Made by a program: the position numbers and the translations under genes. From assembly GCA_964291265.2 (NCBI GenBank), contig OZ219746.1, positions 271,510 to 335,509 on the forward strand: a stretch of DNA of 64,000 nt. Reading direction: 5' to 3'. The notes beneath the pieces are model-generated. The model made no database searches. It was not told where the DNA came from and saw only the letters and a list, made by a program, of their open reading frames with translations. Of the stretch, positions 1-64,000 are shown one piece after another; the stretch's first letter is position 1; the number at the start of each line of letters is the position of its first letter. This stretch comes from Alphaproteobacteria bacterium. GTDB taxonomy: Bacteria; Pseudomonadota; Alphaproteobacteria; SP197.

Positions 1-400
1 CGTCGATCCCCATGGAGCCATGATCTTCGATCAGCCGGCACCAAGCATCGACCGAGCCGGGAACGGTGACGGCGTGCGCACTGTCTGAGGTGATCCGGGT
101 GATGTTTCGTTCAAGGTACCAGGAGAGCTCCGCCCGCCGGGGCGCCCGGCCCGAACCGTTGTAGGCCACGATGCGCGAAGTCCCCCGGGGAGCGTAGAGG
201 CAGAATACGTCCCCGCCGATCCCGGTCGACATGGGCTCCACCACCGCGAGCACCGCTGCGGCCGCGACGGCGGCATCCATGGCGTTGCCTCCGCTCCTGA
301 GAACATCGAGAGCAGCCCGGGTGGCATCCCTGTTCGATGTCGCTACCATGCCGTGCTCGGCATGGGTGGTTGTGCGCGGTGGTGAGGGAAATCCACGCAT
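1..400 (-). CDS. ggt: gamma-glutamyltransferase family protein, N-terminal part (gene runs off the left edge)
   Basis: Not in the ORF track because there is no stop in the window. Hand translation of the minus strand from ATG (400..398) gives MRGFPSPPRTTTHAEHGMVATSNRDATRAALDVLRSGGNAMDAAVAAAAVLAVVEPMSTGIGGDVFCLYAP..., the conserved GGT N-terminal block. A GAGGAG Shine-Dalgarno lies just upstream. Confidence 0.75.
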   Translation of the reverse strand, partial: MRGFPSPPRTTTHAEHGMVATSNRDATRAALDVLRSGGNAMDAAVAAAAVLAVVEPMSTGIGGDVFCLYAPRGTSRIVAYNGSGRAPRRAELSWYLERNITRITSDSAHAVTVPGSVDAWCRLIEDHGSMGID

Positions 401-424
401 GGTTCCTGCAGCTCCTCTTCGGGT

Positions 425-919
425 CTAGCGCTTTCTCGGCTGGCCGATGGCGCGGCCGGTATTGACATGACGTTCGATGGCGCCGTGTGCGAGCACCGTT
501 TCCTGAAGCCGCGTGCGGACCAGGGGAAGGAACTCCATCATGGCACGGGTGTTGAGGTTGAAGCCGAGCGCCATCACCTCGTTGGTGGCCGCAAGATAGC
601 CTTCTTCGGCGTGGCTGAGGCTGTGGAAGATGTGAAACCGCTTGGCATCGGCGGTGAGCGCCTGGGTGGTGACGACCACCGGGGCATGGACCCTGAGTTC
701 GTCCATGTAGTTCACATGGGTCTCCACGACGGCGTACTCGGCGCCGTCCCGTTCCTCGAGGGTCACGGGCTCGTTCATCCGGTCCCAGAACGCCGCCGTC
801 GCGAAATCGCAGATCAGCACGTAATAGGCCATGTTGAGATGTCCGTACTCGTCGATCCATTCGGGCTTGACGACGGCGTCGAGACGGAAGAGCGGCAAAT
901 CGCTGGTCAAGAGTGTCAA
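425..919 (-). CDS. acyl-CoA thioesterase, 4HBT/hotdog family
   Basis: 164-aa ORF. VKPEWIDEYGHLNMAYY...ETHVNYMDEL resembles YbgC/4HBT-type thioesterases. It lies directly upstream of ggt on the same strand. Confidence 0.6.
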   Translation of the reverse strand: MTLLTSDLPLFRLDAVVKPEWIDEYGHLNMAYYVLICDFATAAFWDRMNEPVTLEERDGAEYAVVETHVNYMDELRVHAPVVVTTQALTADAKRFHIFHSLSHAEEGYLAATNEVMALGFNLNTRAMMEFLPLVRTRLQETVLAHGAIERHVNTGRAIGQPRKR

Positions 920-1008
920 TCCTGCGTCGTTGCGTTGAACGTTCTAGCTTTACGCCGGGGCTGCTTCAACGGCATGATCCACGAGCGGCATGCTGAGGAG
1001 AGTCGCTG

Positions 1009-2163
1009 ATGCCCCGTCTTCACGTTGGCGAGGAGGAACTGGCGGACCGCAGGCGAAGAACCTGCGACCGCATGCAGGAACTCGGGCTCGACGCTCTGCT
1101 CATGTTCCGTCAGGAGAGCATGTACTACCTGACCGGATATGACACCGCCGGATATGCGATGTTCCAGTGCCTGGTGCTTCGCGCCGATGGCGATCTCGTG
1201 CTTGTCACGAGATCGGCCGACCGTGAGCAGGCCGCCTTCACGTCGATGATCCCGGATGTGCGCATCTGGGTCGATCGTGGCGGCGCCAATCCGGCTGATG
1301 ATGTGCTGGCCGTCCTCGAGGAAAAGGGACTTCGCGGCGGCTGGTTCGGCGTCGAACTCAATGCCTGGGGCCTGACCGCACAGCACTGGGCCATGATGGA
1401 GCGGGCGCTTGACGGATTCGGCGCCTGGGAGGATGCCAGCGATCTCGTTCAGGCCTTTCGGCTGATCAAGAGTCCGGCAGAGCAGGATCATGTCAGGAAG
1501 GCGGGTGTCCTTGCCGACGCCGGGCTGGAGGCACTGTACCGGATCATTGCCGCTGGCGTTGACGAGAGCGCGCTCTACGCCGCCCTGGAACGAGCCATCC
1601 TGGAGGGCGGAGGCGACTATGCGGCGGGGCGGCCGATCATTGCCTCGGGCGACGGTGCGCTGCTCGTGCGCTATTTCACCGGCCGGGACATCATCGGCGA
1701 GCATGACCAGGTGCAGCTCGAGTTCGGCGCCGCCTGGAGGCACTACCATGTGGCCATCATGAGGACGGTCCTGACCGGTCGTGTCGGCGACCGTCACAGG
1801 ATGATGCACGAAGCCTGTGTCGAGGCCCTTGCGGCCTGCCAGGCGACCGCGAGACCGGGCGCCACATTTGGCGACATCTACGATGCCCACGCCCGGGTGA
1901 TGGATGCGCACGGGCTGAAGGACTGCAGGCTGAACGCCTGCGGCTATTCGCTCTCCGCCAACTACCCGCCGTCCTGGATGGAAGAGCCGATGATCTACCA
2001 TGGCAATCCGGCCCTAGTAGCGCCGGGCATGGTCATCTTCATGCATATGATTGTCCTGGACAGTGTCCGTCGGCTGACTATGAGCCTGGGCGAGACCGGC
2101 ATCGTTCATGACGATCGCTTCGAAGCGGTGTCGTCGATGCCCCATGATCTGATCGTGAAGTAG
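1009..2163 (+). CDS. M24 family metallopeptidase (creatinase / Xaa-Pro aminopeptidase / ectoine-hydrolase-like)
   Basis: 384 aa. N-terminal creatinase-like block LDALLMFRQESMYYLTGYD, and a C-terminal pita-bread region containing IKSPAEQDHVRKAG. Confidence 0.75.
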   Translation: MPRLHVGEEELADRRRRTCDRMQELGLDALLMFRQESMYYLTGYDTAGYAMFQCLVLRADGDLVLVTRSADREQAAFTSMIPDVRIWVDRGGANPADDVLAVLEEKGLRGGWFGVELNAWGLTAQHWAMMERALDGFGAWEDASDLVQAFRLIKSPAEQDHVRKAGVLADAGLEALYRIIAAGVDESALYAALERAILEGGGDYAAGRPIIASGDGALLVRYFTGRDIIGEHDQVQLEFGAAWRHYHVAIMRTVLTGRVGDRHRMMHEACVEALAACQATARPGATFGDIYDAHARVMDAHGLKDCRLNACGYSLSANYPPSWMEEPMIYHGNPALVAPGMVIFMHMIVLDSVRRLTMSLGETGIVHDDRFEAVSSMPHDLIVK

Positions 2164-2175
2164 GAGAACGCAACC

Positions 2176-3018
2176 ATGGCGGCCCACCCCCTGAGATTGC
2201 CGACGGAAGAGGAGTGCGAACGGTTTCGCATCGACGGCGCCGTGGCCCTGAAGGGTGTCTACCAGGATGACTGGGTCGGTCTGCTGCGCCAGGGTGTCGA
2301 ACGGGCCATGCGCACAAGTGGCCCCTACACCAGGCGCATCCAGGACCAAGGCGATCCTGTCTTCTTCACCGACTACGTGGCATCGGACCGCGTGCCGGAA
2401 CTCCGCCGGTTCGTCCTCGAGGGCCCGGCCGCGGAACTGTCGGCCACGCTCATGAAGTCACGGCGTGCCAACTTCCTGTTCGACGGGGTTTTCGTCAAGG
2501 AACCCGGAGCCACCAAGAAGAGCACATGGCACCAGGACCAGCCCTACTACTGCGTGGCCGGCCGCCAGATCGCCGTCCTGTGGGCACCGCTTGATCCGGT
2601 GCCGGCCGATGTGTGCCTGACCTGCGTCCAGGGTTCGCACCGGTGGGGGGCGGCCTTCCGTCCTGTCCGCTTCCGCGACGGTGCCGACCTTGGCCGCGGC
2701 CGGGATGATGGTTATCACGATGCTCTTGATGTCGATGGCGTCCATGCGGAGAGGATTCTCGCCTGGGATCTCGAACCCGGAGATGTCATCGCATTCCACG
2801 GCATGACGGTCCATGGGGCGCCGGGCAACGCACAGGCCTCCCGGCGGCGTCGGGCCACCAACTCGACGTGGGTCGGTGACGATGCGGTCTACGTCCGCCA
2901 TGCCGGGATCATGGAACCCGACTTTCCCGATTGCGGGCTTGCCCCCGGAGACCCTCTGGACTGTGCCCGGTTCCCTCGCGTCCACGATGCCGACCGGGAA
3001 CGTCCTTCGCCGGCCTGA
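2176..3018 (+). CDS. phytanoyl-CoA dioxygenase (PhyH) family Fe(II)/2-oxoglutarate oxygenase
   Basis: 280 aa. WHQDQPYY and HGAPGN motifs are typical of the PhyH family. It starts 13 nt after the M24 gene. Confidence 0.7.
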   Translation: MAAHPLRLPTEEECERFRIDGAVALKGVYQDDWVGLLRQGVERAMRTSGPYTRRIQDQGDPVFFTDYVASDRVPELRRFVLEGPAAELSATLMKSRRANFLFDGVFVKEPGATKKSTWHQDQPYYCVAGRQIAVLWAPLDPVPADVCLTCVQGSHRWGAAFRPVRFRDGADLGRGRDDGYHDALDVDGVHAERILAWDLEPGDVIAFHGMTVHGAPGNAQASRRRRATNSTWVGDDAVYVRHAGIMEPDFPDCGLAPGDPLDCARFPRVHDADRERPSPA

Positions 3019-3041
3019 AGGCCCCGGACTGCCTTGTCACC

Positions 3042-3881
3042 ATGGGGCATATCGTCTGGATTGCCAGCTACCCCAAGTCGGGCAACACGTGGGTGAGGGC
3101 CTTCCTGCACGAGGTCCTGCGCCGGGACGGTGGCGCCTTCGATCTCGATCGCATGGCGCAGACGGCAGGAAACGAGGCATCGATCGACAACTATCACGCG
3201 ATCGATCCAAGACCCTGGAGCCTCTGGACTCCGGGGGAGGTGGCGCGGGCCCGACCGGCTGCCCAGGCCGCCTTCGCCCGCCGCCATGACCACGTCGTGT
3301 TCTGCAAGACCCACCTTGCGGTGTTGAGATCCCGGGGTCAGGCCACCATCAACATGGACGTCACCGCCGGAGCGATCTACATCGTGCGCAATCCCCTCGA
3401 CATCGCGCTGTCCTATGCCGATCACCAGGGTGTGCCGCTCGATCTTGCGATCAACCTCATGAACCTCGAGAACCACGAGACGCCATCCACCGAGAGTCAT
3501 GTCTCGGAACTCCAGGGCAGCTGGTCACAGAACGTGGAGACCTGGACGCGGCGCTCTCTGCCGGGGCTTCACGTCATGCGTTACGAGGACATGCTGACGA
3601 CTCCGGTGGCGGCATTCTCCGGTCTGGCGGCCTTCCTCAGGCTGAGGATGACACGCAAGCGCATCAGGGAGGCGGTCAGGACCACTTCCTTCGGGAATCT
3701 GCGGCGTCTGGAGGATGAGAGAGGTTTCGGTGAACGTTCCGTGCCCCAGGAGCGCTTTTTTCGCCAGGGCCGCGCCGGAACGTGGCGCACCGCGCTATCC
3801 ACCGGCCAGGTGACGAAGATCGCGTCTCAGAACGAGGCGATGATGCGAAAGTTCGACTACTGGAAGGCCGTGGAGGCATGA
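3042..3881 (+). CDS. PAPS-dependent sulfotransferase domain protein
   Basis: In-frame ATG at 3042 inside ORF 2931..3881. Motifs: 5'-PSB YPKSGNTW, 3'-PB IVRNPLD, and C-terminal FFRQGRAGTWR. Confidence 0.75.
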   Translation: MGHIVWIASYPKSGNTWVRAFLHEVLRRDGGAFDLDRMAQTAGNEASIDNYHAIDPRPWSLWTPGEVARARPAAQAAFARRHDHVVFCKTHLAVLRSRGQATINMDVTAGAIYIVRNPLDIALSYADHQGVPLDLAINLMNLENHETPSTESHVSELQGSWSQNVETWTRRSLPGLHVMRYEDMLTTPVAAFSGLAAFLRLRMTRKRIREAVRTTSFGNLRRLEDERGFGERSVPQERFFRQGRAGTWRTALSTGQVTKIASQNEAMMRKFDYWKAVEA

Positions 3882-4558
3882 GCGTGGTGGACGTGGCAGG
3901 CAACCTTGAAACCGTGCAGGCGGAAGTCGACGCCGCCACCCGCCGGGCCGGCCGACTGGCCGGTTCCGTGACGCTCGTTGCGGTGACCAAGACCCATGAC
4001 GCCCAGCACATCCGTCCAGCCATCCAAGCCGGGCACCGCGTGTTCGGCGAGAACCGTGTTCAGGAGGCCGCATCGAAGTGGCCGGCACTGCGCCAGGAGC
4101 GGGACCGTCTCGAACTCCATCTGATCGGCGCCCTGCAGACCAACAAGGCGGTCGATGCCGTGACCCTCTTCGACGTGATCGAGAGCGTTGACCGCCTGCG
4201 GTTGATCACCGCCCTGGTGAAGGCGATGGACAGAACCGGCCGCCGCCCGCGGTGTTTCATCCAGGTCAACACCGGCGAGGAGGAACAGAAGGCCGGCTGC
4301 CTGCCCGTCGACGCCGATGACCTGGTCGCCGCCGCTCGGTCGGCGGGACTCGATGTCGTCGGGTTGATGTGCATCCCACCGTTCGACGAGGAGCCGTCTC
4401 CCCACTTTTCCCGGCTGACAGGCATCGCCCGCCGCAACGGTCTCGAGGCACTGTCGATGGGCATGTCTGCAGACTACACGACCGCGATTGCCTGCGGTGC
4501 CACCCATGTCCGGGTCGGCACGGCCATCTTCGGCAGCCGCCGTTCCCGGCGTTCTTGA
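3878..4558 (+). CDS. yggS: YggS family pyridoxal-phosphate homeostasis protein
   Basis: Internal ATG at 3878 overlaps the sulfotransferase stop (ATGA). VAVTKTH...FGENRVQE...HLIGALQTNK...MGMSADY is the YggS/alanine-racemase N-terminal fold signature. Confidence 0.85.
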   Translation: MSVVDVAGNLETVQAEVDAATRRAGRLAGSVTLVAVTKTHDAQHIRPAIQAGHRVFGENRVQEAASKWPALRQERDRLELHLIGALQTNKAVDAVTLFDVIESVDRLRLITALVKAMDRTGRRPRCFIQVNTGEEEQKAGCLPVDADDLVAAARSAGLDVVGLMCIPPFDEEPSPHFSRLTGIARRNGLEALSMGMSADYTTAIACGATHVRVGTAIFGSRRSRRS

Positions 4559-4612
4559 CCGGCAGCACCGGGCGCGCCATAAGCACGCGTTCCCCGATCT
4601 GGAGCCTTCCCG

Positions 4613-5605
4613 ATGAAACGGGTCTTTTCCGGCGTTCAGCCGACCGGCAACCTCCACCTTGGCAATTATCTCGGCGCTCTCAAGCGCTTCGTGGCGATGC
4701 AGGACGACCACGAGTGCGTGTACTGCATTGTCGATCTCCACGCCCTGACCATGCCTTGGGACCCCGATCAGCTGCGTGGCGCAACGCGGGAGGTGGCGGC
4801 GGGTTTCTTGGCCTCGGGCCTCGATCCGGAACGCTGCATCGTCTTCAATCAGAGCCAGTGCCCGATGCACCTGCGGCTGCAGTGGATCCTCGCTTGCCTC
4901 ACTCCCCTGGGGTGGCTCAACCGCATGACGCAGTTCAAGGAAAAGGCGGGAAGGCAGAGGGACAACGCGAGTCTCGGCCTCTACGGCTATCCGGTTCTCC
5001 AGGCTGCCGACATCATCGGCTACCACGCCACCCACGTGCCGGTCGGCGCTGACCAGAAACAGCACCTCGAGTTGTCCCGCGACATCGCGGGCGCTTTCAA
5101 CCACACGTTCGGCGTCGACTTCTTCCCTCTTCCCGAGGCCGTGATCCTGGGCGAGGCCACCCGCGTCATGTCCCTGCGGGACGGACGGTCCAAGATGTCG
5201 AAGTCCGATCAGAGCGACTATTCCCGCATCAATCTCATCGATGACAGGGACACCATCGCACTCAAGATCCGCAAGGCGCGCACGGACAGCATCATGGGCG
5301 TGTCGTTCGATCCGGAGAACAGGCCCGAGGCCTCCAATCTCGTCACCATCTATGCGTCACTGGCCGGGGTCAGCCGTGACGTGGTGCTGGACGAGTTCCG
5401 GAGCGCCAGGTTCAGCGATTTCAAGGCCCGTCTTGCGGACCTTGCCGTGGAGACCCTGGGGCCGGTCGGCGAGGAGATGAAGCGGCTGTCGGCGGATCCC
5501 GGCTATGTCGACAACGTGCTGCGCGATGGTGCGGCCCGGGCCCGGGCCATCGCCGAACCGATCCAGAAGGAGGTCGAGGAACTCACCGGCTTCCTAGTGC
5601 CGTGA
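4613..5605 (+). CDS. trpS: tryptophan--tRNA ligase
   Basis: 330 aa. Class I aaRS motifs [15 protein letters not shown] (HIGH-like) and KMSKS. Confidence 0.95.
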
Positions 5606-6250
5606 TTGTCCGATGCCGGCGCACGCCGGCAAGGAACACGGGCTCCCGCCCTGCCGCCCTAGCCTTGGCTTCGTAGCGTGTCGGCGGCCAGTCGGATGGC
5701 CGATGTCGAGACCACTGCAGGTCCTGCGTGCCCTTGAGCGCCTGCGTCATGTCGAGAGCGTAGTCCTCGATATCGGTCGCCAGATGCAGTTCTCCTCCGT
5801 CGACGAGGAGGTTCGAGAACCACGCCATGGTTGCCGGGTTGACGAGGCGACGCTTCCTGTGGCGCGCCTTGGGCCAGGGGTCGGGGAAGAGAACGAAGAC
5901 GCGTTCGAGGCAGGCAGGGGGAAGGGCTTCGAGAAGCCGCGTCACGTCCGCGTCGAAAATCCTGACATTGGCAAGGCCATGGTGTTCGACAAGGCCCAGC
6001 AGACCTGCCACGCCGTTCAGCCACACTTCCGCGCCGATCAGCGTGACCTCGGGGTGGCGTTCTGCCTGCCAGGCAAGATGCTCTCCGCCGCCAAACCCGA
6101 TTTCCAGCCAGAGCCGCCCGCCGAGTTCAGGATCGGGCCTGCCATCCTCGCCGATGACAACCCGCAGTTCCGGCAGAAGGGTATCGACCAGGAACTGGCG
6201 ACGGGGCGAGAGCCTGCGCCCCCGGCGGCGCCCCCAGGTCTGACCGCCGG

Positions 6251-6254
<4 letters not shown>
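5583..6254 (-). CDS. trmB: tRNA (guanine46-N7)-methyltransferase; start codon unresolved
   Basis: The track ORF 5583..6026 begins at an internal GTG. Hand translation upstream in the same frame continues with conserved TrmB sequence: [26 protein letters not shown]...[30 protein letters not shown]. There is no ATG/GTG/TTG in that stretch, so the 5' end given is approximate. Confidence 0.8.
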
Positions 6255-7459
<1,205 letters not shown>

Positions 7460-7490
7460 GAGAACAAGGGCACAGGCCCTGTTGGTCGAG

Positions 7491-7614
7491 GTAAGCGTTC
7501 GGTCAAGGGGTGACGTCGATGAGGATGACAGTGGCAATCACGCATTGCCCCGGGGCTCGCCTGCATTCGCTCAGTGCTGTCATCGCTCCAATCACCGCGT
7601 GACCGAACGCTTAC
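7491..7614. mobile_element. MITE-like 124-bp element in the metK 5' leader
   Basis: Perfect 14-bp terminal inverted repeats: GTAAGCGTTCGGTC (7491-7504) and GACCGAACGCTTAC (7601-7614). They are flanked by an identical 8-bp direct repeat TGGTCGAG (7483-7490 and 7615-7622). The interior has further self-complementarity (GATGACAG / CTGTCATC). Confidence 0.55.
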
Positions 7615-7779
7615 TGGTCGAGACACTTACCGAAGGCTGGTTGATAATCAAGGTGATTGTATCGTTGACTGAAAGGCGATGTTGCGGGACTGATTGAGCG
7701 TGTGGTTCGGGGTCGCCTTCCCCGCCCCATCAGGCGGCCAATGGAAGACCGACTGCGCATGGCGGACGATACTGGACAC

Positions 7780-8480
7780 TGACAGATTGTCTATCGGCTG
7801 CTTCCCGGATCCTCGGGAGAAGGCACGCAGGCTGGCTGCTCTCGCTCATCGCCTGCCGCTTCGTCCGGAACGCCATGCTCGACCGACAAGAGCAGCAGCG
7901 AGACTGGCGGGAGCGGAACGGCTTACCCGAGCGTTTCGTTCTTCACGGCTCGACAAGGCCTTCATCCGGCTCCGCCGGTTGACGCCGTGCTTGCAGGAGA
8001 TGTCGCAGGCTCAGGCGGATGCGTGGCAGCGATGTTTCAGGGGGCTGAGGCGGCCGCCCGAAGTTCAGGCGGCGCGGGCATGATGAGCGTGTGCGCTCCC
8101 GGGCGCCATCCGCATCTTTCAAACGGCACGCTCCACGTTCAGGAAGATCGGGTCGATGACGCTGCGCCGCAGGGGAGGGAACCCTTGTCCCGAGGGAGAG
8201 CCGGTCCGCGGATCGACGGCACGTGGCATGCGATCCGTCTGCTGCAGGGTGGCTGCTGTCGAGCGCCGGCGACGACGGCACCGTGACCGGCATCGACATG
8301 AACGTGGGCCAGGTGGCCACCGGCGACGGCGAGAGCCTTCATGCGCCGGTGACGGGCCGCCTCGAAGCGCGATGCAAGCGGAGGCGGCGCAGGATGTCGC
8401 GCAAGGACAGCAGGCGGCGTGAGCGCATCCGCTGACGCCATGCCCGGAGGGTGCGGCACTCCCGACGTGATGCCCGGGTT
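7780..8480 (+). pseudogene. IS200/IS605-family TnpB (OrfB) relic, frameshifted and 3'-truncated
   Basis: TnpB-like pieces lie in three + frames: RLSIGCFPDPREKARRLAALAH...LQEMSQAQADAWQRCF; RKIGSMTLRRRGGNPCPEGEPV / DGTWHAIRLLQ; and TVTGIDMNVGQVATGDGESLHAP...RLEARCKRRRRRMSRKDSRRRERIR. The last is the RuvC-I GID block plus the basic linker. There is no zinc-ribbon or C-terminal RuvC part and no tnpA nearby. Confidence 0.5.
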
Positions 8481-8682
8481 GCCCGTTAGCAACCGGGTTT
8501 CCGTAGAATCCCGCGGTCGGCCGACGATCTTGCGCCACGGCCTTTCGCAGGCCATACCTCCGCGCATGACTGCCGACGGTGAGCGCCGTCTGCGACCTTG
8601 ACACCAAAGGACAAGATGCAAAGGTGCATCAGGACATGCGGACAGACAGCGCACGCGCTTGGGATATGGGGGCCGCTCTGGT

Positions 8683-9777
8683 ATGATGGAGTTGCTCGGG
8701 CTTTCGAAGGCTTTCGAAGACAAGGCAGCCGTTGTCGACCTGACGCTCAAGGTGGAGAACGACGAGTATCTGACATTGCTCGGACCATCGAGTTCGGGAA
8801 AAACCACGCTTTTGAGACTCATCGCGGGCCTCGAACGCCCTGATTCCGGGCGCGTCGTTCTCAATGGAGAGGACATCACGACGCGTCCCGCCCATACCCG
8901 TGGTCTGGGATTCGTTCAGCAGAACTATGCGCTGTTTCCGCACATGAATGTCGCCGACAACATTGCCTTCGGGCTGCGCAACCGCCTGATCGATCCGATC
9001 ATCGACGAGACGGCGGTCGACAGCCGGGTCTCGGCAATGCTGGATCTGGTCGGCCTCGAGGGGCTCGAAGGACGCATGGTCGGGCAGATTTCCGGAGGCC
9101 AGAAGCAGCGTGTCTCACTGGCGAGGACACTCATCACGCAACCCCAGGTGTGCCTGCTCGACGAGCCGCTCGGTGCCCTCGACGCCAATCTCCGCGAACG
9201 CATGACGGTGGAACTGCGCAACATCCGGAGCACTCTGGGCGTCACGTTTTTTCATGTTACCGGCAACGAAAACGAGGCGATCGCCATGGGCGACCGCATG
9301 GTCGTGCTTGACCAGGGCCGGGCGGTGCAGACAGCGAGGCCCGACGTTGTCTTCGACGCGCCGGCGACCGTGCGGGTCGCACGTTTTGTCAACAGCTACA
9401 ATATCCTCGATGGTGAAGTGAAGGCCGGGATCTTCCGCCATGGCGACACCGGCGTCGTGCTGCCGCACCACGCCATGACCGCGACGGCGATGGCGGTGCG
9501 CTACGACACCCCGACGATCCTGACGGAGAGCGCGGTGGATGCGGCGCACGTATCGATGCGCGCGACGTTCGTCACTGCCGAGTTCATGGGCTCGAAGATC
9601 GTCTATTTTTTCCGAACGGCGACAGGGGTCATGATGGAGGTCGAAAGCCACCTCAGCCGGGCCGACCCCGAGACCTTTTCGGCAGGCGAGGAACGCCTCC
9701 TGGCGTGGAACGTGGCGGACACGCTGTTCTTCGACGAGGCTGGCGACCTCCTCGCAGGACCCGGCAAGGGTGCATGA
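8683..9777 (+). CDS. ABC transporter ATP-binding protein (PotA/spermidine-putrescine type)
   Basis: Walker A GPSSSGKTT, signature SGGQKQR, Walker B LLDEPL, and a C-terminal TOBE-like region. Start taken at MMELLGLSKAF. Confidence 0.9.
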   Translation: MMELLGLSKAFEDKAAVVDLTLKVENDEYLTLLGPSSSGKTTLLRLIAGLERPDSGRVVLNGEDITTRPAHTRGLGFVQQNYALFPHMNVADNIAFGLRNRLIDPIIDETAVDSRVSAMLDLVGLEGLEGRMVGQISGGQKQRVSLARTLITQPQVCLLDEPLGALDANLRERMTVELRNIRSTLGVTFFHVTGNENEAIAMGDRMVVLDQGRAVQTARPDVVFDAPATVRVARFVNSYNILDGEVKAGIFRHGDTGVVLPHHAMTATAMAVRYDTPTILTESAVDAAHVSMRATFVTAEFMGSKIVYFFRTATGVMMEVESHLSRADPETFSAGEERLLAWNVADTLFFDEAGDLLAGPGKGA

Positions 9778-10637
9778 CGATGGCGTGGATTCGATCGCAG
9801 AACCGCCACCTCTTGTTGTTGGCGCCGGGTGTGTTCTGGATGGTTCTGTTCCTCGTCGTTCCACTGGCGATGATGGTTTACGTCAGCTTCTGGACGCAGA
9901 CCACCTTCACCATCGAACCGGATCTGACGGTGAAGAGCTGGGCGACGTTCTTTGCATCAGACACTTATTTCGGAGCCCTGCTGCGAACCCTGAGGATCTG
10001 GCTGACCGTCCTCGCTCTGACGCTGCTGATCGGCTACCCGACGGCGCTCTTCATCGGCCGCTTCGTGCGCAACAAGACGATGCAGACCGTTCTCCTAGTC
10101 GCCTGCGTCATCCCGTTCTGGACCTCCTTCCTGATCCGCGTGCTCGCCTGGCGTCCCATGCTCGGCAAGGAGGGCGCCATCAACATCGTCCTGCAGGCAG
10201 CGGGCATCATCGACCAGCCCACCGAAGCCCTTCTCTTCACGGAACTCTCGGTCGTCATCGGCATGGTCCAGATCTATGTCGTCTTCATGGTTGGGCCCAT
10301 CGCCTTCATGCTCGCCCGCATCGACGAGAGTCTGATCGAAGCGGCGCGCGACCTCGGCGCCTCCGCCTTCACCATCTTTCGCACCATCATCTTTCAGCTC
10401 AGCCTGCCGGGTGTGGTCGTTGGCGCCATCTTCGTCTCGGTCATGGTTCTGGGCGAGTTCGCCACCTCGGCGGCGCTTTCGGGACGCAAGGTCAATCTTC
10501 TCGGCAACATCATCGTTACCCAGGTCGGCTCCCTCAAATGGGCGTTTGCCGCGGTGGCAGGGGTCATTCTCACCGTCGTCATGGCCGTGGTGATCACGGG
10601 CCTCCTGAGGATCGTGAACCTGAGGCGCGAACTGTGA
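9774..10637 (+). CDS. ABC transporter permease (PotB-like)
   Basis: Multi-pass hydrophobic protein with an EAA-like loop (IDESLIEAARDLGAS). ATG at 9774 overlaps the ATPase stop (ATGA). Confidence 0.85.
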   Translation: MTMAWIRSQNRHLLLLAPGVFWMVLFLVVPLAMMVYVSFWTQTTFTIEPDLTVKSWATFFASDTYFGALLRTLRIWLTVLALTLLIGYPTALFIGRFVRNKTMQTVLLVACVIPFWTSFLIRVLAWRPMLGKEGAINIVLQAAGIIDQPTEALLFTELSVVIGMVQIYVVFMVGPIAFMLARIDESLIEAARDLGASAFTIFRTIIFQLSLPGVVVGAIFVSVMVLGEFATSAALSGRKVNLLGNIIVTQVGSLKWAFAAVAGVILTVVMAVVITGLLRIVNLRREL

Positions 10638-10647
10638 CGGAAGGTCG

Positions 10648-11508
10648 GTGATGCACCAATTGCGCAACATGCGGATCGGGCTTGCGGTCTATACGGTGGT
10701 GTTCGTCATCTTCCTCTACAGCCCCTTCATCGTCATGGGCATCCTGAGCTTCCAGACCGGCCCGGAGGGAGGACCCCAGTTCCCGATCATCGAATGGTCC
10801 ACGTTCTGGTACCAGCATATCCTCGGTTTCGCGCCACCCTCGAGGGTTGCACCCCTTCCCATCGGCGAGGCCCTGATCCGCTCGCTGACGCTCGCCTTCG
10901 CGACGATGGTGGTCTCGACGGTTCTCGGTACCCTTTCGGCACAGGCCTTCCGCACGCGCTTCCGCTTCTCGGGTCTCGTCTTCTATCTCGTCGTGCTCGG
11001 CATGATGGTTCCCGGTGTCCTTCTCGGTCTCGGAATGGCGCTGGTGGCTGACCAGCTCGGAGTGCAGCGCCAGTGGTGGAGTACTGCGTTTGTTCTTCAT
11101 GTGGTTTATACCTACCCCTTCGCCTTCCTTGTGATGCTCGCCATCTTCAACCGTTTCGACAGATCCATCGAGGAGGCCGCGTGGACCCTTGGCGTGTCAC
11201 CGGCGAGGACCTTCCGCAAGGTGACCTTTCCGATGATCATGCCCGGGGTACTCTCGGCGATGCTCTTCGCCCTGACGCTCTCATATGACGAGTTTCCGCG
11301 CACGCTCTTCACCGGTGGCGCTGATGTCACCATGCCGATCGCGATCTACGGCGCCTTCGCCGTCGAGATCCACCCCAACCTCTTCGCCTTCGGCGTGCTG
11401 ACGACATTGTTCTCGGTCTCGCTGCTGATCGTCTACGGCCTTCTGATGAGTGTCTCGGTCAGGAGAGCGAGAGCGCGGACAACAGGAATCCAGGAGGAGA
11501 TCCGATGA
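10648..11508 (+). CDS. ABC transporter permease (PotC-like)
   Basis: 286 aa, multi-pass, with the EAA loop FDRSIEEAAWTLGVSP. Confidence 0.85.
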   Translation: MMHQLRNMRIGLAVYTVVFVIFLYSPFIVMGILSFQTGPEGGPQFPIIEWSTFWYQHILGFAPPSRVAPLPIGEALIRSLTLAFATMVVSTVLGTLSAQAFRTRFRFSGLVFYLVVLGMMVPGVLLGLGMALVADQLGVQRQWWSTAFVLHVVYTYPFAFLVMLAIFNRFDRSIEEAAWTLGVSPARTFRKVTFPMIMPGVLSAMLFALTLSYDEFPRTLFTGGADVTMPIAIYGAFAVEIHPNLFAFGVLTTLFSVSLLIVYGLLMSVSVRRARARTTGIQEEIR

Positions 11509-12254
11509 CCGGACGACTCACCCGCCACATCGCGGTCGTCACCGGCGCCGGTTCCGGAATCGGCCGCGCGGTGGCGCTGAGGCTGGCCTCAGAAGGCGCC
11601 AGAGTGACGGTCAACGACCTCCGGGCGGAAACGGCGCACGCCACGGCCGGAATCATTCGCGGCACCGGCGGCGAGGCCGTGGCGGTGGGCGGCGACGTTT
11701 CCGACGAGACCGCCGTGAGGGCGATCTTTGCCGGGGCGCAAGAGGCGTTCGGGGCGGTCACGCTGGCGGTCAGCAATGCCGGAATCGTCCAGCAGGCACG
11801 CTTCACCGAGCTGACGGTGGACGACTGGGACCGGATGATTGCCGTTCATCTCAGAGGCGCCTTTCTCGTCAGCCGCCACGCCATCGGGGCGATGCTGGAG
11901 CGTCGCTCGGGCGTGATCGTCAACATCGCCTCGCAACTCGGACAGATCGGGGGCATCGAACTCGTTCACTACAGCGCGGCGAAAGCCGGAATCATCGGCC
12001 TGACCAAAGCCCTTGCCCGCGAAGTCGGGACTTCGGGCGTGCGTGTCAATGCCGTGGCTCCGGGGCCGATCAACACCGAACTGGTGATGGCGCTTTCCGA
12101 GGAGTGGCGCGCGGCCAAGGCGTCGGCACTGCCACTCGGGCGTTTCGGCGAACCCGAGGAGGTCGCAGCGACCGTGGCCTTCCTTGCCTCCGACGATGCG
12201 GAGCTTTATGTGGGCCAGACACTGGGCCCCAATGCAGGCGACGTGATGCTCTGA
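11505..12254 (+). CDS. SDR family oxidoreductase (FabG-like)
   Basis: TGAGSGIGRA cofactor motif, NAG, and the YSAAK catalytic motif. It overlaps the permease stop by 4 nt. Confidence 0.85.
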   Translation: MTGRLTRHIAVVTGAGSGIGRAVALRLASEGARVTVNDLRAETAHATAGIIRGTGGEAVAVGGDVSDETAVRAIFAGAQEAFGAVTLAVSNAGIVQQARFTELTVDDWDRMIAVHLRGAFLVSRHAIGAMLERRSGVIVNIASQLGQIGGIELVHYSAAKAGIIGLTKALAREVGTSGVRVNAVAPGPINTELVMALSEEWRAAKASALPLGRFGEPEEVAATVAFLASDDAELYVGQTLGPNAGDVML

Positions 12255-12439
12255 AAGCTGGCCGACGAGATGGTCCTTGTGCTCGGGGAATCTCCCACAC
12301 TTCGTCTGATTGTGCGATGAAGCACTGATCGGCGGGTTCCCAGTCTCATTCCTGTCTGGTTCCGGCGTGCGAATCGGGCGCGGGTCAGGCGAGACGCCGT
12401 ATCCGGTGGCCGGGTGGGTTGTTTCCGGGCACCGGGGAT

Positions 12440-12811
12440 TGTGTTGGCGGCGTGCGGGAGCCGCTTGGAGAGGACTCATCGAGGCCGTGATGGCTCCGCT
12501 GTGGTTCAACGGCAGTCGCCGCCTGGTTTCGGCGAAGATCACGGCAGGCGTGATGTTGTTGAGGGTGGCCCGGTTCGCCGGACCCGTTGTCCGTGCGGAG
12601 CAGGTCGACGTCCCCGCCGGAGACACAGTCCCCCTGGCGGTGGTTCAGATTTTCTGCCGCCCAATCGCCGCGATTGAGCCGGAGCATGTCCTTAGGCGAC
12701 GCGGCCCTGGCATCGAACGAGGTGACGACATGGGTGGTTTCTGTGTGGTCGTTGTGGGTTCCTGCACCGCAGGTGTCCCTCTTCACGGTCTCGCGGTCTG
12801 CTCCACTAGTC
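12440..12811 (-). pseudogene. ISAs1-family (H-repeat type) transposase relic, C-terminal fragment
   Basis: Minus-strand frames read TETTHVVTSFDARAASPKDMLRLNRGDWAAENLNHRQGD...LRTDNG, then in a shifted frame RTTGPANRATLNNITPAVIFA. This compares with the ISAs1 consensus ...ERRYYISSL...R.HWGIEN.LHW.LDV.F.ED..R.RTG.GP.N.A.LR. It is frameshifted and is interrupted at 12811 by the IS1634-family element. Confidence 0.55.
12691..12811. repeat. left copy of 121-bp direct repeat flanking the IS1634-family element
   Basis: By eye, identical base for base to 14765..14885 (CTTAGGCGACGCGGCCCTGGCATCGAACGAGG...GGTCTGCTCCACTAGTC). Confidence 0.9.
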
Positions 12812-14764
12812 CGAAGTTCCAGCGCCGATCAAGTGCAAGTGCTTGATATAAATGGCATTCGATGGATCTCAGGGGCGTCTGACTGGGTACATTACGGCTT
12901 CACGCCCAGGAGCTTGAGTGCTCTTCTCTGGAGCGGCGTGGGCCGCGTGGTGACCTGGAAGGGTTGGGCGCCCGCAAGGCGGGGCGCCACGGTGTTGCGG
13001 GTGATGGTCGCGAGATCATCGAGGAGAGTGCGGAAGCTGTGCACCGGATCACCCCCGGGTGTCCTCTTGGTTGCCGCCTTGGCCCGGGCGCTCGCCGAGA
13101 CTTCTGCCGGCGCCACGACGGACGGCCGCCGGGCCTCGGCACCTTCGGCATCCTCGTCGTCGAACAGCATGGGCTTCAGTTTCTGGCGCATGTGCCATTC
13201 AACGTAGTAGGCGAGCATGCACAGGAAGACATGGGCGCGGACCCGGGGTTCGGTGCGGTGGTAGACGGGGCGGACCTTCAGATCCACGGTCTTCAGGCTG
13301 CGGAAGGCCCGTTCCACCGAACTCAACCGCTTGTAGGCGCGCACCGTGCCGGGACCGTCGAGCTCGCTCTGCGGCAGGCTGGTGCGGATCACGTAGAGGC
13401 CGTCGAGCCTGGCCTCGGCGGCGATGGCAGCCTCATCGCGCCCATAGGTGAAGACACCCTCGTCGTCGATGGACCACGTGAAGTGCTTCGCCATCCTGTA
13501 CGTGCTGATGACCTTGCCGACCCTCTCCCCGATCTTGTCGGCACCCTTGAGACGGCGCTTGTCGCGCCGTGTCGCTGCGGCGATCGGTTCAAGCAGGGCC
13601 TCGGTGGCCTCGAGCAGTTCCTGGCGCTTGCGGGCCCGGTCCTCGGCCAGCAGGGGGTTGCGGCAGACCATGAGGCGTTCGCCGGGATACGCATCGCTGG
13701 TGATCTCCACTAGGTCCCTCTCGTCGAAGAGCGACATCTCGACGTCACCCGCCTCCACCAGTGAACGGATGGCCGGTCCCCTCAAGGCGCTGATCCAGTC
13801 CAGGCCTGCGGGCTTCACCTCCTCGCGTATGCGCGCCTCGGTCAGCATCCCCCGGTCTCCCACCAGCACCACCTTCGCCAGGGAGAAGCGCTCCTGCAGC
13901 GTGGTGATCTGTGATGCCACCGTCCCGGGGTCCGCCGTGTTGCCGGGGAACACTTCCACCGACACTGGACAGCCGTCCCGATCGCACAGAAGGCCGAACT
14001 CGATCTGCAGCTTGCCCTTCTTGCCGTCCCGGGAATGACCCCTCCTGGCCAGGGGGCACGCTCTCCCCTCCATCCATACCGAGGTCAGGTCATAGAGCAC
14101 CAGGCAGCCCTCTTCGAGGCGCCGCTTCGCCAGGGACCGCTCGATCCTCTCCTGACGCTCCAGGAGCCAGTCCATGGCGCCGTAGAGGGCGTCCTCGTCC
14201 ATCTCCGCATCGAGGACCTCGCCCAGGGTGCTGACCGCCGTGGCCTCGGCCAGCCCCCTGGCCGTGGCCAGCTTCGAGGCGGGCTCGAGGATGCGTGCCA
14301 CGATCATGGCCAGGACCTGATCGCGCTCATGCGAGGGCTTCGGGTCGATCAACCTGTCCAGTCCCAGCTTCTTCAGGGTTCCCAGCACTGCGGCGACATG
14401 CCCATGGGGTAGGGAGCGGACGATGTCGAAGGCATCGTCGAGATGTCGGACTGCTGTTCCTCCCTTGAGGAGGATGCGCAATCCCTCGACGAGAGTGGGG
14501 GACCACTTGGAGAGGTTGGCGATGGTGCGCTTCTTGACCTTTCCGTTTTCGCGATAGGACTCGCGGAGCAGGATGGCGGGCGGCGAGGAGCGGTTGGGGA
14601 CGGCTTCGATGTACATGGCTACTGTACATAGGCACGGCACTGCCGTATGTCAAGCACAAAATGCATCCGTACATGGGTACACTGTGAAGTCCGTCAAACC
14701 CGATAAACCGCGCAATATCAACGACTTGACGCGATTTCCAGCTGGAAAACGTCCGGAACTTCGG
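12812..14764 (-). mobile_element. IS1634-family insertion sequence (~1.95 kb)
   Basis: One transposase ORF. Terminal inverted repeats are CGAAGTTCC at 12812-12820 and GGAACTTCG at 14756-14764. It is bounded by a 121-bp direct duplication of the target. Confidence 0.8.
12892..14616 (-). CDS. IS1634 family transposase
   Basis: N-terminus MYIEAVPNRSSPPAILLRESYRENGKVKKRTIANLSKW matches the characteristic IS1634 start. About 574 aa, intact. Start taken at the internal ATG at 14616. Confidence 0.85.
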   Translation of the reverse strand: MYIEAVPNRSSPPAILLRESYRENGKVKKRTIANLSKWSPTLVEGLRILLKGGTAVRHLDDAFDIVRSLPHGHVAAVLGTLKKLGLDRLIDPKPSHERDQVLAMIVARILEPASKLATARGLAEATAVSTLGEVLDAEMDEDALYGAMDWLLERQERIERSLAKRRLEEGCLVLYDLTSVWMEGRACPLARRGHSRDGKKGKLQIEFGLLCDRDGCPVSVEVFPGNTADPGTVASQITTLQERFSLAKVVLVGDRGMLTEARIREEVKPAGLDWISALRGPAIRSLVEAGDVEMSLFDERDLVEITSDAYPGERLMVCRNPLLAEDRARKRQELLEATEALLEPIAAATRRDKRRLKGADKIGERVGKVISTYRMAKHFTWSIDDEGVFTYGRDEAAIAAEARLDGLYVIRTSLPQSELDGPGTVRAYKRLSSVERAFRSLKTVDLKVRPVYHRTEPRVRAHVFLCMLAYYVEWHMRQKLKPMLFDDEDAEGAEARRPSVVAPAEVSASARAKAATKRTPGGDPVHSFRTLLDDLATITRNTVAPRLAGAQPFQVTTRPTPLQRRALKLLGVKP

Positions 14765-14885
14765 CTTAGGCGACGCGGCCCTGGCATCGAACGAGGTGAC
14801 GACATGGGTGGTTTCTGTGTGGTCGTTGTGGGTTCCTGCACCGCAGGTGTCCCTCTTCACGGTCTCGCGGTCTGCTCCACTAGTC
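14765..14885. repeat. right copy of 121-bp direct repeat flanking the IS1634-family element
   Basis: Identical to 12691..12811. Confidence 0.9.
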
Positions 14886-15450
14886 ATGAGTCATGTCACG
14901 GCAAGGGCACTTTGCCGCACGTCGAGGGCGCGACGAGGTTTTGAAGGGTGTGGGTCGGGACGCCCTCGCCGGTCGTTCAGCCGGAGATCCAGCGCTTCAC
15001 TTCGCTCTGGTGGCCGACCTGCCGGGCCCGTTCGACGATGTCGGCGCCGGAACTGCTGTTCAAGCAGACCAGCCGATCCAGCGGTCGCGCACGGCTGCCA
15101 GCCGACCGGCGCGATCCAGGTCCTGCCCGCCAGGGCGACATGGCGCAGGCCCTCTGTGATATGCCGCGACACCGCAGGTCGTGATGCTCCCCCACCAGAC
15201 GGTCCACGGAGCCGGTGCTCACGTGCGCCACGGATCGGGTTCAACCGTCACCTCAGCGAAGGTCGATGGAGGAATCCGGGGTCGAGTGCATCGTCATGGT
15301 CGGCACACACACCACGCGCCAATAGCGGAATGGTCCGCTCAGAATCAGCATGCGTCGATCGCCGTGACGGCAATGGAAGATCCCTGGGACCGCAGGTGCG
15401 ACGCCGGTAGCAGCGTTGGCCGCACCGATGAACGGCATGAACGGGCGCAC
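14765..15450 (-). pseudogene. ISAs1-family transposase relic, N-terminal/central fragment
   Basis: Continuation upstream of the duplicated TETTHVVTSFDARAASPK block. Fragments in several minus frames resemble ISAs1 regions: ALAGRTWIAPVGWQPCATAGSAG (compare G.IVTIDAMGCQ..IA), DRLVCLNSSSGADIVERA, and HGDRRMLILSGPFRYWRVVCV (compare R.H.L..IL.IA.CAV). Multiple frameshifts. Confidence 0.4.
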
Positions 15451-15717
15451 CAGCGATGGCCGAAGCCGTGGCCGAGATCGCCATCAAGGTCGGCCGTCGC
15501 ACGACCCATCGCTCCTTTCTTCAGCCACGGCGGGACCAGGCGGTTCGTTGCCGCGCGATCTGCACCCCTCCCCTGTTGCAATGCTCCGCTCCAGCTGGCT
15601 GGCAGTGGAACCGGAAAACCGACCGCATCTCGAGAAAATTGTCGCACCCGGTCAAGACACGGACGCGTCGGGCGGATAGACTTGCAGCCCATCGCCGCCC
15701 ATCACAAGGGAAGTCTC

Positions 15718-17469
15718 ATGACCAGATCCGACATCGACCCGATCACGCTGAGCGTGGTGCGCGGGGTCCTAGAAACCACGCAGCGCGAGATGACCGTGTC
15801 ACTGGAGAAGACCGCGCGATCCTCGGTTTTCAACCTTGCACACGATTATTCCACGGCCCTTTTCGATGCCAAGCCCGAGATGATCCTGCAGGGACAGGAT
15901 ATTCCCATCCATATCGGTTCGCTGATTCCGGCGATGAAGGCCGTCTGGAACTTCTTCGAGGACGATGTCCACGAGGGTGACCTCATCCTTCACAATGACC
16001 CCGACTATGCAGGATCCCACATCATCGACACCTGCATGTACTGGCCTGTGTTCTACGATGGGGAACTTGTCTTCTGGACTGTTTGCAAGGGGCATCTTAC
16101 CGATATCGGCGGCCCCGTTCCGGCAGGCTACAACCCCGAAGCGAAAGAGATCTATGCCGAGGGCCTGCGCATTCCGCCGATCAAGATCCGGGAGAAAGGC
16201 AAGCCGCGTCACGACATCATGAACATGATCCTCACCAACATGCGTGCCCGTCGCGACCAGGAAGGCGACTTCAACGCGCTGATCGGGTCCTGTCAGGTCG
16301 GTGCGCGCAATCTGGTCGCATTGCTCGACAAGTACGGCGTCGATGAGGTGAAGGCGTGCATCGATGTTCTGATGGACATGGCCGACAGGCACATGCGGTC
16401 GCTCATCGCGGGAGTTCCGGACGGTACCTACACCGGTACAGCCATCCTCGAAGATGCGGGCCACGGATTCGGTGATTTCGAGATCACGGCGAATGTCACC
16501 ATCAGGGATGACACCTGCCACATCGCCATCGACAGCCCTCCGCAGATTCCCTATTTCATCAATTCCTACGAGGGCAACTCCTACTCCGGCGTCTATCTCG
16601 GTCTGATGATGTTCGCGCAACTGCCGCCACCCTACAACGAGGGGCTTTATCGCTGTGTCAGCGTCGACATGGGCCCCAAGGGCACGCTGTGCAACGCTCA
16701 AGAACCCGCACCGCATGCCAACTGCACGACGACACCTATGGAAACACTGACCGATGCGGTGCGGCTCGCCTTCGAAAGGGCAGCGCCCGACAGGGTGTCG
16801 GCGAGTTGGGGGCACGCCAACGGCTGCACGATTTCGGGCTGGGATGCACGGCACAACGAGGAATACGTCACGATGGTGCTTGCCACGATCATTTCCGGTG
16901 CCGGGGCCACACCCAGCCAGGACGGCTGGCACGCCGTAGGACCGGAGTGTTGTTTCGGAGCCCTGACGTCAGGTGACATCGAACTTCTCGAACATGCCTA
17001 TCCGGTCATCATCCACGGCTATTCTCTGATGACCGATTCCGGCGGTGCGGGAAAGTTCCGCGGCGGCTCCGGAACGCGCTGGGAAGTGGAGCCGCTCGAA
17101 GGTGAGATGACCTATGTCACCTTTGGCGAGGGCCGCCGCATTCCGGCGATGGGCGCTTCCGGCGCGGCCTCGGCCTTGATCGAACCCAAGGTTGGCAAGC
17201 TCGAGATCACCCGCAACGGCGAGACCGTCACCATCAAGGAGAACGTCATCGAGACGATTCGTCCGGGAGAACGGGCGGCCAACAAGAATCCCGGTGGCGG
17301 TGGATACGGAAATCCCTTCGAGCGTGATGTCGAGAAGGTGCTCCAGGATGTGAAGAACGGTCTTGTCTCGGTCGTCGGTGCACGTGAAGACTACGGTGTC
17401 GTTATCGCTGATGATCGGGTGCTGACGGTGGACCGCACCGCTACCGACGCACTGCGCGCCGGCTGCTGA
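15718..17469 (+). CDS. hyuB: hydantoinase B / oxoprolinase family protein
   Basis: In-frame ATG at 15718 (MTRSDIDPITLSVVRGVLETTQREM) is the typical HyuB N-terminus. The upstream part of track ORF 15181..17469 overlaps the IS debris. Confidence 0.85.
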   Translation: MTRSDIDPITLSVVRGVLETTQREMTVSLEKTARSSVFNLAHDYSTALFDAKPEMILQGQDIPIHIGSLIPAMKAVWNFFEDDVHEGDLILHNDPDYAGSHIIDTCMYWPVFYDGELVFWTVCKGHLTDIGGPVPAGYNPEAKEIYAEGLRIPPIKIREKGKPRHDIMNMILTNMRARRDQEGDFNALIGSCQVGARNLVALLDKYGVDEVKACIDVLMDMADRHMRSLIAGVPDGTYTGTAILEDAGHGFGDFEITANVTIRDDTCHIAIDSPPQIPYFINSYEGNSYSGVYLGLMMFAQLPPPYNEGLYRCVSVDMGPKGTLCNAQEPAPHANCTTTPMETLTDAVRLAFERAAPDRVSASWGHANGCTISGWDARHNEEYVTMVLATIISGAGATPSQDGWHAVGPECCFGALTSGDIELLEHAYPVIIHGYSLMTDSGGAGKFRGGSGTRWEVEPLEGEMTYVTFGEGRRIPAMGASGAASALIEPKVGKLEITRNGETVTIKENVIETIRPGERAANKNPGGGGYGNPFERDVEKVLQDVKNGLVSVVGAREDYGVVIADDRVLTVDRTATDALRAGC

Positions 17470-17481
17470 GGGCGCTCCGGG

Positions 17482-19560
17482 ATGGCGACATACAGACTCG
17501 GCATCGACGCCGGCGGGACCTTTACCGATTTCGTGCTGGCCTCTCGGGGTGGTGGTGTTCGTCTCTTCAAGGCGCTATCGACACCCGGTGATCCGACGGC
17601 CGCGATCCGTGCTGGCCTTTCCCTGATGGCCGAAGCGACCGGCGAGAGTCCGGAGAGTCTGGTCGCGAACGCGGACCTCTGCATCAACGGCACGACCGTC
17701 GCGCTCAATGCACTCATCCAGCACCAGGGGGCCTCCACAGGACTGATCTGCACCGCCGGGCACGAGGACAGCATCGAGATCCGCCTGGGGCACAAGGAGG
17801 ATGGCTACCGCTATGACACCGAGTATCCGCCGGCAACCATGCTCGTGCCCCGCTACCTGCGCCGAGGTGTTCGCGAGCGGGTGATCTCCGACGGTTCGAT
17901 CCACACGCCCATGGTCGAGGATGATGTCCGCGCCGCCTGCGAGCTCTTTCTCAAGGAGGGTATCCGCTCGGTCGCCGTCTCCTTCGTCTGGTCGGTGCTC
18001 AATCCCGTCCACGAGCGGCGTGCCGCCGCCATCGTGACCGAGATGATGCCGGACGCCCTCCTGACCATCGGTTGTGAACTCTATCCGCAGGTGCGCGAAT
18101 ACACGCGGACATCGACGGCGGTGGTCAATGCCTATCTCGGTCCGGTACTGCGCTCTTATGCGAATGCGGTCGACGATTATTTTCGGGAACTCGGTGCAAG
18201 GAACCCCGTGCGCTTTTTCCAGTCGAACGGAGGACTCGCCACCGGCAACGTGCTCTCGGACCGCTCCGTCTATGCGATCAATTCCGGTCCGGCTTCGGCA
18301 CCGCAGGCGGGGCTCCATGTAGCGGCGCCGTTCGGGGAGAACAACATCATCACCGTTGACATGGGCGGAACGTCCTTCGACATCACGCTCACCAGGAACG
18401 GTGTTTCCAATATCACCAAGAACATCGACTTCCTCCGCTACCGTCTCGGCGTACCGATGATCCAGGTCGAGACACTCGGTGCCGGTGGGGGATCCATCGG
18501 CAGGATCGATGAACTCGGACTCCTGCAGGTCGGACCGGAGAGCGCCGGTGCCGATCCGGGACCTGCCTGCTACGCTCGGGGCGGGCACCGGCCGACGGTG
18601 TCCGATGCCAACCTCGTGCTCGGCTACCTCAATCCCGAGGGTCTTGTCGGTGGCATCCTGCCGCTGGACAGACGACAGGCGATGGAGGCCATCCGGACCC
18701 ACGTGGCCGAGCCGCTCGGCATCAGCGTCGAGACCGCAGCCTTCGGCATCTACACCATCGTCAACGCCAACATGGTCAATGGCATCCGCCGGGTGTCCGT
18801 GGAGCGCGGCGACGATCCCCGGGACTTCACGCTTGTCGGCGCCGGCGGTGCGACCGCGGCGCACATCACCGCACTGGCTCGCGAGATGGAGATCCGCAGG
18901 GTCCTGATCCCCAAGCTCGCTTCGGGCCTGTGCGCTTTCGGACAGATCATTTCCGATGTGAAGTACAACTACATGGCGCCTTTCCCGGCGCGTTTCGAAG
19001 GAGAGGCAACCGCCGGAGAACTCGCCCGGACCTTCGCGGCGATCGAGGCGCGTGGTCTGCGCGACCTCGAGGAAGATGGTTTCTCGCGCGACCGGATCGA
19101 CATCCAGCGTTCACTCGACATGCGCTATGTCGGGCAGGTTCACGAATGCATGGTGGAGATTGGCGACATGGCAATCACGTGCGAGTCCCTCGAAACCATC
19201 CGTGACGCCTTCCACAGACGCCACGAGGAGCTCTACACCTATTCCGAGCCTCACAGCGTTGTTGAGGTGGTGAATATCGAGAGCGCGGTTTTCGGCCGCA
19301 TTGACAAGCCGCAAGGTGTGGAACTGCCGGCATCCGACGGGCCGGAGGCTGCAGTGAAGGGGGCGCGGGACCTGATCCTCTCAGCTGATGGCGGCGTCCA
19401 CGGTGTTTGCGTCTTCGATGGCAACAGGCTCGGAGCCGGTGACAGGATCACGGGCCCGGCCGTCATCGAGGAGGACACGACGACCATCCTCCTCACGCCG
19501 GGTTGGCGGGCGGAGCTTCACCCTTCGGGTGTCTACGTCCTCACCGATCATGGTGCCTGA
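17482..19560 (+). CDS. hyuA: hydantoinase A / oxoprolinase family protein
   Basis: 692 aa. N-terminus YRLGIDAGGTFTDFV and an internal VDMGGTSFD ATPase motif. Confidence 0.9.
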   Translation: MATYRLGIDAGGTFTDFVLASRGGGVRLFKALSTPGDPTAAIRAGLSLMAEATGESPESLVANADLCINGTTVALNALIQHQGASTGLICTAGHEDSIEIRLGHKEDGYRYDTEYPPATMLVPRYLRRGVRERVISDGSIHTPMVEDDVRAACELFLKEGIRSVAVSFVWSVLNPVHERRAAAIVTEMMPDALLTIGCELYPQVREYTRTSTAVVNAYLGPVLRSYANAVDDYFRELGARNPVRFFQSNGGLATGNVLSDRSVYAINSGPASAPQAGLHVAAPFGENNIITVDMGGTSFDITLTRNGVSNITKNIDFLRYRLGVPMIQVETLGAGGGSIGRIDELGLLQVGPESAGADPGPACYARGGHRPTVSDANLVLGYLNPEGLVGGILPLDRRQAMEAIRTHVAEPLGISVETAAFGIYTIVNANMVNGIRRVSVERGDDPRDFTLVGAGGATAAHITALAREMEIRRVLIPKLASGLCAFGQIISDVKYNYMAPFPARFEGEATAGELARTFAAIEARGLRDLEEDGFSRDRIDIQRSLDMRYVGQVHECMVEIGDMAITCESLETIRDAFHRRHEELYTYSEPHSVVEVVNIESAVFGRIDKPQGVELPASDGPEAAVKGARDLILSADGGVHGVCVFDGNRLGAGDRITGPAVIEEDTTTILLTPGWRAELHPSGVYVLTDHGA

Positions 19561-19697
19561 CCGCAAGCATCCTCCCAGAGGAACGTGCACCGACAGGGTG
19601 CAGGCCCCTCGCAGGGTTTGCTCGACAACCTTCGGAGCACCGGCGATTCAGCCATCGGTGGTCGGCCGCATGCGCTTCCGGCCAGGGTGATCCTGCG

Positions 19698-20699
19698 TCA
19701 GTCCCGCTCCGGGCGGCTCGTAGCGGCCAGAAATCGTTCAAGGGAACCGCGGATCACCTTCTCCTCGAGGCCACGGGTGATGAAGACGATTCGCGACGAA
19801 CGATCCCCGTCCGGCCAGCGCCTGAGGTGCATCGGTGGGTGCACGACATGCTGAACACCGTGGAGCACCACCGGTGTTTCCGAGTCCTCGACATTGAGGA
19901 TGCCCTTGACGCGGAGCACCCGTTCTCCATGGGCATGAAGGAGCATCGTCATCCACACGCCGAAGGCGGTCCAGTCGATGAGGCCTTCGAAACGCAGCAC
20001 GAAGGTCCCAGTGGAGGTCGCGTCGAGATGGTGGTCGATGGTCGAGGCACCGGCGAGCCAGCGGGCGACTTCCGTCTCGCGGCGCTCTGCAGCGGCGACA
20101 TCGTCCGAGAACAGGAAGTCCGCGTCGAAGGCGCGTCCCGACCCGTGGTGAAGGCCGGCCATCGGCGAGACGGCCCTGACCTGCGCCTCGAGGGTCTCCA
20201 CGGCCTCGGCTGTGGCAAGGTCGCACTTCGTGATGAGTACCCGGTCGGCCATGGCGAGCTGCTTGACGGCCTCGTCCTGGCGGGCCAGCGTGGATTTGCC
20301 GGCCACGGCCTCCACCGTGCAGATGGTGTTGCCGATGCAGAAGTGGTTGCGGATCACGGGTTCTGCAGCGACGGTCGAGACAATGGGTGCCGGGTCGGCG
20401 AGACCGGTCGTCTCGACCACGACCCGGCTGAAAGCCGGGATCGCACCCTTTGCGGCCTTCGCCTGCAGCGATTTCAGGGTGTCTCTGAGGTCACTGCGAA
20501 TGGTGCAGCACAGGCAGCCCGATTCCAGCAACAGGACTCCTTCCTCGACCTCCTCGAGGAGAATGTGGTCGAGTCCGACCTCGCCGAACTCATTGACGAT
20601 TACGGCGGTATCGGCGAACGCCGGACGCGAAAGGATGTCGCGCAACAGCGTCGTCTTTCCCGACCCCAGGAAGCCTGTGACGATGTTGACAGGAATCAC
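19698..20699 (-). CDS. CobW/COG0523 family GTP-binding metallochaperone
   Basis: P-loop VTGFLGSGKTTLL, the CXCC motif (GCLCCT), and a CobW C-terminal domain. I prefer GTG at 20699, which overlaps the upstream stop (GTGA). Confidence 0.85.
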   Translation of the reverse strand: MIPVNIVTGFLGSGKTTLLRDILSRPAFADTAVIVNEFGEVGLDHILLEEVEEGVLLLESGCLCCTIRSDLRDTLKSLQAKAAKGAIPAFSRVVVETTGLADPAPIVSTVAAEPVIRNHFCIGNTICTVEAVAGKSTLARQDEAVKQLAMADRVLITKCDLATAEAVETLEAQVRAVSPMAGLHHGSGRAFDADFLFSDDVAAAERRETEVARWLAGASTIDHHLDATSTGTFVLRFEGLIDWTAFGVWMTMLLHAHGERVLRVKGILNVEDSETPVVLHGVQHVVHPPMHLRRWPDGDRSSRIVFITRGLEEKVIRGSLERFLAATSRPERD

Positions 20700-21019
20700 G
20701 TTCCGATGTCGCCGATTGCCCTGAGCCAAGCCGGATCGCACGGGTCAGCGGGGGCGCCGCGAAGCCGTTCCACGGCCCCCCAGACGGCCTGGATGTCGTC
20801 GACGATTTCCTTCTTCCCCGTCGCCGTGGAGACCACATAGGCGGTGGCCTGGAAGTCGGCAACCGTTATCCTGAACGGTGCCAGTGCGCGATTGACCACG
20901 GCCATGCGGTTCAAGCGTTCCGAGCGAATGGTGCGCCTGCGAGATCCCGTGAAGGTGTCGGGATGTGCCGACATCTCCGTCCAGTGGGTGATTCCCAGAA
21001 GCCCGCAGAGTCCGCACAT
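20696..21019 (-). CDS. small hypothetical protein, translationally coupled to the COG0523 gene
   Basis: 107-aa ORF (MCGLCGLLGITHWTEMSAHPD...). It starts 5 nt after the deacetylase stop and overlaps the CobW start. No motif recognised. Confidence 0.5.
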   Translation of the reverse strand: MCGLCGLLGITHWTEMSAHPDTFTGSRRRTIRSERLNRMAVVNRALAPFRITVADFQATAYVVSTATGKKEIVDDIQAVWGAVERLRGAPADPCDPAWLRAIGDIGT

Positions 21020-21023
21020 GGCG

Positions 21024-21899
21024 TCAGCGCGGAAAGCGCCTGTCGTAGTCGTTCGCGATCTCGTCGAACGTGGTGAATGTCACGCCCGGATGGCTGCTGA
21101 CATGGGCATAGATGCGTTCGAGCATCAACAGCACCTGGGGCTTGCCCGAGACGTCGGGGTGGATCGTGAAGGTCACGACCGCATAGTCCATCTCGCGATA
21201 GACCCAGTCAAACTGATCGCGCCAGATCTCCTCGAGGTGGCGGGGGTTGACGAATCCGTGACTGTTGGGGGCGGCCTTCATGAACATCATCGGCGGCAAG
21301 TCATCGAGGTACCATGATGCCGGAATCTCGATGAGATCGGTCTCCGTACCGCGTACCAGAGGCTTCATCCATTCCTCGGCCTTCTTCGAGTAGTCGATCT
21401 TGGTCCAGGTGTCACCGACACGCACACGGTAGGGTGTGAAGTCGTCGTGCATGAGCGAGTGGTCGTACTTGATGCCCTTCTTGAGAAGGAGTTCGTTGGA
21501 CACTGCGGAAAACTCCCACCACGGTGCAACGTAACCCGTGGGTCGGCGACCGCACAGCCGCTCGATCAGTTCGATGGACTTGTCCATGACCGTTTCTTCC
21601 TGTTCGGGAGTCATGGCAATGGGATTTTCGTGGCTGTATCCATGCATGCCGATCTCGTGGCCGGCATCGGCAATGGCCTTCATCTGATCGGGAAAGGTCT
21701 CCAGGGAATGGCCGGGGATGAACCATGTGGCCTTGATGCCGAAGCGCTCCAGAAGCTGAAGAATGCGCATCGAGCCGACCTCGCCGGAGAACATGCCGCG
21801 GCTGATGTCGCAAGGGCTGTCCTCGCCCCCGTAGGATCCGAGCCAGCCGCCGACGGCATCCACATCGATTCCGAATGCGCAGAAAATTTCCTTGGTCAT
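21024..21899 (-). CDS. polysaccharide deacetylase family protein (PuuE/allantoinase-like)
   Basis: 291 aa. FGIDVDAV...WFIPGHS...HGYSHE is the NodB-homology metal-binding pattern. Confidence 0.8.
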
Positions 21900-21979
21900 G
21901 ACCGTGTCCCTTGATTCTGGGCGCCATGCTAACCGCTCGATGGAGCGGAGTCACCATGAAGGATGCACCGGGGCCCGTG

Positions 21980-23086
21980 TCAGTCGGCCTCAATGACGAT
22001 GGTCGCCCTGTCCCTTCGCCAGCTCAGATCGACATTCGACCCGGGAACGATCGTGCCGTCCTCGATCTTGGTGCGGTGGGCCTCGAGGCGAACGGACATC
22101 CGTTCGTCGAGGCGGACACCGACGTGAACGATCTGTCCCACGCGGTCGAGTGCCGTGACAACACCCTGGACATGATCATGGTCCGCGGTGTGTGCCGTCG
22201 CAACTGCAGAGGAGATATGAACGTATTCGGATGGAACCACGACCATGGCGCGCGATCCTGCCGCTGCGCTGCCATCGAATCCCGGCACGCCGTGAAGCCT
22301 GCCAAATCGTGTGTCGACCACCGCCGCTTGCGGCGGCGAGGAGACGAGGGTGCCTTCGATGATCTTGTTGCGGCCGATGAAGCGCGCGACAAATGGAGAC
22401 GCAGGGCGGGTGTAGAGTTCGAACGGGTTGGAGATCTGCTCGATCCGTCCGGCGTTCATGACGACCACTCGGTCACCCATGCTCAGCGCTTCCGACTGGG
22501 CATGGGTGACGAAGACAAACGTGATTCCGAGATCACGCTGGAGAATCTTCAGTTCTTCCTGAATCGACTTCCGCAGATTGGCATCGAGTGCGCCAAGCGG
22601 TTCGTCGAGAAGGAGGATGCCCGGTTCGGTCACGAGTCCGCGACCGAGCGCGAGGCGCTGCTTCTGCCCGCCCGACAGGGAACTTTCGTTCTCGTCGGCG
22701 ACATTGCCGAGTTCGAGTTTGTCGATCATGGTGTCGACCCTGCGTTTCATGTCGTCAGGGGGCACCTTGCGGACCCTCAGCCCGTACTCGATGTTCTGCC
22801 GCACGGTCATATGCGGGAAGATGGCGTAGTTCTGGAAGATGGTGGCGGTGGGCCGCCGCTCCGTGGGGACGCGGGTGTAGTCCTTGCCACGGATCAGGAG
22901 ATGGCCGGCCGTTATGCTCTCAAGTCCGGCGATCATGCGCAGCGTCGTCGTCTTGCCGCATCCGGACGGTCCCACGAACGAGATGAACTCCCCGCGCTCC
23001 ACGGCGAGATCGAACGCCTCCACGGCGACGGTGCCGCCGGGATACACCTTTCTCAGGCCGATGAGTTCGAGGTCGATGTCCGCCAT
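21980..23086 (-). CDS. ABC transporter ATP-binding protein (PotA type)
   Basis: Walker A GPSGCGKTT, signature SGGQKQR, Walker B LLDEPL. Start taken at MADIDLELIGLRKVY (23086). Confidence 0.9.
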   Translation of the reverse strand: MADIDLELIGLRKVYPGGTVAVEAFDLAVERGEFISFVGPSGCGKTTTLRMIAGLESITAGHLLIRGKDYTRVPTERRPTATIFQNYAIFPHMTVRQNIEYGLRVRKVPPDDMKRRVDTMIDKLELGNVADENESSLSGGQKQRLALGRGLVTEPGILLLDEPLGALDANLRKSIQEELKILQRDLGITFVFVTHAQSEALSMGDRVVVMNAGRIEQISNPFELYTRPASPFVARFIGRNKIIEGTLVSSPPQAAVVDTRFGRLHGVPGFDGSAAAGSRAMVVVPSEYVHISSAVATAHTADHDHVQGVVTALDRVGQIVHVGVRLDERMSVRLEAHRTKIEDGTIVPGSNVDLSWRRDRATIVIEAD

Positions 23087-23172
23087 GGGCCGGAATCTTC
23101 TCAAGGTCCTTGTTGCTGAAACGATGGAACGGGAGGATGCCCGAGCGGACAACCTCCCGCCGCCGGTGCCGT

Positions 23173-24393
23173 TCAGGCGCTCAGGAACTCGTCCCACTTC
23201 ATGATGAGGTGGTCGTATTCGTCCGGCCACTGGTGCCAGTACTTGATATGCGCCGCCCGGGTCTCGAGAGAACCGCCATCACGCAGGTCGCCTTCCATGA
23301 TGCCGCGATCGGGTGCGCCGACCCATGGCATGCCCTCATACCAGAAGCCGTACCTGTCAGGGTCCATGACGTCCTTGATGTTGGTCGTCGGCGAATAGTA
23401 GCCCTGTTCGGACACGGTGATGGCCGGCGGACCCGACAGCCAATAGTCGCAATAGGCGATCACGGCCTCCGTATTCGGGGAGTTGGCGATGAGAGAGTTG
23501 CCGATGGACCAGGCGCGGTAACCCTCGCGCGGCACCGCATAGGAGCACTCGATACCCTGGGCCTTGACCGCCATGACGGCCGGCTGCCAGGCGTCGGCGA
23601 GGATCATCTCGCCCGAAGCGAGGAGGTTCACCAGTTCGCCGAAGTCACCCCACAGTGAACGGAACTGGCCATCCTTCTTCTTCGAGACAAGGAACTTCGC
23701 AGCCTCGTCGATTTCCTCGGTCGAGGGGTTGCCCGGGTTCTCGTTCTCGAGCATGCCCATCGAGGTCATGGCCAGCACCGCCTGGCCGAACGCGATGAGC
23801 GGGTCGACGTTGAGACCTGTCTTGCCCTTGAACTTGGGATCGAAGATCGATGTCCAGGTGTTGGCTTCTTCGGCGTCCACAAGGTCCGGGCGGTAGCCGA
23901 TGGAGTCGAAGTTGTAGACGGTCGGCACCATCCACAGCTCGGTCTTGGCGTTATCGGCCCAGATCTGCCCCGAAATCTGTGCACGCGCCTCCATGCGCGT
24001 GTCCGTATCGATGAAGGTCGGGCGAATGTTGGCCCAGTTCTTCAGTTCAGATGTGGGAATCGGTTTGATCGTGTTGGTGATGGTCATCGCCGGCAAGCGC
24101 TCGCCGATGGTCTCCCAGACGTCATAGGCGTCGGATCCCGAGAGCAGTTCGGTCTGCGTGTTGGGGAAGATGTCGGCCTTGCCCGAAACCGAACCCACGC
24201 CCGATTTTTCCTTGAAGTCGTTGAGAATGCGTTCCTGTACCGTGACCGACAGCCCGACCGTGCGCAGTTCCTGGTCGGCGAGATGGTTATCGGCAAGCGC
24301 CATCTGCGGTGTCAACAGCATGGCCCCCGTACCGAGCGCAGTGCTGCCGGCGAGGAAGCCTCGCCGTGAAGTGGTGATGTCTTTCATTGTCAT
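23173..24393 (-). CDS. ABC transporter periplasmic substrate-binding protein with a Tat-type signal
   Basis: N-terminus MTMKDITTSRRGFLAGSTALGTGAMLL has the twin-arginine pattern. 406 aa, PotD/PotF-like size. Confidence 0.8.
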   Translation of the reverse strand: MTMKDITTSRRGFLAGSTALGTGAMLLTPQMALADNHLADQELRTVGLSVTVQERILNDFKEKSGVGSVSGKADIFPNTQTELLSGSDAYDVWETIGERLPAMTITNTIKPIPTSELKNWANIRPTFIDTDTRMEARAQISGQIWADNAKTELWMVPTVYNFDSIGYRPDLVDAEEANTWTSIFDPKFKGKTGLNVDPLIAFGQAVLAMTSMGMLENENPGNPSTEEIDEAAKFLVSKKKDGQFRSLWGDFGELVNLLASGEMILADAWQPAVMAVKAQGIECSYAVPREGYRAWSIGNSLIANSPNTEAVIAYCDYWLSGPPAITVSEQGYYSPTTNIKDVMDPDRYGFWYEGMPWVGAPDRGIMEGDLRDGGSLETRAAHIKYWHQWPDEYDHLIMKWDEFLSA

Positions 24394-24435
24394 GGTTCTC
24401 CAGAGTTCAGAGTTTCGACCGCAAGCAGGAACGGC

Positions 24436-25188
24436 CTAGTAGCGGCCGACCAGTAGACCCCCATCCACTGTCACGACCTGGCCGGTCATATACCGGGCCG
24501 CATCGGATGCGAGGAACACAATGACGTCGGCAATGTCGTCCGCTTCGCCGACACGCCCCATGGGGATGAACTCGGCAGCCTTCTCAAGGCCTTCACGGCC
24601 GAGAGAATGTTCCTCCGACAGAGCCTGCGCGGTGCGGACGTAGCCGGGCGCCACACCGTTGACCCGGATTCCGTCGCCGGCAAGCTCGACCGCGAGCCCG
24701 CGCACAAGGCCGATGACCCCGGACTTGGCGGAAGAGTAGTGCACATGCTCGTCCCAGCCGTAGGCTACTCCCATGATCGAACTCAGACAGACGATGCTGC
24801 CCCGGCCTCTCTCGCGCATCTTGGGTGCAGCGGCGCGAACGACGCGAATCATCCCCTTGAGGTCGATGTCGAAGGTCAGGTCCCATGCCTCGTCACTGAG
24901 TCGGGCGAGCGGCGTCCTGTGGGCGATTCCGGCATTGCAAACGATGGTGTCGAAGGCACCGTGACGGGCTTCGACAGCGGCCACGACGGCATTCGCCTGC
25001 TCCGTCGAGGTCACGTCGAGCGCATGGAACTCCGCTTCACCTCCACCGGCGCCGATGGCGTCCGCCACCATGGTCCCTTCGCCCTCGAGAATATCCGTGA
25101 CAATGACCCGAAATCCGGCGTCCGCGAACGCATGGGCCGTTGCTCGGCCAATGCCGATGCCGGCACCGGTGATCATGACAGTCTTCAC
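24436..25188 (-). CDS. SDR family oxidoreductase
   Basis: ITGAGIGIGRA, NAG and YSSAK motifs. GTG start at 25188 with a GGGAGAGGA Shine-Dalgarno upstream. Confidence 0.85.
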   Translation of the reverse strand: MKTVMITGAGIGIGRATAHAFADAGFRVIVTDILEGEGTMVADAIGAGGGEAEFHALDVTSTEQANAVVAAVEARHGAFDTIVCNAGIAHRTPLARLSDEAWDLTFDIDLKGMIRVVRAAAPKMRERGRGSIVCLSSIMGVAYGWDEHVHYSSAKSGVIGLVRGLAVELAGDGIRVNGVAPGYVRTAQALSEEHSLGREGLEKAAEFIPMGRVGEADDIADVIVFLASDAARYMTGQVVTVDGGLLVGRY

Positions 25189-25399
25189 GGCGTCCTCTCC
25201 CGAACATCCCTCGCAACACCGCCCGGAGAGCCCTTGCACTCGTTGGCGAATGCCTGATCATGGGGATGCCGAGGCTGCACCGTCGGATAACAGGAACGTT
25301 GAGGCGCCCCCGATGTCATTCGGCGCCAATCGTAGGTGAAAGACGAATGACGTGTCAAGACGGGTGAGTGCGAACTTCAGACATCCTGACCGTCCAACG

Positions 25400-25990
25400 T
25401 CAGGCGAGACGATTGTGGGTGTTGCGCCGTCGATGTCGCAGACGGAGGCCTGTTCCCGGATGGACGGTCCCGGACCGGTTGAGTTGGTCGATCAGCGCCA
25501 GCAGTGCTCTTGTCGTTGCGCTGCTGGCCAGGCCCGAGGATGTTGACCCTGAGGATGCCCCTCCCATGGTTCGGCTCGACGCCGGCGTCGGCGATGAGGG
25601 TGCGGACGATCTTGGGTCGGACCTTTCCCTGGATCACGGGGCCATCATGCGGGTTTCGGCGCGATGGCAGATCATGCGGACGAGGTCGACGAGGAGGCGC
25701 CTGCAAGGGGTCTCCGGGTCGTGGTCCAGGATCTGTCCTTGTGCCGCAACGCGAACGCACACGGTGTTGCTTTCCGGCGGGCGGCGTGCGTTTCATGGAG
25801 CGTGTCGGTGGCGATCGGCACCTGTCGTGGAGAAACTCTCGATTCCCGTTTCAGTGGCGCCAGGATGTCCTGGCGCGTACAACCCCCGGGCCATGACAGG
25901 GACATGGTGCCGAACGTCCTGCCGGGAAGCAGGGCATCCGCCTGGGCAGGGTTCACAGGCAGTTCAAGCCTGCGTATGGCGCGTAGAGGA
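25400..25990 (-). pseudogene. tyrosine (P4-like) integrase relic, catalytic-domain fragment, frameshifted
   Basis: Two minus frames read GGCTRQDILAPLKRES...RQVPIATDTLHE (compare TG.R..E.L.L.W...R.VPL) and RPHDL...GKVRPKIVRTLIADAGVEPNHGRGILRVNILGPGQQR (compare HDLRRT...GV.P.VIE..LNH...G..G.Y.R..Y..ER). No intact ORF. Confidence 0.4.
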
Positions 25991-25996
25991 CGCACG

Positions 25997-26392
25997 TCAG
26001 TGATTCGGTAGCACCTCGATATCACCGCACCGCAACAGCCGCCTGTCCGCCGTCACAAGCGACAGGCCGTGCACCTTGGCAGTGGCGACGATGAAGCGAT
26101 CTGCAGGATCCTGGTGTTCGAGGTCGACAGTGCGGCTGGTGAACGCCACATCAATGGTCAGCGGAGCCTCTGCGATGGGGGTGATTGACATCGCCTTGCG
26201 AAGCCAACGGCGGGGATCGGGGGCGAGCACCACCCGGCCGCGCTCGGCAAGAAGCAGAGTTTCCCACACGCTGATGGGGGAGAGATGGAGCTCGACCTCG
26301 CCGGACCGCAAGGCTTTTCTTGCTGATTTGCCGAGTCGGTCCGGGTCGAGGAGGCTCCAGAGCCAGATGTGCGTATCGAGCAGCAGCCCCAT
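25997..26392 (-). CDS. vapC: type II toxin, PIN domain (VapC)
   Basis: 131 aa. LLLDTHIWLW (first Asp), SVWE, DPADRFIVATA and LVTADRRL are the canonical PIN acidic residues. Confidence 0.85.
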   Translation of the reverse strand: MGLLLDTHIWLWSLLDPDRLGKSARKALRSGEVELHLSPISVWETLLLAERGRVVLAPDPRRWLRKAMSITPIAEAPLTIDVAFTSRTVDLEHQDPADRFIVATAKVHGLSLVTADRRLLRCGDIEVLPNH

Positions 26393-26626
26393 CTACTTCA
26401 GAGCTTCCCATTCCGACAGGTCCACCACAGGTGCGACGAGGTCATCACGGATCTTGCCATCGTTCTGCATCGCGCCCAGCCATTCCCCGGTCGGACACGG
26501 CGGCGGCAGAATCTGGGCAACCGGCTTGCCGAAGCGGGTCACAAGAACAGGCTTGCGCGTCGTTCCCACCCGGTCGAGAACGGCCAGACACGTCGCCTTG
26601 AACTTCGAAATCTGGATCTCTTCCAT
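26393..26626 (-). CDS. type II antitoxin, Phd/YefM-like
   Basis: MEEIQISKFKATCLAVLDRVGTTRKPVLVTRFGKPVAQILP is a Phd/YefM-type N-terminus. Its stop abuts the vapC start. The start could also be upstream at 26656 or 26704. Confidence 0.75.
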   Translation of the reverse strand: MEEIQISKFKATCLAVLDRVGTTRKPVLVTRFGKPVAQILPPPCPTGEWLGAMQNDGKIRDDLVAPVVDLSEWEALK

Positions 26627-26995
26627 GAGGCTGTATGTACCATGGTCCGAGTCCATGGTCAACATTGAGTTTTCTGACGCGAGCCGCTGAAAGTCGTCGA
26701 ACAATCTGCTCGCGGCACCTCCCGCGAACGGGGGGATTCATGGCGCATGTCGAGACGCCACCGCAAGATGAGCCAATGGCTGGCGGCCGCCTTTCTCAAT
26801 GCCCGCCGGAATGTTCCGCTTGCCGGGACATCGGCCGACAGAACTGACGCCATGGCAGCGGAGTTGACGAGGTCTCCCTTGTGCTCCGGTGTGGCCCACA
26901 GCATCCATGTTGGTGGAGCCGGTCGCCCTCAATGCCGATGACCTGCGCCTGTTCATGGCTGCGCCCCTGGCGCAGCGATCAGCGTCGTGGTCCAT

Positions 26996-28549
26996 TCAAC
27001 GCCGTATCAGGGCGGCAGCGATGAAGGCAAGGCCGGGCAGCAGGATGACCAGCAGTGTCCAGTTGCCGTATCGGGACCAGGGGGTGGGATGTCCGAGGGG
27101 GGCGGGCAGGGCGACATCGAGCATGCCGCGGTGACCGAGTGGCATGCTCGCCACCACCCGACCCAGGGGGTCGATGACCCCGCTGATTCCCGTGTTGGCG
27201 ACGCGGACGACGGGAAGCCCCTGTTCCACTGCGCGCAGGCGGGGCGCCTGGAAGTGCTGGTAGGGGCCGCTCGATACACCGAACCAGGCGTCGTTGGTGA
27301 TGTTGACGAGCCACCGGGGTGGATGATCCGGATCCGTGATTCCTGTGGGGAAGATGATCTCGTAGCAGATCAGCACACCGAAGTCCGGCAGGCCTGCCAC
27401 CTGCATGGTGGCAGGTCCGGGGCCGCGTCCCATGTCGCGCCTGCCGGGCGCAATGGTGTCGATGGGCAGGATCCCGCGCAATGGCACGTATTCCCCGAAT
27501 GGCACCAGGCGATACTTGTCATGGAGCGTCACCGGTCCCTTGCCGGAGAAGACAAGGAGGCTGTTGCGTGCCTCGAGCGCGCCGTCGGCCGCGGGAACGG
27601 CACGGATGGCGCCCGACATGATGACCCCTCCCGGTGGGGCGGCGGCGGCGAAGGCCGAGAGAACGGCAGGTTTGCTCAGGAGCGCGGGAGGAATGGCCGC
27701 CTCGGGCCAGATGATGGCAACGGGGGGTTCTCCGGCCGGCGCCAGAGAACTCAGCGCGATATGGCGGGCAAAATGGTCCTCGAGAAGCGCCCTCTCCCAC
27801 TTCAGGTGCTGTTCGATATGTGGCTGAACAAGCCGAACGACAGGGCCAGACGAGATATCCCGATGCTGAAGACGCAGTTCTCCGCCGACCCAGGCAAGGG
27901 CGATGACGGCAATCGATACCATGAGGCCGCCAGCCGCCCTGCGCGGAGTGAAGCGGCCGGCGGGCGCCACGGCAGCGGGCGCCAGTCCTGCGACAAGGAC
28001 GATGGCGCTGAGAAGCCAGGGTCCACCCAGGGCGCCTCCCTGGATGAGGCTGTCGGAGAGCGTCAGCGAGGTACCCACGAGATTCCATGGGAATCCGGTC
28101 AGAATCCAGCTGCGGACCCATTCCAGGACCAGCCAAGCCACGCCGAGAGAGACGATCCGTGCGCGCCTGCCCGGCACCATGCCGGCGATGCCCGAGGCCA
28201 GCGCCGGAAACAGGCCAAACCCGGCGGCGATGGCGAGAAGGGCCAGGGGATAGAGCCAGGCGTGCCTGAGCGGGTCCACCAGGAGGGCGTTGGCGATCCA
28301 GTAGAACGCCGCAGCCGAGAAGCCGCAGCCGAACCACCAGCCATCCAGGAAGGCGCTGGCACCGCGCCGGTGACCGGAGATCATCCAGGCCAGTCCGCTG
28401 AAGGCGATCACGGCGCCCGGCAACAGGTGGAAGGGAGGAAGCGCTGCCGCCAGCAAGGCACCCAGGCCGGCCAGCAACAGCCGGCGGCGCCAGCCGGTGA
28501 GGGCGGTCAGCCGCGCGATGCCGTCGCTGTCAGCCGCGCTGGCTGGCAC
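26996..28549 (-). CDS. lnt: apolipoprotein N-acyltransferase
   Basis: 517 aa. Multi-pass N-terminus plus a C-terminal nitrilase-like domain (ICYEIIFP, NITNDAWFG). Confidence 0.9.
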   Translation of the reverse strand: MPASAADSDGIARLTALTGWRRRLLLAGLGALLAAALPPFHLLPGAVIAFSGLAWMISGHRRGASAFLDGWWFGCGFSAAAFYWIANALLVDPLRHAWLYPLALLAIAAGFGLFPALASGIAGMVPGRRARIVSLGVAWLVLEWVRSWILTGFPWNLVGTSLTLSDSLIQGGALGGPWLLSAIVLVAGLAPAAVAPAGRFTPRRAAGGLMVSIAVIALAWVGGELRLQHRDISSGPVVRLVQPHIEQHLKWERALLEDHFARHIALSSLAPAGEPPVAIIWPEAAIPPALLSKPAVLSAFAAAAPPGGVIMSGAIRAVPAADGALEARNSLLVFSGKGPVTLHDKYRLVPFGEYVPLRGILPIDTIAPGRRDMGRGPGPATMQVAGLPDFGVLICYEIIFPTGITDPDHPPRWLVNITNDAWFGVSSGPYQHFQAPRLRAVEQGLPVVRVANTGISGVIDPLGRVVASMPLGHRGMLDVALPAPLGHPTPWSRYGNWTLLVILLPGLAFIAAALIRR

Positions 28550-29402
28550 GTCTCACGCGCAGACGCTTGATATGCCGCGGGTCGGCGTCGACGATTTCGA
28601 ACTCGAGTCCTGACACGTGGGCGATGATCTCGCCGCGCATCGGGATGCGGCCAACCATCGTGTGGACGAGCCCGCCGACGGTGTCGATGTCCTCGTCTCT
28701 CGATTCGTCCTGGAGTGTCGAGCCGGTCATGGCCTCGAGTTCGCTGACGGGCGCACGGGCATGGGCGTCAATCACGCCGCCGGGCTGCTCGACAAGAAGA
28801 ACCCCGTCGTCGGCATCGTGTTCATCCCAGATCTCGCCGACGATGGGCTCCACCAAGTCCTCGATGGTGGCGAGGCCATCGACGCCTCCGAATTCATCGA
28901 CCACAAGCGACAGATGCGTGCGGGCCGTGCGCATCTTGATGAGAAGGTCGATCACCGGCATCGACGGGGGAACGAAGAGGACATCCCGCACCAGGCTGGC
29001 AAGGTCGGGCGCCGGCTCCTCCTCGGGCAGCCCCCAGTGATCGAGGAAGTCCCGGACGTGCACCATGCCGATCGGGTCATCGAGGGTCTCGCGATAGACC
29101 GGCAACCTGGAATGACCGGACTTGCGCATGATCTCGACGACCTCGGTGAGCGAGGTCCTTTCCTCGACGGCGACAATGTCGGCATGGGGCACCTTGACAT
29201 CGTCGACCGTGAGTTCGCCAAAGCGCAACAGGTTGGAAAGCATCGAGCGCTCGGCGTCGGAGAACTCCGTCTCGCTGCCATCGTCAGCCTTGAGAAGTTC
29301 CTCGACGGACTCCCTCACGGTGTCGCCGTTGCGGCCGCTGATCAGGCGGCGCAACCAGCTGGCAAGGCCTGAGACCGGGGTCTGTGGCAATCGGCCGTTC
29401 AC
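28530..29402 (-). CDS. corC: CBS-domain / CorC_HlyC family protein (Mg/Co efflux-associated)
   Basis: 290 aa with a tandem CBS region and a C-terminal transporter-associated domain. It occupies the conserved ybeX position in the ybeZYX-lnt cluster. Confidence 0.85.
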   Translation of the reverse strand: MNGRLPQTPVSGLASWLRRLISGRNGDTVRESVEELLKADDGSETEFSDAERSMLSNLLRFGELTVDDVKVPHADIVAVEERTSLTEVVEIMRKSGHSRLPVYRETLDDPIGMVHVRDFLDHWGLPEEEPAPDLASLVRDVLFVPPSMPVIDLLIKMRTARTHLSLVVDEFGGVDGLATIEDLVEPIVGEIWDEHDADDGVLLVEQPGGVIDAHARAPVSELEAMTGSTLQDESRDEDIDTVGGLVHTMVGRIPMRGEIIAHVSGLEFEIVDADPRHIKRLRVRRASQRG

Positions 29403-29944
29403 GCTGTGTCCACGAGGTAAGGGTCGGGAATGCCAAGGGTCTCGAGCACGATGCGCTCCATGTTCTCCATCACACGGGCGTCCACTTCCGTCTCGTGGTC
29501 GTAACCCAGCAGATGAAGAGTCCCGTGCACGACGATGTGGGACAGGTGATCGGTGAGCGCCAGGGTCCGGCGGCGCGCATCGTCAACGATGGTCTCCCGG
29601 GCGATGACGATATCGCCCAGGGCAATGGCGCCGCCGGGAGGAGAACCGGCGGGGCGCTGCAGTCGTGTCCCCGGGGCGCGGTCTTGGCTGGGGAACGACA
29701 GAACGTCGGTCGGTCGGTCGATGTGCCGCCAGCGCCTGTTGAGCTCGGCCAGCATGCGGTCGCTTGCCATGACAACCGACATCGTGACCGCTTCTCTGGA
29801 ACATGCCACCTGGAGAGCGCTTGTACAGGCCCGCTTCACGATGTCGTCTGCGCCCGGCAGGTCGTCTTGCCAGGCGTCGTCCTCGACCGTGACGTCGATA
29901 TCAACCACCCCGCATCGACTGCAGGCGCCATCGCCTCCCGTCAT
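29399..29944 (-). CDS. ybeY: rRNA maturation RNase YbeY
   Basis: HGTLHLLGYDH zinc motif. ATG at 29944 overlaps the phoH stop (ATGA). Confidence 0.9.
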   Translation of the reverse strand: MTGGDGACSRCGVVDIDVTVEDDAWQDDLPGADDIVKRACTSALQVACSREAVTMSVVMASDRMLAELNRRWRHIDRPTDVLSFPSQDRAPGTRLQRPAGSPPGGAIALGDIVIARETIVDDARRRTLALTDHLSHIVVHGTLHLLGYDHETEVDARVMENMERIVLETLGIPDPYLVDTA

Positions 29945-30909
29945 GGTGGCTCCCGGCGGTCGTCCGCATCCCAAGCGCGGACGATCTTCGCCACCAGCGG
30001 GTGCCGGACGACGTCGACATCGGTAAACGTGACAACCTCGATGTCCTCGACGGATTCGAGAATGCGCACGGCATCGGCCAATCCGGACACCTGGCCTTCC
30101 GGCAGGTCGACCTGTGTCAGATCGCCGGTCACCACCATGCGTGCACTCTCGCCAAGGCGTGTCAGGAACATCTTCATCTGCATCCGCGAGGTGTTCTGGG
30201 CCTCGTCGAGAATGACAAAGGCGTTGGACAGTGTCCGTCCGCGCATGAAGGCAAGGGGCGCCACCTCGATGTCGTCGGACGCCAGCCGGCGATTGGCCTT
30301 GTCGGCCGGCATGGTGTCGTAGAGTGCGTCATAGAGCGGACGAAGGTAGGGGTCGACCTTTTCCCGCAGGTCGCCCGGCAGGAACCCGAGCCGCTCTCCG
30401 GCTTCCACCGCCGGACGCGACAGCACGATGCGGTCCACGTCACCCGACTCCAGCATGGCGACAGCGACAGCGACGGCAAGATAGGTCTTGCCCGTTCCCG
30501 CCGGGCCAAGCGCGAACACCATGGACGACGTCGTCAGGGTCTTGAGGTAGCGCGCCTGGTTGAGTGTGCGCGGCGTGATGCGCCGCCGCGAGGTTTTCAC
30601 CTCGGTGTTCGAGATCGATGGATCGCCTGCCATGCGGAGCATGGCCTCGACTTCGGCGGGTCCGACGGCAAGGCCGTCCTTGAGGCGGCCGTAGAGGCCG
30701 TTGAGAACCAGGACGGCCATTCCGGCCGGTTCCGAAGGCCCGGCAATGCTGACCTGATTGCCACGACAGGTCAGCGAGACGCCGAGTTCCTGTTCTATGC
30801 GCACGAGGTGGCGGTCATGCCAGCCATAGAGGGAAGCCAGCAGGCTGTTGTCTTCGAAGGCGAGGACGCGTGGCGCCGGGGTCTCGTCACGGACCGGGGG
30901 GGTGGTCAT
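29941..30909 (-). CDS. phoH: PhoH-like ATPase (YbeZ)
   Basis: Walker A GPAGTGKTYLAV and a PhoH family C-terminus (LDEAQN...GDLTQVDLP). Confidence 0.9.
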   Translation of the reverse strand: MTTPPVRDETPAPRVLAFEDNSLLASLYGWHDRHLVRIEQELGVSLTCRGNQVSIAGPSEPAGMAVLVLNGLYGRLKDGLAVGPAEVEAMLRMAGDPSISNTEVKTSRRRITPRTLNQARYLKTLTTSSMVFALGPAGTGKTYLAVAVAVAMLESGDVDRIVLSRPAVEAGERLGFLPGDLREKVDPYLRPLYDALYDTMPADKANRRLASDDIEVAPLAFMRGRTLSNAFVILDEAQNTSRMQMKMFLTRLGESARMVVTGDLTQVDLPEGQVSGLADAVRILESVEDIEVVTFTDVDVVRHPLVAKIVRAWDADDRREPP

Positions 30910-32300
30910 CAGGCAGCCAGCATCCCGGCCATGCTGTTGGCCCGGGCCTCGGTGAGGGTGACATCACGCAGTGATCCGAGGTGATGTTCACCAGCGTCGA
31001 CGTGGACCGCCTGGAGCCAGGGGCTGCGGCCGACGAGTTGGTGGGAATATCGGCCCCTTCGCTCAAGGAGCACCGGAACCGTGTGGCCGACGGTGGCGCG
31101 ATTGAACGCGTCCTGCTGGTCCTTCAGCAGGTGCTGCAGGATGCCGAGCCTCTCCGCCTTCACCTCGTCCGGCACCTGTCCGTCTGCCGTCGCCGCCGGA
31201 GTTCCCGGGCGCGGGCTGTACTTGAAGGAAAAGGCCGAGGCATAGGAAACCTCGCGCACCAGGGAGAGCGTGGCGGCGAAGTCGGCATCGCTCTCACCGG
31301 GGAAGCCAACAATGAAATCGCCTGATATGGCAATGTCGGGTCGTGCCTCGCGAACAGCCGCGATCACCCCCAGGTAGTCGGCCGTGGTGTGACGCCGGTT
31401 CATCGCCCTGAGAATCCGGTCGCTGCCCGACTGCACTGGAAGGTGCAGGTAGGGCATCAGGCTGTCGATCTCGCCGTGGGCGCGAATGAGGTCGTCCGAC
31501 ATGTCCAACGGGTGGGATGTCGTGTACCGGATGCGTCGGAGGCGATCGAGCGATGCCAGTTCGCCAATGAGACGCGCCAGGGTCCATGGTTTGCCGTCGG
31601 CGCCCTCGCCGTGCCACGCATTGACGTTCTGCCCGAGGAGGACGACCTCCACCATGCCCGATGCCAGCAGCGCCTTCGCTTCGTCGAGAACATCGCGGGC
31701 AGGTCGTGAAAACTCCGCACCGCGGGTGTAGGGAACGACGCAGAAGGTGCAGAACTTGTCGCAGCCCTCCTGGATCGTAAGGAAGGCGACACGACCTGCG
31801 CCGTGACGCCGTGAGGGCAGGCCGGTGAAGCGGTCCCGTGCCGGAAAGTCGGTGTCGATCACCGTGCCGCCTTCGTTGGCGTGGCGGGTGATCAGGTCGG
31901 GCAGACGATGATAGGTCTGGGGTCCGACGATGATATCGACGACGGGCGCCCGGCGCGCCATTTCCTCGCCCTCGGCCTGGGCGACACATCCTGCCACGGC
32001 GATCATGAGATCATCGCCGGCCTTGCGTTTGCGCTCCTTGAGTGTGCGCAACCGTCCCAACTCCGAGTAGAGCTTCTCGGCGGCCTTCTCCCGGATGTGA
32101 CAGGTGTTGAGGACGATCATGTCGGCGTCCTCGACCGTTTCCGTCTGCCGGAAATCCAGGCGCGCCAAGACATCCGCCATGCGACCGGAGTCGTAGACGT
32201 TCATCTGGCAGCCGTAGGTCTTGACGAAGAGTTTCTTGGACAAGCGCGTCCGGATGTTCCGCTGGCTGTCGTCGGGCGGGGGCCCGTGGCGGTTGTGCAA
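30909..32300 (-). CDS. miaB: tRNA-2-methylthio-N6-dimethylallyladenosine synthase
   Basis: KTYGCQMN, the radical-SAM motif [11 protein letters not shown], and a TRAM C-terminus. The true start may be the downstream TTG at 32243 ([15 protein letters not shown]). Confidence 0.9.
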
Positions 32301-32334
32301 CCTCGTTCAATCTTCGCCGCATCCCCGATCGCTG

Positions 32335-33189
32335 TCAATGACTTCGTGCGCGGTTCTCGGGACTGCGCCTGGAACGCCTGGTGAGCTTGCCGAGGCGCCG
32401 TCTTCGGCGCGGTGGCAGCCGGCCCGCGAGCGCCAGCGAGTGGCCTTCCCGAACGGCCATTTCGCAGTGACGCGCCAGGGAGCGCCGGTTGCCGCCGCAT
32501 CCGGTTATGGACGTGACCGGATGGAACTGGACGACAACCGTCACGACTCCTGCCTTCAGCATCTCCCACATGTGGGGCAGCAGTTCCATGTCCCCGTACC
32601 AGGCATAGAGCGGACGCATGTCACGGTCCATCGGCAGGTTCGAGAAGCCGGTGTAGGAAACAGACACGGGCTGCACGGTCACTTCCCTCCCCTTCACCTG
32701 AGTCTGGGCCGAGGCGAAGAGCGCACTCTTGAACGGAAGAATCCGGTTTCCGTCGCTGGTGGTGCCTTCTGGAAACAGGATCAGCTGCTCCCCCGCTTCG
32801 AGGCGCTCGCTCACCGCGTCCATGTGCTGGCCGATCCGGGTCCGGCGACGGTCGACAAAGACGGTACGTTGCAGTCTGGCGAGCAGACCGAAGAACGGCC
32901 ACGTCCCGACTTCCGCCTTGGCGACGAAGCTTCCCCGGATCAGGGCGCCGAGAATGGCAATGTCGAGATATGAGGTGTGGTTGCACACGTAGAGACAGGG
33001 CCTGTGACGGCAGGGCCCCCCCCTGACGTCGAGGTTGATGCCGATCAGCCGCAGGACGATGCTGTGATAGAATTGGGGAAAGGCATGCCGAGCCCGCCGT
33101 CCCGCCGCCAGCAACACGAACTGCACCGGCATGCAGACCAGAGTCCAGCCGACATAGAGTGCCGCGCGGGCGAGACCGACAGAGATCAT
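32335..33189 (-). CDS. olsA: lysophospholipid/lyso-ornithine-lipid O-acyltransferase (PlsC family)
   Basis: NHTSYLDI (HX4D-type motif) and FPEGTTS. ATG at 33189 overlaps the olsB stop (ATGA). The olsB-olsA arrangement is known from alphaproteobacteria. Confidence 0.7.
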   Translation of the reverse strand: MISVGLARAALYVGWTLVCMPVQFVLLAAGRRARHAFPQFYHSIVLRLIGINLDVRGGPCRHRPCLYVCNHTSYLDIAILGALIRGSFVAKAEVGTWPFFGLLARLQRTVFVDRRRTRIGQHMDAVSERLEAGEQLILFPEGTTSDGNRILPFKSALFASAQTQVKGREVTVQPVSVSYTGFSNLPMDRDMRPLYAWYGDMELLPHMWEMLKAGVVTVVVQFHPVTSITGCGGNRRSLARHCEMAVREGHSLALAGRLPPRRRRRLGKLTRRSRRSPENRARSH

Positions 33190-34016
33190 GCGCCTCCAGG
33201 CCCCGCCTCGGCCTCTCCGCTGCTGCGGTAGCGCCGGCCGTAACGGCCTTCCACCACCGATACGTCCAGCAGGACGCATACGTCCGTGGTATTGAACTGT
33301 CGATCGATGACCGCACCGTCGCCAAACCGGCAGCCGGCCCGTGCATAGCCCTTGATGAGCGGTGGCAGGCTGGCCAGTCCCTCGGCAGCGTCGAATGACC
33401 CGGGGGCCATCCGTTTCATGTCGACGTAGAGATGATCGAGTGCGCGGGGGCGAAGGACGGCAGGCGCCGCTAGATGGTAGGCCATGTGGGAGAGCGGCAT
33501 AGCGAGACTATCAGGGTCGGTGCCATGGAGACTGGCGCAGCCGAACATGTACGAGATGCCGTGCTGCACCACATAGACGCCGAGGCCCCGGAACAATGCC
33601 TGGATGGCGGCCCCCGCTCGATAGTTCATGTCGACACAACTGCGTCCGAGTTCCACGAGTTCACCATCGAAGGCAAGAAGGCGGGAGATGTCGAACTCGC
33701 CTGCGGTGTAGAACGTGCAATCGCGCCCCAGAACCGAGCGACGCAGCAGTCTCATGGTGGCGACAACGGCTGCGTCACGACCTTGTGTCGTGTCGCGCAC
33801 GATGAGGTGTTCGCAGATGTCGTCGAAGGCGTCGAAGTCCCGTTCCAGTTCCGTCATTCGGGAAGTGGGGCGGGCCTTCATTTCCTTGTAGAACACGCGA
33901 AAGCGCAACTGCTGCACGGCGTGGAGTTCCGCCTCGCTGTCGACGAGGCGCAGTTCCAGGGGGCCGAGCCTGAGCCCTTTCGACAGTGCGCCCTGATCGC
34001 GGGGCCCGGTCACCAT
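33186..34016 (-). CDS. olsB: GNAT-type N-acyltransferase, ornithine lipid synthase OlsB-like
   Basis: 276 aa. LRFRVFYKEM...DAFDDICEHLIV is the pattern of the OlsB/hemolysin-like acyltransferase family. It is coupled to a PlsC-family gene. Confidence 0.65.
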   Translation of the reverse strand: MVTGPRDQGALSKGLRLGPLELRLVDSEAELHAVQQLRFRVFYKEMKARPTSRMTELERDFDAFDDICEHLIVRDTTQGRDAAVVATMRLLRRSVLGRDCTFYTAGEFDISRLLAFDGELVELGRSCVDMNYRAGAAIQALFRGLGVYVVQHGISYMFGCASLHGTDPDSLAMPLSHMAYHLAAPAVLRPRALDHLYVDMKRMAPGSFDAAEGLASLPPLIKGYARAGCRFGDGAVIDRQFNTTDVCVLLDVSVVEGRYGRRYRSSGEAEAGPGGA

Positions 34017-34038
34017 GGTGGAATCGGTGCTGCCGCAG

Positions 34039-34464
34039 TCAGGTCTCGGGATCGGGCTTCAGCGCCCGCCCGTAAAGCTCCATGCGATGATCGATCAGAT
34101 CGTAGCCCAGACGTCTTGCAACCTGGACCTGGAGTTCCTCGAGTTCGGGGTCCAGGAACTCGATGACCGTGCCGGTGTCGATGTCGATCAGGTGATCGTG
34201 ATGCTCATCCTGGTCGGCGGACTCGTAGCGGGCCCGCCGGCCCCCGAAGTCATGGCTCTGGATGATCTCCGATTCCTCGAAGAGGCGCAGTGTGCGATAG
34301 ACAGTGGAGATGCTGATGCGATCGTCAATTTCCGATGCGCGGCGATAGACTTCCTCGACATCGGGATGGTCGTCGGCATCCGATAGCACCTTGGCGATGA
34401 CACGGCGCTGGTCCGTCATCTTGAGACCCTTGTCGATGCATGCGTGTTCGATCTGTGATGTCAT
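34039..34464 (-). CDS. fur: Fur family transcriptional regulator
   Basis: KMTDQRRVIAKVL...ISISTVYRTLRLFEE winged helix and an HHDHLID metal site. Start taken at 34464. Confidence 0.8.
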   Translation of the reverse strand: MTSQIEHACIDKGLKMTDQRRVIAKVLSDADDHPDVEEVYRRASEIDDRISISTVYRTLRLFEESEIIQSHDFGGRRARYESADQDEHHDHLIDIDTGTVIEFLDPELEELQVQVARRLGYDLIDHRMELYGRALKPDPET

Positions 34465-34590
34465 GGCGCGGCACGGACCGGAACGGCCTGTCATCGGTCC
34501 GCATGTGTCCTTCATCCTGTGTGGCTGTCGGGAAGTCTAGACCAAGGGACGTTGCAGCGCCATGCCTTGACATGTTGACCGTCAGCGTGA

Positions 34591-34884
34591 TTGACAGGAC
34601 CTCTTGCAGATGTGCGATGGAAACGCAAGGAAAGCACCCCTGTGGAAACGCCCATCGACATGCGCCTCGACATCACCGGCGATGTCTGTCCGATGACGTT
34701 CGTCAGGACAAAGCTCATGATCGAGGGCATGCAACCAGGAATGGTTGCCGAGGTTCGTCTGAATGAAGGCGAGCCGTTGCGCAACGTGCCGCGCTCGGTC
34801 ACGGAACACGGCCATTCCGTCCTGTCTCTGGAGCCGGAGGTTGGCGAGGCAGGCGTGTGGCGGCTGCTTCTGAGGAAGGAGTGA
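34591..34884 (+). CDS. TusA/SirA-like sulfurtransferase family protein
   Basis: LDITGDVCPMTFVRTKL resembles the TusA D.xG..CP motif. An internal ATG at 34660 would give the typical ~74-aa size. Confidence 0.5.
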   Translation: MTGPLADVRWKRKESTPVETPIDMRLDITGDVCPMTFVRTKLMIEGMQPGMVAEVRLNEGEPLRNVPRSVTEHGHSVLSLEPEVGEAGVWRLLLRKE

Positions 34885-34894
34885 GAGCCAGATC

Positions 34895-35290
34895 TCAGGT
34901 GCAACCGCCATGGATCTCGCACAGACAGGCGTCCTCCGCGCCGCCGAGTACCACCGCGTGGCGCACGCCGTCGGGATAGAGAAAGACAAGCAGGCTGCAG
35001 GAACGGGCGTCGTAGCGCCACATCCTGGCGTTGCCCTCGGTCCACACGAAGTCCGGATCACCAAGCATGCCGGCCACTTCGCTGTCCTGCAGACCGGCGA
35101 AGATCCTGGCGGCCGGAGGCTTCGCGACGGGTGACACCTCGTCCGCCTCGATGGCCGGAGCGACGGTCTCGCTGACAGCCTTCGTGGGGTCGATTCCGGC
35201 AGGGGGGGAGCAGGCGGCCAGCGCCATGGCTCCGGCCAGCATGAGAGCCGACCACCCCGCCAGGACAGAGCTTCGTTCAGGCGATGTCAT
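34895..35290 (-). CDS. hypothetical lipoprotein
   Basis: MTSPERSSVLAGWSALMLAGAMALAAC is a signal peptide with an LAAC lipobox. No other motif recognised. Confidence 0.55.
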   Translation of the reverse strand: MTSPERSSVLAGWSALMLAGAMALAACSPPAGIDPTKAVSETVAPAIEADEVSPVAKPPAARIFAGLQDSEVAGMLGDPDFVWTEGNARMWRYDARSCSLLVFLYPDGVRHAVVLGGAEDACLCEIHGGCT

Positions 35291-35357
35291 TCCGGTTCCT
35301 TCCGGCAGGCGCGGTCGACCACCTCGCAGGAGACCGAACCTGGCCGGCGGCTGGTGC

Positions 35358-36065
35358 TCAGGCCATCGCATCGTGGTCTCCGTGACAGAGATGGGTCATG
35401 GCGATGGCGGCCATGACGGGCATGACGAGATTGAGAACGGGGACGCTCATGCCGGCCGTGATGACGGCCCCCGTGGCGAGCAGTCGCCAGCGGTTCCGCT
35501 TGCGCCAGGCGTCCGAGTCCTGGCGGGGCAGGCGCCGCAGCAACACGATCTCGGCATATTCCCGGGCGAAGAGAACGCTGTTGACGGTCCAGAGGATGAT
35601 GATCGACAGGCCGGGGATGAAGATTGCAGCAAGATAGACTGGTGTGGCGGCGAGATTGACGAGCAGCAGCCAGCCGACGAAGCGAAGGGACGCGGCGATG
35701 TCCCGGACCACTGTCGTTCCCCTCGCTTCGGGCAGGTGCGGATAGTCGGTTTCCTCGACGCGTGAGACGATTCCGTCGAGAAAGAGCGATGTCACGGTCT
35801 GCACGACCATGACAAACGTGAACCAGACGAGCGCGAAGGCGCCCAGCGTGGCCACGACGAAGACGACTCCGTCAGCCAGCCAGCCTGGCATCCAGGTGAC
35901 AAGGGATTCGAACCATGAACCGGGTTCGAGGCCCATGGTGGCGCCGATGATGAGGGCGGCGAGAACCGATGAGACAAGGGCACTCGCCAGGGCAATGAGA
36001 ACCAGGCTGCGGCGAACCCTGCCATCCCCCAGGCTGACGGCAGTCCTGCGAGCGACGTCAAACAC
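35358..36065 (-). CDS. EI24/CysZ-like integral membrane protein
   Basis: Multi-pass hydrophobic protein (~235 aa from GTG at 36065). The family assignment is from overall resemblance only. Confidence 0.45.
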   Translation of the reverse strand: MFDVARRTAVSLGDGRVRRSLVLIALASALVSSVLAALIIGATMGLEPGSWFESLVTWMPGWLADGVVFVVATLGAFALVWFTFVMVVQTVTSLFLDGIVSRVEETDYPHLPEARGTTVVRDIAASLRFVGWLLLVNLAATPVYLAAIFIPGLSIIILWTVNSVLFAREYAEIVLLRRLPRQDSDAWRKRNRWRLLATGAVITAGMSVPVLNLVMPVMAAIAMTHLCHGDHDAMA

Positions 36066-37524
36066 GATGGCGGCCGTCGGGCGGCTCGGGATCGGGGTAG
36101 CGCCCGGGGGTGCCGCGGGGGTCGATGGGCAGACTGCCGGCGATGCCAAGAGCGCGTTCGGCGACAGCAGCCCAACCCAGGACCCGTCCGTCGCTGTGTG
36201 ACGGACCAACCAGCTGCAATCCGACAGGCAGTCCTTCATCGGTGAAGCCGCAGGGAATCGAGATCGCGGGGGATGATGTCAGCGTGATCACCGAGGTGAT
36301 CATGATCCAGTCCACGTAACTGTTGAACCGGTGGCCGTCAAGCTCGCCGAGGTAGCGCTCGTGGGTGGCGATGGCGGGTACGATGGTCGAGGGAAGGGCG
36401 AGAAGGTCGAAGGTCTCGAAGAATTCTGTCATCCTCTGATAGAGAGAATTCCGGATCCGTGTCGCGCGGATGATGTCGCCGACGCCAAGATCGAGTCCCT
36501 TGCGGATGTTCCAGACATTCTCCTGCTTGAGCATCCCGCGACGGTGGACGAGATCGTCCTCGTGGCCGGTGGCGAAGCCGATGGCCCGCAGGGTATGGAA
36601 GGCTTCCGGCGCATCGGAAAAGTCGATGGCGGCTTGCGCGATCTCGCTTCCCAGGGATGCAAGGCGATCCAGAGCTTCCCGGCACAGGCGGTCAACGTTG
36701 CGGTCCACCGGCGTGATGCCGAGATCCGGCGAATAGCCGATGCGACGCGGGGTATCTCCCCGGTCGAGGGCGAGGCGGACCTGGTCCAGCCGGGAGACAG
36801 GCGGTGCCGCACGCGCCAGTGGATCGCGTTCGTCGATCCCCGACATCGCATCGAGCAGGAGCGCCGCGTCGGCGACGTTGCGCGCCATGGGACCTGCGAC
36901 CGAAAGGTCCTGGAAGGCGTCCGGTGCCGGACCGCGGACGACGACACCGGGGCTCGGTCGAAATCCCGTCACCCCGCAGAAGCTCGCCGGAATGCGCAGA
37001 CTGCCGCCGAGATCGGAACCGGTCGCCAGAGGCACCTGTCCGCTGGCCAGTGCGGCCGCCGACCCGCCGGAGGATCCGCCAGCCGATGCCGCCATGTCCC
37101 AGGGGTTGGTCGTCACCCCGAGAACCTCGTTGAAACTGTTGCCGCCGGCACCGAACTCCGGAACGTTGGATTTGCCGACGACGATGGCGCCCCGGCTCTC
37201 CAGGCGCTGCACCATGAGATTCGAGGCCGACGGCACGTGGTCGGCCCAGATCGGGGAACCATAGGTTGTCCGCACACCGGCGACATCCTCGAGATCCTTG
37301 ATGGCGACCGGAAGTCCATGGAGTGGCCCCGGAGCATCACCGGATTCGAGCCGCCGGGCATGATCCCTGGCCCGGTCGAAACAACGGGTTGGCATGGCGT
37401 TGAGGCCGCCGTCCGTCGCCTCGATGCGGGCGATGCAGTCCTCGACCAGTTCGAGCGGGGAAACCTCCCCTTGGCGCAGCAATGCGGCGGCCTCGGTGGC
37501 CGTCATCTTCCAGAGGTCTGCCAT
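36058..37524 (-). CDS. amidase (amidase-signature family)
   Basis: In-frame ATG at 37524 (MADLWKMTATEAAALLR). AS signature GGSSGGSAAALASG and an upstream KD...G block. Confidence 0.9.
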   Translation of the reverse strand: MADLWKMTATEAAALLRQGEVSPLELVEDCIARIEATDGGLNAMPTRCFDRARDHARRLESGDAPGPLHGLPVAIKDLEDVAGVRTTYGSPIWADHVPSASNLMVQRLESRGAIVVGKSNVPEFGAGGNSFNEVLGVTTNPWDMAASAGGSSGGSAAALASGQVPLATGSDLGGSLRIPASFCGVTGFRPSPGVVVRGPAPDAFQDLSVAGPMARNVADAALLLDAMSGIDERDPLARAAPPVSRLDQVRLALDRGDTPRRIGYSPDLGITPVDRNVDRLCREALDRLASLGSEIAQAAIDFSDAPEAFHTLRAIGFATGHEDDLVHRRGMLKQENVWNIRKGLDLGVGDIIRATRIRNSLYQRMTEFFETFDLLALPSTIVPAIATHERYLGELDGHRFNSYVDWIMITSVITLTSSPAISIPCGFTDEGLPVGLQLVGPSHSDGRVLGWAAVAERALGIAGSLPIDPRGTPGRYPDPEPPDGRHRV

Positions 37525-37653
37525 CGTTGCGTCCCGCCCGTTGAGGTCATGAGGGCGCGAGTATGGAGTCGTCACGCGTCGCCCGGCAAGGCTTGCCAGA
37601 ATGTGCGCCACATCTATACTCGCACGCATCGGCAACAGGTGCCTTCTTCTCAC

Positions 37654-38640
37654 ATGAACCAGCCACGCATCGATGTTCTCGGCATCGGCAACGCGATCGT
37701 TGACATTGTCGCCGAGGTCGAGGAGTCCTTTCTCGCGGACTTCGACCTTGCCAAGGACGGCATGCATCTTGTCGATCACACTCTGGCGGCGAGGCTTCTC
37801 GATGCCTGCGAGCCCGTCGTGATGATGTCCGGAGGCTCCGTGGCCAACACCATTGCCGGCCTTGCGGCCATCGGCAGCAGTGGCGGGTTTGTCGGCAGGG
37901 TGAAGGATGACACGCTCGGGCAACGCTTCGCCGGTGACCTGAATTCCCGGGGAGTTGTGTTTGCTGGCCGTGCAGCGGCCGACGGACCGGAAACCGGACG
38001 ATCCCTCATACTCGTGACGCCGGACAGCCATCGCACCATGTGCACATGGCTCGGTGCCTCTCTCGATCTCGGTGTTGCGGATCTCGCGGCGGACGCCATG
38101 TCCGCACGGGTCGTCCTTCTCGAGGGCTACCTCATGGATGCGCCCGAAGGACAGGGTGTCTTCAGGGAGGCGGCCGGAATGGCTGCCGAATCCGGTTGCA
38201 AGGTCGCGTTGTCACTCTCCGATTCTGCGTGCGTGGATCGTCATCGAGGCGATCTCGTCAGCTTCCTGCACGATCACGTCGACATCGTGTTCGCCAACGA
38301 GGCCGAAACACTGTCCTTCTTTCCAGGGGCGGATTTTGCGACAGCGTCCCGCAGTCTCGCAGATGAGGTTTCCATCGCCGTCATCACGCGAAGCGAGAAG
38401 GGATCCATAGTCTTCTCGCCTGGTTCGGTCTTCGAGATCGAATCCGTCATGACCAAGGTGATTGACGCCACGGGTGCCGGAGACCTCTATGCCGCCGGTT
38501 TCCTCTACGGTTACACTCAGGAACTCAGTCTTGACCGGGCGGCACGCATTGCCAGTGTCTGCGCCAGTGAGGTGATCGGCCAGTTCGGTGCCCGGGTCGC
38601 GAGTGACCTTCGCGCCTCCATCGCGAGGACACTGGGATAG
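37654..38640 (+). CDS. PfkB family carbohydrate/adenosine kinase
   Basis: In-frame ATG at 37654 (MNQPRIDVLGIGNAIVDIV) and the C-terminal DATGAGDLYAAGFLYG PfkB motif. Confidence 0.85.
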   Translation: MNQPRIDVLGIGNAIVDIVAEVEESFLADFDLAKDGMHLVDHTLAARLLDACEPVVMMSGGSVANTIAGLAAIGSSGGFVGRVKDDTLGQRFAGDLNSRGVVFAGRAAADGPETGRSLILVTPDSHRTMCTWLGASLDLGVADLAADAMSARVVLLEGYLMDAPEGQGVFREAAGMAAESGCKVALSLSDSACVDRHRGDLVSFLHDHVDIVFANEAETLSFFPGADFATASRSLADEVSIAVITRSEKGSIVFSPGSVFEIESVMTKVIDATGAGDLYAAGFLYGYTQELSLDRAARIASVCASEVIGQFGARVASDLRASIARTLG

Positions 38641-39318
38641 ATGACGCACGAGAAGGGGAGTGTCTCCATGACGACCATTGAACTCATCACGTCCCACGTC
38701 TGCCCCTTCGCTCAGCGAACCCACATGACGCTGATCGAGAAGGGTCTGGACTTCACGGTTCGCGAGGTCGATCTCTCCGACAAGCCCGCCTGGTTCGAGG
38801 AGCTCTCGCCGACGTCGAAGGTCCCGGTGGTGAAGATTGGCGACGAGATCGTCTGGGAATCCGCGATCGCCAACGAGTACATCGAGGACAAGTTTCCGAA
38901 TGTGCCCCTGTTGCCCGACGATCCCTGGTTGCGTGCCCGGGCGCGTATCTGGATCGACTACTGCAACACCCGCTGGATCGAGGACTTCTACGCGCTGCTG
39001 GGGGCGAAGGACGCGGAACGCCGCAACCACCTCGGCGACCGCGTCGTGCAGGATCTCCGCCACATGGAAACGAAAGGCATGGCGGCCCTGTCATCGGGGC
39101 CCTTCTGGCTGGGTTCGTCGGTCAGCCTTGTCGATCTCGCCTTCTGGCCATTCTTCGAGCGCTTCCCATTGCTCTCCCATTACCGCCAGGTCACCGTTCC
39201 GGAAGACTGCCAGCGTCTTCACCGGTGGTGCGACGAGATGGCGGTACGTCCATCGGCGCGCCGCACCATGCACGAAGCTTCCTGGTACATCGAGCGCTAC
39301 AAGGCCCGGGCAGCGTAG
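38641..39318 (+). CDS. glutathione S-transferase family protein (Cys-type active site)
   Basis: CPFAQRTHMTL thioredoxin-like N-terminus, VPVV...ESAIANEYI, and a helical C-terminal domain. Confidence 0.8.
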   Translation: MTHEKGSVSMTTIELITSHVCPFAQRTHMTLIEKGLDFTVREVDLSDKPAWFEELSPTSKVPVVKIGDEIVWESAIANEYIEDKFPNVPLLPDDPWLRARARIWIDYCNTRWIEDFYALLGAKDAERRNHLGDRVVQDLRHMETKGMAALSSGPFWLGSSVSLVDLAFWPFFERFPLLSHYRQVTVPEDCQRLHRWCDEMAVRPSARRTMHEASWYIERYKARAA

Positions 39319-39337
39319 ACGGCGATCGAGAACGCCC

Positions 39338-39937
39338 ATGTTCTATGAACCGGGGAAGGGGCACGGGCTCGAACGTGATCCCTTCAAGGCGCTCGTGGCA
39401 CCGCGTCCCATTGGCTGGTTCACCACGCTCAATGGCGACGGGTCGGTCAACCTGGCGCCCTACAGCTACTTCAACGCCATGGCTGATGACCCTCCTGTGG
39501 TGTGTTTCTCGTCAGGTGGTTCGGAACACCTCAAGGACACTGCCCGCAATGCGGCCGACACCGGAGAGTTCGTGCACAACCTGGTGACCATGTCGCTGCG
39601 CGACGCCATGAACATCACGGCGCGCGAAGTTCCTGCGGGGGTTGACGAAACAAGGCTCGCGGGACTGGATCTGGCGGCCTCGGTTCTGGTGTCGCCGCCC
39701 CGCGTGGCGGCAAGCCCGGTTGCCTTCGAGTGCCGATACCTCAAGACACTGGAGATTCCGCAGAACGGCACGCCGAACCTGGTGGTGTTTGGCGAGGTGG
39801 TCGGCATTCACGTCGACGATGATGCCATCGCCACAGGGCGCTTCGATCCGGAGGCCCAGGGGGTGATTGCCCGCCTGGGCTATGCCAACTATGCCGTCGT
39901 CGGTGGCACATTCCGCATGGAACGGCTGGAGCCTTGA
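39338..39937 (+). CDS. flavin reductase family protein
   Basis: In-frame ATG at 39338. FKALVAPRPIGWFTTLNGDGSVNLAPYSYFNA is the FMN-binding split-barrel signature. Confidence 0.85.
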   Translation: MFYEPGKGHGLERDPFKALVAPRPIGWFTTLNGDGSVNLAPYSYFNAMADDPPVVCFSSGGSEHLKDTARNAADTGEFVHNLVTMSLRDAMNITAREVPAGVDETRLAGLDLAASVLVSPPRVAASPVAFECRYLKTLEIPQNGTPNLVVFGEVVGIHVDDDAIATGRFDPEAQGVIARLGYANYAVVGGTFRMERLEP

Positions 39938-40001
39938 GAATCCGGCACATCTGATCGTGATCCGACCGCGTGGTCTTCCTGCTTCAAGATGGAGTTGATC
40001 G

Positions 40002-41114
40002 ATGCTTCTCGGAGTACCCAGAGAGATCAAGAATCACGAGTACCGCGTTGGCATGACGCCGGCCTCGGTGAGGGAACTCACCGGACGCGGTCATGCCGTG
40101 CTCGTCGAGAAGGGCGCCGGTCGTGGCATCGGACTGACCGACAGCATGTACGCACGCGCCGGTGCGGACATCGTCGGCACCCCGGAAGAGATCTTCGCCC
40201 GGGCGGAGATGATCGTGAAGGTCAAGGAGCCGCAACCTGACGAGTGTCGCATGTTGCGCCAGAGCCAGATTCTCTTCACCTACCTTCACCTGGCGCCGGA
40301 CCCGCTGCAGACGCGGCTCCTCGTCGAATCGGGTTGCACCGCCATCGCCTACGAGACGGTTTCCGATATGAATGGCGGTCTGCCACTCCTTGCGCCGATG
40401 AGTGAGGTCGCAGGACGCATGTCCGTCCAGGCCGCCAGTCACTGCCTCGAAAAGGCCCAGCATGGCTCCGGTGTCCTGCTGGGTGGTGTCCCGGGCGTGG
40501 CGCCCGGGAAGGTGGTCATTGTCGGTGGCGGCGTGGTGGGCACCCATGCGGCGCGCATGGCGATCGGCCTCGGTGCGGATGTCACTGTCTTCGACCGCTC
40601 TATCGCCCGCTTGAGGCAGCTCGATGAACTGTTCGAGGCACGGGCCAGGGTCATCTATTCGACGACCGATGCCCTGGAGGAGCATGTCCTGGCCGCAGAC
40701 GCGGTCATTGGCGCCGTTCTCGTTCCCGGCGCCGCAGCGCCGAAACTCGTGACCGAAGACCAGATCCGCAGGATGCGCCGTGGATCGGTGGTGGTCGACG
40801 TCGCCATAGACCAGGGAGGTTGCTTCGAGACAAGCCGGGCGACGACCCATGCCAGACCCACCTACCGGGTCCATGGAGTCGTCCACTACTGTGTCGCCAA
40901 CATGCCGGGCGGCGTCGCTCGAACATCGACCTTTGCCCTCAACAACGCGACACTGCCCTTTGTCATCAAGCTGGCGGACACGGGCTGGCAGCGCGCCTGC
41001 AGGCTCGATCCCTTCCTGTGTGACGGCCTCAACATCCACGACGGAAAGGTAGTCTACAAGGCGGTGGCGGAGGCCCTCGACTATCCGTTCGTCGACCCAG
41101 CCGACATCCTCTGA
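40002..41114 (+). CDS. ald: alanine dehydrogenase
   Basis: [21 protein letters not shown]-terminus and the [10 protein letters not shown] Rossmann motif. 370 aa. Confidence 0.95.
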
Positions 41115-41151
41115 TGCTGCCTTGCGAAGGAAACGCTCCGGGTATCCGTGA

Positions 41152-42069
41152 TCAGCCGCGGCGTGGCGGCTTCTTGAGCCCTTCGAGCATCACTGCCAGG
41201 TTCTCGTCGCGCCAGCGTTCGAGATCATCGATGTCGAGATGGCCGTACATGGCGTCGACGGCACCGACGAGTTCCATCCGCGCTCTCTCGCTGCGCTTCC
41301 AGCCGAAGTGGTCGATCATGTGGCGAACGCCCCCCTTGCCACCACCGAGGTGATAGCACGTCACCGGACCGGCGAAGGCCCATCTCAGCCCCGGGCCTGC
41401 CGTCATGGCCGTATCGATGTCCTGGTAGGTGCAGACTCCCTCATCCACGAGGGCCGCTGCCTCCTCGAAGACGACGTGCTGAAGGCGGTTGGCGATGTAG
41501 GCTTCGATCTCGCGGCGGAGAGTAAGCGTCTTCTTGCCGACGGATTCGTAGAATGCCGCAGCCCACGCCACGACATCACCGGCTGTCCCGCTGCCCGCGA
41601 CCACCTCCACGAGAGGCACGAGGTAGCTGGGCGCGAAGGGGTGGCCGATGATGACCCTTTCGGGGTGCCGGCAACGCGACTGGAGACGTGACGGCAGGAA
41701 GGCCGATGACGAACTCGCCAGCACCGTTTCGGCCGGAGCGGCAGCATCCATGGCCTCGAACAGCGCAATCTTGAGATCCTCGCGATCGGGTGCGCTTTCC
41801 TGGACGAAGTCGGCGCTCTCCACCGCTTCCTCCATGGAACCCGCGAAGCGGAAACGTTTCCTGGATGCGCCCTCGGCCAGTCCGAGACGTTCAAGAAAGG
41901 GCCAGGCCTGGTCGATGATGCGCCGCGCGCTGGCTTCACCCTCGGGTGCAGGATCGCTCATCACCACGTCACGGCCTGCCGCCAGAAAGGCGGCGGCCCA
42001 TCCGGCACCGATGTAGCCGCCACCGACGCAGGCGATGTTCGTGGTTCTCTCCGGAGCGGGTCGTGTCAT
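41152..42069 (-). CDS. 3-hydroxyacyl-CoA dehydrogenase family protein (carnitine-dehydrogenase-like)
   Basis: IACVGGGYIGAGWA NAD-binding motif. 305 aa. ATG overlaps the hldD stop (ATGA). Confidence 0.75.
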   Translation of the reverse strand: MTRPAPERTTNIACVGGGYIGAGWAAAFLAAGRDVVMSDPAPEGEASARRIIDQAWPFLERLGLAEGASRKRFRFAGSMEEAVESADFVQESAPDREDLKIALFEAMDAAAPAETVLASSSSAFLPSRLQSRCRHPERVIIGHPFAPSYLVPLVEVVAGSGTAGDVVAWAAAFYESVGKKTLTLRREIEAYIANRLQHVVFEEAAALVDEGVCTYQDIDTAMTAGPGLRWAFAGPVTCYHLGGGKGGVRHMIDHFGWKRSERARMELVGAVDAMYGHLDIDDLERWRDENLAVMLEGLKKPPRRG

Positions 42070-43061
42070 CGCTGTCCTCCTTGGTGGCTGGCCGGCGCGC
42101 CGGCCAGACTGATTGCGACGTGATCGGCGATGCCGTCTTCGAGAGACGTGAACGGCTTCGTGTACCCGGCTTCACGGAGCCGGTCCATGCGGGCCCGGGT
42201 GCAGTACTGATAGCGCCCATCGAGTGCCGCTGGCATGTCGACGAACGTGATTCTGGCTGGACGGGCGAGCGCCCTGAACATGGCATGGCCGAGATCCAGC
42301 CACGTCCTTGCCTCGCCGGTCCCGAGATTGAAGATGCCGCTGACGGTCGGGTTGTCGAGCAGCCACATGACCACATCGACACAGTCCCTGACATAGATGA
42401 AGTCGCGTTTCTGGCCGCCATCGGCATAGTCCGGATGACGGGACCGGAAGAGCCTGAGCGGCTTGCCGGCAGCGATGTCGGGAAGGGTTTTCGAGACCAC
42501 GCTTGCCATGGCGCCCTTGTGCTCCTCTCCAGTTCCATAGACGTTGAAGAAGCGCAGGCCGGCCCATTGCGGCGGCATCGTGCGGCCGGCGTCACGCTCG
42601 CGGATCAAGAGCCGGTCGAACAGCAGCTTGCTGGCCCCGTAGGGGGTGATGGCGGTAAGGGCCTCCATGGCGACAGTGCTTTCGTCGTCGTCGAATCCCC
42701 GCGCGCCGTCGCCGTAAACCTGTGCCGAGGAAGCGTAGATGAACGGCACGCGACGGGCGACGCACCAGTCCATGAGCCGGAGCGTCAGCAGGACATTTGT
42801 CTTCATGAGGAGATCGACATCCGTCTCCGTGGTGGCCGATATGGCTCCCATGTGGATGACGGCATCCAGCGAACGTCGGCCATCGAGCCAGGCGGCGAGG
42901 GAGTCGGGACCGATCATCTCCAGGACCTGGGCGCCGGCGATGTTGCCGAGCCTGGGGTCGTCGAGGTGGCGGTCGCACACGACAAGCGGCACACTTGCCG
43001 CAGCGAGCGCCCGGACGATGTTGGAGCCGATGAAGCCGGTGCCGCCGGTAACAAGGATCAA
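42066..43061 (-). CDS. hldD: ADP-L-glycero-D-manno-heptose 6-epimerase
   Basis: (M)ILVTGGTGFIGSN Rossmann start, reached from TTG at 43061, which overlaps the gmhA stop. YGASK catalytic motif. Confidence 0.85.
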   Translation of the reverse strand: MILVTGGTGFIGSNIVRALAAASVPLVVCDRHLDDPRLGNIAGAQVLEMIGPDSLAAWLDGRRSLDAVIHMGAISATTETDVDLLMKTNVLLTLRLMDWCVARRVPFIYASSAQVYGDGARGFDDDESTVAMEALTAITPYGASKLLFDRLLIRERDAGRTMPPQWAGLRFFNVYGTGEEHKGAMASVVSKTLPDIAAGKPLRLFRSRHPDYADGGQKRDFIYVRDCVDVVMWLLDNPTVSGIFNLGTGEARTWLDLGHAMFRALARPARITFVDMPAALDGRYQYCTRARMDRLREAGYTKPFTSLEDGIADHVAISLAGAPASHQGGQR

Positions 43062-43651
43062 GGCGAAGGTTCCCGGGCGTGGCCGAGCTCGCTTTCGATG
43101 GCGCCGCACAACATCTGCCCCAGCATGATGTGAACCTCCTGGATGCGTGCGGTGACGGTGCCGGGCACCAGAAGGAGAGGGTCGGCAAGGTGTGGCAGGG
43201 CGCCTCCGTCGCCGCCTCCGAGTGCCGCGGCGACGAGTCCCTGGGCCTTCGCCTGTTCGAGGCCTCGTATGACATTGGCGCTTCTGCCCGAGGTGGAGAG
43301 TGCGATGGCCACATCCCCGGGCCGGCCCAGGGCCTCGATCTGGCGTGAGAAGATTCTCTCGAAGCCCATGTCGTTTCCCGCGGCCGTGATGGCCGAGGTG
43401 TCGGTGGTGAGCGCCAGGCCGGCGATGGCGGGCCGGTCGCCGACGTAGCGCACGGTGAGTTCCGTGGCGAGGTGCTGGGCATCCGCCGCGCTGCCGCCGT
43501 TGCCGAAGAACAGGATCTTGCCGCCGCCCTTCAGGCCCAGGGCGCAGGCCTCCACCAGCCTGGCGAAGGGCACGGCGAGCGCATGACGGGCCTCTTCTGC
43601 CACCGCCAGGTGCTCGTCGATTTCACGTTCGAAGTAGTGCCTGAGGTCCAT
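43058..43651 (-). CDS. gmhA: D-sedoheptulose-7-phosphate isomerase
   Basis: SIS domain: GGKILFFGNGGSAADAQH...ALSTSGRS. Start taken at MDLRHYFEREI (43651). Confidence 0.9.
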   Translation of the reverse strand: MDLRHYFEREIDEHLAVAEEARHALAVPFARLVEACALGLKGGGKILFFGNGGSAADAQHLATELTVRYVGDRPAIAGLALTTDTSAITAAGNDMGFERIFSRQIEALGRPGDVAIALSTSGRSANVIRGLEQAKAQGLVAAALGGGDGGALPHLADPLLLVPGTVTARIQEVHIMLGQMLCGAIESELGHAREPSP

Positions 43652-44300
43652 GGTCAGGGGTGTCGGGGTGTCGGACTCGAGAGTTGACGAGAAACGGCAG
43701 GTGGGCGACCGCATCGGCGGGTGCGCTCACGGCGTGGACCTGGTAGCAGGGGCCCGGTTCACCGAACCCGAGGGCGCGTTGCCGCTCTCCTCTGCTGTAG
43801 CCGTCGCCCACCATGAAGCCTCCGGCGAGGCCGGCGGCGTGTCCGGCCTCGATGTCGGTTTCGCGGTCACCGATGATCCAGCTGGCTGCCCGATCGATGC
43901 CCAGCGCGGTGGCTGCCGCCAGCAGCATGCCGGGGCGTGGCTTGCGCATGAGCGAGTCCCCTGGCCCGAACGGTGACGCGAGGACACCGTCCCAGTGAAC
44001 TCCTGCACGACTGAGACGTCGCGCGATTTCCACCTGGACCGCGGCGAAGTCCTCCCAGCGGAAGAGGCCACGGCCTATGCCCCCCTGGTTGGTGACGACA
44101 ATGACGGCGACGCCACGGGCATTCGCGCGGCCCATGATGTCGGTGATCCCGGCGACGAGGCGCACCTTGTCCGGCTCGTGGAGATAGCCTGTTTCCTCGA
44201 CGATGACGCCGTCGCGGTCAAGGAAGAGGGCGGGTCCGGAACTCCTGCGCAAGGCGTACTCGCGCCAGGTTCCGTCCTCGTGGAGGGGCCAGGGACTCAT
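43623..44300 (-). CDS. gmhB: D-glycero-D-manno-heptose 1,7-bisphosphate 7-phosphatase (HAD)
   Basis: ALFLDRDGVI (the DxD HAD motif), VTNQGGIGRG and IGDRETD. ATG at 44300 overlaps the upstream stop (ATGA). Confidence 0.85.
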   Translation of the reverse strand: MSPWPLHEDGTWREYALRRSSGPALFLDRDGVIVEETGYLHEPDKVRLVAGITDIMGRANARGVAVIVVTNQGGIGRGLFRWEDFAAVQVEIARRLSRAGVHWDGVLASPFGPGDSLMRKPRPGMLLAAATALGIDRAASWIIGDRETDIEAGHAAGLAGGFMVGDGYSRGERQRALGFGEPGPCYQVHAVSAPADAVAHLPFLVNSRVRHPDTPDHGPQALLRT

Positions 44301-45016
44301 GGCGTCTGGAGGAGTTCCGCTTCCCCGCGGGCCAGGACCAGGGCCGTCAGCACGTCTGTGATGACGGCCCCCGTATCGATGCCGATCCTGTTGGCCCGGA
44401 TGTCGGGCCCTTCCCACGAGATGGTGTGGCCATGCACGACGAGCCATCCGTGGTCTTCAGACGACTCGAGAAATTCCTCGCGGATCCACAGGAGATCCTC
44501 GGGATCCTGGTCGTGGAGCGCGACACCTGGACGGATTCCCGCGTGCACGAAGAGGACGCCATCGATGATCTGGTGGAGTTTCAGCGCATGAAGGAAGGTG
44601 CGATGGTGTTCCGGCATGGCGTGGCGCAGCTGGCATCCGGCGCCCGCTCCGGGTTCGACGTTGTAGGAGAGCAGGGTCTGGGCGCCGCCCAGACGATGGA
44701 TCCACCACAAGCCGTCGTCCCAGCCTTCCATGAAGTCGATCACACAGGCGTCGTGGTTGCCCATGAGGAAGACCCGTTCGAATCCGTCATCGTCCCCGGT
44801 TGCACGGGAGAGGAAGTCGATCACGCCGGCCGAGTCGGGACCACGGTCCACGTAGTCACCGAGGAAGACGATGTAGCGCCGCCGCTGCGTCCTCGTCGCA
44901 GCATCCTCGAGGATCCTCCGGTGAAGGCGAAGCAGAAGATCCAGGCGTCCGTGAACGTCCCCAACGGCGTAGACGAGCGTGTCGGGACCGATGGATGCGG
45001 CAGGCGGCCAGGTCAT
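44297..45016 (-). CDS. PPP-family metallophosphoesterase (Ser/Thr phosphatase, PrpA/ApaH-like)
   Basis: GDVHG, GDYVDRG, GNHD and VHGH motifs in the canonical order. Confidence 0.85.
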
Positions 45017-46884
45017 CTCTTCGTCCCGCCGGACTCATCGAGGTGCCCGTGCTCGACGAGCCAGGACATCACCATGCCGGCGAGTTCGTCGGGTTGGTGT
45101 TCCGCCGACTTCAGCACGATCTCGGGGTCTTCGGGAGCTTCGTAGGCGGATCCGATACCGGTGAAGTTCTGCAGGTTGCCGGCGCGGGCCTTGCGGTAGA
45201 GACCCTTGGGGTCGCGCGCCTCGCACACATCGAGGGGCGTGTCGACGAACACCTCGACGAACTCTCCTTCGTCGACGAGTTCACGCGCCATCTGCCTTTC
45301 GGCCCTGAAGGGCGAGATGAAGGAGACGAGGACGATGAGTCCGGCGTCGACAAAGAGCTTGGCGACTTCGGCAATGCGGCGAATGTTCTCCACCCTGTCG
45401 ACATCGGTGAACCCGAGGTCCCGGTTCAGTCCGAAGCGGATGTTGTCTCCGTCGAGCAGGTAACTGTGACGCCCCATGGCGGCGAGCCGGCGTTCGACGT
45501 GATTGGCGGTGGTCGACTTGCCGGAACCCGACAGTCCGGTGAACCACAGGATGCAGGGTTTCTGGTGTTTCTGGGCGGCGCGCCGGTCCTTGCCGACATC
45601 GATGGCCTGGCGTTCCAGGTTCGTGGCCCGCCGCAAGCCGAAATCGATCATGCCGGCGGCCACGGTGCGGTTGGTGAACCGGTCGATGAGGATGAAGCTC
45701 CCCGTGTCGCTCACCTCGCCATAGGGGTCGCAGGCAATCGTCTGGTCCAGGGCCAGGTTGCAGTAGCCGATGTCATTGAGAGAGAGCGTCCTCGCCGCCA
45801 CGTGTTCGAGAGTGTCGACATGGATGAGGTGGCGCAGATCGGTGACTCTCGCGGTCGTCGTCCGGGTGCCCGACTTCAGGAGGTAGAGCCGCTCCGGCAG
45901 CAGGTCATTTTCGTCCATCCAGACGACATGGGCGGCGAACTGGTCGGTTGTCTGGGGTGGCCGATCCGCCGCGGCAAGGACATGCCCCCTTGCGATGTCG
46001 ATGTTGTCGGCGAGTTCCAGGGTGACCGATTCGCCGGCCCCGGCCGACTCGAGATCGCCGTCGAAGGTGATGATGCGGGAGACGGTCGATGACCTGAGAG
46101 AGGGGGCCGCCACCACGTCCATGCCCGGCGTTACCGTTCCCGAGACAATGAGGCCGCTGTAGCCCCGGAAGTCCTGGTCGGGCCGGTTGACTCTCTGGAC
46201 CGGCATGCGGAAGGGACCGGCCGCCGCGTTTCTGCCGGTGGCCGCCGATTCCAGGACCTCCAGCAGGGTTCGACTGCGATACCAGGACATGTCCGGCGAC
46301 CGTTCGAGCACGTTGGCGCCGGTGACGGCCGAGATCGGCACGGCATCCACGACTGCGAACCCGAGCCGCGCGGCGTGGTGTCGGAATCTCTCTTCGATCT
46401 CCCTGAACACTCCTTCCTCCCAGCTGACGAGATCCATCTTGTTGACTGCCAGGAGAACGTGGGGAATGCCGAGCAGGCTGGCAATGGCGGCATGGCGGAA
46501 GGACTGCGTGAGGACGCCTCTCCTCGCGTCGACAAGGATGAGGGCGAGGTCCGCGGTCGAAGCGCCGGTCGCCATGTTGCGGGTGTACTGGACGTGCCCT
46601 GGCGTATCGGCGACGATGAAGCGGCGCCGGGAGGTCCGGAAGCAGCGATAGGCGACATCGATGGTGATGCCCTGTTCGCGTTCGGCCTCGAGACCGTCGA
46701 CAAGGAGCGCCAGGTCGATCCCATCGCCACGGGTGCCCCAGATGCGGCTTGCCGCCTCGATGTCGGCGAGTTCGTCCTCGAAGATGAGCGCGGTGTCGTG
46801 GAGCAGGCGTCCGATGAGTGTCGACTTGCCGTCATCGACACTGCCGCATGTTACGAAGCGCAGGAGATCGACAGTGTCTTTCAT
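45013..46884 (-). CDS. cysNC: bifunctional sulfate adenylyltransferase subunit 1 / adenylyl-sulfate kinase (NodQ-like)
   Basis: N-terminal GTPase [15 protein letters not shown] and NKMD. C-terminal APS kinase [11 protein letters not shown]. 623 aa. Confidence 0.95.
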
Positions 46885-47781
46885 CTAGAAGTAGCCCTCT
46901 CGCTTCTTCCTTTCCATCGAACCCGACTGGTCGCGGTCGATCAGCCGTCCGGTTCTCTCGGAGGTTTTCAGCGCCCGCATTTCGTCAATGACCGCCGGAA
47001 CGCTGTCGGCCGCCGACTCGATGGCGCCAGTGAGAGGCCAGCAACCCAGGGTGCGGAATCTCACGCGCCGCATGGAGACGGTCTCGGTCCCCTCCAGCGC
47101 CATGCGGTCGTCGACGCGCATGATGAGCATGCCGTTGCGTTCGACGACGGGGCGCGGTGCCGCGAGGTAGAGAGGCACGATGTCGATTCCCTCGCTCTCG
47201 ATGTAACGCCAGACATCGGCTTCGGTCCAGTTCGACAGGGGGAAGACACGCATCGATTCCCCGGGTCCGACACGGGTGTTGTAGAGGTTCCAGAGTTCCG
47301 GCCTCTGGTCGCGGGGCTCCCAGCGATGGGCCGCGGAACGAAAGGAAAAGACCCGTTCCTTGGCCCGGGAGCGCTCCTCGTCCCTCCTGGCCCCCCCGAT
47401 CGCGGCGTCGAAGCCATGCCGGGTGAGCGCCTGCTTCAGTGCCTCGGTCTTCATCACCTCGGTGTGAAGGGCCGACCCGTGGACGAAGGGGGAAACGCCT
47501 CGATCGAGTCCCTGTCGGTTGACGTGGATGAGGAGTTCCATGTCGAGGTCGCGCGCCGTGCGGTCGCGAAAGTCGTACATCTCCGGGAACTTCCAGGTGG
47601 TGTCGACATGGAGCAGGGGAAAAGGCGGCCTCGAGGGATGGAAGGCCTTGCGCGCCAGGTGCAGCATCGCCGAGGAATCCTTGCCGATCGAATAGAGCAT
47701 GACCGGGCGGCGGAACTCGCCCGCCACCTCGCGCATGATATGGATGGATTCCGCCTCGAGCCGGCGCAGATGTGAAAGCAT
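46885..47781 (-). CDS. cysD: sulfate adenylyltransferase subunit 2
   Basis: [15 protein letters not shown]...SIGKDS PAPS-reductase-fold motif. It abuts cysNC with no gap. Confidence 0.95.
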
Positions 47782-47944
47782 GCCGCGAACCCTTACCCTG
47801 CAGTCACGTCCCGGGGCAGGGAGATGAGGACCATGACGCTATCCCGTGCCGCCGATCAGTTCAATCGCATGTCGCGCAGGCCTTTCAGGTTTCGGGAGGT
47901 GTGATGTAGGGTGAGCGCGTGGATCGTAGCCAGGCGGCAATCCG

Positions 47945-48880
47945 ATGACGACACGTTTCTACACGCACGACGCGTGCCTTGCCCACGATACCGGTCCTCA
48001 TCATCCCGAGAGGGCGTCGCGGCTGCAGACGATCCTCGCGACCCTTGATGACGGGAGATTTGCGGCCCTTGAGCGCGTCGTTCCGCATCCGGCGACACCC
48101 GATCACATCGCTCTCATGCACCCGGCGCCCTGGGTCGAGGCGGTACTGGGCGCCATTCCTTCCGCCGGTCACGGCCATCTCGATGCCGATACGGTGGTCT
48201 CGAGCGGTTCAGGTCATGCCGCCCTCGTCGCCGCCGGCGCTCTTGTCGAGGCGGTCGATGCGGTGGTGGCCGGGGAGGTGTGCAACGCCTTCTGTGCCGT
48301 TCGACCGCCAGGCCATCATGCCGAACAGACCCGCGCCATGGGTTTCTGCCTCTTCAATTCCGTTGCCGTCGGTGCTGCCCACGCCCGTGCCGCCCACGCC
48401 CTCCACAGGGTCGCGGTCGTCGACTTCGATGTCCATCACGGCAACGGCACCCAGGCAATGTTCTGGGACGAGGAGGGAATGTTCTACGCCTCGACCCACC
48501 AGTATCCCCACTACCCTGGAACCGGCAGCGAAGAGGAGACCGGTTGCCGGGACAACATCGTGAACGCCCCGCTTCGCCCGGGGTCGGGGAGCGATGCCTT
48601 CCGTGCCGCCATCGAGAATCGCGTCATCCCGGCTCTTGACGCCTTCCGTCCCGAGATGGTGTTCATTTCTGCGGGCTTCGATGCCCACGAGCGTGATCCG
48701 CTGGCCAGCATCAATCTGGTGGAAGAGGACTTCGCCTGGGTGACGGAGCGCCTGCTCGAGGTCGGCCGCCTTCACGCGGGAGGGCGTGTTGTGTCGGTGC
48801 TGGAAGGCGGGTATGACCTTGATGCGCTGGGGGCGAGCGCCGCCCGGCACATCGAGACTCTCATGGAGGCAGGGGAATGA
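47945..48880 (+). CDS. histone deacetylase family protein (acetylpolyamine/AcuC-like amidohydrolase)
   Basis: RPPGHHA, DFDVHHGNGTQ and EGGY motifs. Confidence 0.9.
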   Translation: MTTRFYTHDACLAHDTGPHHPERASRLQTILATLDDGRFAALERVVPHPATPDHIALMHPAPWVEAVLGAIPSAGHGHLDADTVVSSGSGHAALVAAGALVEAVDAVVAGEVCNAFCAVRPPGHHAEQTRAMGFCLFNSVAVGAAHARAAHALHRVAVVDFDVHHGNGTQAMFWDEEGMFYASTHQYPHYPGTGSEEETGCRDNIVNAPLRPGSGSDAFRAAIENRVIPALDAFRPEMVFISAGFDAHERDPLASINLVEEDFAWVTERLLEVGRLHAGGRVVSVLEGGYDLDALGASAARHIETLMEAGE

Positions 48881-49134
48881 CAGGCGTGGATGCGGAAGAT
48901 GACATGGCCTCGATGAGTTTCGAGACCGCCATGGCGGAACTCGAGACCATTGTCGCGCGTCTCGAGAAGGGCGAGGCGAAGCTCGACGAGGCGATCGGCG
49001 ACTACGAGCGGGGCGCTCTCCTGCGGCGGCACTGTGAAGCCAGGCTGAGGGAAGCCCGGGAGAAGGTCGAGAAGATCCGTCTTGGAGCCGACGGCAGCAT
49101 CGCTGCCGAACCGGAGTCTGTCGGAGAGGAGTGA
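48877..49134 (+). CDS. xseB: exodeoxyribonuclease VII small subunit
   Basis: FETAMAELETIVARLEKGEAKLDEAIGDYERG is the XseB signature. It overlaps the HDAC stop by 4 nt. Confidence 0.9.
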   Translation: MTGVDAEDDMASMSFETAMAELETIVARLEKGEAKLDEAIGDYERGALLRRHCEARLREAREKVEKIRLGADGSIAAEPESVGEE

Positions 49135-49138
49135 GACA

Positions 49139-50017
49139 GTGACCGGCCTGCCGGACATGCTGGAAAGGGGCGCGCGGAGCGTCGACCGGACACTCGAGGA
49201 ACTCCTGCCCCGGGCCTCCGGACCGGAGGGCAGGTTCCACGAAGCCATGAGGTATGCCGTTTTCAACGGCGGCAAGCGCCTTCGCCCGGTGCTCGCGACA
49301 CTCTCTGCCGCGGTGTTCGGAATCACCGGGATCCGGGCCCTGAGGACGGCCGCCGCCGTCGAACTGATCCATTGTTATTCGCTGATTCACGACGATCTGC
49401 CCGCACTCGACAACGACGACCTGCGCCGCGGCCGGCCGACCTGTCATCGGGCCTTCGACGAAGCGACGGCGATCCTCGCTGGAGACGGATTGCAGTCGCT
49501 GGCCTTCGATGTCCTGGCGCATCCGGCGACGCACGAGGATGCGGAGGTGCGCATCGGCCTTGTTCGCGCCCTTGCCCATGCCTCCGGTTGCATCGGCATG
49601 ATAGCCGGTCAGGCGATCGACATGGCGGCCGAGCACATAACCCTCGATGTGCCCGGCATCAGGCGCCTGCAGGCTCTCAAGACCGGTGGGCTCTTCGTGT
49701 TCGGCGCCCGGGCCGGCGCCATCCTCGCCCGGGCCGATGAAGCTGCGATGATCGCCTTTGGCAGGGATCTCGGAACGGCCTTCCAGATCACCGACGACAT
49801 CCTCGATGTCGAGGGCGACGAGCAGAAAGTGGGCAAGGCAACCGGCAAGGATGCGGGCGCCGGCAAGGCGACCCTGGTCGAGGCCCTGGGACTGGAGGCG
49901 GCACGCCGCAGGGCGGTCGAACTCTCCGAACGGGCGATCGATGCCCTCGAGACGTTCGGGGAGACGGCCGACGGCCTGCGTGACATGGCGCGGTTTGCTG
50001 TTCATCGACAGGTCTGA
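49139..50017 (+). CDS. ispA: polyprenyl (farnesyl/geranylgeranyl) diphosphate synthase
   Basis: FARM LIHDDLPALDNDDLRRG and SARM ITDDILD. GTG at 49139 follows a GGAGAGGAG Shine-Dalgarno. Confidence 0.9.
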   Translation: MTGLPDMLERGARSVDRTLEELLPRASGPEGRFHEAMRYAVFNGGKRLRPVLATLSAAVFGITGIRALRTAAAVELIHCYSLIHDDLPALDNDDLRRGRPTCHRAFDEATAILAGDGLQSLAFDVLAHPATHEDAEVRIGLVRALAHASGCIGMIAGQAIDMAAEHITLDVPGIRRLQALKTGGLFVFGARAGAILARADEAAMIAFGRDLGTAFQITDDILDVEGDEQKVGKATGKDAGAGKATLVEALGLEAARRRAVELSERAIDALETFGETADGLRDMARFAVHRQV

Positions 50018-50026
50018 ATCTCCTGC

Positions 50027-50776
50027 ATGGCACGAACCGGCCGCCAGCGTGTCGATCAACTTCTGGTCCATCGGCAGCTGGCGCCGAGTCGGACACGGGC
50101 GCAGTCGCTGGTCATGGCGGGCGCAGTCTTCAGCGGCTCGAGACGGATCGACAAGCCCGGTGACCTGGTGTCTGTCAACAGCGTCATCGAGGTGCGCAGG
50201 CCGGACCATCCCTGGGTGTCGCGGGGAGGCCTCAAGCTCGAGCATGCGCTCGATCACTTCGCCATCGATGTCCAGGGTGTCCTCGCCCTCGACCTTGGAG
50301 CATCCACCGGCGGGTTCGTGGATGTCCTGCTCGCCCGACATGCGGCGCGCGTCTGGGCCGTCGATGTCGGCAAGGGACAGCTTGCCTGGCGACTGCGCCA
50401 GTCTCCCCGCGTCACCGTGTTGGAAGGCGTCAACGCTCGTGCCCTCGATGCGACACTCATCCCCGAACCGCCCGGCATCCTCGTCGCCGATCTCTCGTTC
50501 ATTTCGCTGATGACCGCGCTGCCGGCGTCCCTGTCGCTGGCGGCTCCCGCCTCTCACCTCATCGCTCTCATCAAGCCCCAGTTCGAAGCCGGCCGGGAAC
50601 GTGTCGGCAAGGGCGGCATCGTCCGCGATCCGGAGGTGCACCGGGAAGTCTGCACCAGCATCCGCACCTGGCTCGCCGACACCATGGGCTGGCACGCCCT
50701 CGGCATCGTCGAGAGTCCGATCACCGGCCGCAGCGGCAACCGCGAATTTCTCATCGCCGCCCGCAAGCCCGGTTGA
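50027..50776 (+). CDS. tlyA: TlyA family rRNA (cytidine-2'-O)-methyltransferase
   Basis: S4 domain RVDQLLVHRQLAPSRTRAQ and FtsJ-like LDLGASTGGF. Confidence 0.9.
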   Translation: MARTGRQRVDQLLVHRQLAPSRTRAQSLVMAGAVFSGSRRIDKPGDLVSVNSVIEVRRPDHPWVSRGGLKLEHALDHFAIDVQGVLALDLGASTGGFVDVLLARHAARVWAVDVGKGQLAWRLRQSPRVTVLEGVNARALDATLIPEPPGILVADLSFISLMTALPASLSLAAPASHLIALIKPQFEAGRERVGKGGIVRDPEVHREVCTSIRTWLADTMGWHALGIVESPITGRSGNREFLIAARKPG

Positions 50777-51125
50777 CCCCTCCCGGTGATCAGTTCCGCA
50801 TCGCAGTTCGGCCAGACATGCCAATGGGTGTCCGAGGGATGAGCCGCCCTCGGTGAAGGCGACACCGGCATGGGCCGCCATGCCAAGAGCGCCCGAACCG
50901 CCACCACCGATGTCGACAAGACCCTCGGAGACCCTCGGTCGCCTCCAGGCCATTGTCATTCAAGAACGTCGTGTCCTGGACGACAAAAGAAAAGCCCTGC
51001 ATACGAACGCGCGACGTCAAGAGACTCGAACGGAGTTCAGCGTGGGATCACCCTGAACAAGAGCCGAGTTCCGTTGACGGTCACGGGATCCATCCTCATA
51101 CTCGCGCAAACAGGAGTTTTCCGGG

Positions 51126-51602
51126 GTGCGGTTCAAGATCGCCATGCAAGAGCGTTTCGTGGACGACGTAGCGGCCCGAGATAAGTATTCGTCGTTCCAT
51201 CGTCATCTCCTTTCCATGCGTCCGGAACCGGAATGGCGGACAACCTTCGGCGCGCTTGAAGCGGTTCTCGGCAGCCGACTGCCTGTTTCGACACAACCGC
51301 GCCGGCCCTTGTGGTCCAACCCGAGGATGGACAATGATCATTCGCTGGCGCAGCAGGCGGCGAGATGGCGTTTGCAGAACGGGGGCATCAAAACGAGGAC
51401 GACTGTGCTCGCGTTCCAGGAGATGCCGCCGGAACCGAACACGGTGCCCGTGCGACAGCAGGGATTCTCTATCCGGGAGATTCTGCCTCCCTATGATCCC
51501 GGACCCTGGCCCGACGGCTTCACGATGAGCCGTGAGCAAATCTACGACGACATGGGGCGCTTGACCGGAGGACACGAGGACATGCCCGGTGACAACCACT
51601 GA
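51126..51602 (+). CDS. antitoxin-like partner of the downstream PIN toxin, atypical two-module protein
   Basis: 158 aa from GTG, with AGGAG 9 nt upstream. The stop lies 5 nt before the PIN gene. The N-terminal module is DKYSSFHRHLL...FGALEAVLGSRLPVS...LWSN. The C-terminal tail is PWPDGFTMSREQIYDDMGR. No RHH, AbrB or HTH motif recognised. Confidence 0.55.
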   Translation: MRFKIAMQERFVDDVAARDKYSSFHRHLLSMRPEPEWRTTFGALEAVLGSRLPVSTQPRRPLWSNPRMDNDHSLAQQAARWRLQNGGIKTRTTVLAFQEMPPEPNTVPVRQQGFSIREILPPYDPGPWPDGFTMSREQIYDDMGRLTGGHEDMPGDNH

Positions 51603-51607
51603 CCGGC

Positions 51608-52042
51608 ATGTTCGTTGACACCAATGTTCTCGTTGCGGCCCGTTTCGTGAACGCGCCTTGTCATGTGATTGCCTGCCGGTGCCTCGACCACGCCGGCAAT
51701 AGCGAAGAACCCCTGCTCATCAGCCGCCAGATTGTCCGCGAGTATCTCGTTGTGGTTACGCGCCAGCAAAGCTGGGCCAAACCGCTCGCCATAACCGACG
51801 CTTTGGATGACGTGACGAGGCTGGTATCCCCGTTCATCCTCCTGGAAGATGGTCCGAACGTCATGGAGATGCTGGCCGTGCTTTGCCGCGAGGTTCCCGT
51901 CGGGGGCAAGCAGGTCCATGACGCGAACATCGCGGCAACCATGCTGGCGTATGGTGAGCGACGACTCCTGACACTCAACATCAAGGACTTCCGGCGTTAC
52001 GGAAATCGAATCGAGCTGGTGGATCTGAAGGTGGCAGGGTGA
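51608..52042 (+). CDS. vapC: PIN domain toxin (VapC-like)
   Basis: MFVDTNVLVAA (Asp1), REYLVV (Glu), VHDANIAATM (Asp3) and LLTLNIKDFRRY (Asp4). Confidence 0.85.
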   Translation: MFVDTNVLVAARFVNAPCHVIACRCLDHAGNSEEPLLISRQIVREYLVVVTRQQSWAKPLAITDALDDVTRLVSPFILLEDGPNVMEMLAVLCREVPVGGKQVHDANIAATMLAYGERRLLTLNIKDFRRYGNRIELVDLKVAG

Positions 52043-52335
52043 GTGGGCGACCTAGTGAACCCGAACGAGTGCTCTGGCCAAGAATTAGGTCTGGAGCCGT
52101 TGCGCGTTGGAATCACCCACTGCCTCTGCGGGCATATGCATGACGGCCACGGATCCCAACCGACACAACGCCAGTCATGCGTGTGTTTCATCATCGATGG
52201 TTGATGATGCAGTGGTGGCTGGGTCGCTCGAACCGTCCTTTCGGACGGTCGATGAATATTGTTCCCAAACGCTTGACACCAACCCTCGGACCACCGACAG
52301 CTGAGAACGAGTGTCCGCCCGGAGAAAACGCCACA

Positions 52336-55300
52336 ATGACTGAACCTTCCCTGTCAGCTCTGGCCTCCGTTCTGCGACCGTTCACCACGATCGTTTTCCA
52401 GCATGTACGCCGTTTGTCCGCGGAGCGTCAGGCTGGTCAAGAGCCGTTAATCCGAACATCCACAGTCATGGATGGCTTGCTAAACAATACGCTGGACAGA
52501 ATTCGCAACGGACGCATTGACTCAAGCTGGTGGCAAAGCTTGCTGCATCGAGTCGGTCACCAGTACATTGCCCCCGATTTTCTGAAAAAGCCCGTGTTAC
52601 GGGGATGGCTTGCGGAGGAGTCCGTCGCTAAGGACCTTAAGATGATTGCGACGTGGCGTATAATGGACAGTGCTCAAGATGAGGCCGTCCCTCGCGATCG
52701 CCTCGCCCAAAGCTACTCGCACCGAACCGGAGAAGTCCCCTACCTGGCTGCCAGACCTATCGATGTGGTGGTAGCCGTCCTGGTTGCGGGCTACTTTGGA
52801 GCGAGTCGATCCGATGATCGAGCGATTACGGGCATCATGCAAACCGGATTTTTGCAGATCAGTGAACGCCTAGATCAGCTAGGCCAAGCCTTACCGCTGA
52901 CCACCGATCCAGTCACCTGCAAAGCGCATACGCAAGATGCAGAGAAGCGGCTCGCACAAATCCTCTCTCTTCGCGGCATCAATCCTGCAAGAGCGCGACA
53001 CGACACTCAAGAACTGCTAAAGCGACTTGACTCTGGTGACCTGTCCGCCGCCGCAGCAAAGATCAAGCATGACGTTCGTTACTGGACGGCAAGGTTGAGT
53101 GCGAGTGATGTCAAAACACTCGAGATTGCCAAAGAGCTCAGGGTGCAGATCAACAACGATGACCCGGACAGGGATCTGTCCATCATCGATGCACTGATAT
53201 GCGAGACGCAGGACAACCCCGATGAAGCCGTCCGACTTCTTCGCGACCGTGACGACCCTGATTCTCGAGCCGTTTTTTTCGGCCTGCTTGCCCGATCACG
53301 TGACGCCGGCGCCGCACTGGCCGAATTTGCGGAAAGAATGGTTACCGCACATGCCGAGTTCTTTACCTCTATTGGATGGAGGAACTGGGCCCATTGCATG
53401 ATCAAGGTGGGTCGATGGATGGAAGCAGCGGAGGTTCTCGTTCGGATCGGCGACAAGAAGTCCGATTCCCCGATGTTGGCTCTTATTGAAGGAATCATCA
53501 ACGCGCAGTTGCTGCTTCCCACGGAGTTGCGAAACGCTACTGGAGACCTTCCGATATCTGCCGGCATCAGACCAATGCAGGGAGAGGATGCAGAGAACAT
53601 TCATGCGCGAGCAGCGGCCTGCCTTGAAATGGCTCAGGCTGGATTTGGGGAGCTTGAAGCCAGCGCTCTCGAGCGATATGTGGCTTTCTGGCGTCAATGG
53701 CTCCGGTTGATGGATCCGAAGGATGAGAACGCAAGAGTTGCTCGGGAGCAAGTTCGACAAGATCTCGACCGTGACGAACCGGACATCAGGGCGGTACCGC
53801 TCGCATGGGCATTTGAAATTTCATTCAATCGGGAGCCGATACGACGCTACCTGTCTGGTCGAGAGAAACTCGGTGGGTTGGACGACGATGAGCTTCGGGC
53901 TCAGTGCCTTCTGTTGTTGATTGACATGGACTCCGGAGCCTTGAGTGGCCGGAACTTCCTGCGTTATCTGAATGCACATCGGAAGAGGCTTGATCGCGTG
54001 ATGTCGAACGGCCTCCTCAAGTCCGCGAATATCAGGGCTCTGGTAGTGGACAATCAGACGGCGAGAGCTCGCAAGCGTTTGGAGGAGATGCGCGGTGACC
54101 TTGACGACGAGGGAGTAAGGCGTCTTTCTGCGATGATCGATTCTCACGCGGGTCTCGACCCTCGACAGAAGCTTGAAAGGGCATACCAAGAGACTGGAAG
54201 CATCACAGATCTTCGCAATCTTGTTGAGTGTGTGAGGAATGCGGATGACAACGAGGCTCTCCTACCTCTTCTCCGGGAGTTGGTGGGGCGACACCGGACC
54301 GTCGCGAATGTGACGGACTTGGCGGTTTGCCTGAGCGGTCGACCTTTCTCGGATCACCGTCAGATAGTCGAACTTCTCGATTCCAACGAGGCCTACGCGG
54401 ATCTTGTCGAACAAAGCGTCGACCTCAAGGTTGTAAAGGCGTGGGCGCTCTTTCACTCCGGTCAGTTGTCGAAAGCCAAGGTACATAGCGACGAGATCTT
54501 GAACAATCGGTCTTCAGTGAACATGAACTTGTCTGAAGCGAGCGTGATTGGCCTCGACATCAACATCGCATTGGCATCCGGTGACTGGGAGCGTCTCCCG
54601 GCAATCGTCGAGCGTGAATGGCCAAGGCGAGATGAGCACACCGCCAATACGCTACTTGGTCTGGCCCAGATTTCACCTCGTCAAGGCAAGAACCCAGACC
54701 GGGCGCTGATGCTTGCCAGGCTGGCCGCAGAAAAGGCCCCCGATGACCCGCACGTCCTGGCAGCGTCGTATTGGTTGCATTTCCAGCATGGTCGAGACGG
54801 AGACGCTGATCGGGATTGGTTGTCACGCGCCTTGGAGCTCTCGTCGGACGAAGATGGGCCCGTGTGGTCCGTTGATCTGCAAACAGTTGCTACCAACTGG
54901 ATGCCCACGCGTCGGGAACGACTGGCCGAAATCAGGAAGCAATGGCTGGCTGGTGAGATCCCGACTGGATTGGCTGCGTCTCTATGGGACGTCTCCCTGA
55001 CACGCCTCCTTGTACAAATTCCCGAGACCAACGCAGATGAGCCCGATCGACGCCTGACGGAAGTCGTGCCGGTGGGTCTTGGCAAGCGGGCGGCCGTGGA
55101 ACTGCAAACGGACTGGGCTATTGGGCTGGATATCACCTCCATTCTCGTCTTGCACTACCTCGGTTTTTTGGAGTTTGTTTTCTGTGTGTTCAAGCGTGTC
55201 AAGCTCGCTTCTGACGTGATGCTGAGCCTGTTCCGGGAGCAGGACAGAGTCCGCTTCCATCAGCCATCGCGCATCAGAGACGGACAGCAGGTGCAGAATT

Positions 55301-58300
55301 TGTGCAACCTGCAGCGACTTCGCGTTGCTGATGGTATTGAGGCCCCACCCACAGACGCTGTCGACGAGCTAGGGAGGGAGTTGGCTGAATTATTGCACGC
55401 AGCAAGACAAGGCGGCGGCAAGGTGGTTTGCGTCTTTCCAATCCACCAACCCAAGTCGATGATGGAGAAGGAAGCCGACACCACGGCGTGGAACGACCTC
55501 CTCGTTTCAGTGTTCGATCTGTGCAGGTTGCTGCATATGCGGGGCGATATCGATGCCGACACACACGAGCGGGTTCAACTGTTTCTTCGAACCCAAGGCC
55601 AGGCAGCACGAGGGGATGCGGAAACGTCGATTCTGGACGGAGCGATCTATCTGGACGATCTCGCTCTATCCTACCTTCAGAGTGCCAAGGTTCTGGACCA
55701 GGTTGCTACGTCCAACCTGGATCTCCGCATCCATTCCAGGGTTCTCGATCGCATGGAGGCACTCGTCAGAGCGGGTCAATCGGGTGAAGACCTTGCAGTG
55801 AAGATAGACGAGATTCGTCATGTCCTACGCAGCGCAGTGGAGTCCGGAAGAGCATCCTATCTGCCTCGCAGTGTGGATCAGGAGGAGTCGGTTCCGAATC
55901 GCGACGATCCGTTCGCCGCCACCCGATCGCTGTTGGCAGCCGCTGCTGAATGTGACGCCCTCTGCGTCGATGACCGCTTCATCAACAGCAGTGAAAGCAT
56001 CACAGTCACTGAGAAAGCGGAACGCACCATCCCCATTGTCTGTGTACTTGACGTATTGGACTGCCTTGTCGAGCAAGCTCATCTCCGTCCGGTGCACCTT
56101 TGGACGGCACGGCACAAGCTGCGGTCTGGTGGATTTGTCTTCATTCCTTTGGAGGTGGACGAATTGGTCCATTGGCTGAAGACAGCCCCTGTGGAGAACG
56201 GACTGTGGATCGAGAGCGCTGAGCTTCGTGCCATTCGCCAGTCCATGGCACAGACAAGTTCTGTGGGCTTGTTCAACCCCGATGAGACTTTTGTATTGTC
56301 CGATGAGGTAACCCAAACGAGCGTTTGCGCCCTTCGGTCATTGTGGAGAAATCAGTGCTTGGCCGTGGAGACCGTCGTCACGATGTCGACTTGGGTCTGG
56401 CGACACTTGATTGCCAACGCACCTGGTGGGCACGGAGATGACGAAGAGAAAAGACGCAAGACTTGGACTCGAGAGTCAGTGCTACGGCGGGTCAGTGCGG
56501 TTCTTCTCCCACCAGGCATTGAATCGTCCGATCGCCGAGACAGCTTTGCCCGGTGGGTGGACGAGTCGGTTCTTCAACCTTTCCGGCCAGCAAATGTAAA
56601 TCTGATCGACGATGCCCTGACTCTCATAGCTGATAGCATTCCGGATGAAGATTGTGAAGACTCAGTGTTTGTTAATTTTTTTCTTTCTCACTTGCCGGAT
56701 TCTTGCCGACAGTATCTGCTGAAGAAGTATCCTGATCGAGCCCGTCGGTGGGGCTTCGAGACACGAACAGTGTTCGGTCTCGAAGCTGGGATCAAGATCC
56801 TTGATAAGGAGCTGTTTGCGGCTGCAAGGCATGTTTTGTCGGGGAAGGGGGAACGATCGATACGATCCATCATGGGCGACGATATATTGGTTGATCTCGA
56901 TCCGGGAGACTTGACCGTGGTCCTGGTGAACCCCGACACCGGGCCAGGAAACAGGGAGAAAATTCCGGATCTCTCGGTTTTTTCTCCTGATTCACAAACA
57001 CGGGTAGCGGCACTGGGTTCCATGCTTGATCGTCTTGGGCCGACGGCACCTGATTTCGGACGCCTTCTTGCCGACCTGGAATTGGGCGAGCCGGACGATT
57101 CTGAATTGACGGATGTCTTTCGTGAGGCTGCCGATGGTGTGGCAGCCTTGCAAGGTTCGTTGCTCAGGAAGATCTGTCCTGGTCAACCTCTCGACGTCGT
57201 TGACGTGGTTCCGGAAGACCTCGCTTATTACGAAAAATTCGTGGGGCCGCAGCCCGAATCGAGGGATCCCGATCAGTACATTTCCCGTACTCTGATCCCC
57301 TATCGCAGAGCACTTCTGGATCGAGACCTGAGCCGCGGCCTTGATATCTGCTGTGTTGGGGCCTTGCGCGAAGATCTTTGTCCTGGACAGTGGACGTTCC
57401 ACATCGACGACAATGAGATGTGGGATGCTCTCAACGCCTGCGATGCTGACAAGACGCCGGTTTCACTGCTGGGCGCTCTCGACGTGGCGCTGTATCGGCA
57501 GCACGACGATCGATTTCGGGACTATGCTGCACGAGCGATCATCAAGCTCTGCAGCGATGGGTTCGATCCGCAGCAGAGCACCGAATTCTACAAGCTTTTT
57601 TGGATATTTACATTTCTCACGTTCAATCGCGTAAGCCTCATCGAAAACGGTTCGAAGCAGCCTGGTTTCTGGAGACGGATGTGTGCGTGGATGCAGGCTC
57701 AGTTCATTGTCCGTGCCTTGTCAAGAGAATCTGTTTCAGTCGACTTGGACAAGCTGGAGGGTTGGGCCATGTCAAACATGGCGCTCGTGGGGGCTTATGC
57801 CGAGCTTGTCAGCGCTCGGGAAGAGCCGATGCTGTTGTTTGCGGAACGCCTGCCGCCCAGCGATTTACGTTGTGAAGTACTTGGTCGCCTTGTGGGGCTG
57901 AGGTCGCGCCACGCGAGCGAGGGAAGAAGCATTCCCCAGTCGGAAACAATCGACCAGGCACTGGAACGGGCACAGGAGAGCGGGAATTGGCTGAAGTGCT
58001 TCTTTCCCGGGCCGCTGGAAGGCCACCGACGTCCTACTGAACCTGCATCGGAGCAGCTTGTGGGGACGTTGAAGGAATCGGTGCCGGATGGCTCCCTTCC
58101 TGCATCGTGGCACTTCATGGCGAACCTTTCGCATCTGCATGCGTTGGGCGAATGCGAACTTGGTGTCGCACGTGAGGCAGTGGTTCGAGTAGGCGACGGT
58201 TCCGACGAAGGGGAAATGAGGAATACCCTCCTCTCCTTGGAAGCCGCGAGTATGGTAGCGAAAACAAGCAGGGACACGTTGCTGGCGGACGCGATCGCAG

Positions 58301-58587
58301 ATGCGGTTGCAAGCATCGCCAGGAGGGTTTCGAACGAGAACGACATCTGGCTTATTCTTGTAATCTGCTTGCAGGCTGCAGCTGCCTTCGAAGAACACGA
58401 TGCGTGGTTTGATTGGCTGGAAGAAAGACTGGCGAGAATTGCAAGCTCTCTTCCTGGTCCCCCCAACCGATCCGTTCCGATGTTCCTGGAGCATCTCGAC
58501 GCGATGGAAACGATCCTGCCCATCGGCTCCTGGTTTCATCGCCGGGCGAGATCCATAGCATCGATGGGTACTGTGCGCCGGCCGTAG
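52336..58587 (+). CDS. giant orphan protein (~2,083 aa): helical/TPR-like arrays plus a central split PIN-like signature; function unknown
   Basis: Single uninterrupted ORF (track 52177..58587). The preferred start is ATG at 52336, with GGAGAA 9 nt upstream. GC is clearly lower than in the flanks. No P-loop, signal peptide or other familiar catalytic motif was seen apart from the PIN-like residues around 55.1-56.0 kb. Confidence 0.8.
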   Translation: MTEPSLSALASVLRPFTTIVFQHVRRLSAERQAGQEPLIRTSTVMDGLLNNTLDRIRNGRIDSSWWQSLLHRVGHQYIAPDFLKKPVLRGWLAEESVAKDLKMIATWRIMDSAQDEAVPRDRLAQSYSHRTGEVPYLAARPIDVVVAVLVAGYFGASRSDDRAITGIMQTGFLQISERLDQLGQALPLTTDPVTCKAHTQDAEKRLAQILSLRGINPARARHDTQELLKRLDSGDLSAAAAKIKHDVRYWTARLSASDVKTLEIAKELRVQINNDDPDRDLSIIDALICETQDNPDEAVRLLRDRDDPDSRAVFFGLLARSRDAGAALAEFAERMVTAHAEFFTSIGWRNWAHCMIKVGRWMEAAEVLVRIGDKKSDSPMLALIEGIINAQLLLPTELRNATGDLPISAGIRPMQGEDAENIHARAAACLEMAQAGFGELEASALERYVAFWRQWLRLMDPKDENARVAREQVRQDLDRDEPDIRAVPLAWAFEISFNREPIRRYLSGREKLGGLDDDELRAQCLLLLIDMDSGALSGRNFLRYLNAHRKRLDRVMSNGLLKSANIRALVVDNQTARARKRLEEMRGDLDDEGVRRLSAMIDSHAGLDPRQKLERAYQETGSITDLRNLVECVRNADDNEALLPLLRELVGRHRTVANVTDLAVCLSGRPFSDHRQIVELLDSNEAYADLVEQSVDLKVVKAWALFHSGQLSKAKVHSDEILNNRSSVNMNLSEASVIGLDINIALASGDWERLPAIVEREWPRRDEHTANTLLGLAQISPRQGKNPDRALMLARLAAEKAPDDPHVLAASYWLHFQHGRDGDADRDWLSRALELSSDEDGPVWSVDLQTVATNWMPTRRERLAEIRKQWLAGEIPTGLAASLWDVSLTRLLVQIPETNADEPDRRLTEVVPVGLGKRAAVELQTDWAIGLDITSILVLHYLGFLEFVFCVFKRVKLASDVMLSLFREQDRVRFHQPSRIRDGQQVQNLCNLQRLRVADGIEAPPTDAVDELGRELAELLHAARQGGGKVVCVFPIHQPKSMMEKEADTTAWNDLLVSVFDLCRLLHMRGDIDADTHERVQLFLRTQGQAARGDAETSILDGAIYLDDLALSYLQSAKVLDQVATSNLDLRIHSRVLDRMEALVRAGQSGEDLAVKIDEIRHVLRSAVESGRASYLPRSVDQEESVPNRDDPFAATRSLLAAAAECDALCVDDRFINSSESITVTEKAERTIPIVCVLDVLDCLVEQAHLRPVHLWTARHKLRSGGFVFIPLEVDELVHWLKTAPVENGLWIESAELRAIRQSMAQTSSVGLFNPDETFVLSDEVTQTSVCALRSLWRNQCLAVETVVTMSTWVWRHLIANAPGGHGDDEEKRRKTWTRESVLRRVSAVLLPPGIESSDRRDSFARWVDESVLQPFRPANVNLIDDALTLIADSIPDEDCEDSVFVNFFLSHLPDSCRQYLLKKYPDRARRWGFETRTVFGLEAGIKILDKELFAAARHVLSGKGERSIRSIMGDDILVDLDPGDLTVVLVNPDTGPGNREKIPDLSVFSPDSQTRVAALGSMLDRLGPTAPDFGRLLADLELGEPDDSELTDVFREAADGVAALQGSLLRKICPGQPLDVVDVVPEDLAYYEKFVGPQPESRDPDQYISRTLIPYRRALLDRDLSRGLDICCVGALREDLCPGQWTFHIDDNEMWDALNACDADKTPVSLLGALDVALYRQHDDRFRDYAARAIIKLCSDGFDPQQSTEFYKLFWIFTFLTFNRVSLIENGSKQPGFWRRMCAWMQAQFIVRALSRESVSVDLDKLEGWAMSNMALVGAYAELVSAREEPMLLFAERLPPSDLRCEVLGRLVGLRSRHASEGRSIPQSETIDQALERAQESGNWLKCFFPGPLEGHRRPTEPASEQLVGTLKESVPDGSLPASWHFMANLSHLHALGECELGVAREAVVRVGDGSDEGEMRNTLLSLEAASMVAKTSRDTLLADAIADAVASIARRVSNENDIWLILVICLQAAAAFEEHDAWFDWLEERLARIASSLPGPPNRSVPMFLEHLDAMETILPIGSWFHRRARSIASMGTVRRP

Positions 58588-58674
58588 ATTGCCCGGCTCC
58601 CGGTGGGCATCAGCGAGAAGTCAATTGACGCCCGGATCATGCAGTGAGCCGATGTGGGGGCACCTTCCCGGAAC

Positions 58675-59889
58675 CTACACGGTGGTGATCGTCCGTGGCA
58701 GTGTCGAGAGCACCTCGAGCCCGTTGTCGGTGACAAGGAAACTCTCGATCCAGGCGGCGCCGGAGCCGCCGGGCCAGTCTTCCCAGACATCGAACTGGTT
58801 CTCCAGGTTGAACACCTGGCCTGGCTCCAGGGTGCGGTCACCGAGGTTGTGGCGGGGCCTGAGCCAGTGGTTGCCGCACCAGTCCGGAGGCACGGCGATG
58901 CCGAGGGAGTAGCCGCCGACAAACCAGACCCATTGTCTCAGTCCGGCACGGTCGGTGTAGTCGTCCGCCACCTCCTGGACCTTCGTGACCGGGTCGCCGG
59001 GACGGCATGCCTCGACGACGGCATCCATGCAGCCGGCTGACGTCGTCATGAGCTGCGTCCAGCGTCGATCGGGTTCCCCCAGGGAGAACGTGCGGTTGAG
59101 GTTGACGTGGTAGCGGTGGAGGCAGCCGCAGAAATCGAGAAACACCAGGTCTCCATAGCGGATGCGGCGGTGCTGCGCGGGACTGTGGTGGGTGCCGGCG
59201 CGCGGGCCCGAGGCCACCATGGTGCGGATTCCGGGGTAACCGCCGCCCGCCTTCATCATGGTCGACGCGATGACGGCCTCGATCTCGGTCTCCATCACCC
59301 CCTCGGCAATGGCGTCACGGGCTGCGGCCATGGCCTCGTCGGCCATGGCGGCCGCCCGCTTCATCACGGCGACCTCCGCCGGCGACTTCACGAAGCGCAG
59401 TTCCTCGACGAGGAACGAGGCGTCCTCCACCACCGCTCCGCCGGCTTCGAGAGCACCTTCGAGGGCGTGACTCGTCCGGCCGTGGGGGGCGTAGGCCCAG
59501 GGCTGAATGCCGACCCGTGCCGAGACGAGTCCGAATTCGGCCAGGGCGCCGGCGATCTGGCGGCATTCGCTCTCCGTGGACCCGTGATCAAGCCAGCACA
59601 CGTCACGGATTTCCGGCGTCGTGGAAACGATCGTCGTGTGGCCGCGGCCGTCAAAGAACAGTGTGTCGTCGCTTCCGGCGCGCACCATGAGTCCCGTCAG
59701 GCTCTCGAGGTGGTACCAGATCATGTCATAGCCGGTGAGCCACGTGAGATCGGCCGGGTTGGTGACGAAGAGGGCATCGAGACCGGCCTCGGTCATCGCC
59801 TGCCTCGTGCGCTGCCGACGCCGAGCGTACTCCTCGCCGGTGAAGGGCTGCTCCCAGTCGATCTGGTCGCGCAGGTAGGTCTGGATCAT
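58675..59889 (-). CDS. M24 family metallopeptidase (creatinase/ectoine-hydrolase-like)
   Basis: In-frame ATG at 59889 (MIQTYLRDQIDWEQPFTGEEY). LDALFVTNPADLTWLTGYD and VKSPAEVAVMKRAA. It is a paralogue of the ORF at 1009..2163. Confidence 0.8.
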   Translation of the reverse strand: MIQTYLRDQIDWEQPFTGEEYARRRQRTRQAMTEAGLDALFVTNPADLTWLTGYDMIWYHLESLTGLMVRAGSDDTLFFDGRGHTTIVSTTPEIRDVCWLDHGSTESECRQIAGALAEFGLVSARVGIQPWAYAPHGRTSHALEGALEAGGAVVEDASFLVEELRFVKSPAEVAVMKRAAAMADEAMAAARDAIAEGVMETEIEAVIASTMMKAGGGYPGIRTMVASGPRAGTHHSPAQHRRIRYGDLVFLDFCGCLHRYHVNLNRTFSLGEPDRRWTQLMTTSAGCMDAVVEACRPGDPVTKVQEVADDYTDRAGLRQWVWFVGGYSLGIAVPPDWCGNHWLRPRHNLGDRTLEPGQVFNLENQFDVWEDWPGGSGAAWIESFLVTDNGLEVLSTLPRTITTV

Positions 59890-59933
59890 GGTGTTCTTCC
59901 CGGTGCTGCCGGCAATGGTCGGCGGTGGAGGGG

Positions 59934-60770
59934 TCAGTCGGAGCGCCAGCCCCACATGGCGCCGCCCTTCATGGCTCTCAAGGGCACGCGGCCGTGGTCG
60001 CTCGGATAATGCCCGAGCAAGCCGTCGTGCACATTGTAGCCCATGAGTTGCTGAAGGTGCTCCGGCAAGGCGGCGGCGGTTTCGCGGGGAACGGAAAGGA
60101 AGTGATTGACCTCCTGGCGCAGCCAGCCGAGGCAGTAGGTGTTGATGAGTCCGGCACGGGGTCGGCGGTCCCGGTTGGCTCCGCCACCGTGCCATGCTGA
60201 TCCGAGATAGAAGAGCGCCGATCCCTTCGGCATGTCGGCCGACACCACCCCATCATCAGGCCCGGGCGATCGCGACGGCGGCCAGCGATGGCTCTTCGGA
60301 ACGAGCCGGGTGGCCCCGTTGACGTCGGTGAACGCCTCAAGGGCCCACATGACCGAGACCTGCCACTCGACGCCGGGGACCTGCACGGGGTAGATCGTGT
60401 CGTCGCGGTGGAGAACCTGCCCGGTTTCGCCTGGATGGATCTCGATGGCCGTGCAACTGCCGATGAGATAGGAGGTGCAGTGGTCAAGGAGAATGGCGTC
60501 GAGCACACGCATCATGCCGCGGTGACCGATCATGCCGGCGGATGCCGGCGAGATGTCGAGAACCGAATTGACGCGCAGGGTGGTGTAGCCGTTGAAATCG
60601 CTCACGGTGGACCGGCCCACCCGGTCAAAGGGCTCCCTGAGGTCGCTTCGCACCTCGTCGGCCATGGCATCGTCGACATAGTGCTCGACGATGGCCGCAC
60701 CATCGCGCCGGATCGCTCCAACGATGTCGGGAACCGGTGCATCGCTCCTGAACCGTTCGATCCCCGGCAT
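59934..60770 (-). CDS. phytanoyl-CoA dioxygenase (PhyH) family oxygenase
   Basis: 278 aa. LHRDD...H(x)GGAN pattern of Fe(II)/2OG PhyH enzymes. Confidence 0.7.
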   Translation of the reverse strand: MPGIERFRSDAPVPDIVGAIRRDGAAIVEHYVDDAMADEVRSDLREPFDRVGRSTVSDFNGYTTLRVNSVLDISPASAGMIGHRGMMRVLDAILLDHCTSYLIGSCTAIEIHPGETGQVLHRDDTIYPVQVPGVEWQVSVMWALEAFTDVNGATRLVPKSHRWPPSRSPGPDDGVVSADMPKGSALFYLGSAWHGGGANRDRRPRAGLINTYCLGWLRQEVNHFLSVPRETAAALPEHLQQLMGYNVHDGLLGHYPSDHGRVPLRAMKGGAMWGWRSD

Positions 60771-60785
60771 GTGCCTCCCGTCACG

Positions 60786-61415
60786 TCATCGGCGAGGATA
60801 CACAATGACGGAAAGAAACCTGACCGGCAACCGAATCAGTGTCTCGGGCCCGTGCGGGGCATCGGCATCGAAGAAGAGGGAATCGCCGACCTCCATGCGG
60901 TAGCTGCTTCCGGCATGGCGGTAGACCATGGCGCCCTCGACGACATAGAGGAACTCCTGGCCGTCGTGCTGGAACAGGGGGAAAACCTCGGATTCGTGGG
61001 TCAGCGTGATCATGTAGGGTTCGACGGCGACTTCCTTGTGAACACCGTGTCCGAGCAGGGCGTACTGATGGCCGGCGCGCGTCCCGCGGCGTTCGATCTT
61101 GAGGCCCTCTCCCGCCCTGACATGACTGGCATCGCGCTGTTCCTCGAATCTCTGGAAGAGTGTGTTGAACGGAACGTTGAGGGCTCCGACCAGGCGCTGC
61201 AGGGTGCTCAGGGAAGGCGATGTATGGCCGTTCTCGATCTTCGAGAGCATGCCGGAGGATACTCCGGCCTGAGCCGCAAGTTCCGTCACGGTCATGTCGA
61301 GTCGACGCCGGTGGCGGCGGACCTGGTTGCCGATGGCAGCCTCGAGGTCACGGTCTCCCCGGGCCATGGCGTGGGGATCCTGGTCGAGGACCGCAGGAAG
61401 CTCATGGTCCGGCAT
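60786..61415 (-). CDS. XRE-family HTH transcriptional regulator with a C-terminal cupin domain
   Basis: HTH LDMTVTELAAQAGVSSGMLSKIENG, followed by a cupin-like beta-barrel region. Confidence 0.8.
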   Translation of the reverse strand: MPDHELPAVLDQDPHAMARGDRDLEAAIGNQVRRHRRRLDMTVTELAAQAGVSSGMLSKIENGHTSPSLSTLQRLVGALNVPFNTLFQRFEEQRDASHVRAGEGLKIERRGTRAGHQYALLGHGVHKEVAVEPYMITLTHESEVFPLFQHDGQEFLYVVEGAMVYRHAGSSYRMEVGDSLFFDADAPHGPETLIRLPVRFLSVIVYPRR

Positions 61416-61426
61416 GGAATCGGATC

Positions 61427-61648
61427 CTACATCGTGTCGTCATCGAGGTGCCCGGCTCCGAGGATCACCGCCACGGGCCCCCTGCCGTCATGATGGACCA
61501 GGAAGTGGACGGCCATGCCGGGAGCAACGGCGCCCAGTCTGGCGCGGGTTGTTCCGTCGACATCGAACACCATGTCGCCACCGCCGTCGACCGGGCGCAC
61601 GAAGCCGTAGGACCGTTCCGGCCTGAGCCAGACGATGTGACCATTCAT
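61427..61648 (-). CDS. cold-shock-domain-like small protein
   Basis: GHIVWLRPERSYGFVRPVDGGGDMVF resembles the CSD pattern G.VKWFN..KGFGFI..DGG.DVFVH, but is degenerate. Confidence 0.5.
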   Translation of the reverse strand: MNGHIVWLRPERSYGFVRPVDGGGDMVFDVDGTTRARLGAVAPGMAVHFLVHHDGRGPVAVILGAGHLDDDTM

Positions 61649-61870
61649 GACGGAGACACATGCCGGGGCGGCGTGCCGGGTGTCAAGAGGCAGGCTGTGC
61701 GGAAATCGCTTGCCCTTGGCGGCATTCTCGCTACACTCTCCTCACCTCGGGGACGTGATTCTCCGGAGTGACCGGGGTGTGGGCCAAGGGTGTCCGCGCG
61801 CATACTCGACCGAGAGTACTTGAACCAGGGAATGGAACGGCGTCGAGACGCCCAGGCGCGTCCCTGACGT

Positions 61871-62404
61871 GTGGCGATTGTGGAGGGCACGACACTGGAG
61901 GACAGGCTCGAAAGTCTGATCTCACCGACCGTGGTGAGCATCGGTTTCCGCCTTGTGCGGGTGAAGATGTTCAACCACCAGGGCAGGGTTCTGCAGGTCA
62001 TGATCGAGCGCGCCGACGGCGACAGCGCGACCATCGACGACTGCGCCATGGTGAGTCGCCTCGTGGGTGCCCATCTCGATGCCGAGGATCCGGTTTCGGG
62101 ATCCTATGACCTCGAGGTGAGCTCCACCGGCATTGACCGTCCTCTGGTACGCCGGGAAGATTTCAGCAGGTTTGCCGGGTTCGAGGCGACGGCGTTCATC
62201 GATCCGCCGCTCGACGGCAGAAGGAAGTTCGAGGGCCGACTCGCGGGCATGGCCGACGGCAACGTGCAGATGGAGCAGTCTCCCGGCTGTATCGTCAGTC
62301 TGCCGTTTGCCCATATCGTCGAAGCGAAACTTGTCCTCAACGACGAACTGATCAGGGGAACGGCGCAGCCGGCCGACGGACCGGTGCGGGTCGAGGCAGG
62401 ATAG
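61871..62404 (+). CDS. rimP: ribosome maturation factor RimP
   Basis: 177 aa from GTG. YDLEVSSTGIDRPL motif. It lies directly upstream of nusA. Confidence 0.9.
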   Translation: MAIVEGTTLEDRLESLISPTVVSIGFRLVRVKMFNHQGRVLQVMIERADGDSATIDDCAMVSRLVGAHLDAEDPVSGSYDLEVSSTGIDRPLVRREDFSRFAGFEATAFIDPPLDGRRKFEGRLAGMADGNVQMEQSPGCIVSLPFAHIVEAKLVLNDELIRGTAQPADGPVRVEAG

Positions 62405-62408
62405 GATC

Positions 62409-63986
62409 ATGGCGGCCGTAACGAACGTGGCGCACAGGGATCTGCTGCAGATCGCGGCGACCGTGGCGACAGAAAAGGGCATCGAGCACGAAACCGTGAT
62501 CGAGGCGCTCGAACAGGCGATCCAGAGCGCCGCGGTGAAGAAGTACGGTGAACTCGACATCAGGGTCGAGATCGACCGCACGTCCGGTGTGGTGACGCTG
62601 CTGCTCTATCGCGAGGTCATTGGGGATGATGTCGAACTGCAGCCGGGCCGGCACATCACTCTCGAGGAGGCGCGCCGGAAGAACCCCGTCGCCGAGGTCG
62701 GGGACTTCATCACCGAGGATCTGCCGCCGGTCGAATTCGGACGGATCTCGGCCCAGGGCGCCAAGCAGACCATCATGCAAAAGGTCCGCGAGGCCGAGCG
62801 CGATCGCCAGTACAACGAATTCAAGGACCGTGTCGGGGAGATCATCAACGGAATAGTCAAGCGCGACGAGCGTGGCAACCAGATCGTCGATCTCGGACGT
62901 GCCGAGGCGATGCTGCGGCGCGACGACTGCCTGCCGCGCGAACCCCTGCGCCGTGGTGATCGGGTGCGGGCCTACGTCTACGACGTGCGCCAGGAGTCCC
63001 GCGGACCGCAGGTCTTCATCTCGCGCGTGCACCCCGACTTCATGCGCAAGCTCTTCGAGATGGAGGTCCCGGAGATCTACGACGGCATCATCGAGGTTCG
63101 CGCCATCGCCCGCGACGCCGGGAGCCGGGCCAAGATCGCCGTGCGGACCAATGACGACTCCATTGATCCTGTCGGAGCCTGCGTCGGTATGCGGGGCAGC
63201 CGTGTTCAGGCCGTCGTCAACGAACTCGGCGGCGAGAAGATCGACATCATTCCCTGGTCGCCGGACACAGCCACCTTTGTCGTGAACGCCCTGCAGCCCG
63301 CGGAGGTGGCCAAGGTCGTCATGGACGAAGCGGAACGGCGCATGGAGGTCGTGGTGCCGGATGACCAGTTGTCTCTGGCGATTGGCCGGCGTGGCCAGAA
63401 TGTGCGACTCGCCTCGCAGCTCGTGGGCTGGGACATCGACATCATGACCGAAAGCGGTGAATCGGAGCGCCGCACCAACGAAATGCGCGTGCAGTCCGAG
63501 CACTTCATGGAAGCGCTCGATGTCGACGACGTGCTCGCCCGACTTCTCGTGACCGAGGGATTCTCGGAGGTCGAGGAGATCGCCTTCGAATCCGCCGAGG
63601 AACTGCTTTCCATCGAGGGTCTCGACGAGGGGATCGCCCAGGAACTGCAGAATCGGGCCATCGCATTTGTCCAGGAACGCGACCTTCAGTTCGATGCCAG
63701 GCGCCGTGAACTCGGTGTTGCGGACGATGTCGCCTCCATTGATGGACTGACGCCGGCCTTTCTTGTCGAACTGGGCGAGAAGGGAATCAGGACTCTCGAC
63801 GATCTGGCCGATCTGGCAGCCGACGAGCTGTTGCAGGACTACCTGCCCGGTACGTATCTGACACCGGACGATGCCAACGCCATCATCATGGCGGCTCGCG
63901 CCCACTGGTTCGAGGGTGAACAAGACGGCCACGCGACCGGGTCGTCCGCGCAAGATGACAACGCTGATGCCCGGTCCGAACACTAA
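62409..63986 (+). CDS. nusA: transcription termination/antitermination factor NusA
   Basis: N-terminal LLQIAATVATEKGIE, S1 and KH domains (SIDPVGACVGMRGSRVQ, LSLAIGRRGQNVRLASQL), and a C-terminal acidic repeat. Confidence 0.95.
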   Translation: MAAVTNVAHRDLLQIAATVATEKGIEHETVIEALEQAIQSAAVKKYGELDIRVEIDRTSGVVTLLLYREVIGDDVELQPGRHITLEEARRKNPVAEVGDFITEDLPPVEFGRISAQGAKQTIMQKVREAERDRQYNEFKDRVGEIINGIVKRDERGNQIVDLGRAEAMLRRDDCLPREPLRRGDRVRAYVYDVRQESRGPQVFISRVHPDFMRKLFEMEVPEIYDGIIEVRAIARDAGSRAKIAVRTNDDSIDPVGACVGMRGSRVQAVVNELGGEKIDIIPWSPDTATFVVNALQPAEVAKVVMDEAERRMEVVVPDDQLSLAIGRRGQNVRLASQLVGWDIDIMTESGESERRTNEMRVQSEHFMEALDVDDVLARLLVTEGFSEVEEIAFESAEELLSIEGLDEGIAQELQNRAIAFVQERDLQFDARRRELGVADDVASIDGLTPAFLVELGEKGIRTLDDLADLAADELLQDYLPGTYLTPDDANAIIMAARAHWFEGEQDGHATGSSAQDDNADARSEH

Positions 63987-64000
63987 TGTCCAGCGGCGCT

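Follow-up and report, generated by a model that had tools for sequence, protein, structure and literature searches.

A horizontally acquired cassette carrying a candidate toxin-antitoxin pair and a giant putative tandem-PIN protein occupies the site of a deacetylase gene between tlyA and an M24 peptidase gene

Introduction

Among described systems, the TPR-GreA/B-C-PIN conflict system predicted by Kaur, Iyer, Burroughs and Aravind (2021), which is predicted to cleave invader transcripts (PMC8195603), comes close to the giant protein that we describe here. Both are large, mostly standalone proteins that combine TPR repeats with PIN domains; those of the giant are putatively of the same PF20698 subtype, their best score lying below the profile cut-off. 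The giant differs in having neither a GreA/B-C domain nor a variable N-terminal effector or EAD, in its domain order (TPR-HTH-PIN-PIN-solenoid, with the PINs in tandem), and in its C-terminal module of ~640 aa, which some lineages encode as a gene of its own. A second point of comparison is provided by the Avs/STAND (NLR-like) proteins, which are likewise very large polypeptides encoded in defence islands, with a repeat-solenoid "sensor" fused to a nuclease effector; the giant, however, has no NTPase, and its repeats flank the putative effector on both sides. An auto-inhibited PIN effector would have a precedent in DS-3 (DefensePredictor), a validated single-protein PIN defence system that has no cognate antitoxin and in which the catalytic residues are essential (PMC13092281); the likeness considered here is one of description.

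As a genomic island, the locus is ordinary. It shares with genomic and defence islands at core-gene hotspots a sharp compositional break, a position between convergent 3' ends, and cargo that varies from species to species between the same core genes (toxin-antitoxin, defence-like and IS genes). Unlike those islands, it is free of integrase, tRNA and att repeats, a resident deacetylase gene has been lost, and only a 7.5-kb promoter-to-stop cassette recurs in other hosts. Taken jointly, the data make it likely that this is an acquired replacement cassette at a hotspot, composed of two separable modules, with the giant as a presumed defence nuclease.

Results

A low-GC block lies between tlyA and an M24 peptidase gene

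Within the 64,000-nt stretch of DNA that was analysed (hereafter, the window), the foreign DNA (positions 50787-58648) is found between the 3' ends of two convergent core genes:

50027-50776, plus strand: tlyA, left core flank, TlyA-family rRNA 2'-O-methyltransferase (TIGR00478 E 5e-64, above cut-off; FtsJ and S4 domains)
58675-59880, minus strand: M24 (creatinase/prolidase-type) peptidase gene, right core flank (Peptidase_M24 E 1e-35, Creatinase_N)

The original prediction was of a compositionally distinct block of ~7.9 kb at 50790-58674, and the computed profile agrees: GC is 56.9% in this interval vs 64.3% in the remainder of the window, with z = -3.9 genome-wide (4.83 Mb; mean GC 0.647, sd 0.020 in 7,885-nt windows) and just 0.36% of 7,885-nt windows lower in GC. 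In 500-nt windows, GC stays at 0.64-0.68 as far as 50.5 kb, falls to 0.59-0.62 between 50.75 and 52 kb and to 0.51-0.59 for 52-58.5 kb, and is back to 0.65-0.69 from 58.5 kb. The hand counts of ~65-70% for 60-nt lines in the flanks and ~38-60% for those inside compare with computed ranges of 0.55-0.78 (mean 0.651) and 0.37-0.70 (mean 0.56; 52.3-58.5 kb), respectively (Mann-Whitney p = 2e-30), and the A/T-rich run TTAATTTTTTTCTTTC quoted along with them maps to 56672-56687. GC3 drops as well, to 0.60 in the giant gene (0.52-0.66 across 200-codon windows) vs 0.80 in tlyA and 0.80-0.86 in the M24 gene; it is 0.72 both in the PIN gene and in the small gene upstream of it (orf158). Homology to relatives breaks at 50777-50786 on the left and at 58645-58668 on the right (in G004 and G011 it is back at ~58645-58649), i.e., ~3-25 nt from the limits originally drawn.

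At a variable hotspot, the cassette DNA has taken the place of a deacetylase gene

In the tlyA-to-M24 alignment, the 7.9 kb is not in relatives, which carry a deacetylase gene and other cargo instead. The M24 orthologues of same-genus genomes are 88-91% identical. In five such genomes, the gap measures 0.94, 2.3, 3.9, 5.9 and 11.2 kb, and a Polysacc_deac_1 gene (polysaccharide deacetylase, 272 aa) is present at the site in 5/5, accompanied by extra cargo that differs among them, from 0 to ~10 kb, and that includes HigB/HTH-IrrE, a YhgA/Rpn-like protein, DUF3644 and an IS. The present genome has lost the site's deacetylase gene, its best paralogue being 41% identical and located elsewhere in the genome. 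The tlyA-M24 gap is thus a variable hotspot at which the cassette DNA replaced the resident deacetylase gene, and because that gene is lost here, the island is a replacement and not the simple insertion that had been proposed. The giant is found in 0/40 relatives and in 0/400 further genomes of the class (i.e., an extremely patchy 1/401), which, together with the recurrence of the cassette in distant hosts described below, strongly supports the proposal of foreign, non-housekeeping DNA between tlyA and M24.

On the right, a short stretch separates the cassette from the core DNA:

58588-58648, no strand: 61 bp after the cassette end, before core homology resumes; not common to other cassette copies

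A terminator-like fold was sought at this junction, which proved unstructured (z +0.7). The whole window contains no tRNA or tmRNA, no Rfam family matched 50500-59000 at permissive E-values, and searches for flanking direct or inverted repeats gave nothing beyond the 12-24-mers expected by chance.

A 7.5-kb cassette recurs from promoter to stop codon in other hosts

The recurrent part of the island comprises the following features:

51061-58587, plus strand: conserved mobile cassette, from promoter to the giant's stop codon, with continuous DNA homology to other copies
51074-51102, plus strand: predicted cassette promoter, TTGACG-17-CATACT (sigma-70-like site)
51126-51602, plus strand: antitoxin candidate (orf158), DUF7662-like N-terminal domain and conserved C-terminal tail SREQIYDDMGRLTGG; 125 homologues, many with PF24698
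51608-52042, plus strand: putative VapC-type PIN toxin, 144 aa (PF01850 27.1 bits; gathering score 23.6)
52043-52335, plus strand: PIN-giant spacer, not conserved
52336-58587, plus strand: giant gene, 2,083 aa from the ATG at 52336 (frame open from 52177); homologues 2,024-2,077 aa

The antitoxin-candidate gene (155-aa gene), the PIN gene and the giant occur together in seven further loci (L026, L027, L028, L029, L030, L090 and L091), so that the PIN module and the giant form a single 7.5-kb promoter-to-stop unit in eight hosts; L061 is a decayed copy. Shared homology begins at 51061-51072 and stops at the giant's stop codon, with DNA identities of 79% to L028, 75% to L026 and 87% to L061 (from 51061), and the flanking genes are unrelated from host to host. 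The cassette proteins are 66-82% identical between hosts, as compared with mostly ~44-54% for housekeeping flank genes (4/5 loci compared). Homology of this kind indicates that the 7.5-kb cassette moves as one unit between distantly related high-GC bacteria. Its promoter-to-stop limits, defined by eight independent insertions, make it a cleanly delimited mobile cassette.

The predicted promoter, the -35 hexamer of which sits within the palindrome TTGACGGTCAA, is the one sigma-70-like site in 50700-52400 (0.3 expected), and its sequence is conserved in six further cassette copies. The 293-nt PIN-giant spacer, on the other hand, is poorly alignable past the closest copies and missing in L027, and no conserved RNA or operator was found in it.

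Cassette GC is 0.565-0.597 in every host vs 0.655-0.702 in the flanks. That copies diverging by 21-25% in DNA keep ~57% GC in all hosts could mean an intrinsic constraint, i.e., a vertically inherited block whose GC is set by the amino-acid or functional requirements of the giant. This reading is extremely improbable, and we regard it as effectively refuted: the cassette is absent from the 40 relatives and the 400 class genomes, the site was ancestrally occupied by another gene (the deacetylase), GC3, which is free of protein constraint, is itself low (0.60 vs 0.80), and between-host similarity is far higher for the cassette proteins than for core genes. The DNA at 50787-58648 was acquired horizontally.

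Insertion sequence remains beside tlyA and possible routes of entry

Between the left breakpoint and the first conserved cassette base lie ~270 bp of debris, the remains of three insertion sequences:

50787-51060, no strand: non-coding IS debris, island left edge (blastn vs own genome)
50832-50986, minus strand: IS4/Tn5-like transposase gene fragment (QDTTFLNDNGLEAT region), 84.5% identical to positions 1040-1184 of a 2,376-bp IS
50975-51000, plus strand: last 26 nt of a ~1-kb interspersed repeat; 25/26 nt match the exact end of C2:3680029-3681032
51000-51057, plus strand: ISAs1-like IS terminus, abutting the cassette; ~80% identity over 48 aligned nt (51000-51047), the match from 51047 on to about 51057 being judged by eye

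Recognisable IS pieces span 50832-51057; the first 45 bp (50787-50831) had no match in the blastn search against the own genome. All three parent elements are resident: the 2,376-bp IS, whose 772-aa transposase combines Tnp_DNA_bind and Dimer_Tnp_Tn5 domains, has at least five full copies on C2, the ~1-kb repeat has at least eight copies, and the ISAs1-like parent, 2,345 bp long, is present in roughly 17 copies, full or partial. The original prediction was thus right in that integrase, tRNA and flanking direct repeats are lacking, but not in denying any transposase, given the Tn5-like transposase fragment and the two IS termini at the left edge.

The island is bounded by neither an integrase, a tRNA target, an att-like repeat nor an intact transposase, and the cassette would have entered either in association with an IS or by recombination in the flanks. 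It is possible that the cassette was captured or transposed by an IS beside an ISAs1-like element, and that the deacetylase gene was then lost through further IS insertions and deletions, which also reduced the ISs to debris. About 3 bp separate the ISAs1-like terminus from the point where cassette conservation begins, the three remnants lie one after another on the left, two of them overlapping by 12 nt, the genome is IS-rich, and IS elements flank cassette relatives in L026, L061 and L092. The right end, however, carries no IS remnant, there is neither a target-site duplication nor an intact transposase, and the fragments resemble resident families and could postdate arrival; the ISs flanking L092 are just 70% alike, by which a composite transposon at that locus was ruled out. 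The cassette may instead have arrived by allelic replacement, through homologous recombination in tlyA and M24 with a related donor that carried it at the same hotspot, a scenario to which we give something like a one-in-three chance. Such recombination predicts the cargo that differs per same-genus species between the same core genes, and each breakpoint lies within 10-30 nt of a stop codon, on both sides; against it stand the IS debris and the finding that 0/40 relatives have the cassette at the tlyA-M24 site.

A candidate antitoxin gene precedes a VapC-type PIN gene

The 144-aa PIN protein, in addition to its PF01850 match, matches TIGR00028 (E 1e-13; 51.5 bits, under the 73.6 cut-off), and its acidic quartet (D4, E45, D105 and D126) is invariant in an alignment of eight homologues. 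The stop codon of the antitoxin candidate is 5 nt upstream of the PIN start, and the two genes share one conserved predicted promoter. The L029 homologue of the antitoxin candidate matches DUF7662 (E 0.007); orf158 itself has no NCBIfam match, and no RHH, AbrB, Phd or HTH fold was matched in Pfam or NCBIfam. Judged by sequence, orf158 and the PIN gene are a candidate type II toxin-antitoxin-like pair. As in VapBC, a small gene lies upstream, 5 nt from the start of a 144-aa PIN toxin with these four acidic residues, and the pair is also found alone; in contrast to VapBC, the antitoxin candidate is DUF7662-like and not of an RHH, AbrB, Phd or HTH fold, which would make the DUF7662 type a non-canonical candidate partner of VapC. 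The most likely role of the pair is to stabilise the cassette.

The giant protein is predicted to place tandem PIN domains between two solenoids

Residue numbers of the giant follow the 2,136-aa ORF, in which residue 54 corresponds to position 52336. Its homologues align from residue 49-54 of that ORF, and the N-terminus is helical and conserved across the family. Four regions were delineated:

52336-54876, plus strand: residues 54-~900, all-alpha TPR solenoid (AF2 pLDDT 81.5; Foldseek)
54895-55089, plus strand: residues 907-971, HTH_upst_double_PIN (PF24407 E 1.1e-8, 35.7 bits; gathering score 27)
55099-56196, plus strand: residues ~975-1340, putative tandem PIN-like alpha/beta domains (PF20698: PIN-A E 0.066, PIN-B E 1.7e-5)
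56674-58584, plus strand: residues ~1500-2136, small beta domain and HEAT/ARM-like solenoid (AF2 model; Foldseek karyopherin-like)

Foldseek relates the first region to the TPR scaffolds of Ctr9, Ski3, TTC7 and APC (E 1e-7 to 1e-4); TPR_14 and TPR_19 matches are weak. The order that follows is the one after which PF24407 is named, an HTH (here above the gathering score) and then two PIN-like domains, which appear as two alpha/beta domains in the AF2 secondary structure. The best PF20698 score is 25.5 bits (cut-off 27.8), and many homologues carry a precomputed match to the same family. D985, H1028, D1160, D1265, D1266, N1270 and D1292 are invariant down to ~25%-identical relatives; the AF2 model is of low confidence near D1265/D1266. 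Since Foldseek, run with the whole C-terminal model, gave generic karyopherin-like solenoids and nothing else, the PIN assignment rests on the sub-gathering-score profile matches together with the residue pattern. The C-terminal part corresponds to a separate ~635-aa gene in split forms of the protein, in which the partner is ~1,440 aa long.

Neither a Walker A motif nor a STAND, AAA or other NTPase Pfam match was found in the giant; it has no NCBIfam match, its profile retrieved nothing from the PDB sequences, and GreA/B-C yielded no PF01272 match, even on excised pieces (hhalign probability <1%). From profiles and models, then, the giant is predicted to consist of a TPR solenoid, an HTH, a tandem PIN with invariant acidic residues, and a beta domain plus HEAT-like solenoid, with no NTPase.

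The content originally read from the DNA, a PIN toxin module plus one giant gene, holds, but the giant is no orphan: in addition to its PF24407 match, its full-length homologues number at least 367, with identities of 43-72%, and the family comprises 2,770 representative clusters at 50% identity. The pattern of co-occurrence bears on whether the three genes form one obligate system, e.g., with the VapC PIN as effector, the giant as sensor and the DUF7662 protein as regulator. All eight intact loci with a giant at least 55% identical have the genes in the same order, closely spaced behind a single promoter, the start of the giant overlaps with the PIN stop in L027 and L090, and a second clade of giants is tied to a different conserved pair of small genes, of 200 aa and 154 aa (neither with a Pfam, NCBIfam or PDB match). 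We nonetheless consider an obligate system unlikely: L087 and L088, which lie in TA-rich regions, have the DUF7662-PIN pair but no giant, L032, L033, L036, L038, L040, L044, L048 and L092 have the giant but not the pair, and conserved PIN catalytic residues are found in the giant itself.

Relatives of the giant often adjoin defence genes

Genes for RM, BREX, TIR-STAND or HEPN/MNT systems directly adjoin the giant relative in 6 of the ~13 cases examined. Among these neighbours are Type ISP RM genes with integrases; HEPN/MNT, XamI and Eco57I RM genes; and a TIR-STAND protein, BrxF, BrxC, a PstI-type RM and a Type I S subunit. L028, L090, L091 and the present copy have metabolic surroundings, with no other defence gene nearby, and none of the PADLOC v2 models matches any of the three cassette proteins.

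Discussion

The role that we consider most likely for the giant is that of a phage-defence or abortive-infection nuclease. The giant would be a self-contained sensor-effector, its repeat arrays either binding a trigger or masking the PIN site, which, on release, would cut RNA.

Some of the same observations could be read to mean that the giant is not immune in function but is a selfish or housekeeping-type scaffold for RNA processing or regulation, spread by an addictive linked toxin-antitoxin pair: several copies have metabolic genes around them and no defence gene nearby, PADLOC matches none of the proteins, and TPR and HEAT solenoids are generic scaffolds. That account seems doubtful in view of the RM, BREX, TIR-STAND or HEPN/MNT genes directly beside nearly half of the relatives examined, the very patchy spread within the class, and the foreign composition retained in every host.

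More speculatively, and as a proposal that may well turn out to be wrong, the defence-nuclease reading can be extended to a family of NTPase-free, single-polypeptide immune nucleases in which two modules, a TPR array of ~850 residues and a HEAT-like one of ~640, would detect a phage cue and control the tandem-PIN site accordingly, with clade-specific two-gene partners, the whole being carried on a promoter-to-stop cassette whose composition would resist amelioration. Should the giant prove to be a defence nuclease, the known bacterial immune proteins would gain an NTPase-free sensor-effector architecture.

Whatever its function, the locus exposes a large, unstudied family of ~2,070-residue proteins with a predicted TPR/HTH/tandem-PIN layout, invariant putative nuclease residues and frequent RM/BREX/TIR neighbours. 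Its members are labelled hypothetical in public records and come almost all from uncultured bacteria, which is probably why defence screens have not met them. A literature search for PF24407, PF24698, PF20698 and DUF7662 returned no paper mentioning them. Viral contigs hold no relatives of the giant, and those in the plasmid collection are only 22-30% identical and annotated as hypothetical.

A Foreign Block at a Variable Site

The original prediction described a compositionally distinct insertion of about 7.9 kb between tlyA and an M24 peptidase gene. A profile in 500-nt windows confirms an abrupt change in composition: GC stays at 0.64-0.68 as far as 50.5 kb, drops to 0.59-0.62 over 50.75-52 kb and to 0.51-0.59 over 52-58.5 kb, and is back to 0.65-0.69 at 58.5 kb. 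Taken whole, 50790-58674 has a GC of 0.569 versus 0.643 in the remainder of the window, or z = -3.9 relative to all 7,885-nt windows of the genome (4.83 Mb; mean GC 0.647, sd 0.020), 0.36% of which are lower. GC3 is 0.60 in the giant gene of the block versus 0.80 in tlyA and 0.80-0.86 in the M24 gene. The drop first seen in hand-counted 60-nt lines also stands, with line values of 0.37-0.70 in the block and 0.55-0.78 in the flanks (Mann-Whitney p = 2e-30), and the A/T-rich run cited with it lies at 56672-56687. As predicted, a tRNA scan found no tRNA and a check for flanking repeats found none that was meaningful; Rfam gave no match. The block is one of ∼8 low-GC segments in its genome; others of similar size (GC 0.51-0.59; contig C1:29.5-42.9 kb; contig C2:114.5-130.9 kb, 916-932 kb, 942-952 kb, 2118-2130 kb and 3366-3385 kb) are probably further acquired islands.

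Features of the tlyA-M24 interval
50027-50776, forward strand: tlyA
50787-58648: island (foreign DNA)
50832-50986, reverse strand: Tn5-like IS fragment, 84.5% identical to positions 1040-1184 of a 2,376-bp IS
50975-51000: repeat terminus, the exact last 26 nt of a ∼1-kb repeat
51000-51047, by eye to ∼51057: ISAs1-like terminus, ∼80% identical to the end of a 2,345-bp element
51061-58587: cassette
51126-51602, forward strand: antitoxin candidate
51608-52042, forward strand: VapC-type PIN gene
52336-58587, forward strand: giant gene, 2,083 aa
58675-59880, reverse strand: M24 peptidase gene

DNA homology to relatives ends at 50777-50786, just past the tlyA stop codon, and picks up again at 58645-58668, immediately 3' of the stop codon of M24. 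The two genes are neighbors in five same-genus species, with gaps of 0.94 kb (G013), 2.3 kb (G015), 3.9 kb (G005), 5.9 kb (G012) and 11.2 kb (G004), and the island DNA matches none of the gap DNA; in the genome G011, tlyA was not found within 12.6 kb of M24. M24 orthologues in same-genus genomes are 88-91% identical. The giant is present in 0 of 40 relatives, 22 same-genus species among them, and in 0 of 400 further genomes of the class (307 genera). The block is of foreign origin, and its boundaries lie at the two edges of homology.

The smallest gap holds a single gene, for a 272-aa Polysacc_deac_1 protein present in all five species, and the extra cargo varies among them (HigB toxin and HTH-IrrE protein, YhgA/Rpn-like, DUF3644, a DDE_Tnp_1_4 IS, unknowns). 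The window's own genome has no orthologue of this deacetylase, its best paralogue being 41% identical and sited elsewhere. Because cargo differs among the five species and the deacetylase is missing here, the stretch between the convergent core genes tlyA and M24 is a variable hotspot, and the resident deacetylase gene has been replaced, not just displaced, in the window's genome. The 11.2-kb cargo of G004, the closest relative (L014, C2:1546000-1562000, positions 1551-12772; 57.9% GC), shares nothing with the window. It comprises the deacetylase gene, DUF3644, a DDE_Tnp_1_4 IS, a lipoprotein-like gene of 506 aa, and unknowns. The M24/creatinase-type peptidase (58675-60195) belongs to an unusually large paralogous family, with at least 16 matches in its own genome and 8-30 in same-genus relatives.

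A Recurrent Cassette from Promoter to Stop Codon

In every locus with a giant at least 55% identical, that gene is preceded by two small genes, one of ∼155 aa and one for a 144-aa PIN protein (pair and giant together in L026, L027, L028, L029, L030, L090 and L091). The window aligns continuously from 51070-51072 to 58587 with L028 (79% DNA identity) and L026 (75%), and from 51061 with L061 (87%), a decayed copy broken by IS elements. On the right, DNA homology stops exactly at the giant's stop codon; on the left, the first conserved bases form a predicted sigma-70-type promoter (TTGACG-17-CATACT, 51074-51102), which has its -35 hexamer within the palindrome TTGACGGTCAA and is the sole such site in 50700-52400, with 0.3 expected by chance. 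The alignments show a recurring cassette that runs from this putative promoter to the stop codon. In the decayed copy (L061:10001-10617), orf155 is intact (82% identity), and the PIN gene is reduced to its first 48 codons, followed by IS transposase genes.

Cassette GC is 0.565-0.597 versus 0.655-0.702 in the host flanks. Cassette proteins in other hosts are 66-82% identical to the window's, whereas most adjoining housekeeping genes (PBP1A, PriA, oxidases, ABC transporters) are only ∼44-54% identical to their orthologues in the window's genome, the exception being one highly conserved L061 flank gene (72%). Because the cassette proteins are more alike than most flank genes, the comparison provides direct evidence for transfer between distant lineages. 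No mobility gene is constant: one host has integrases and IS66, another has other ISs, and several have nothing.

The statement that the block lacks a transposase needs amending, since a transposase-gene fragment and other IS relics lie at its left edge, the only part of the island with multi-copy matches in its own genome (blastn). The fragment at 50832-50986 still reads 'VQDTTFLNDNGLEATEGL' on the minus strand, and the 2,376-bp IS encodes a 772-aa transposase with Tnp_DNA_bind and Tn5 dimerisation domains. These sequences are remnants and include no functional mobility gene; the island's right end has nothing like them. The ISAs1-like terminus lies ∼3 bp from the first base of the cassette, suggesting entry by IS-associated capture; replacement through flank recombination at the hotspot fits about equally well.

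The 2,376-bp IS4/Tn5-like IS is found at C2:434277-436652 and in at least five further full copies, its transposase having an N-terminal DruA-like domain (PF14236, E 2e-21) before the other two. The ∼1-kb repeat has no long ORF. The ISAs1-like IS (C2:2243849-2246193, ∼17 copies) encodes a 628-aa transposase with an internal tandem repeat of KEGSGDAG-type octapeptides, and ∼1.8-kb and ∼2.39-kb IS families are present in at least 10 copies each.

The Small PIN Pair

The small PIN protein scores above the Pfam PIN threshold and resembles VapC family TIGR00028, under that model's cut-off; eight homologues all keep D4, E45, D105 and D126. The antitoxin candidate itself has no direct family match. 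Its homologues fall into 125 clusters, often with PF24698 (DUF7662), and one matches the DUF7662 model at E 0.007. The linker is variable and the C-terminal tail SREQIYDDMGRLTGG strongly conserved, and this tail would be the toxin-binding part. At 51126-51137, the window reads AAG where all homologues have their ATG start; the probable start is the in-frame GTG at 51126, which lies three codons further upstream and has AGGAG 8 nt before it. Two loci have the DUF7662-PIN pair but no giant; one pair is surrounded by BrnT and ParDE modules in a TA-rich region, and the other adjoins housekeeping genes for ATP synthase and oxidoreductase (L087:2239-3152 and L088:8001-9010). We infer a VapBC-like role for the pair, in addiction or stabilisation.

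The Giant Protein

Labeled an orphan in the original prediction, the giant has at least 367 full-length homologues (∼2,024-2,077 aa, 43-72% identity); a profile search of 1.84 billion representatives returned 2,770 clusters with E <= 1e-3, 1,165 of them with E <= 1e-30. Hosts include Gammaproteobacteria, Acidobacteriota, Binatia, Spirochaetia, Thermodesulfobacteriota, Nitrospira and Paracoccaceae, and nearly all genome contigs with the gene are MAGs. No sequence relative was found in the PDB. We modeled the protein as two halves with AlphaFold2 (19-sequence alignments; mean pLDDT 81.5 for both).

Predicted domains of the giant (numbering of the 2,136-aa ORF)
54-∼900: all-alpha solenoid; Foldseek neighbors are TPR scaffolds (Ctr9, Ski3, TTC7, APC subunits)
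907-971: HTH_upst_double_PIN (PF24407), above Pfam threshold
1158-1271: PF20698 ('TPR-GreAB-C-PIN system' PIN subtype), just under threshold (Pfam, whole protein)

Pfam TPR matches are weak. Excised pieces at ∼975-1148 (E 0.066) and ∼1149-1358 (E 1.7e-5) resemble PF20698. In the models, the C-terminal half comprises two alpha/beta domains, then a helical stretch and a small beta domain (∼1532-1595), and the rest of it is a HEAT/ARM-like solenoid; its Foldseek matches are all weak and karyopherin-like. D985, H1028 (in an invariant RFHQPS motif), D1160, D1265, D1266, N1270 and D1292 are invariant down to ∼25%-identity relatives, E1021 is nearly so, and D1114 is not conserved; such a pattern fits at least one complete PIN active site. 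Some lineages split the giant into ∼1,440-aa and ∼635-aa genes at ∼residue 1490-1500, which sets the C-terminal module apart as a separable subunit. In the split loci L049, L050 and L089 (Methylophaga thalassica plasmid NZ_CP143310), the stop of a ∼1,370-1,450-aa gene (TPR-HTH-PINs) overlaps the start of the ∼625-640-aa gene for the C-terminal module that follows it; RefSeq labels both hypothetical proteins.

These features point to a sensor-effector nuclease that would serve in defence or abortive infection, its repeat arrays acting as a gate on the PIN site. Among published proposals, the closest is the predicted TPR-GreA/B-C-PIN system (PMC8195603). We rejected membership because its defining GreA/B-C domain is undetectable in the giant (hhalign probability <1%, GreA-C profile built from 21 genomes) and domain order and number differ. 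Avs/STAND proteins resemble this proposed mode of action, but the giant lacks their NTPase, having no Walker A motif. By analogy, an antitoxin-less PIN effector is plausible, since a single-protein PIN defence system has been validated (PMC13092281).

Some family members directly adjoin a Type ISP restriction enzyme and integrases; HEPN/MNT, XamI and Eco57I RM and RadC; or a TIR-STAND protein, BrxF and BrxC, a PstI-type RM pair and a Type I specificity subunit. Other copies, the window's included, lie among metabolic genes. In a second clade (37-46% identity; nine loci: L034, L035, L037, L039, L041, L042, L043, L045 and L047), a convergent gene pair (∼200 aa and ∼154 aa) is conserved in place of DUF7662-PIN, ∼100-1,300 nt downstream of the giant on the opposite strand. 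This pair has invariant LSVNWLE and DPSH motifs and no Pfam, NCBIfam or PDB match, and may be another toxin-antitoxin-like partner. Viral contigs yielded no relative of the giant; a few distant relatives, labeled hypothetical proteins, are carried on large plasmids.

Follow-up and report, generated by a model that had tools for sequence, protein, structure and literature searches.

TPR-GreA/B-C-PIN (TGP) systems were predicted by Kaur, Iyer, Burroughs & Aravind in 2021 (PMC8195603), who listed effectors of the SIR2, PNPase and REase types for them. One TGP member, Agp, belongs to the Bab/Agp Abi system of E. coli ECOR25, whose defence against T5 depends on it. Defence is abolished when the GreA/B-C domain of Agp is mutated; no independent nuclease activity has been established for Agp, and its PIN mutant is unstable (bioRxiv 10.1101/2024.11.07.622273).

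The DNA analysed here, referred to as the window, is a stretch of 64,000 nucleotides from an alphaproteobacterial contig (OZ219746.1). It carries a giant gene whose product we lean towards reading as a variant within the TGP class, defence proteins that are predicted to dock on RNA polymerase and to cleave RNA. The following features were assigned, with residue numbers referring to the giant protein.

51126..51602, + strand: small protein of 158 aa, first gene of the upstream pair (exact start codon uncertain)
51608..52042, + strand: VapC-like PIN-domain protein of 144 aa, second gene of the pair (Pfam PIN PF01850)
52043..52335, + strand: conserved leader or promoter region of 290 nt between the PIN gene and the giant gene
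52336..58587, + strand: giant ORF, 2,083 aa plus stop, the fused A+B form of an HTH/double-PIN/permuted-GreAB-C system
52336..52806, + strand: aa 1-157, family-specific N-terminal helical-bundle domain (AF2 model)
52909..54840, + strand: aa 192-835, TPR-type alpha-superhelix (AF2 model and Foldseek)
54877..55089, + strand: aa 848-918, HTH upstream of the PIN pair (Pfam PF24407 and AF2 helices)
55108..55623, + strand: aa 925-1096, PIN-like unit 1 (alternating beta-alpha topology in the model; third acidic position missing)
55633..56145, + strand: aa 1100-1270, PIN-like unit 2, the likely catalytic unit (PF20698-like, conserved acidic residues)
56161..56745, + strand: aa 1276-1470, helical spacer (long helices in the AF2 model)
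56770..56961, + strand: aa 1479-1542, small beta-rich domain, putative Permuted_GreAB-C homologue (model; PF24388 in relatives)
56983..58584, + strand: aa 1550-2083, C-terminal alpha-solenoid of about 530 aa (AF2 pLDDT mostly 85-96)

The giant gene is genuine, and it is foreign to the genome that carries it. As an earlier note on this DNA had stated, it is a single uninterrupted 6.25-kb reading frame, the longest possible form being 52177-58587. A start at 52336 (MTEPSLS...) agrees with the N-termini of the homologues, and GGAGAA is found 7 nt upstream of it. The foreign composition described in that note was likewise confirmed, with a GC content of 56.1% and a GC3 of 60% against about 64% and about 80%, respectively, for the host comparison genes cysDN, M24 peptidase and nusA.

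The giant protein and TGP proteins are alike in having a TPR scaffold, a domain related to GreA/B-C and a divergent PF20698-type PIN, and in having no NTPase. At the level of the family, the two also have in common a variable N-terminal effector slot (SIR2, PNPase or the REase Mrr), a patchy distribution and few universally conserved neighbours. However, at 2,083 aa compared to about 1,100 aa the giant protein is about twice the TGP size, and its domain order is TPR-HTH-PIN-PIN-spacer-Gre-solenoid instead of TPR-Gre-PIN. The PIN is duplicated, an HTH (PF24407) is added, the Gre-like domain is of the permuted type (PF24388) and there is an additional C-terminal solenoid of 530 aa. Furthermore, the N-terminus is a family-specific helical bundle with no recognised effector or EAD, neither a BASS amyloid motif nor a Bell-type partner was seen, and in many bacteria the family is divided over two genes of one operon.

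Large single-protein defence sensors, those of the STAND/Avs type among them, resemble the giant protein in size, in having a repeat scaffold and a nuclease-like module, and in N-terminal effector swapping. In contrast to these, the giant protein has no P-loop or any other NTPase (a regular expression search found no Walker A motif in the 2,083 aa) and matched no PADLOC model. The earlier description of a repeat scaffold with a nuclease-like core and no P-loop or NTPase was correct. The type is not an unrecognised one, though, since the domains match PF24407, PF20698 and PF24388, Pfam families built for such an architecture, and follow the TGP logic.

Two AF2 models of the giant protein were used, having a pLDDT of 85 and 80. 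The N-terminal domain is modelled as 7-8 helices, with most pLDDT values in the range 74-93, and a disordered linker (aa 158-189) comes after it; a profile search with this domain retrieved nothing but fragments of the same family. The 'very hydrophobic helix' of the earlier note (aa 135-156) is borderline as a membrane helix, with a Kyte-Doolittle value of 1.66, and is modelled within the helical bundle. In relatives, effectors are swapped at this slot: a SIR2_2 module stands in place of aa 1-186 in P0102, PNP_UDP_1 is found in P0263 and P0269, and Mrr_cat in P0285.

The TPR-like repeats were borne out. The region aa 192-835 is modelled as all-alpha, most of it at a pLDDT above 85, and a Foldseek search of it against PDB gave 140 matches at E<=1e-3, including Ctr9, Ski3, APC/C subunits, TTC7 and Naa15. 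The best 50 of the 140 matches are all TPR or TPR-like (HAT) superhelices with a probability of 1.0, and Pfam TPR_14 and TPR_19 match the giant protein weakly.

The HTH family PF24407 (HTH_upst_double_PIN) was found at aa 854-918 (E 1e-8, 35.8 bits, cut-off 27), and 119 of the 120 homologues among the matches listed have it; helices are modelled at aa 848-871, 877-883 and 888-893. Downstream of it a central PIN-like region is indeed present, as had been noted, consisting of two tandem units and not of a single one. The two units align with each other over 155 columns (hhalign E 1e-3) and are divergent tandem duplicates. PF20698 (PIN-TPR-GreABC) matches aa 1105-1218 at E 2e-5 and 25.2 bits, below the cut-off of 27.8, and is on record for 23 of the 120 homologues among the matches listed.

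Conservation of the PIN residues was counted over 103 sequences at 35-72% identity. For unit 1 the acidic residues are D932 (103/103), E968 (99/103), D1054 (96/103) and D1061 (97/103), with an invariant C1032..P1035 after strand 3, where an Asp is expected. For unit 2 the counts are D1107 100/103, D1212 103/103, D1213 100/103, D1239 103/103 and H1133 102/103, while the Glu-equivalent position is D or N (70/25). On this pattern unit 2 is the likely catalytic unit.

The C-terminal 800 aa had been described as free of motifs, which does not hold: they contain a beta-rich domain and a conserved alpha-solenoid. The former is modelled as beta-beta-alpha-beta-beta-beta-beta. PF24388 was matched by 13 of 29 diverse homologous segments (best E 8e-8); the query's own segment aa 1479-1542 gave no match to it, and P0081 reaches 26.8 bits for Permuted_GreAB-C at a cut-off of 27. 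The solenoid carries the strongly conserved motifs GLDICCxGALRDDLxPGQW, PGFWxRMCAWMQ, FPGPLEG and SWFHxRA, and Foldseek returned generic HEAT/ARM solenoids alone for it, with TM <0.2. On whole models Foldseek picked up solenoids alone and no PIN or Gre fold; sequence and profile searches of PDB gave nothing in support of the PIN or Gre assignments.

The protein is not an orphan. A homologue search with it gave 131 matches, of which about 100 cover the full length, with identities of 35-72%, and the core profile was matched by 1,916 representatives of 50%-identity clusters. Nor is it strictly a single-gene system, since other bacteria carry a two-gene operon and the upstream pair is always linked in the window's clade. 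In cultured bacteria and on plasmids the same system consists of two overlapping genes, A of about 1,240-1,530 aa and B of about 640 aa, the latter encoding the GreAB-C-like domain and the solenoid. Examples are Agrobacterium fabrum pAtN33_94 (G6L76_RS22795/RS22800), a Methylophaga thalassica plasmid, Pigmentiphaga aceris (FXN63_13780 as B, with the gene upstream) and Microbulbifer halophilus. The only annotation of such operons in cultured bacteria is 'hypothetical protein'. The operons are homologous to the query over the whole length, sharing the same Pfam families, with A matching aa 214-1304 at 25-28% identity. They differ in being split, in their low identity to the query, about 20-28%, and in lacking the window-type upstream pair; in Agrobacterium an unrelated VapBC pair and an integrase are found upstream.

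B is colinear with query aa ~1440-2083 (E 1e-12 to 2e-13), the solenoid corresponding to the C-terminal two-thirds of B with the PGPLEG motif in common. The B alignments begin at query aa ~1437-1450 and split A proteins stop at core-profile position ~595, placing the junction near aa 1440-1450, inside the helical spacer. We found 44 stand-alone B proteins, nearly all of about 640 aa, carrying PF24388 and the UniRef name 'GreAB-C-like domain-containing protein'. By length, the sampled sequences divide into two classes, with 142 fused and 54 split proteins, and the window protein is a fusion of A and B.

Among 185,579 species-representative genomes, 50 loci at 29-62% identity were found, spanning Gammaproteobacteria, Acidobacteriota, Binatia, Spirochaetia, Desulfobacterota and Nitrospirota. 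A comparison across these loci gave no shared neighbours or synteny, and close relatives occupy different insertion sites. Integrases, transposases, R-M genes (types I and III and ISP), DISARM DrmD and MADS often lie nearby, and Mrr, TIR and HipA also occur; many neighbours are ordinary metabolic genes, and the defence-island association is a qualitative one. Relatives were also found on large plasmids, of which three are conjugative. Searches of phage and viral collections gave no homologues, which fits a cellular or island-borne gene and does not indicate the target.

The toxin-antitoxin-like pair reported next to the giant gene was recovered. Its PIN protein scores 27.1 bits against PF01850 (cut-off 23.6) and 51.5 bits against the VapC family TIGR00028, under the cut-off of 73.6. 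Its counterparts in L001-L003 and L057-L059 share 61-83% identity with it and without exception lie just 5' of the giant gene. The 158-aa protein is kept directly 5' of the PIN gene in all six closest cassettes (50-73% identity) with an invariant C-terminal motif, PP.D.G.WP..[FY]T.SR.QIYDD.GRLTG, and may be an antitoxin or regulator of the VapC-like protein; it matched nothing in Pfam, NCBIfam, PADLOC or PDB. The pair resembles VapBC type II systems in the canonical D-E-D-D pattern and above-cut-off match of its PIN protein, and in a small first gene that ends 5 nt short of the second. It differs in that the first gene is about twice the typical VapB size, no antitoxin family in Pfam or NCBIfam matching it, and in being co-inherited with the giant gene and not free-standing. 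In the window's clade 7/7 loci retain both genes, and these loci occupy different places on the chromosome; most clades of the family are without the pair. The spacer 52043..52335 can be aligned over most of its length with those of L057, L058 and L059 and has no match in Rfam. A single promoter-like match lies upstream of the pair (51074-51102), such matches occurring at chance frequency. As part of the best explanation, we judge it slightly favoured that the 158-aa protein, the VapC-like PIN and the 2,083-aa protein form a cassette of three genes acquired by horizontal transfer.

A conflict or defence role, as proposed in the earlier note, is the best reading, because of the patchy cross-phylum distribution, the foreign composition, the lack of shared synteny, the integrase, transposase, R-M, DISARM and MADS neighbours and the N-terminal effector swaps. 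The cassette could instead serve mobile-element maintenance or competition between elements, the VapC-like pair and giant protein stabilising the carrier island or plasmid or excluding rival plasmids and ICEs, and the Gre-like domain interfering with the transcription of competitors. The plasmid-borne relatives, the adjoining integrases, resolvases and IS elements, and the absence of copies from phages all agree with this, as do four TA-like families just upstream of members: VapC-like in the window, VapBC in L053, HigBA in L051 and UPF0175/DUF3368 in L055. However, SIR2, PNPase and Mrr effectors beside R-M, DISARM and MADS are the usual signature of anti-phage islands, and at several loci the surrounding 8-10 kb are free of mobile genes. 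We regard maintenance in place of anti-phage action as unlikely, although the two overlap and can both hold. A vertically inherited housekeeping factor for transcription or RNA quality control, acting as a Gre-like accessory nuclease of RNA polymerase, would suit a Gre-like domain joined to PIN units that could cleave backtracked transcripts, and metabolic genes alone flank some loci. This reading is already disfavoured and highly improbable, given only 50 loci among the 185,579 genomes, scattered over six or more phyla, the foreign composition, the differing insertion sites of close relatives, the varying toxin-type N-terminal domains and the plasmid copies.

It is also doubtful, and in our view quite improbable, that the PIN-like units are non-catalytic, binding RNA or protein within a giant sensor or scaffold whose output comes from the N-terminal domain, the neighbouring VapC-like toxin or oligomerisation, in the way Agp activates Bab. 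Unit 1 is short of one canonical acidic position, the Glu-equivalent of unit 2 varies, and both units have diverged so far that no solved PIN matches them by sequence, nor does the adjacent canonical VapC PIN by profile (hhalign). The nuclease and mutant results for Agp and the strict linkage of the VapC-like pair in the window's clade point the same way. Yet D932, D1107, D1212, D1213 and D1239 are invariant or almost invariant over the 103 sequences, which is hard to account for other than by catalysis or metal binding, and most clades lack the pair.

For the TGP-like reading, we infer the defence phenotype, the binding to RNA polymerase, RNA as the target and what the VapC-like pair does, the mechanism being proposed by analogy. 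Gene A supplies the variable N-terminal effector or adaptor slot, the TPR superhelix, the HTH and the two PIN-like units, and gene B the permuted GreA/B-C-like domain and the alpha-solenoid. In the proposed mechanism, the TPR and solenoid scaffolds may hold the protein inactive. Upon infection, the Gre-like domain would dock it on RNA polymerase at the rim of the secondary channel while the HTH touches nucleic acid. PIN unit 2 (D1107, D1212/D1213, D1239) would then cut RNA, with unit 1, one acidic position short, more probably assisting RNA binding, and the N-terminal helical domain, in the slot of SIR2, PNPase and Mrr, may act as a second-line effector or adaptor.

The longest reading frame of the giant gene covers 52177-58587. 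An ATG at 52336 has GGAGAA 7 nt upstream, and the product from this start begins MTEPSLSALA, in agreement with the MxxPxLSxLA shared by the N-termini of homologues. Because the 52336 start fits this conserved N-terminus, the product is 2,083 aa, and the uninterrupted large ORF is present as described in the earlier note. The public copy of the protein (P0001, 2,136 aa) was begun at the upstream ATG 52177; judged by the homologue N-termini and the GGAGAA, which favour 52336, its annotation is probably over-extended by 53 codons (window 52177-52335). The giant gene has a GC content of 56.1% and a GC3 of 60%. Elsewhere in the window, cysNC, cysD, M24 peptidase and nusA have values of 64-67% and 80-83%, respectively. 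Together with the two genes before it, the upstream pair, the giant gene is treated here as a cassette.

Genes of the cassette in the window
51126-51602 (+): 158-aa ORF
51608-52042 (+): VapC-like PIN protein, 144 aa
52336-58587 (+): giant gene, 2,083 aa

Two AlphaFold2 models were built from 83-sequence alignments, one of aa 900-2083 (pLDDT 85.4) and one of aa 1-1100 (pLDDT 80.1). The domains read from these models are as follows.

Domains of the giant protein in the AlphaFold2 models
aa 1-157: helical bundle
aa 158-189: disordered linker
aa 192-835: all-alpha superhelix (TPR)
aa 848-893: three-helix HTH, with PF24407 at aa 854-918
aa ~925-1096: alpha/beta unit 1
aa ~1100-1270: alpha/beta unit 2, with PF20698 below its cut-off at aa 1105-1218
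up to aa ~1470: long helices
aa 1479-1542: beta-beta-alpha-beta-beta-beta-beta domain (Gre-like domain)
aa 1550-2083: alpha-solenoid

The TPR matches of Pfam in the query are weak. Every match that Foldseek listed in the PDB for the superhelix is of TPR or TPR-like (HAT) type at a probability of 1.0, among them Ctr9, Ski3, APC/C subunits, TTC7 and Naa15. The absence of a P-loop, read by eye before, holds for the complete protein, in which neither the motif [AG]xxxxGK[ST] nor any NTPase family of Pfam was found. The hydrophobic helix of the N-terminal domain was considered as a membrane anchor and rejected, as its Kyte-Doolittle value is merely 1.66 and the helix is packed within the modelled bundle. 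A profile search with the N-terminal domain yielded only short fragments from its own family; other architectures were not found, and the domain of the query did not match any known effector.

PF24407 (HTH_upstream_double_PIN) is matched at aa 854-918 with 35.8 bits against a cut-off of 27, and two PIN-like units follow, so that the giant protein satisfies the Pfam definition of the HTH-double-PIN family. Unit 2 is matched by PF20698, 'PIN domain associated with the TPR-GreAB-C-PIN system', with 25.2 bits, which is under the cut-off of 27.8. The same family is found in the precomputed annotation of 23 of the 120 listed homologues, and in the second PIN unit of the superfamily member P0263 it scores over the cut-off (33.5 bits). 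With hhalign, units 1 and 2 can be aligned along 155 columns (E 1e-3), and they are thus regarded as a tandem duplication. Comparison of both units with the neighbouring VapC family by hhalign gave no similarity, so the PIN fold has no independent confirmation from this side. The acidic residues of the units proved near-invariant across 103 sequences. In unit 1 these are D932 (103/103), E968 (99/103), D1054 (96/103) and D1061 (97/103), and an invariant Cys..Pro occupies the site of the third acidic residue of PIN domains; in unit 2, D1107 (100/103), D1212 and D1239 (both 103/103) and D1213 (100/103) are conserved together with H1133 (102/103). A separate observation concerns the superfamily member P0161 (2,467 aa), which has an extra canonical PF20698 PIN at aa 987-1125 (75 bits) upstream of the core match starting at aa 1275. 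Other architectures, with three predicted PIN units, are suggested by this.

The Gre-like segment of the query (aa 1470-1550) did not match any Pfam family. The aligned segment in 13 of 29 diverse homologues matched PF24388 (Permuted_GreAB-C; best E 8e-8), which is a permuted and not a canonical domain, and the homologue P0081 scored 26.8 bits at a cut-off of 27. The complete protein, the Gre-like segment and the core of 704 positions served as queries for sequence and profile searches of the PDB, which gave nothing meaningful, a Tako8 match being a repeat artefact. Foldseek with the whole C-terminal model (aa 900-2083) returned only generic HEAT/ARM solenoids with TM <0.2 and is uninformative on the PIN and Gre domains.

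Plasmids searched by tblastn contained distant relatives, namely in Agrobacterium fabrum, Methylophaga thalassica and two cyanobacteria. Two of these loci were inspected, those of Agrobacterium fabrum and Methylophaga thalassica. Their matching gene, A, encodes 1,366 or 1,529 aa, spans query aa ~214-1437 and overlaps a downstream gene of ~630 aa, B. The B protein is colinear with query aa ~1440-2083 (E 2e-13 and 1e-12), with the hallmark FPGPLEG motif inside the alignment. Searching with B identified 44 stand-alone proteins, nearly all of ~640 aa, most of which carry PF24388 and some of which are named 'GreAB-C-like domain-containing protein' in UniRef. The same gene order, A overlapping B, recurs in Pigmentiphaga aceris and Microbulbifer halophilus, where A has PF24407. 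On this colinearity the giant protein is a fusion of the two-gene A+B system, and by homology to the PF24388-bearing B proteins, with no direct match of its own, its C-terminus would carry a module of the Permuted_GreAB-C type. The sampled sequences comprise 142 fused and 54 split-A forms, and in the core alignment 192 of 196 have a nearest neighbour of the same class. As a Rosetta-stone case, the relationship between fused and split forms implies that the A and B proteins would function as one complex. Immediately 5' of A+B in the Methylophaga thalassica plasmid (L052:1335-6921) is a run of four hypothetical genes (267, 954, 459 and 185 aa), itself preceded by an opposite-strand WYL-domain gene; the run may be another uncharacterised defence operon.

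The giant protein was previously taken for an orphan, which it is not. Among 5.8 billion proteins searched there were 131 matches, ~100 of them full-length (~2,020-2,090 aa) with 35-72% identity, and conservation in the homologue alignment is even along the entire protein. In a scan of one genome per species, 50 loci were found with 29-62% identity to the query, every one in a metagenome-assembled genome, belonging to Gammaproteobacteria, Acidobacteriota, Binatia, Spirochaetia, Desulfobacterota, Nitrospirota and Entotheonellaceae. With a core profile (aa 845-1550), representatives of 1,916 clusters at 50% identity were matched, of which 915 reached E<=1e-30. Phage GenBank records and IMG/VR were searched and gave no homologues. 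Nor did the giant protein match any family in NCBIfam, or in PADLOC-DB v2 at E<=1, in line with the expectation that PADLOC would leave it unclassified. Because neither PADLOC nor NCBIfam contains the family, it is overlooked by present defence annotation.

A conflict role is suggested by effector swapping, the lack of shared synteny, defence and mobile neighbours, and the absence of homologues from the phage collections searched. The N-terminal effector slot is variable across members. In the homologue P0102 a module of ~380 aa with SIR2_2 stands in place of query aa 1-186, and in superfamily members the same TPR-HTH-PIN core is preceded by PNP_UDP_1 (P0263 and P0269) or Mrr_cat (P0285). The 50 loci have no neighbour in common. 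Defence genes among the neighbours include DISARM DrmD (5 loci), type I R-M (4) and type III methylase (3), as well as MADS, Mrr, a BsuBI-type enzyme, type ISP R-M, CAP12-type TIR, HipA and BilA; integrases, a resolvase, IS66, and DDE and rve transposases represent mobile elements. As ordinary metabolic genes are also common neighbours, this association is qualitative. Two further ORFs of the window were noted. One of 916 aa at 48209-50959 (-), between cysD and the cassette, has a GC content of 66.6% and a GC3 of only 70% against ~80% in the neighbouring core genes; it has no match in Pfam, NCBIfam or PADLOC and does not adjoin the cassette in related loci. The other, of 401 aa at 60288-61493 (+), lies between M24 peptidase and the rimP/nusA region, with a GC3 of 69% and no family match.

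The 144-aa upstream protein matches the Pfam PIN family with 27.1 bits (cut-off 23.6) and TIGR00028 with 51.5 bits, under the cut-off of that model. The 158-aa ORF did not match any antitoxin family or other family, and an EAD-type pairing of this protein with the N-terminal domain of the giant protein was rejected, as profile comparison found none. The pair was traced in loci of relatives by tblastn. In each of the six closest loci (L001-L003 and L057-L059) it lies directly 5' of the giant gene, and it is absent from other clades. Identity in these six is 61-83% for the PIN protein, 50-73% for the 158-aa protein and 55-72% for the giant protein, and the loci occupy differing chromosomal sites: L057 is between msrB and ilvBHC, L058 is surrounded by TIR, resolvase, transposase and integrase genes, and L059 sits between two integrases and IS66, close to a type ISP enzyme. 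The upstream pair thus belongs to the cassette in the clade of the window, for which 'single-gene system' is too simple; the pair may be either a functional part of it or an addiction module travelling along.

The non-coding spacer of 290 nt that separates the giant gene from the VapC-like gene (52043-52335) is conserved at the nucleotide level in the window, L057, L058 and L059 about as strongly as coding DNA, and could be a promoter, operator or leader. For the cassette, a search of Rfam gave no match and a scan for promoters and terminators gave chance level only. Flanking direct repeats marking the ends of an island were not found, and the window holds no tRNA gene.

In 14 loci from several phyla, a second clade-specific companion is found directly 3' of the giant gene, a convergent, overlapping pair (~202 aa, then ~154 aa). 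This pair is absent from the window, and its representatives did not match anything in Pfam, NCBIfam, PADLOC or PDB.

Loci with the downstream pair (all minus strand)
L006:17730-18790
L007:16285-17348
L008:16368-17433
L020:16228-17297
L025:16241-17304
also L010, L016, L019, L023, L031, L035, L043, L048 and L049

Additionally, family members in unrelated bacteria are closely preceded by toxin-antitoxin-like pairs of four unrelated families, a recurrence that may be more than chance.

Toxin-antitoxin-like pairs upstream of family members
window 51126-52042: 158-aa/VapC-like pair, upstream of the giant gene
L051:9243-9841: HigB/HTH pair
L053:3587-4245: VapBC pair
L055:2287-3058: UPF0175/DUF3368 (PIN-like) pair

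The closest described systems to the giant protein are the TPR-GreA/B-C-PIN (TGP) proteins. In these, the Gre-C domain is proposed to engage the beta-prime coiled-coil at the secondary channel of RNA polymerase, the PIN domain to cleave the transcript and the N-terminal effector to act as back-up; the effectors listed include SIR2, PNPase and REase (Kaur et al. 2021, PMC8195603). In Agp, a member of TGP, Abi defence against T5 is lost when the Gre-C domain is mutated (bioRxiv 10.1101/2024.11.07.622273). The giant-protein family has the TPR scaffold and the variable N-terminal effector slot in common with TGP, but it departs from one defining feature, domain order and size. Canonical TGP is effector-TPR-Gre-PIN in one protein of ~1,000-1,100 aa, whereas the giant protein is N-domain-TPR-HTH-PIN-PIN-spacer-Gre-like-solenoid in 2,083 aa; further differences of the family are the duplication of the PIN, an HTH, a Gre-like domain of the permuted type, a large solenoid and the split-gene form. 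STAND/Avs systems have a P-loop NTPase switch (Walker A/B), which the giant protein lacks. VapBC consists of a PIN toxin and a recognisable antitoxin; in the upstream pair the PIN is present, but the 158-aa partner matches no antitoxin family.

A description of this double-PIN/HTH/permuted-Gre variant was not found in the literature searched. The system is not categorically new, as Pfam already lists its domains and the logic behind it had been predicted in 2021. The names of the Pfam families show that curators had already seen these domains, and the premise of an 'unrecognised type' fails.

In the mechanism proposed here by analogy with TGP, the Gre-like domain (B part) would dock the protein on RNA polymerase, PIN unit 2 would be the predicted nuclease, unit 1 and the HTH would bind nucleic acid, and the TPR and solenoid scaffolds would keep the protein inactive until a trigger. 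We offer a wider reading only tentatively and regard it as rather unlikely: that the double-PIN/HTH/permuted-GreAB-C family, fused or as A+B, is a widespread NTPase-free immune class docking on RNA polymerase and destroying invader transcripts at source, and that the clade of the window recruited a dedicated VapC-like pair to serve as a third functional component, such as a reserve effector of abortive infection that triggering of the giant protein would release, and not as a hitch-hiking addiction module.

The family is large, with 1,916 clusters at 50% identity, and its cultured members (Pigmentiphaga aceris, Agrobacterium fabrum, Microbulbifer halophilus, Roseateles violae and Comamonas koreensis) are tractable starting points. 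New in the architecture are the duplicated PIN, the HTH and the Gre-solenoid subunit, separate or fused. If the proposed reading holds, the family would extend the TGP idea of an immunity that reads hijacked transcription via a Gre-like domain docking on RNA polymerase.
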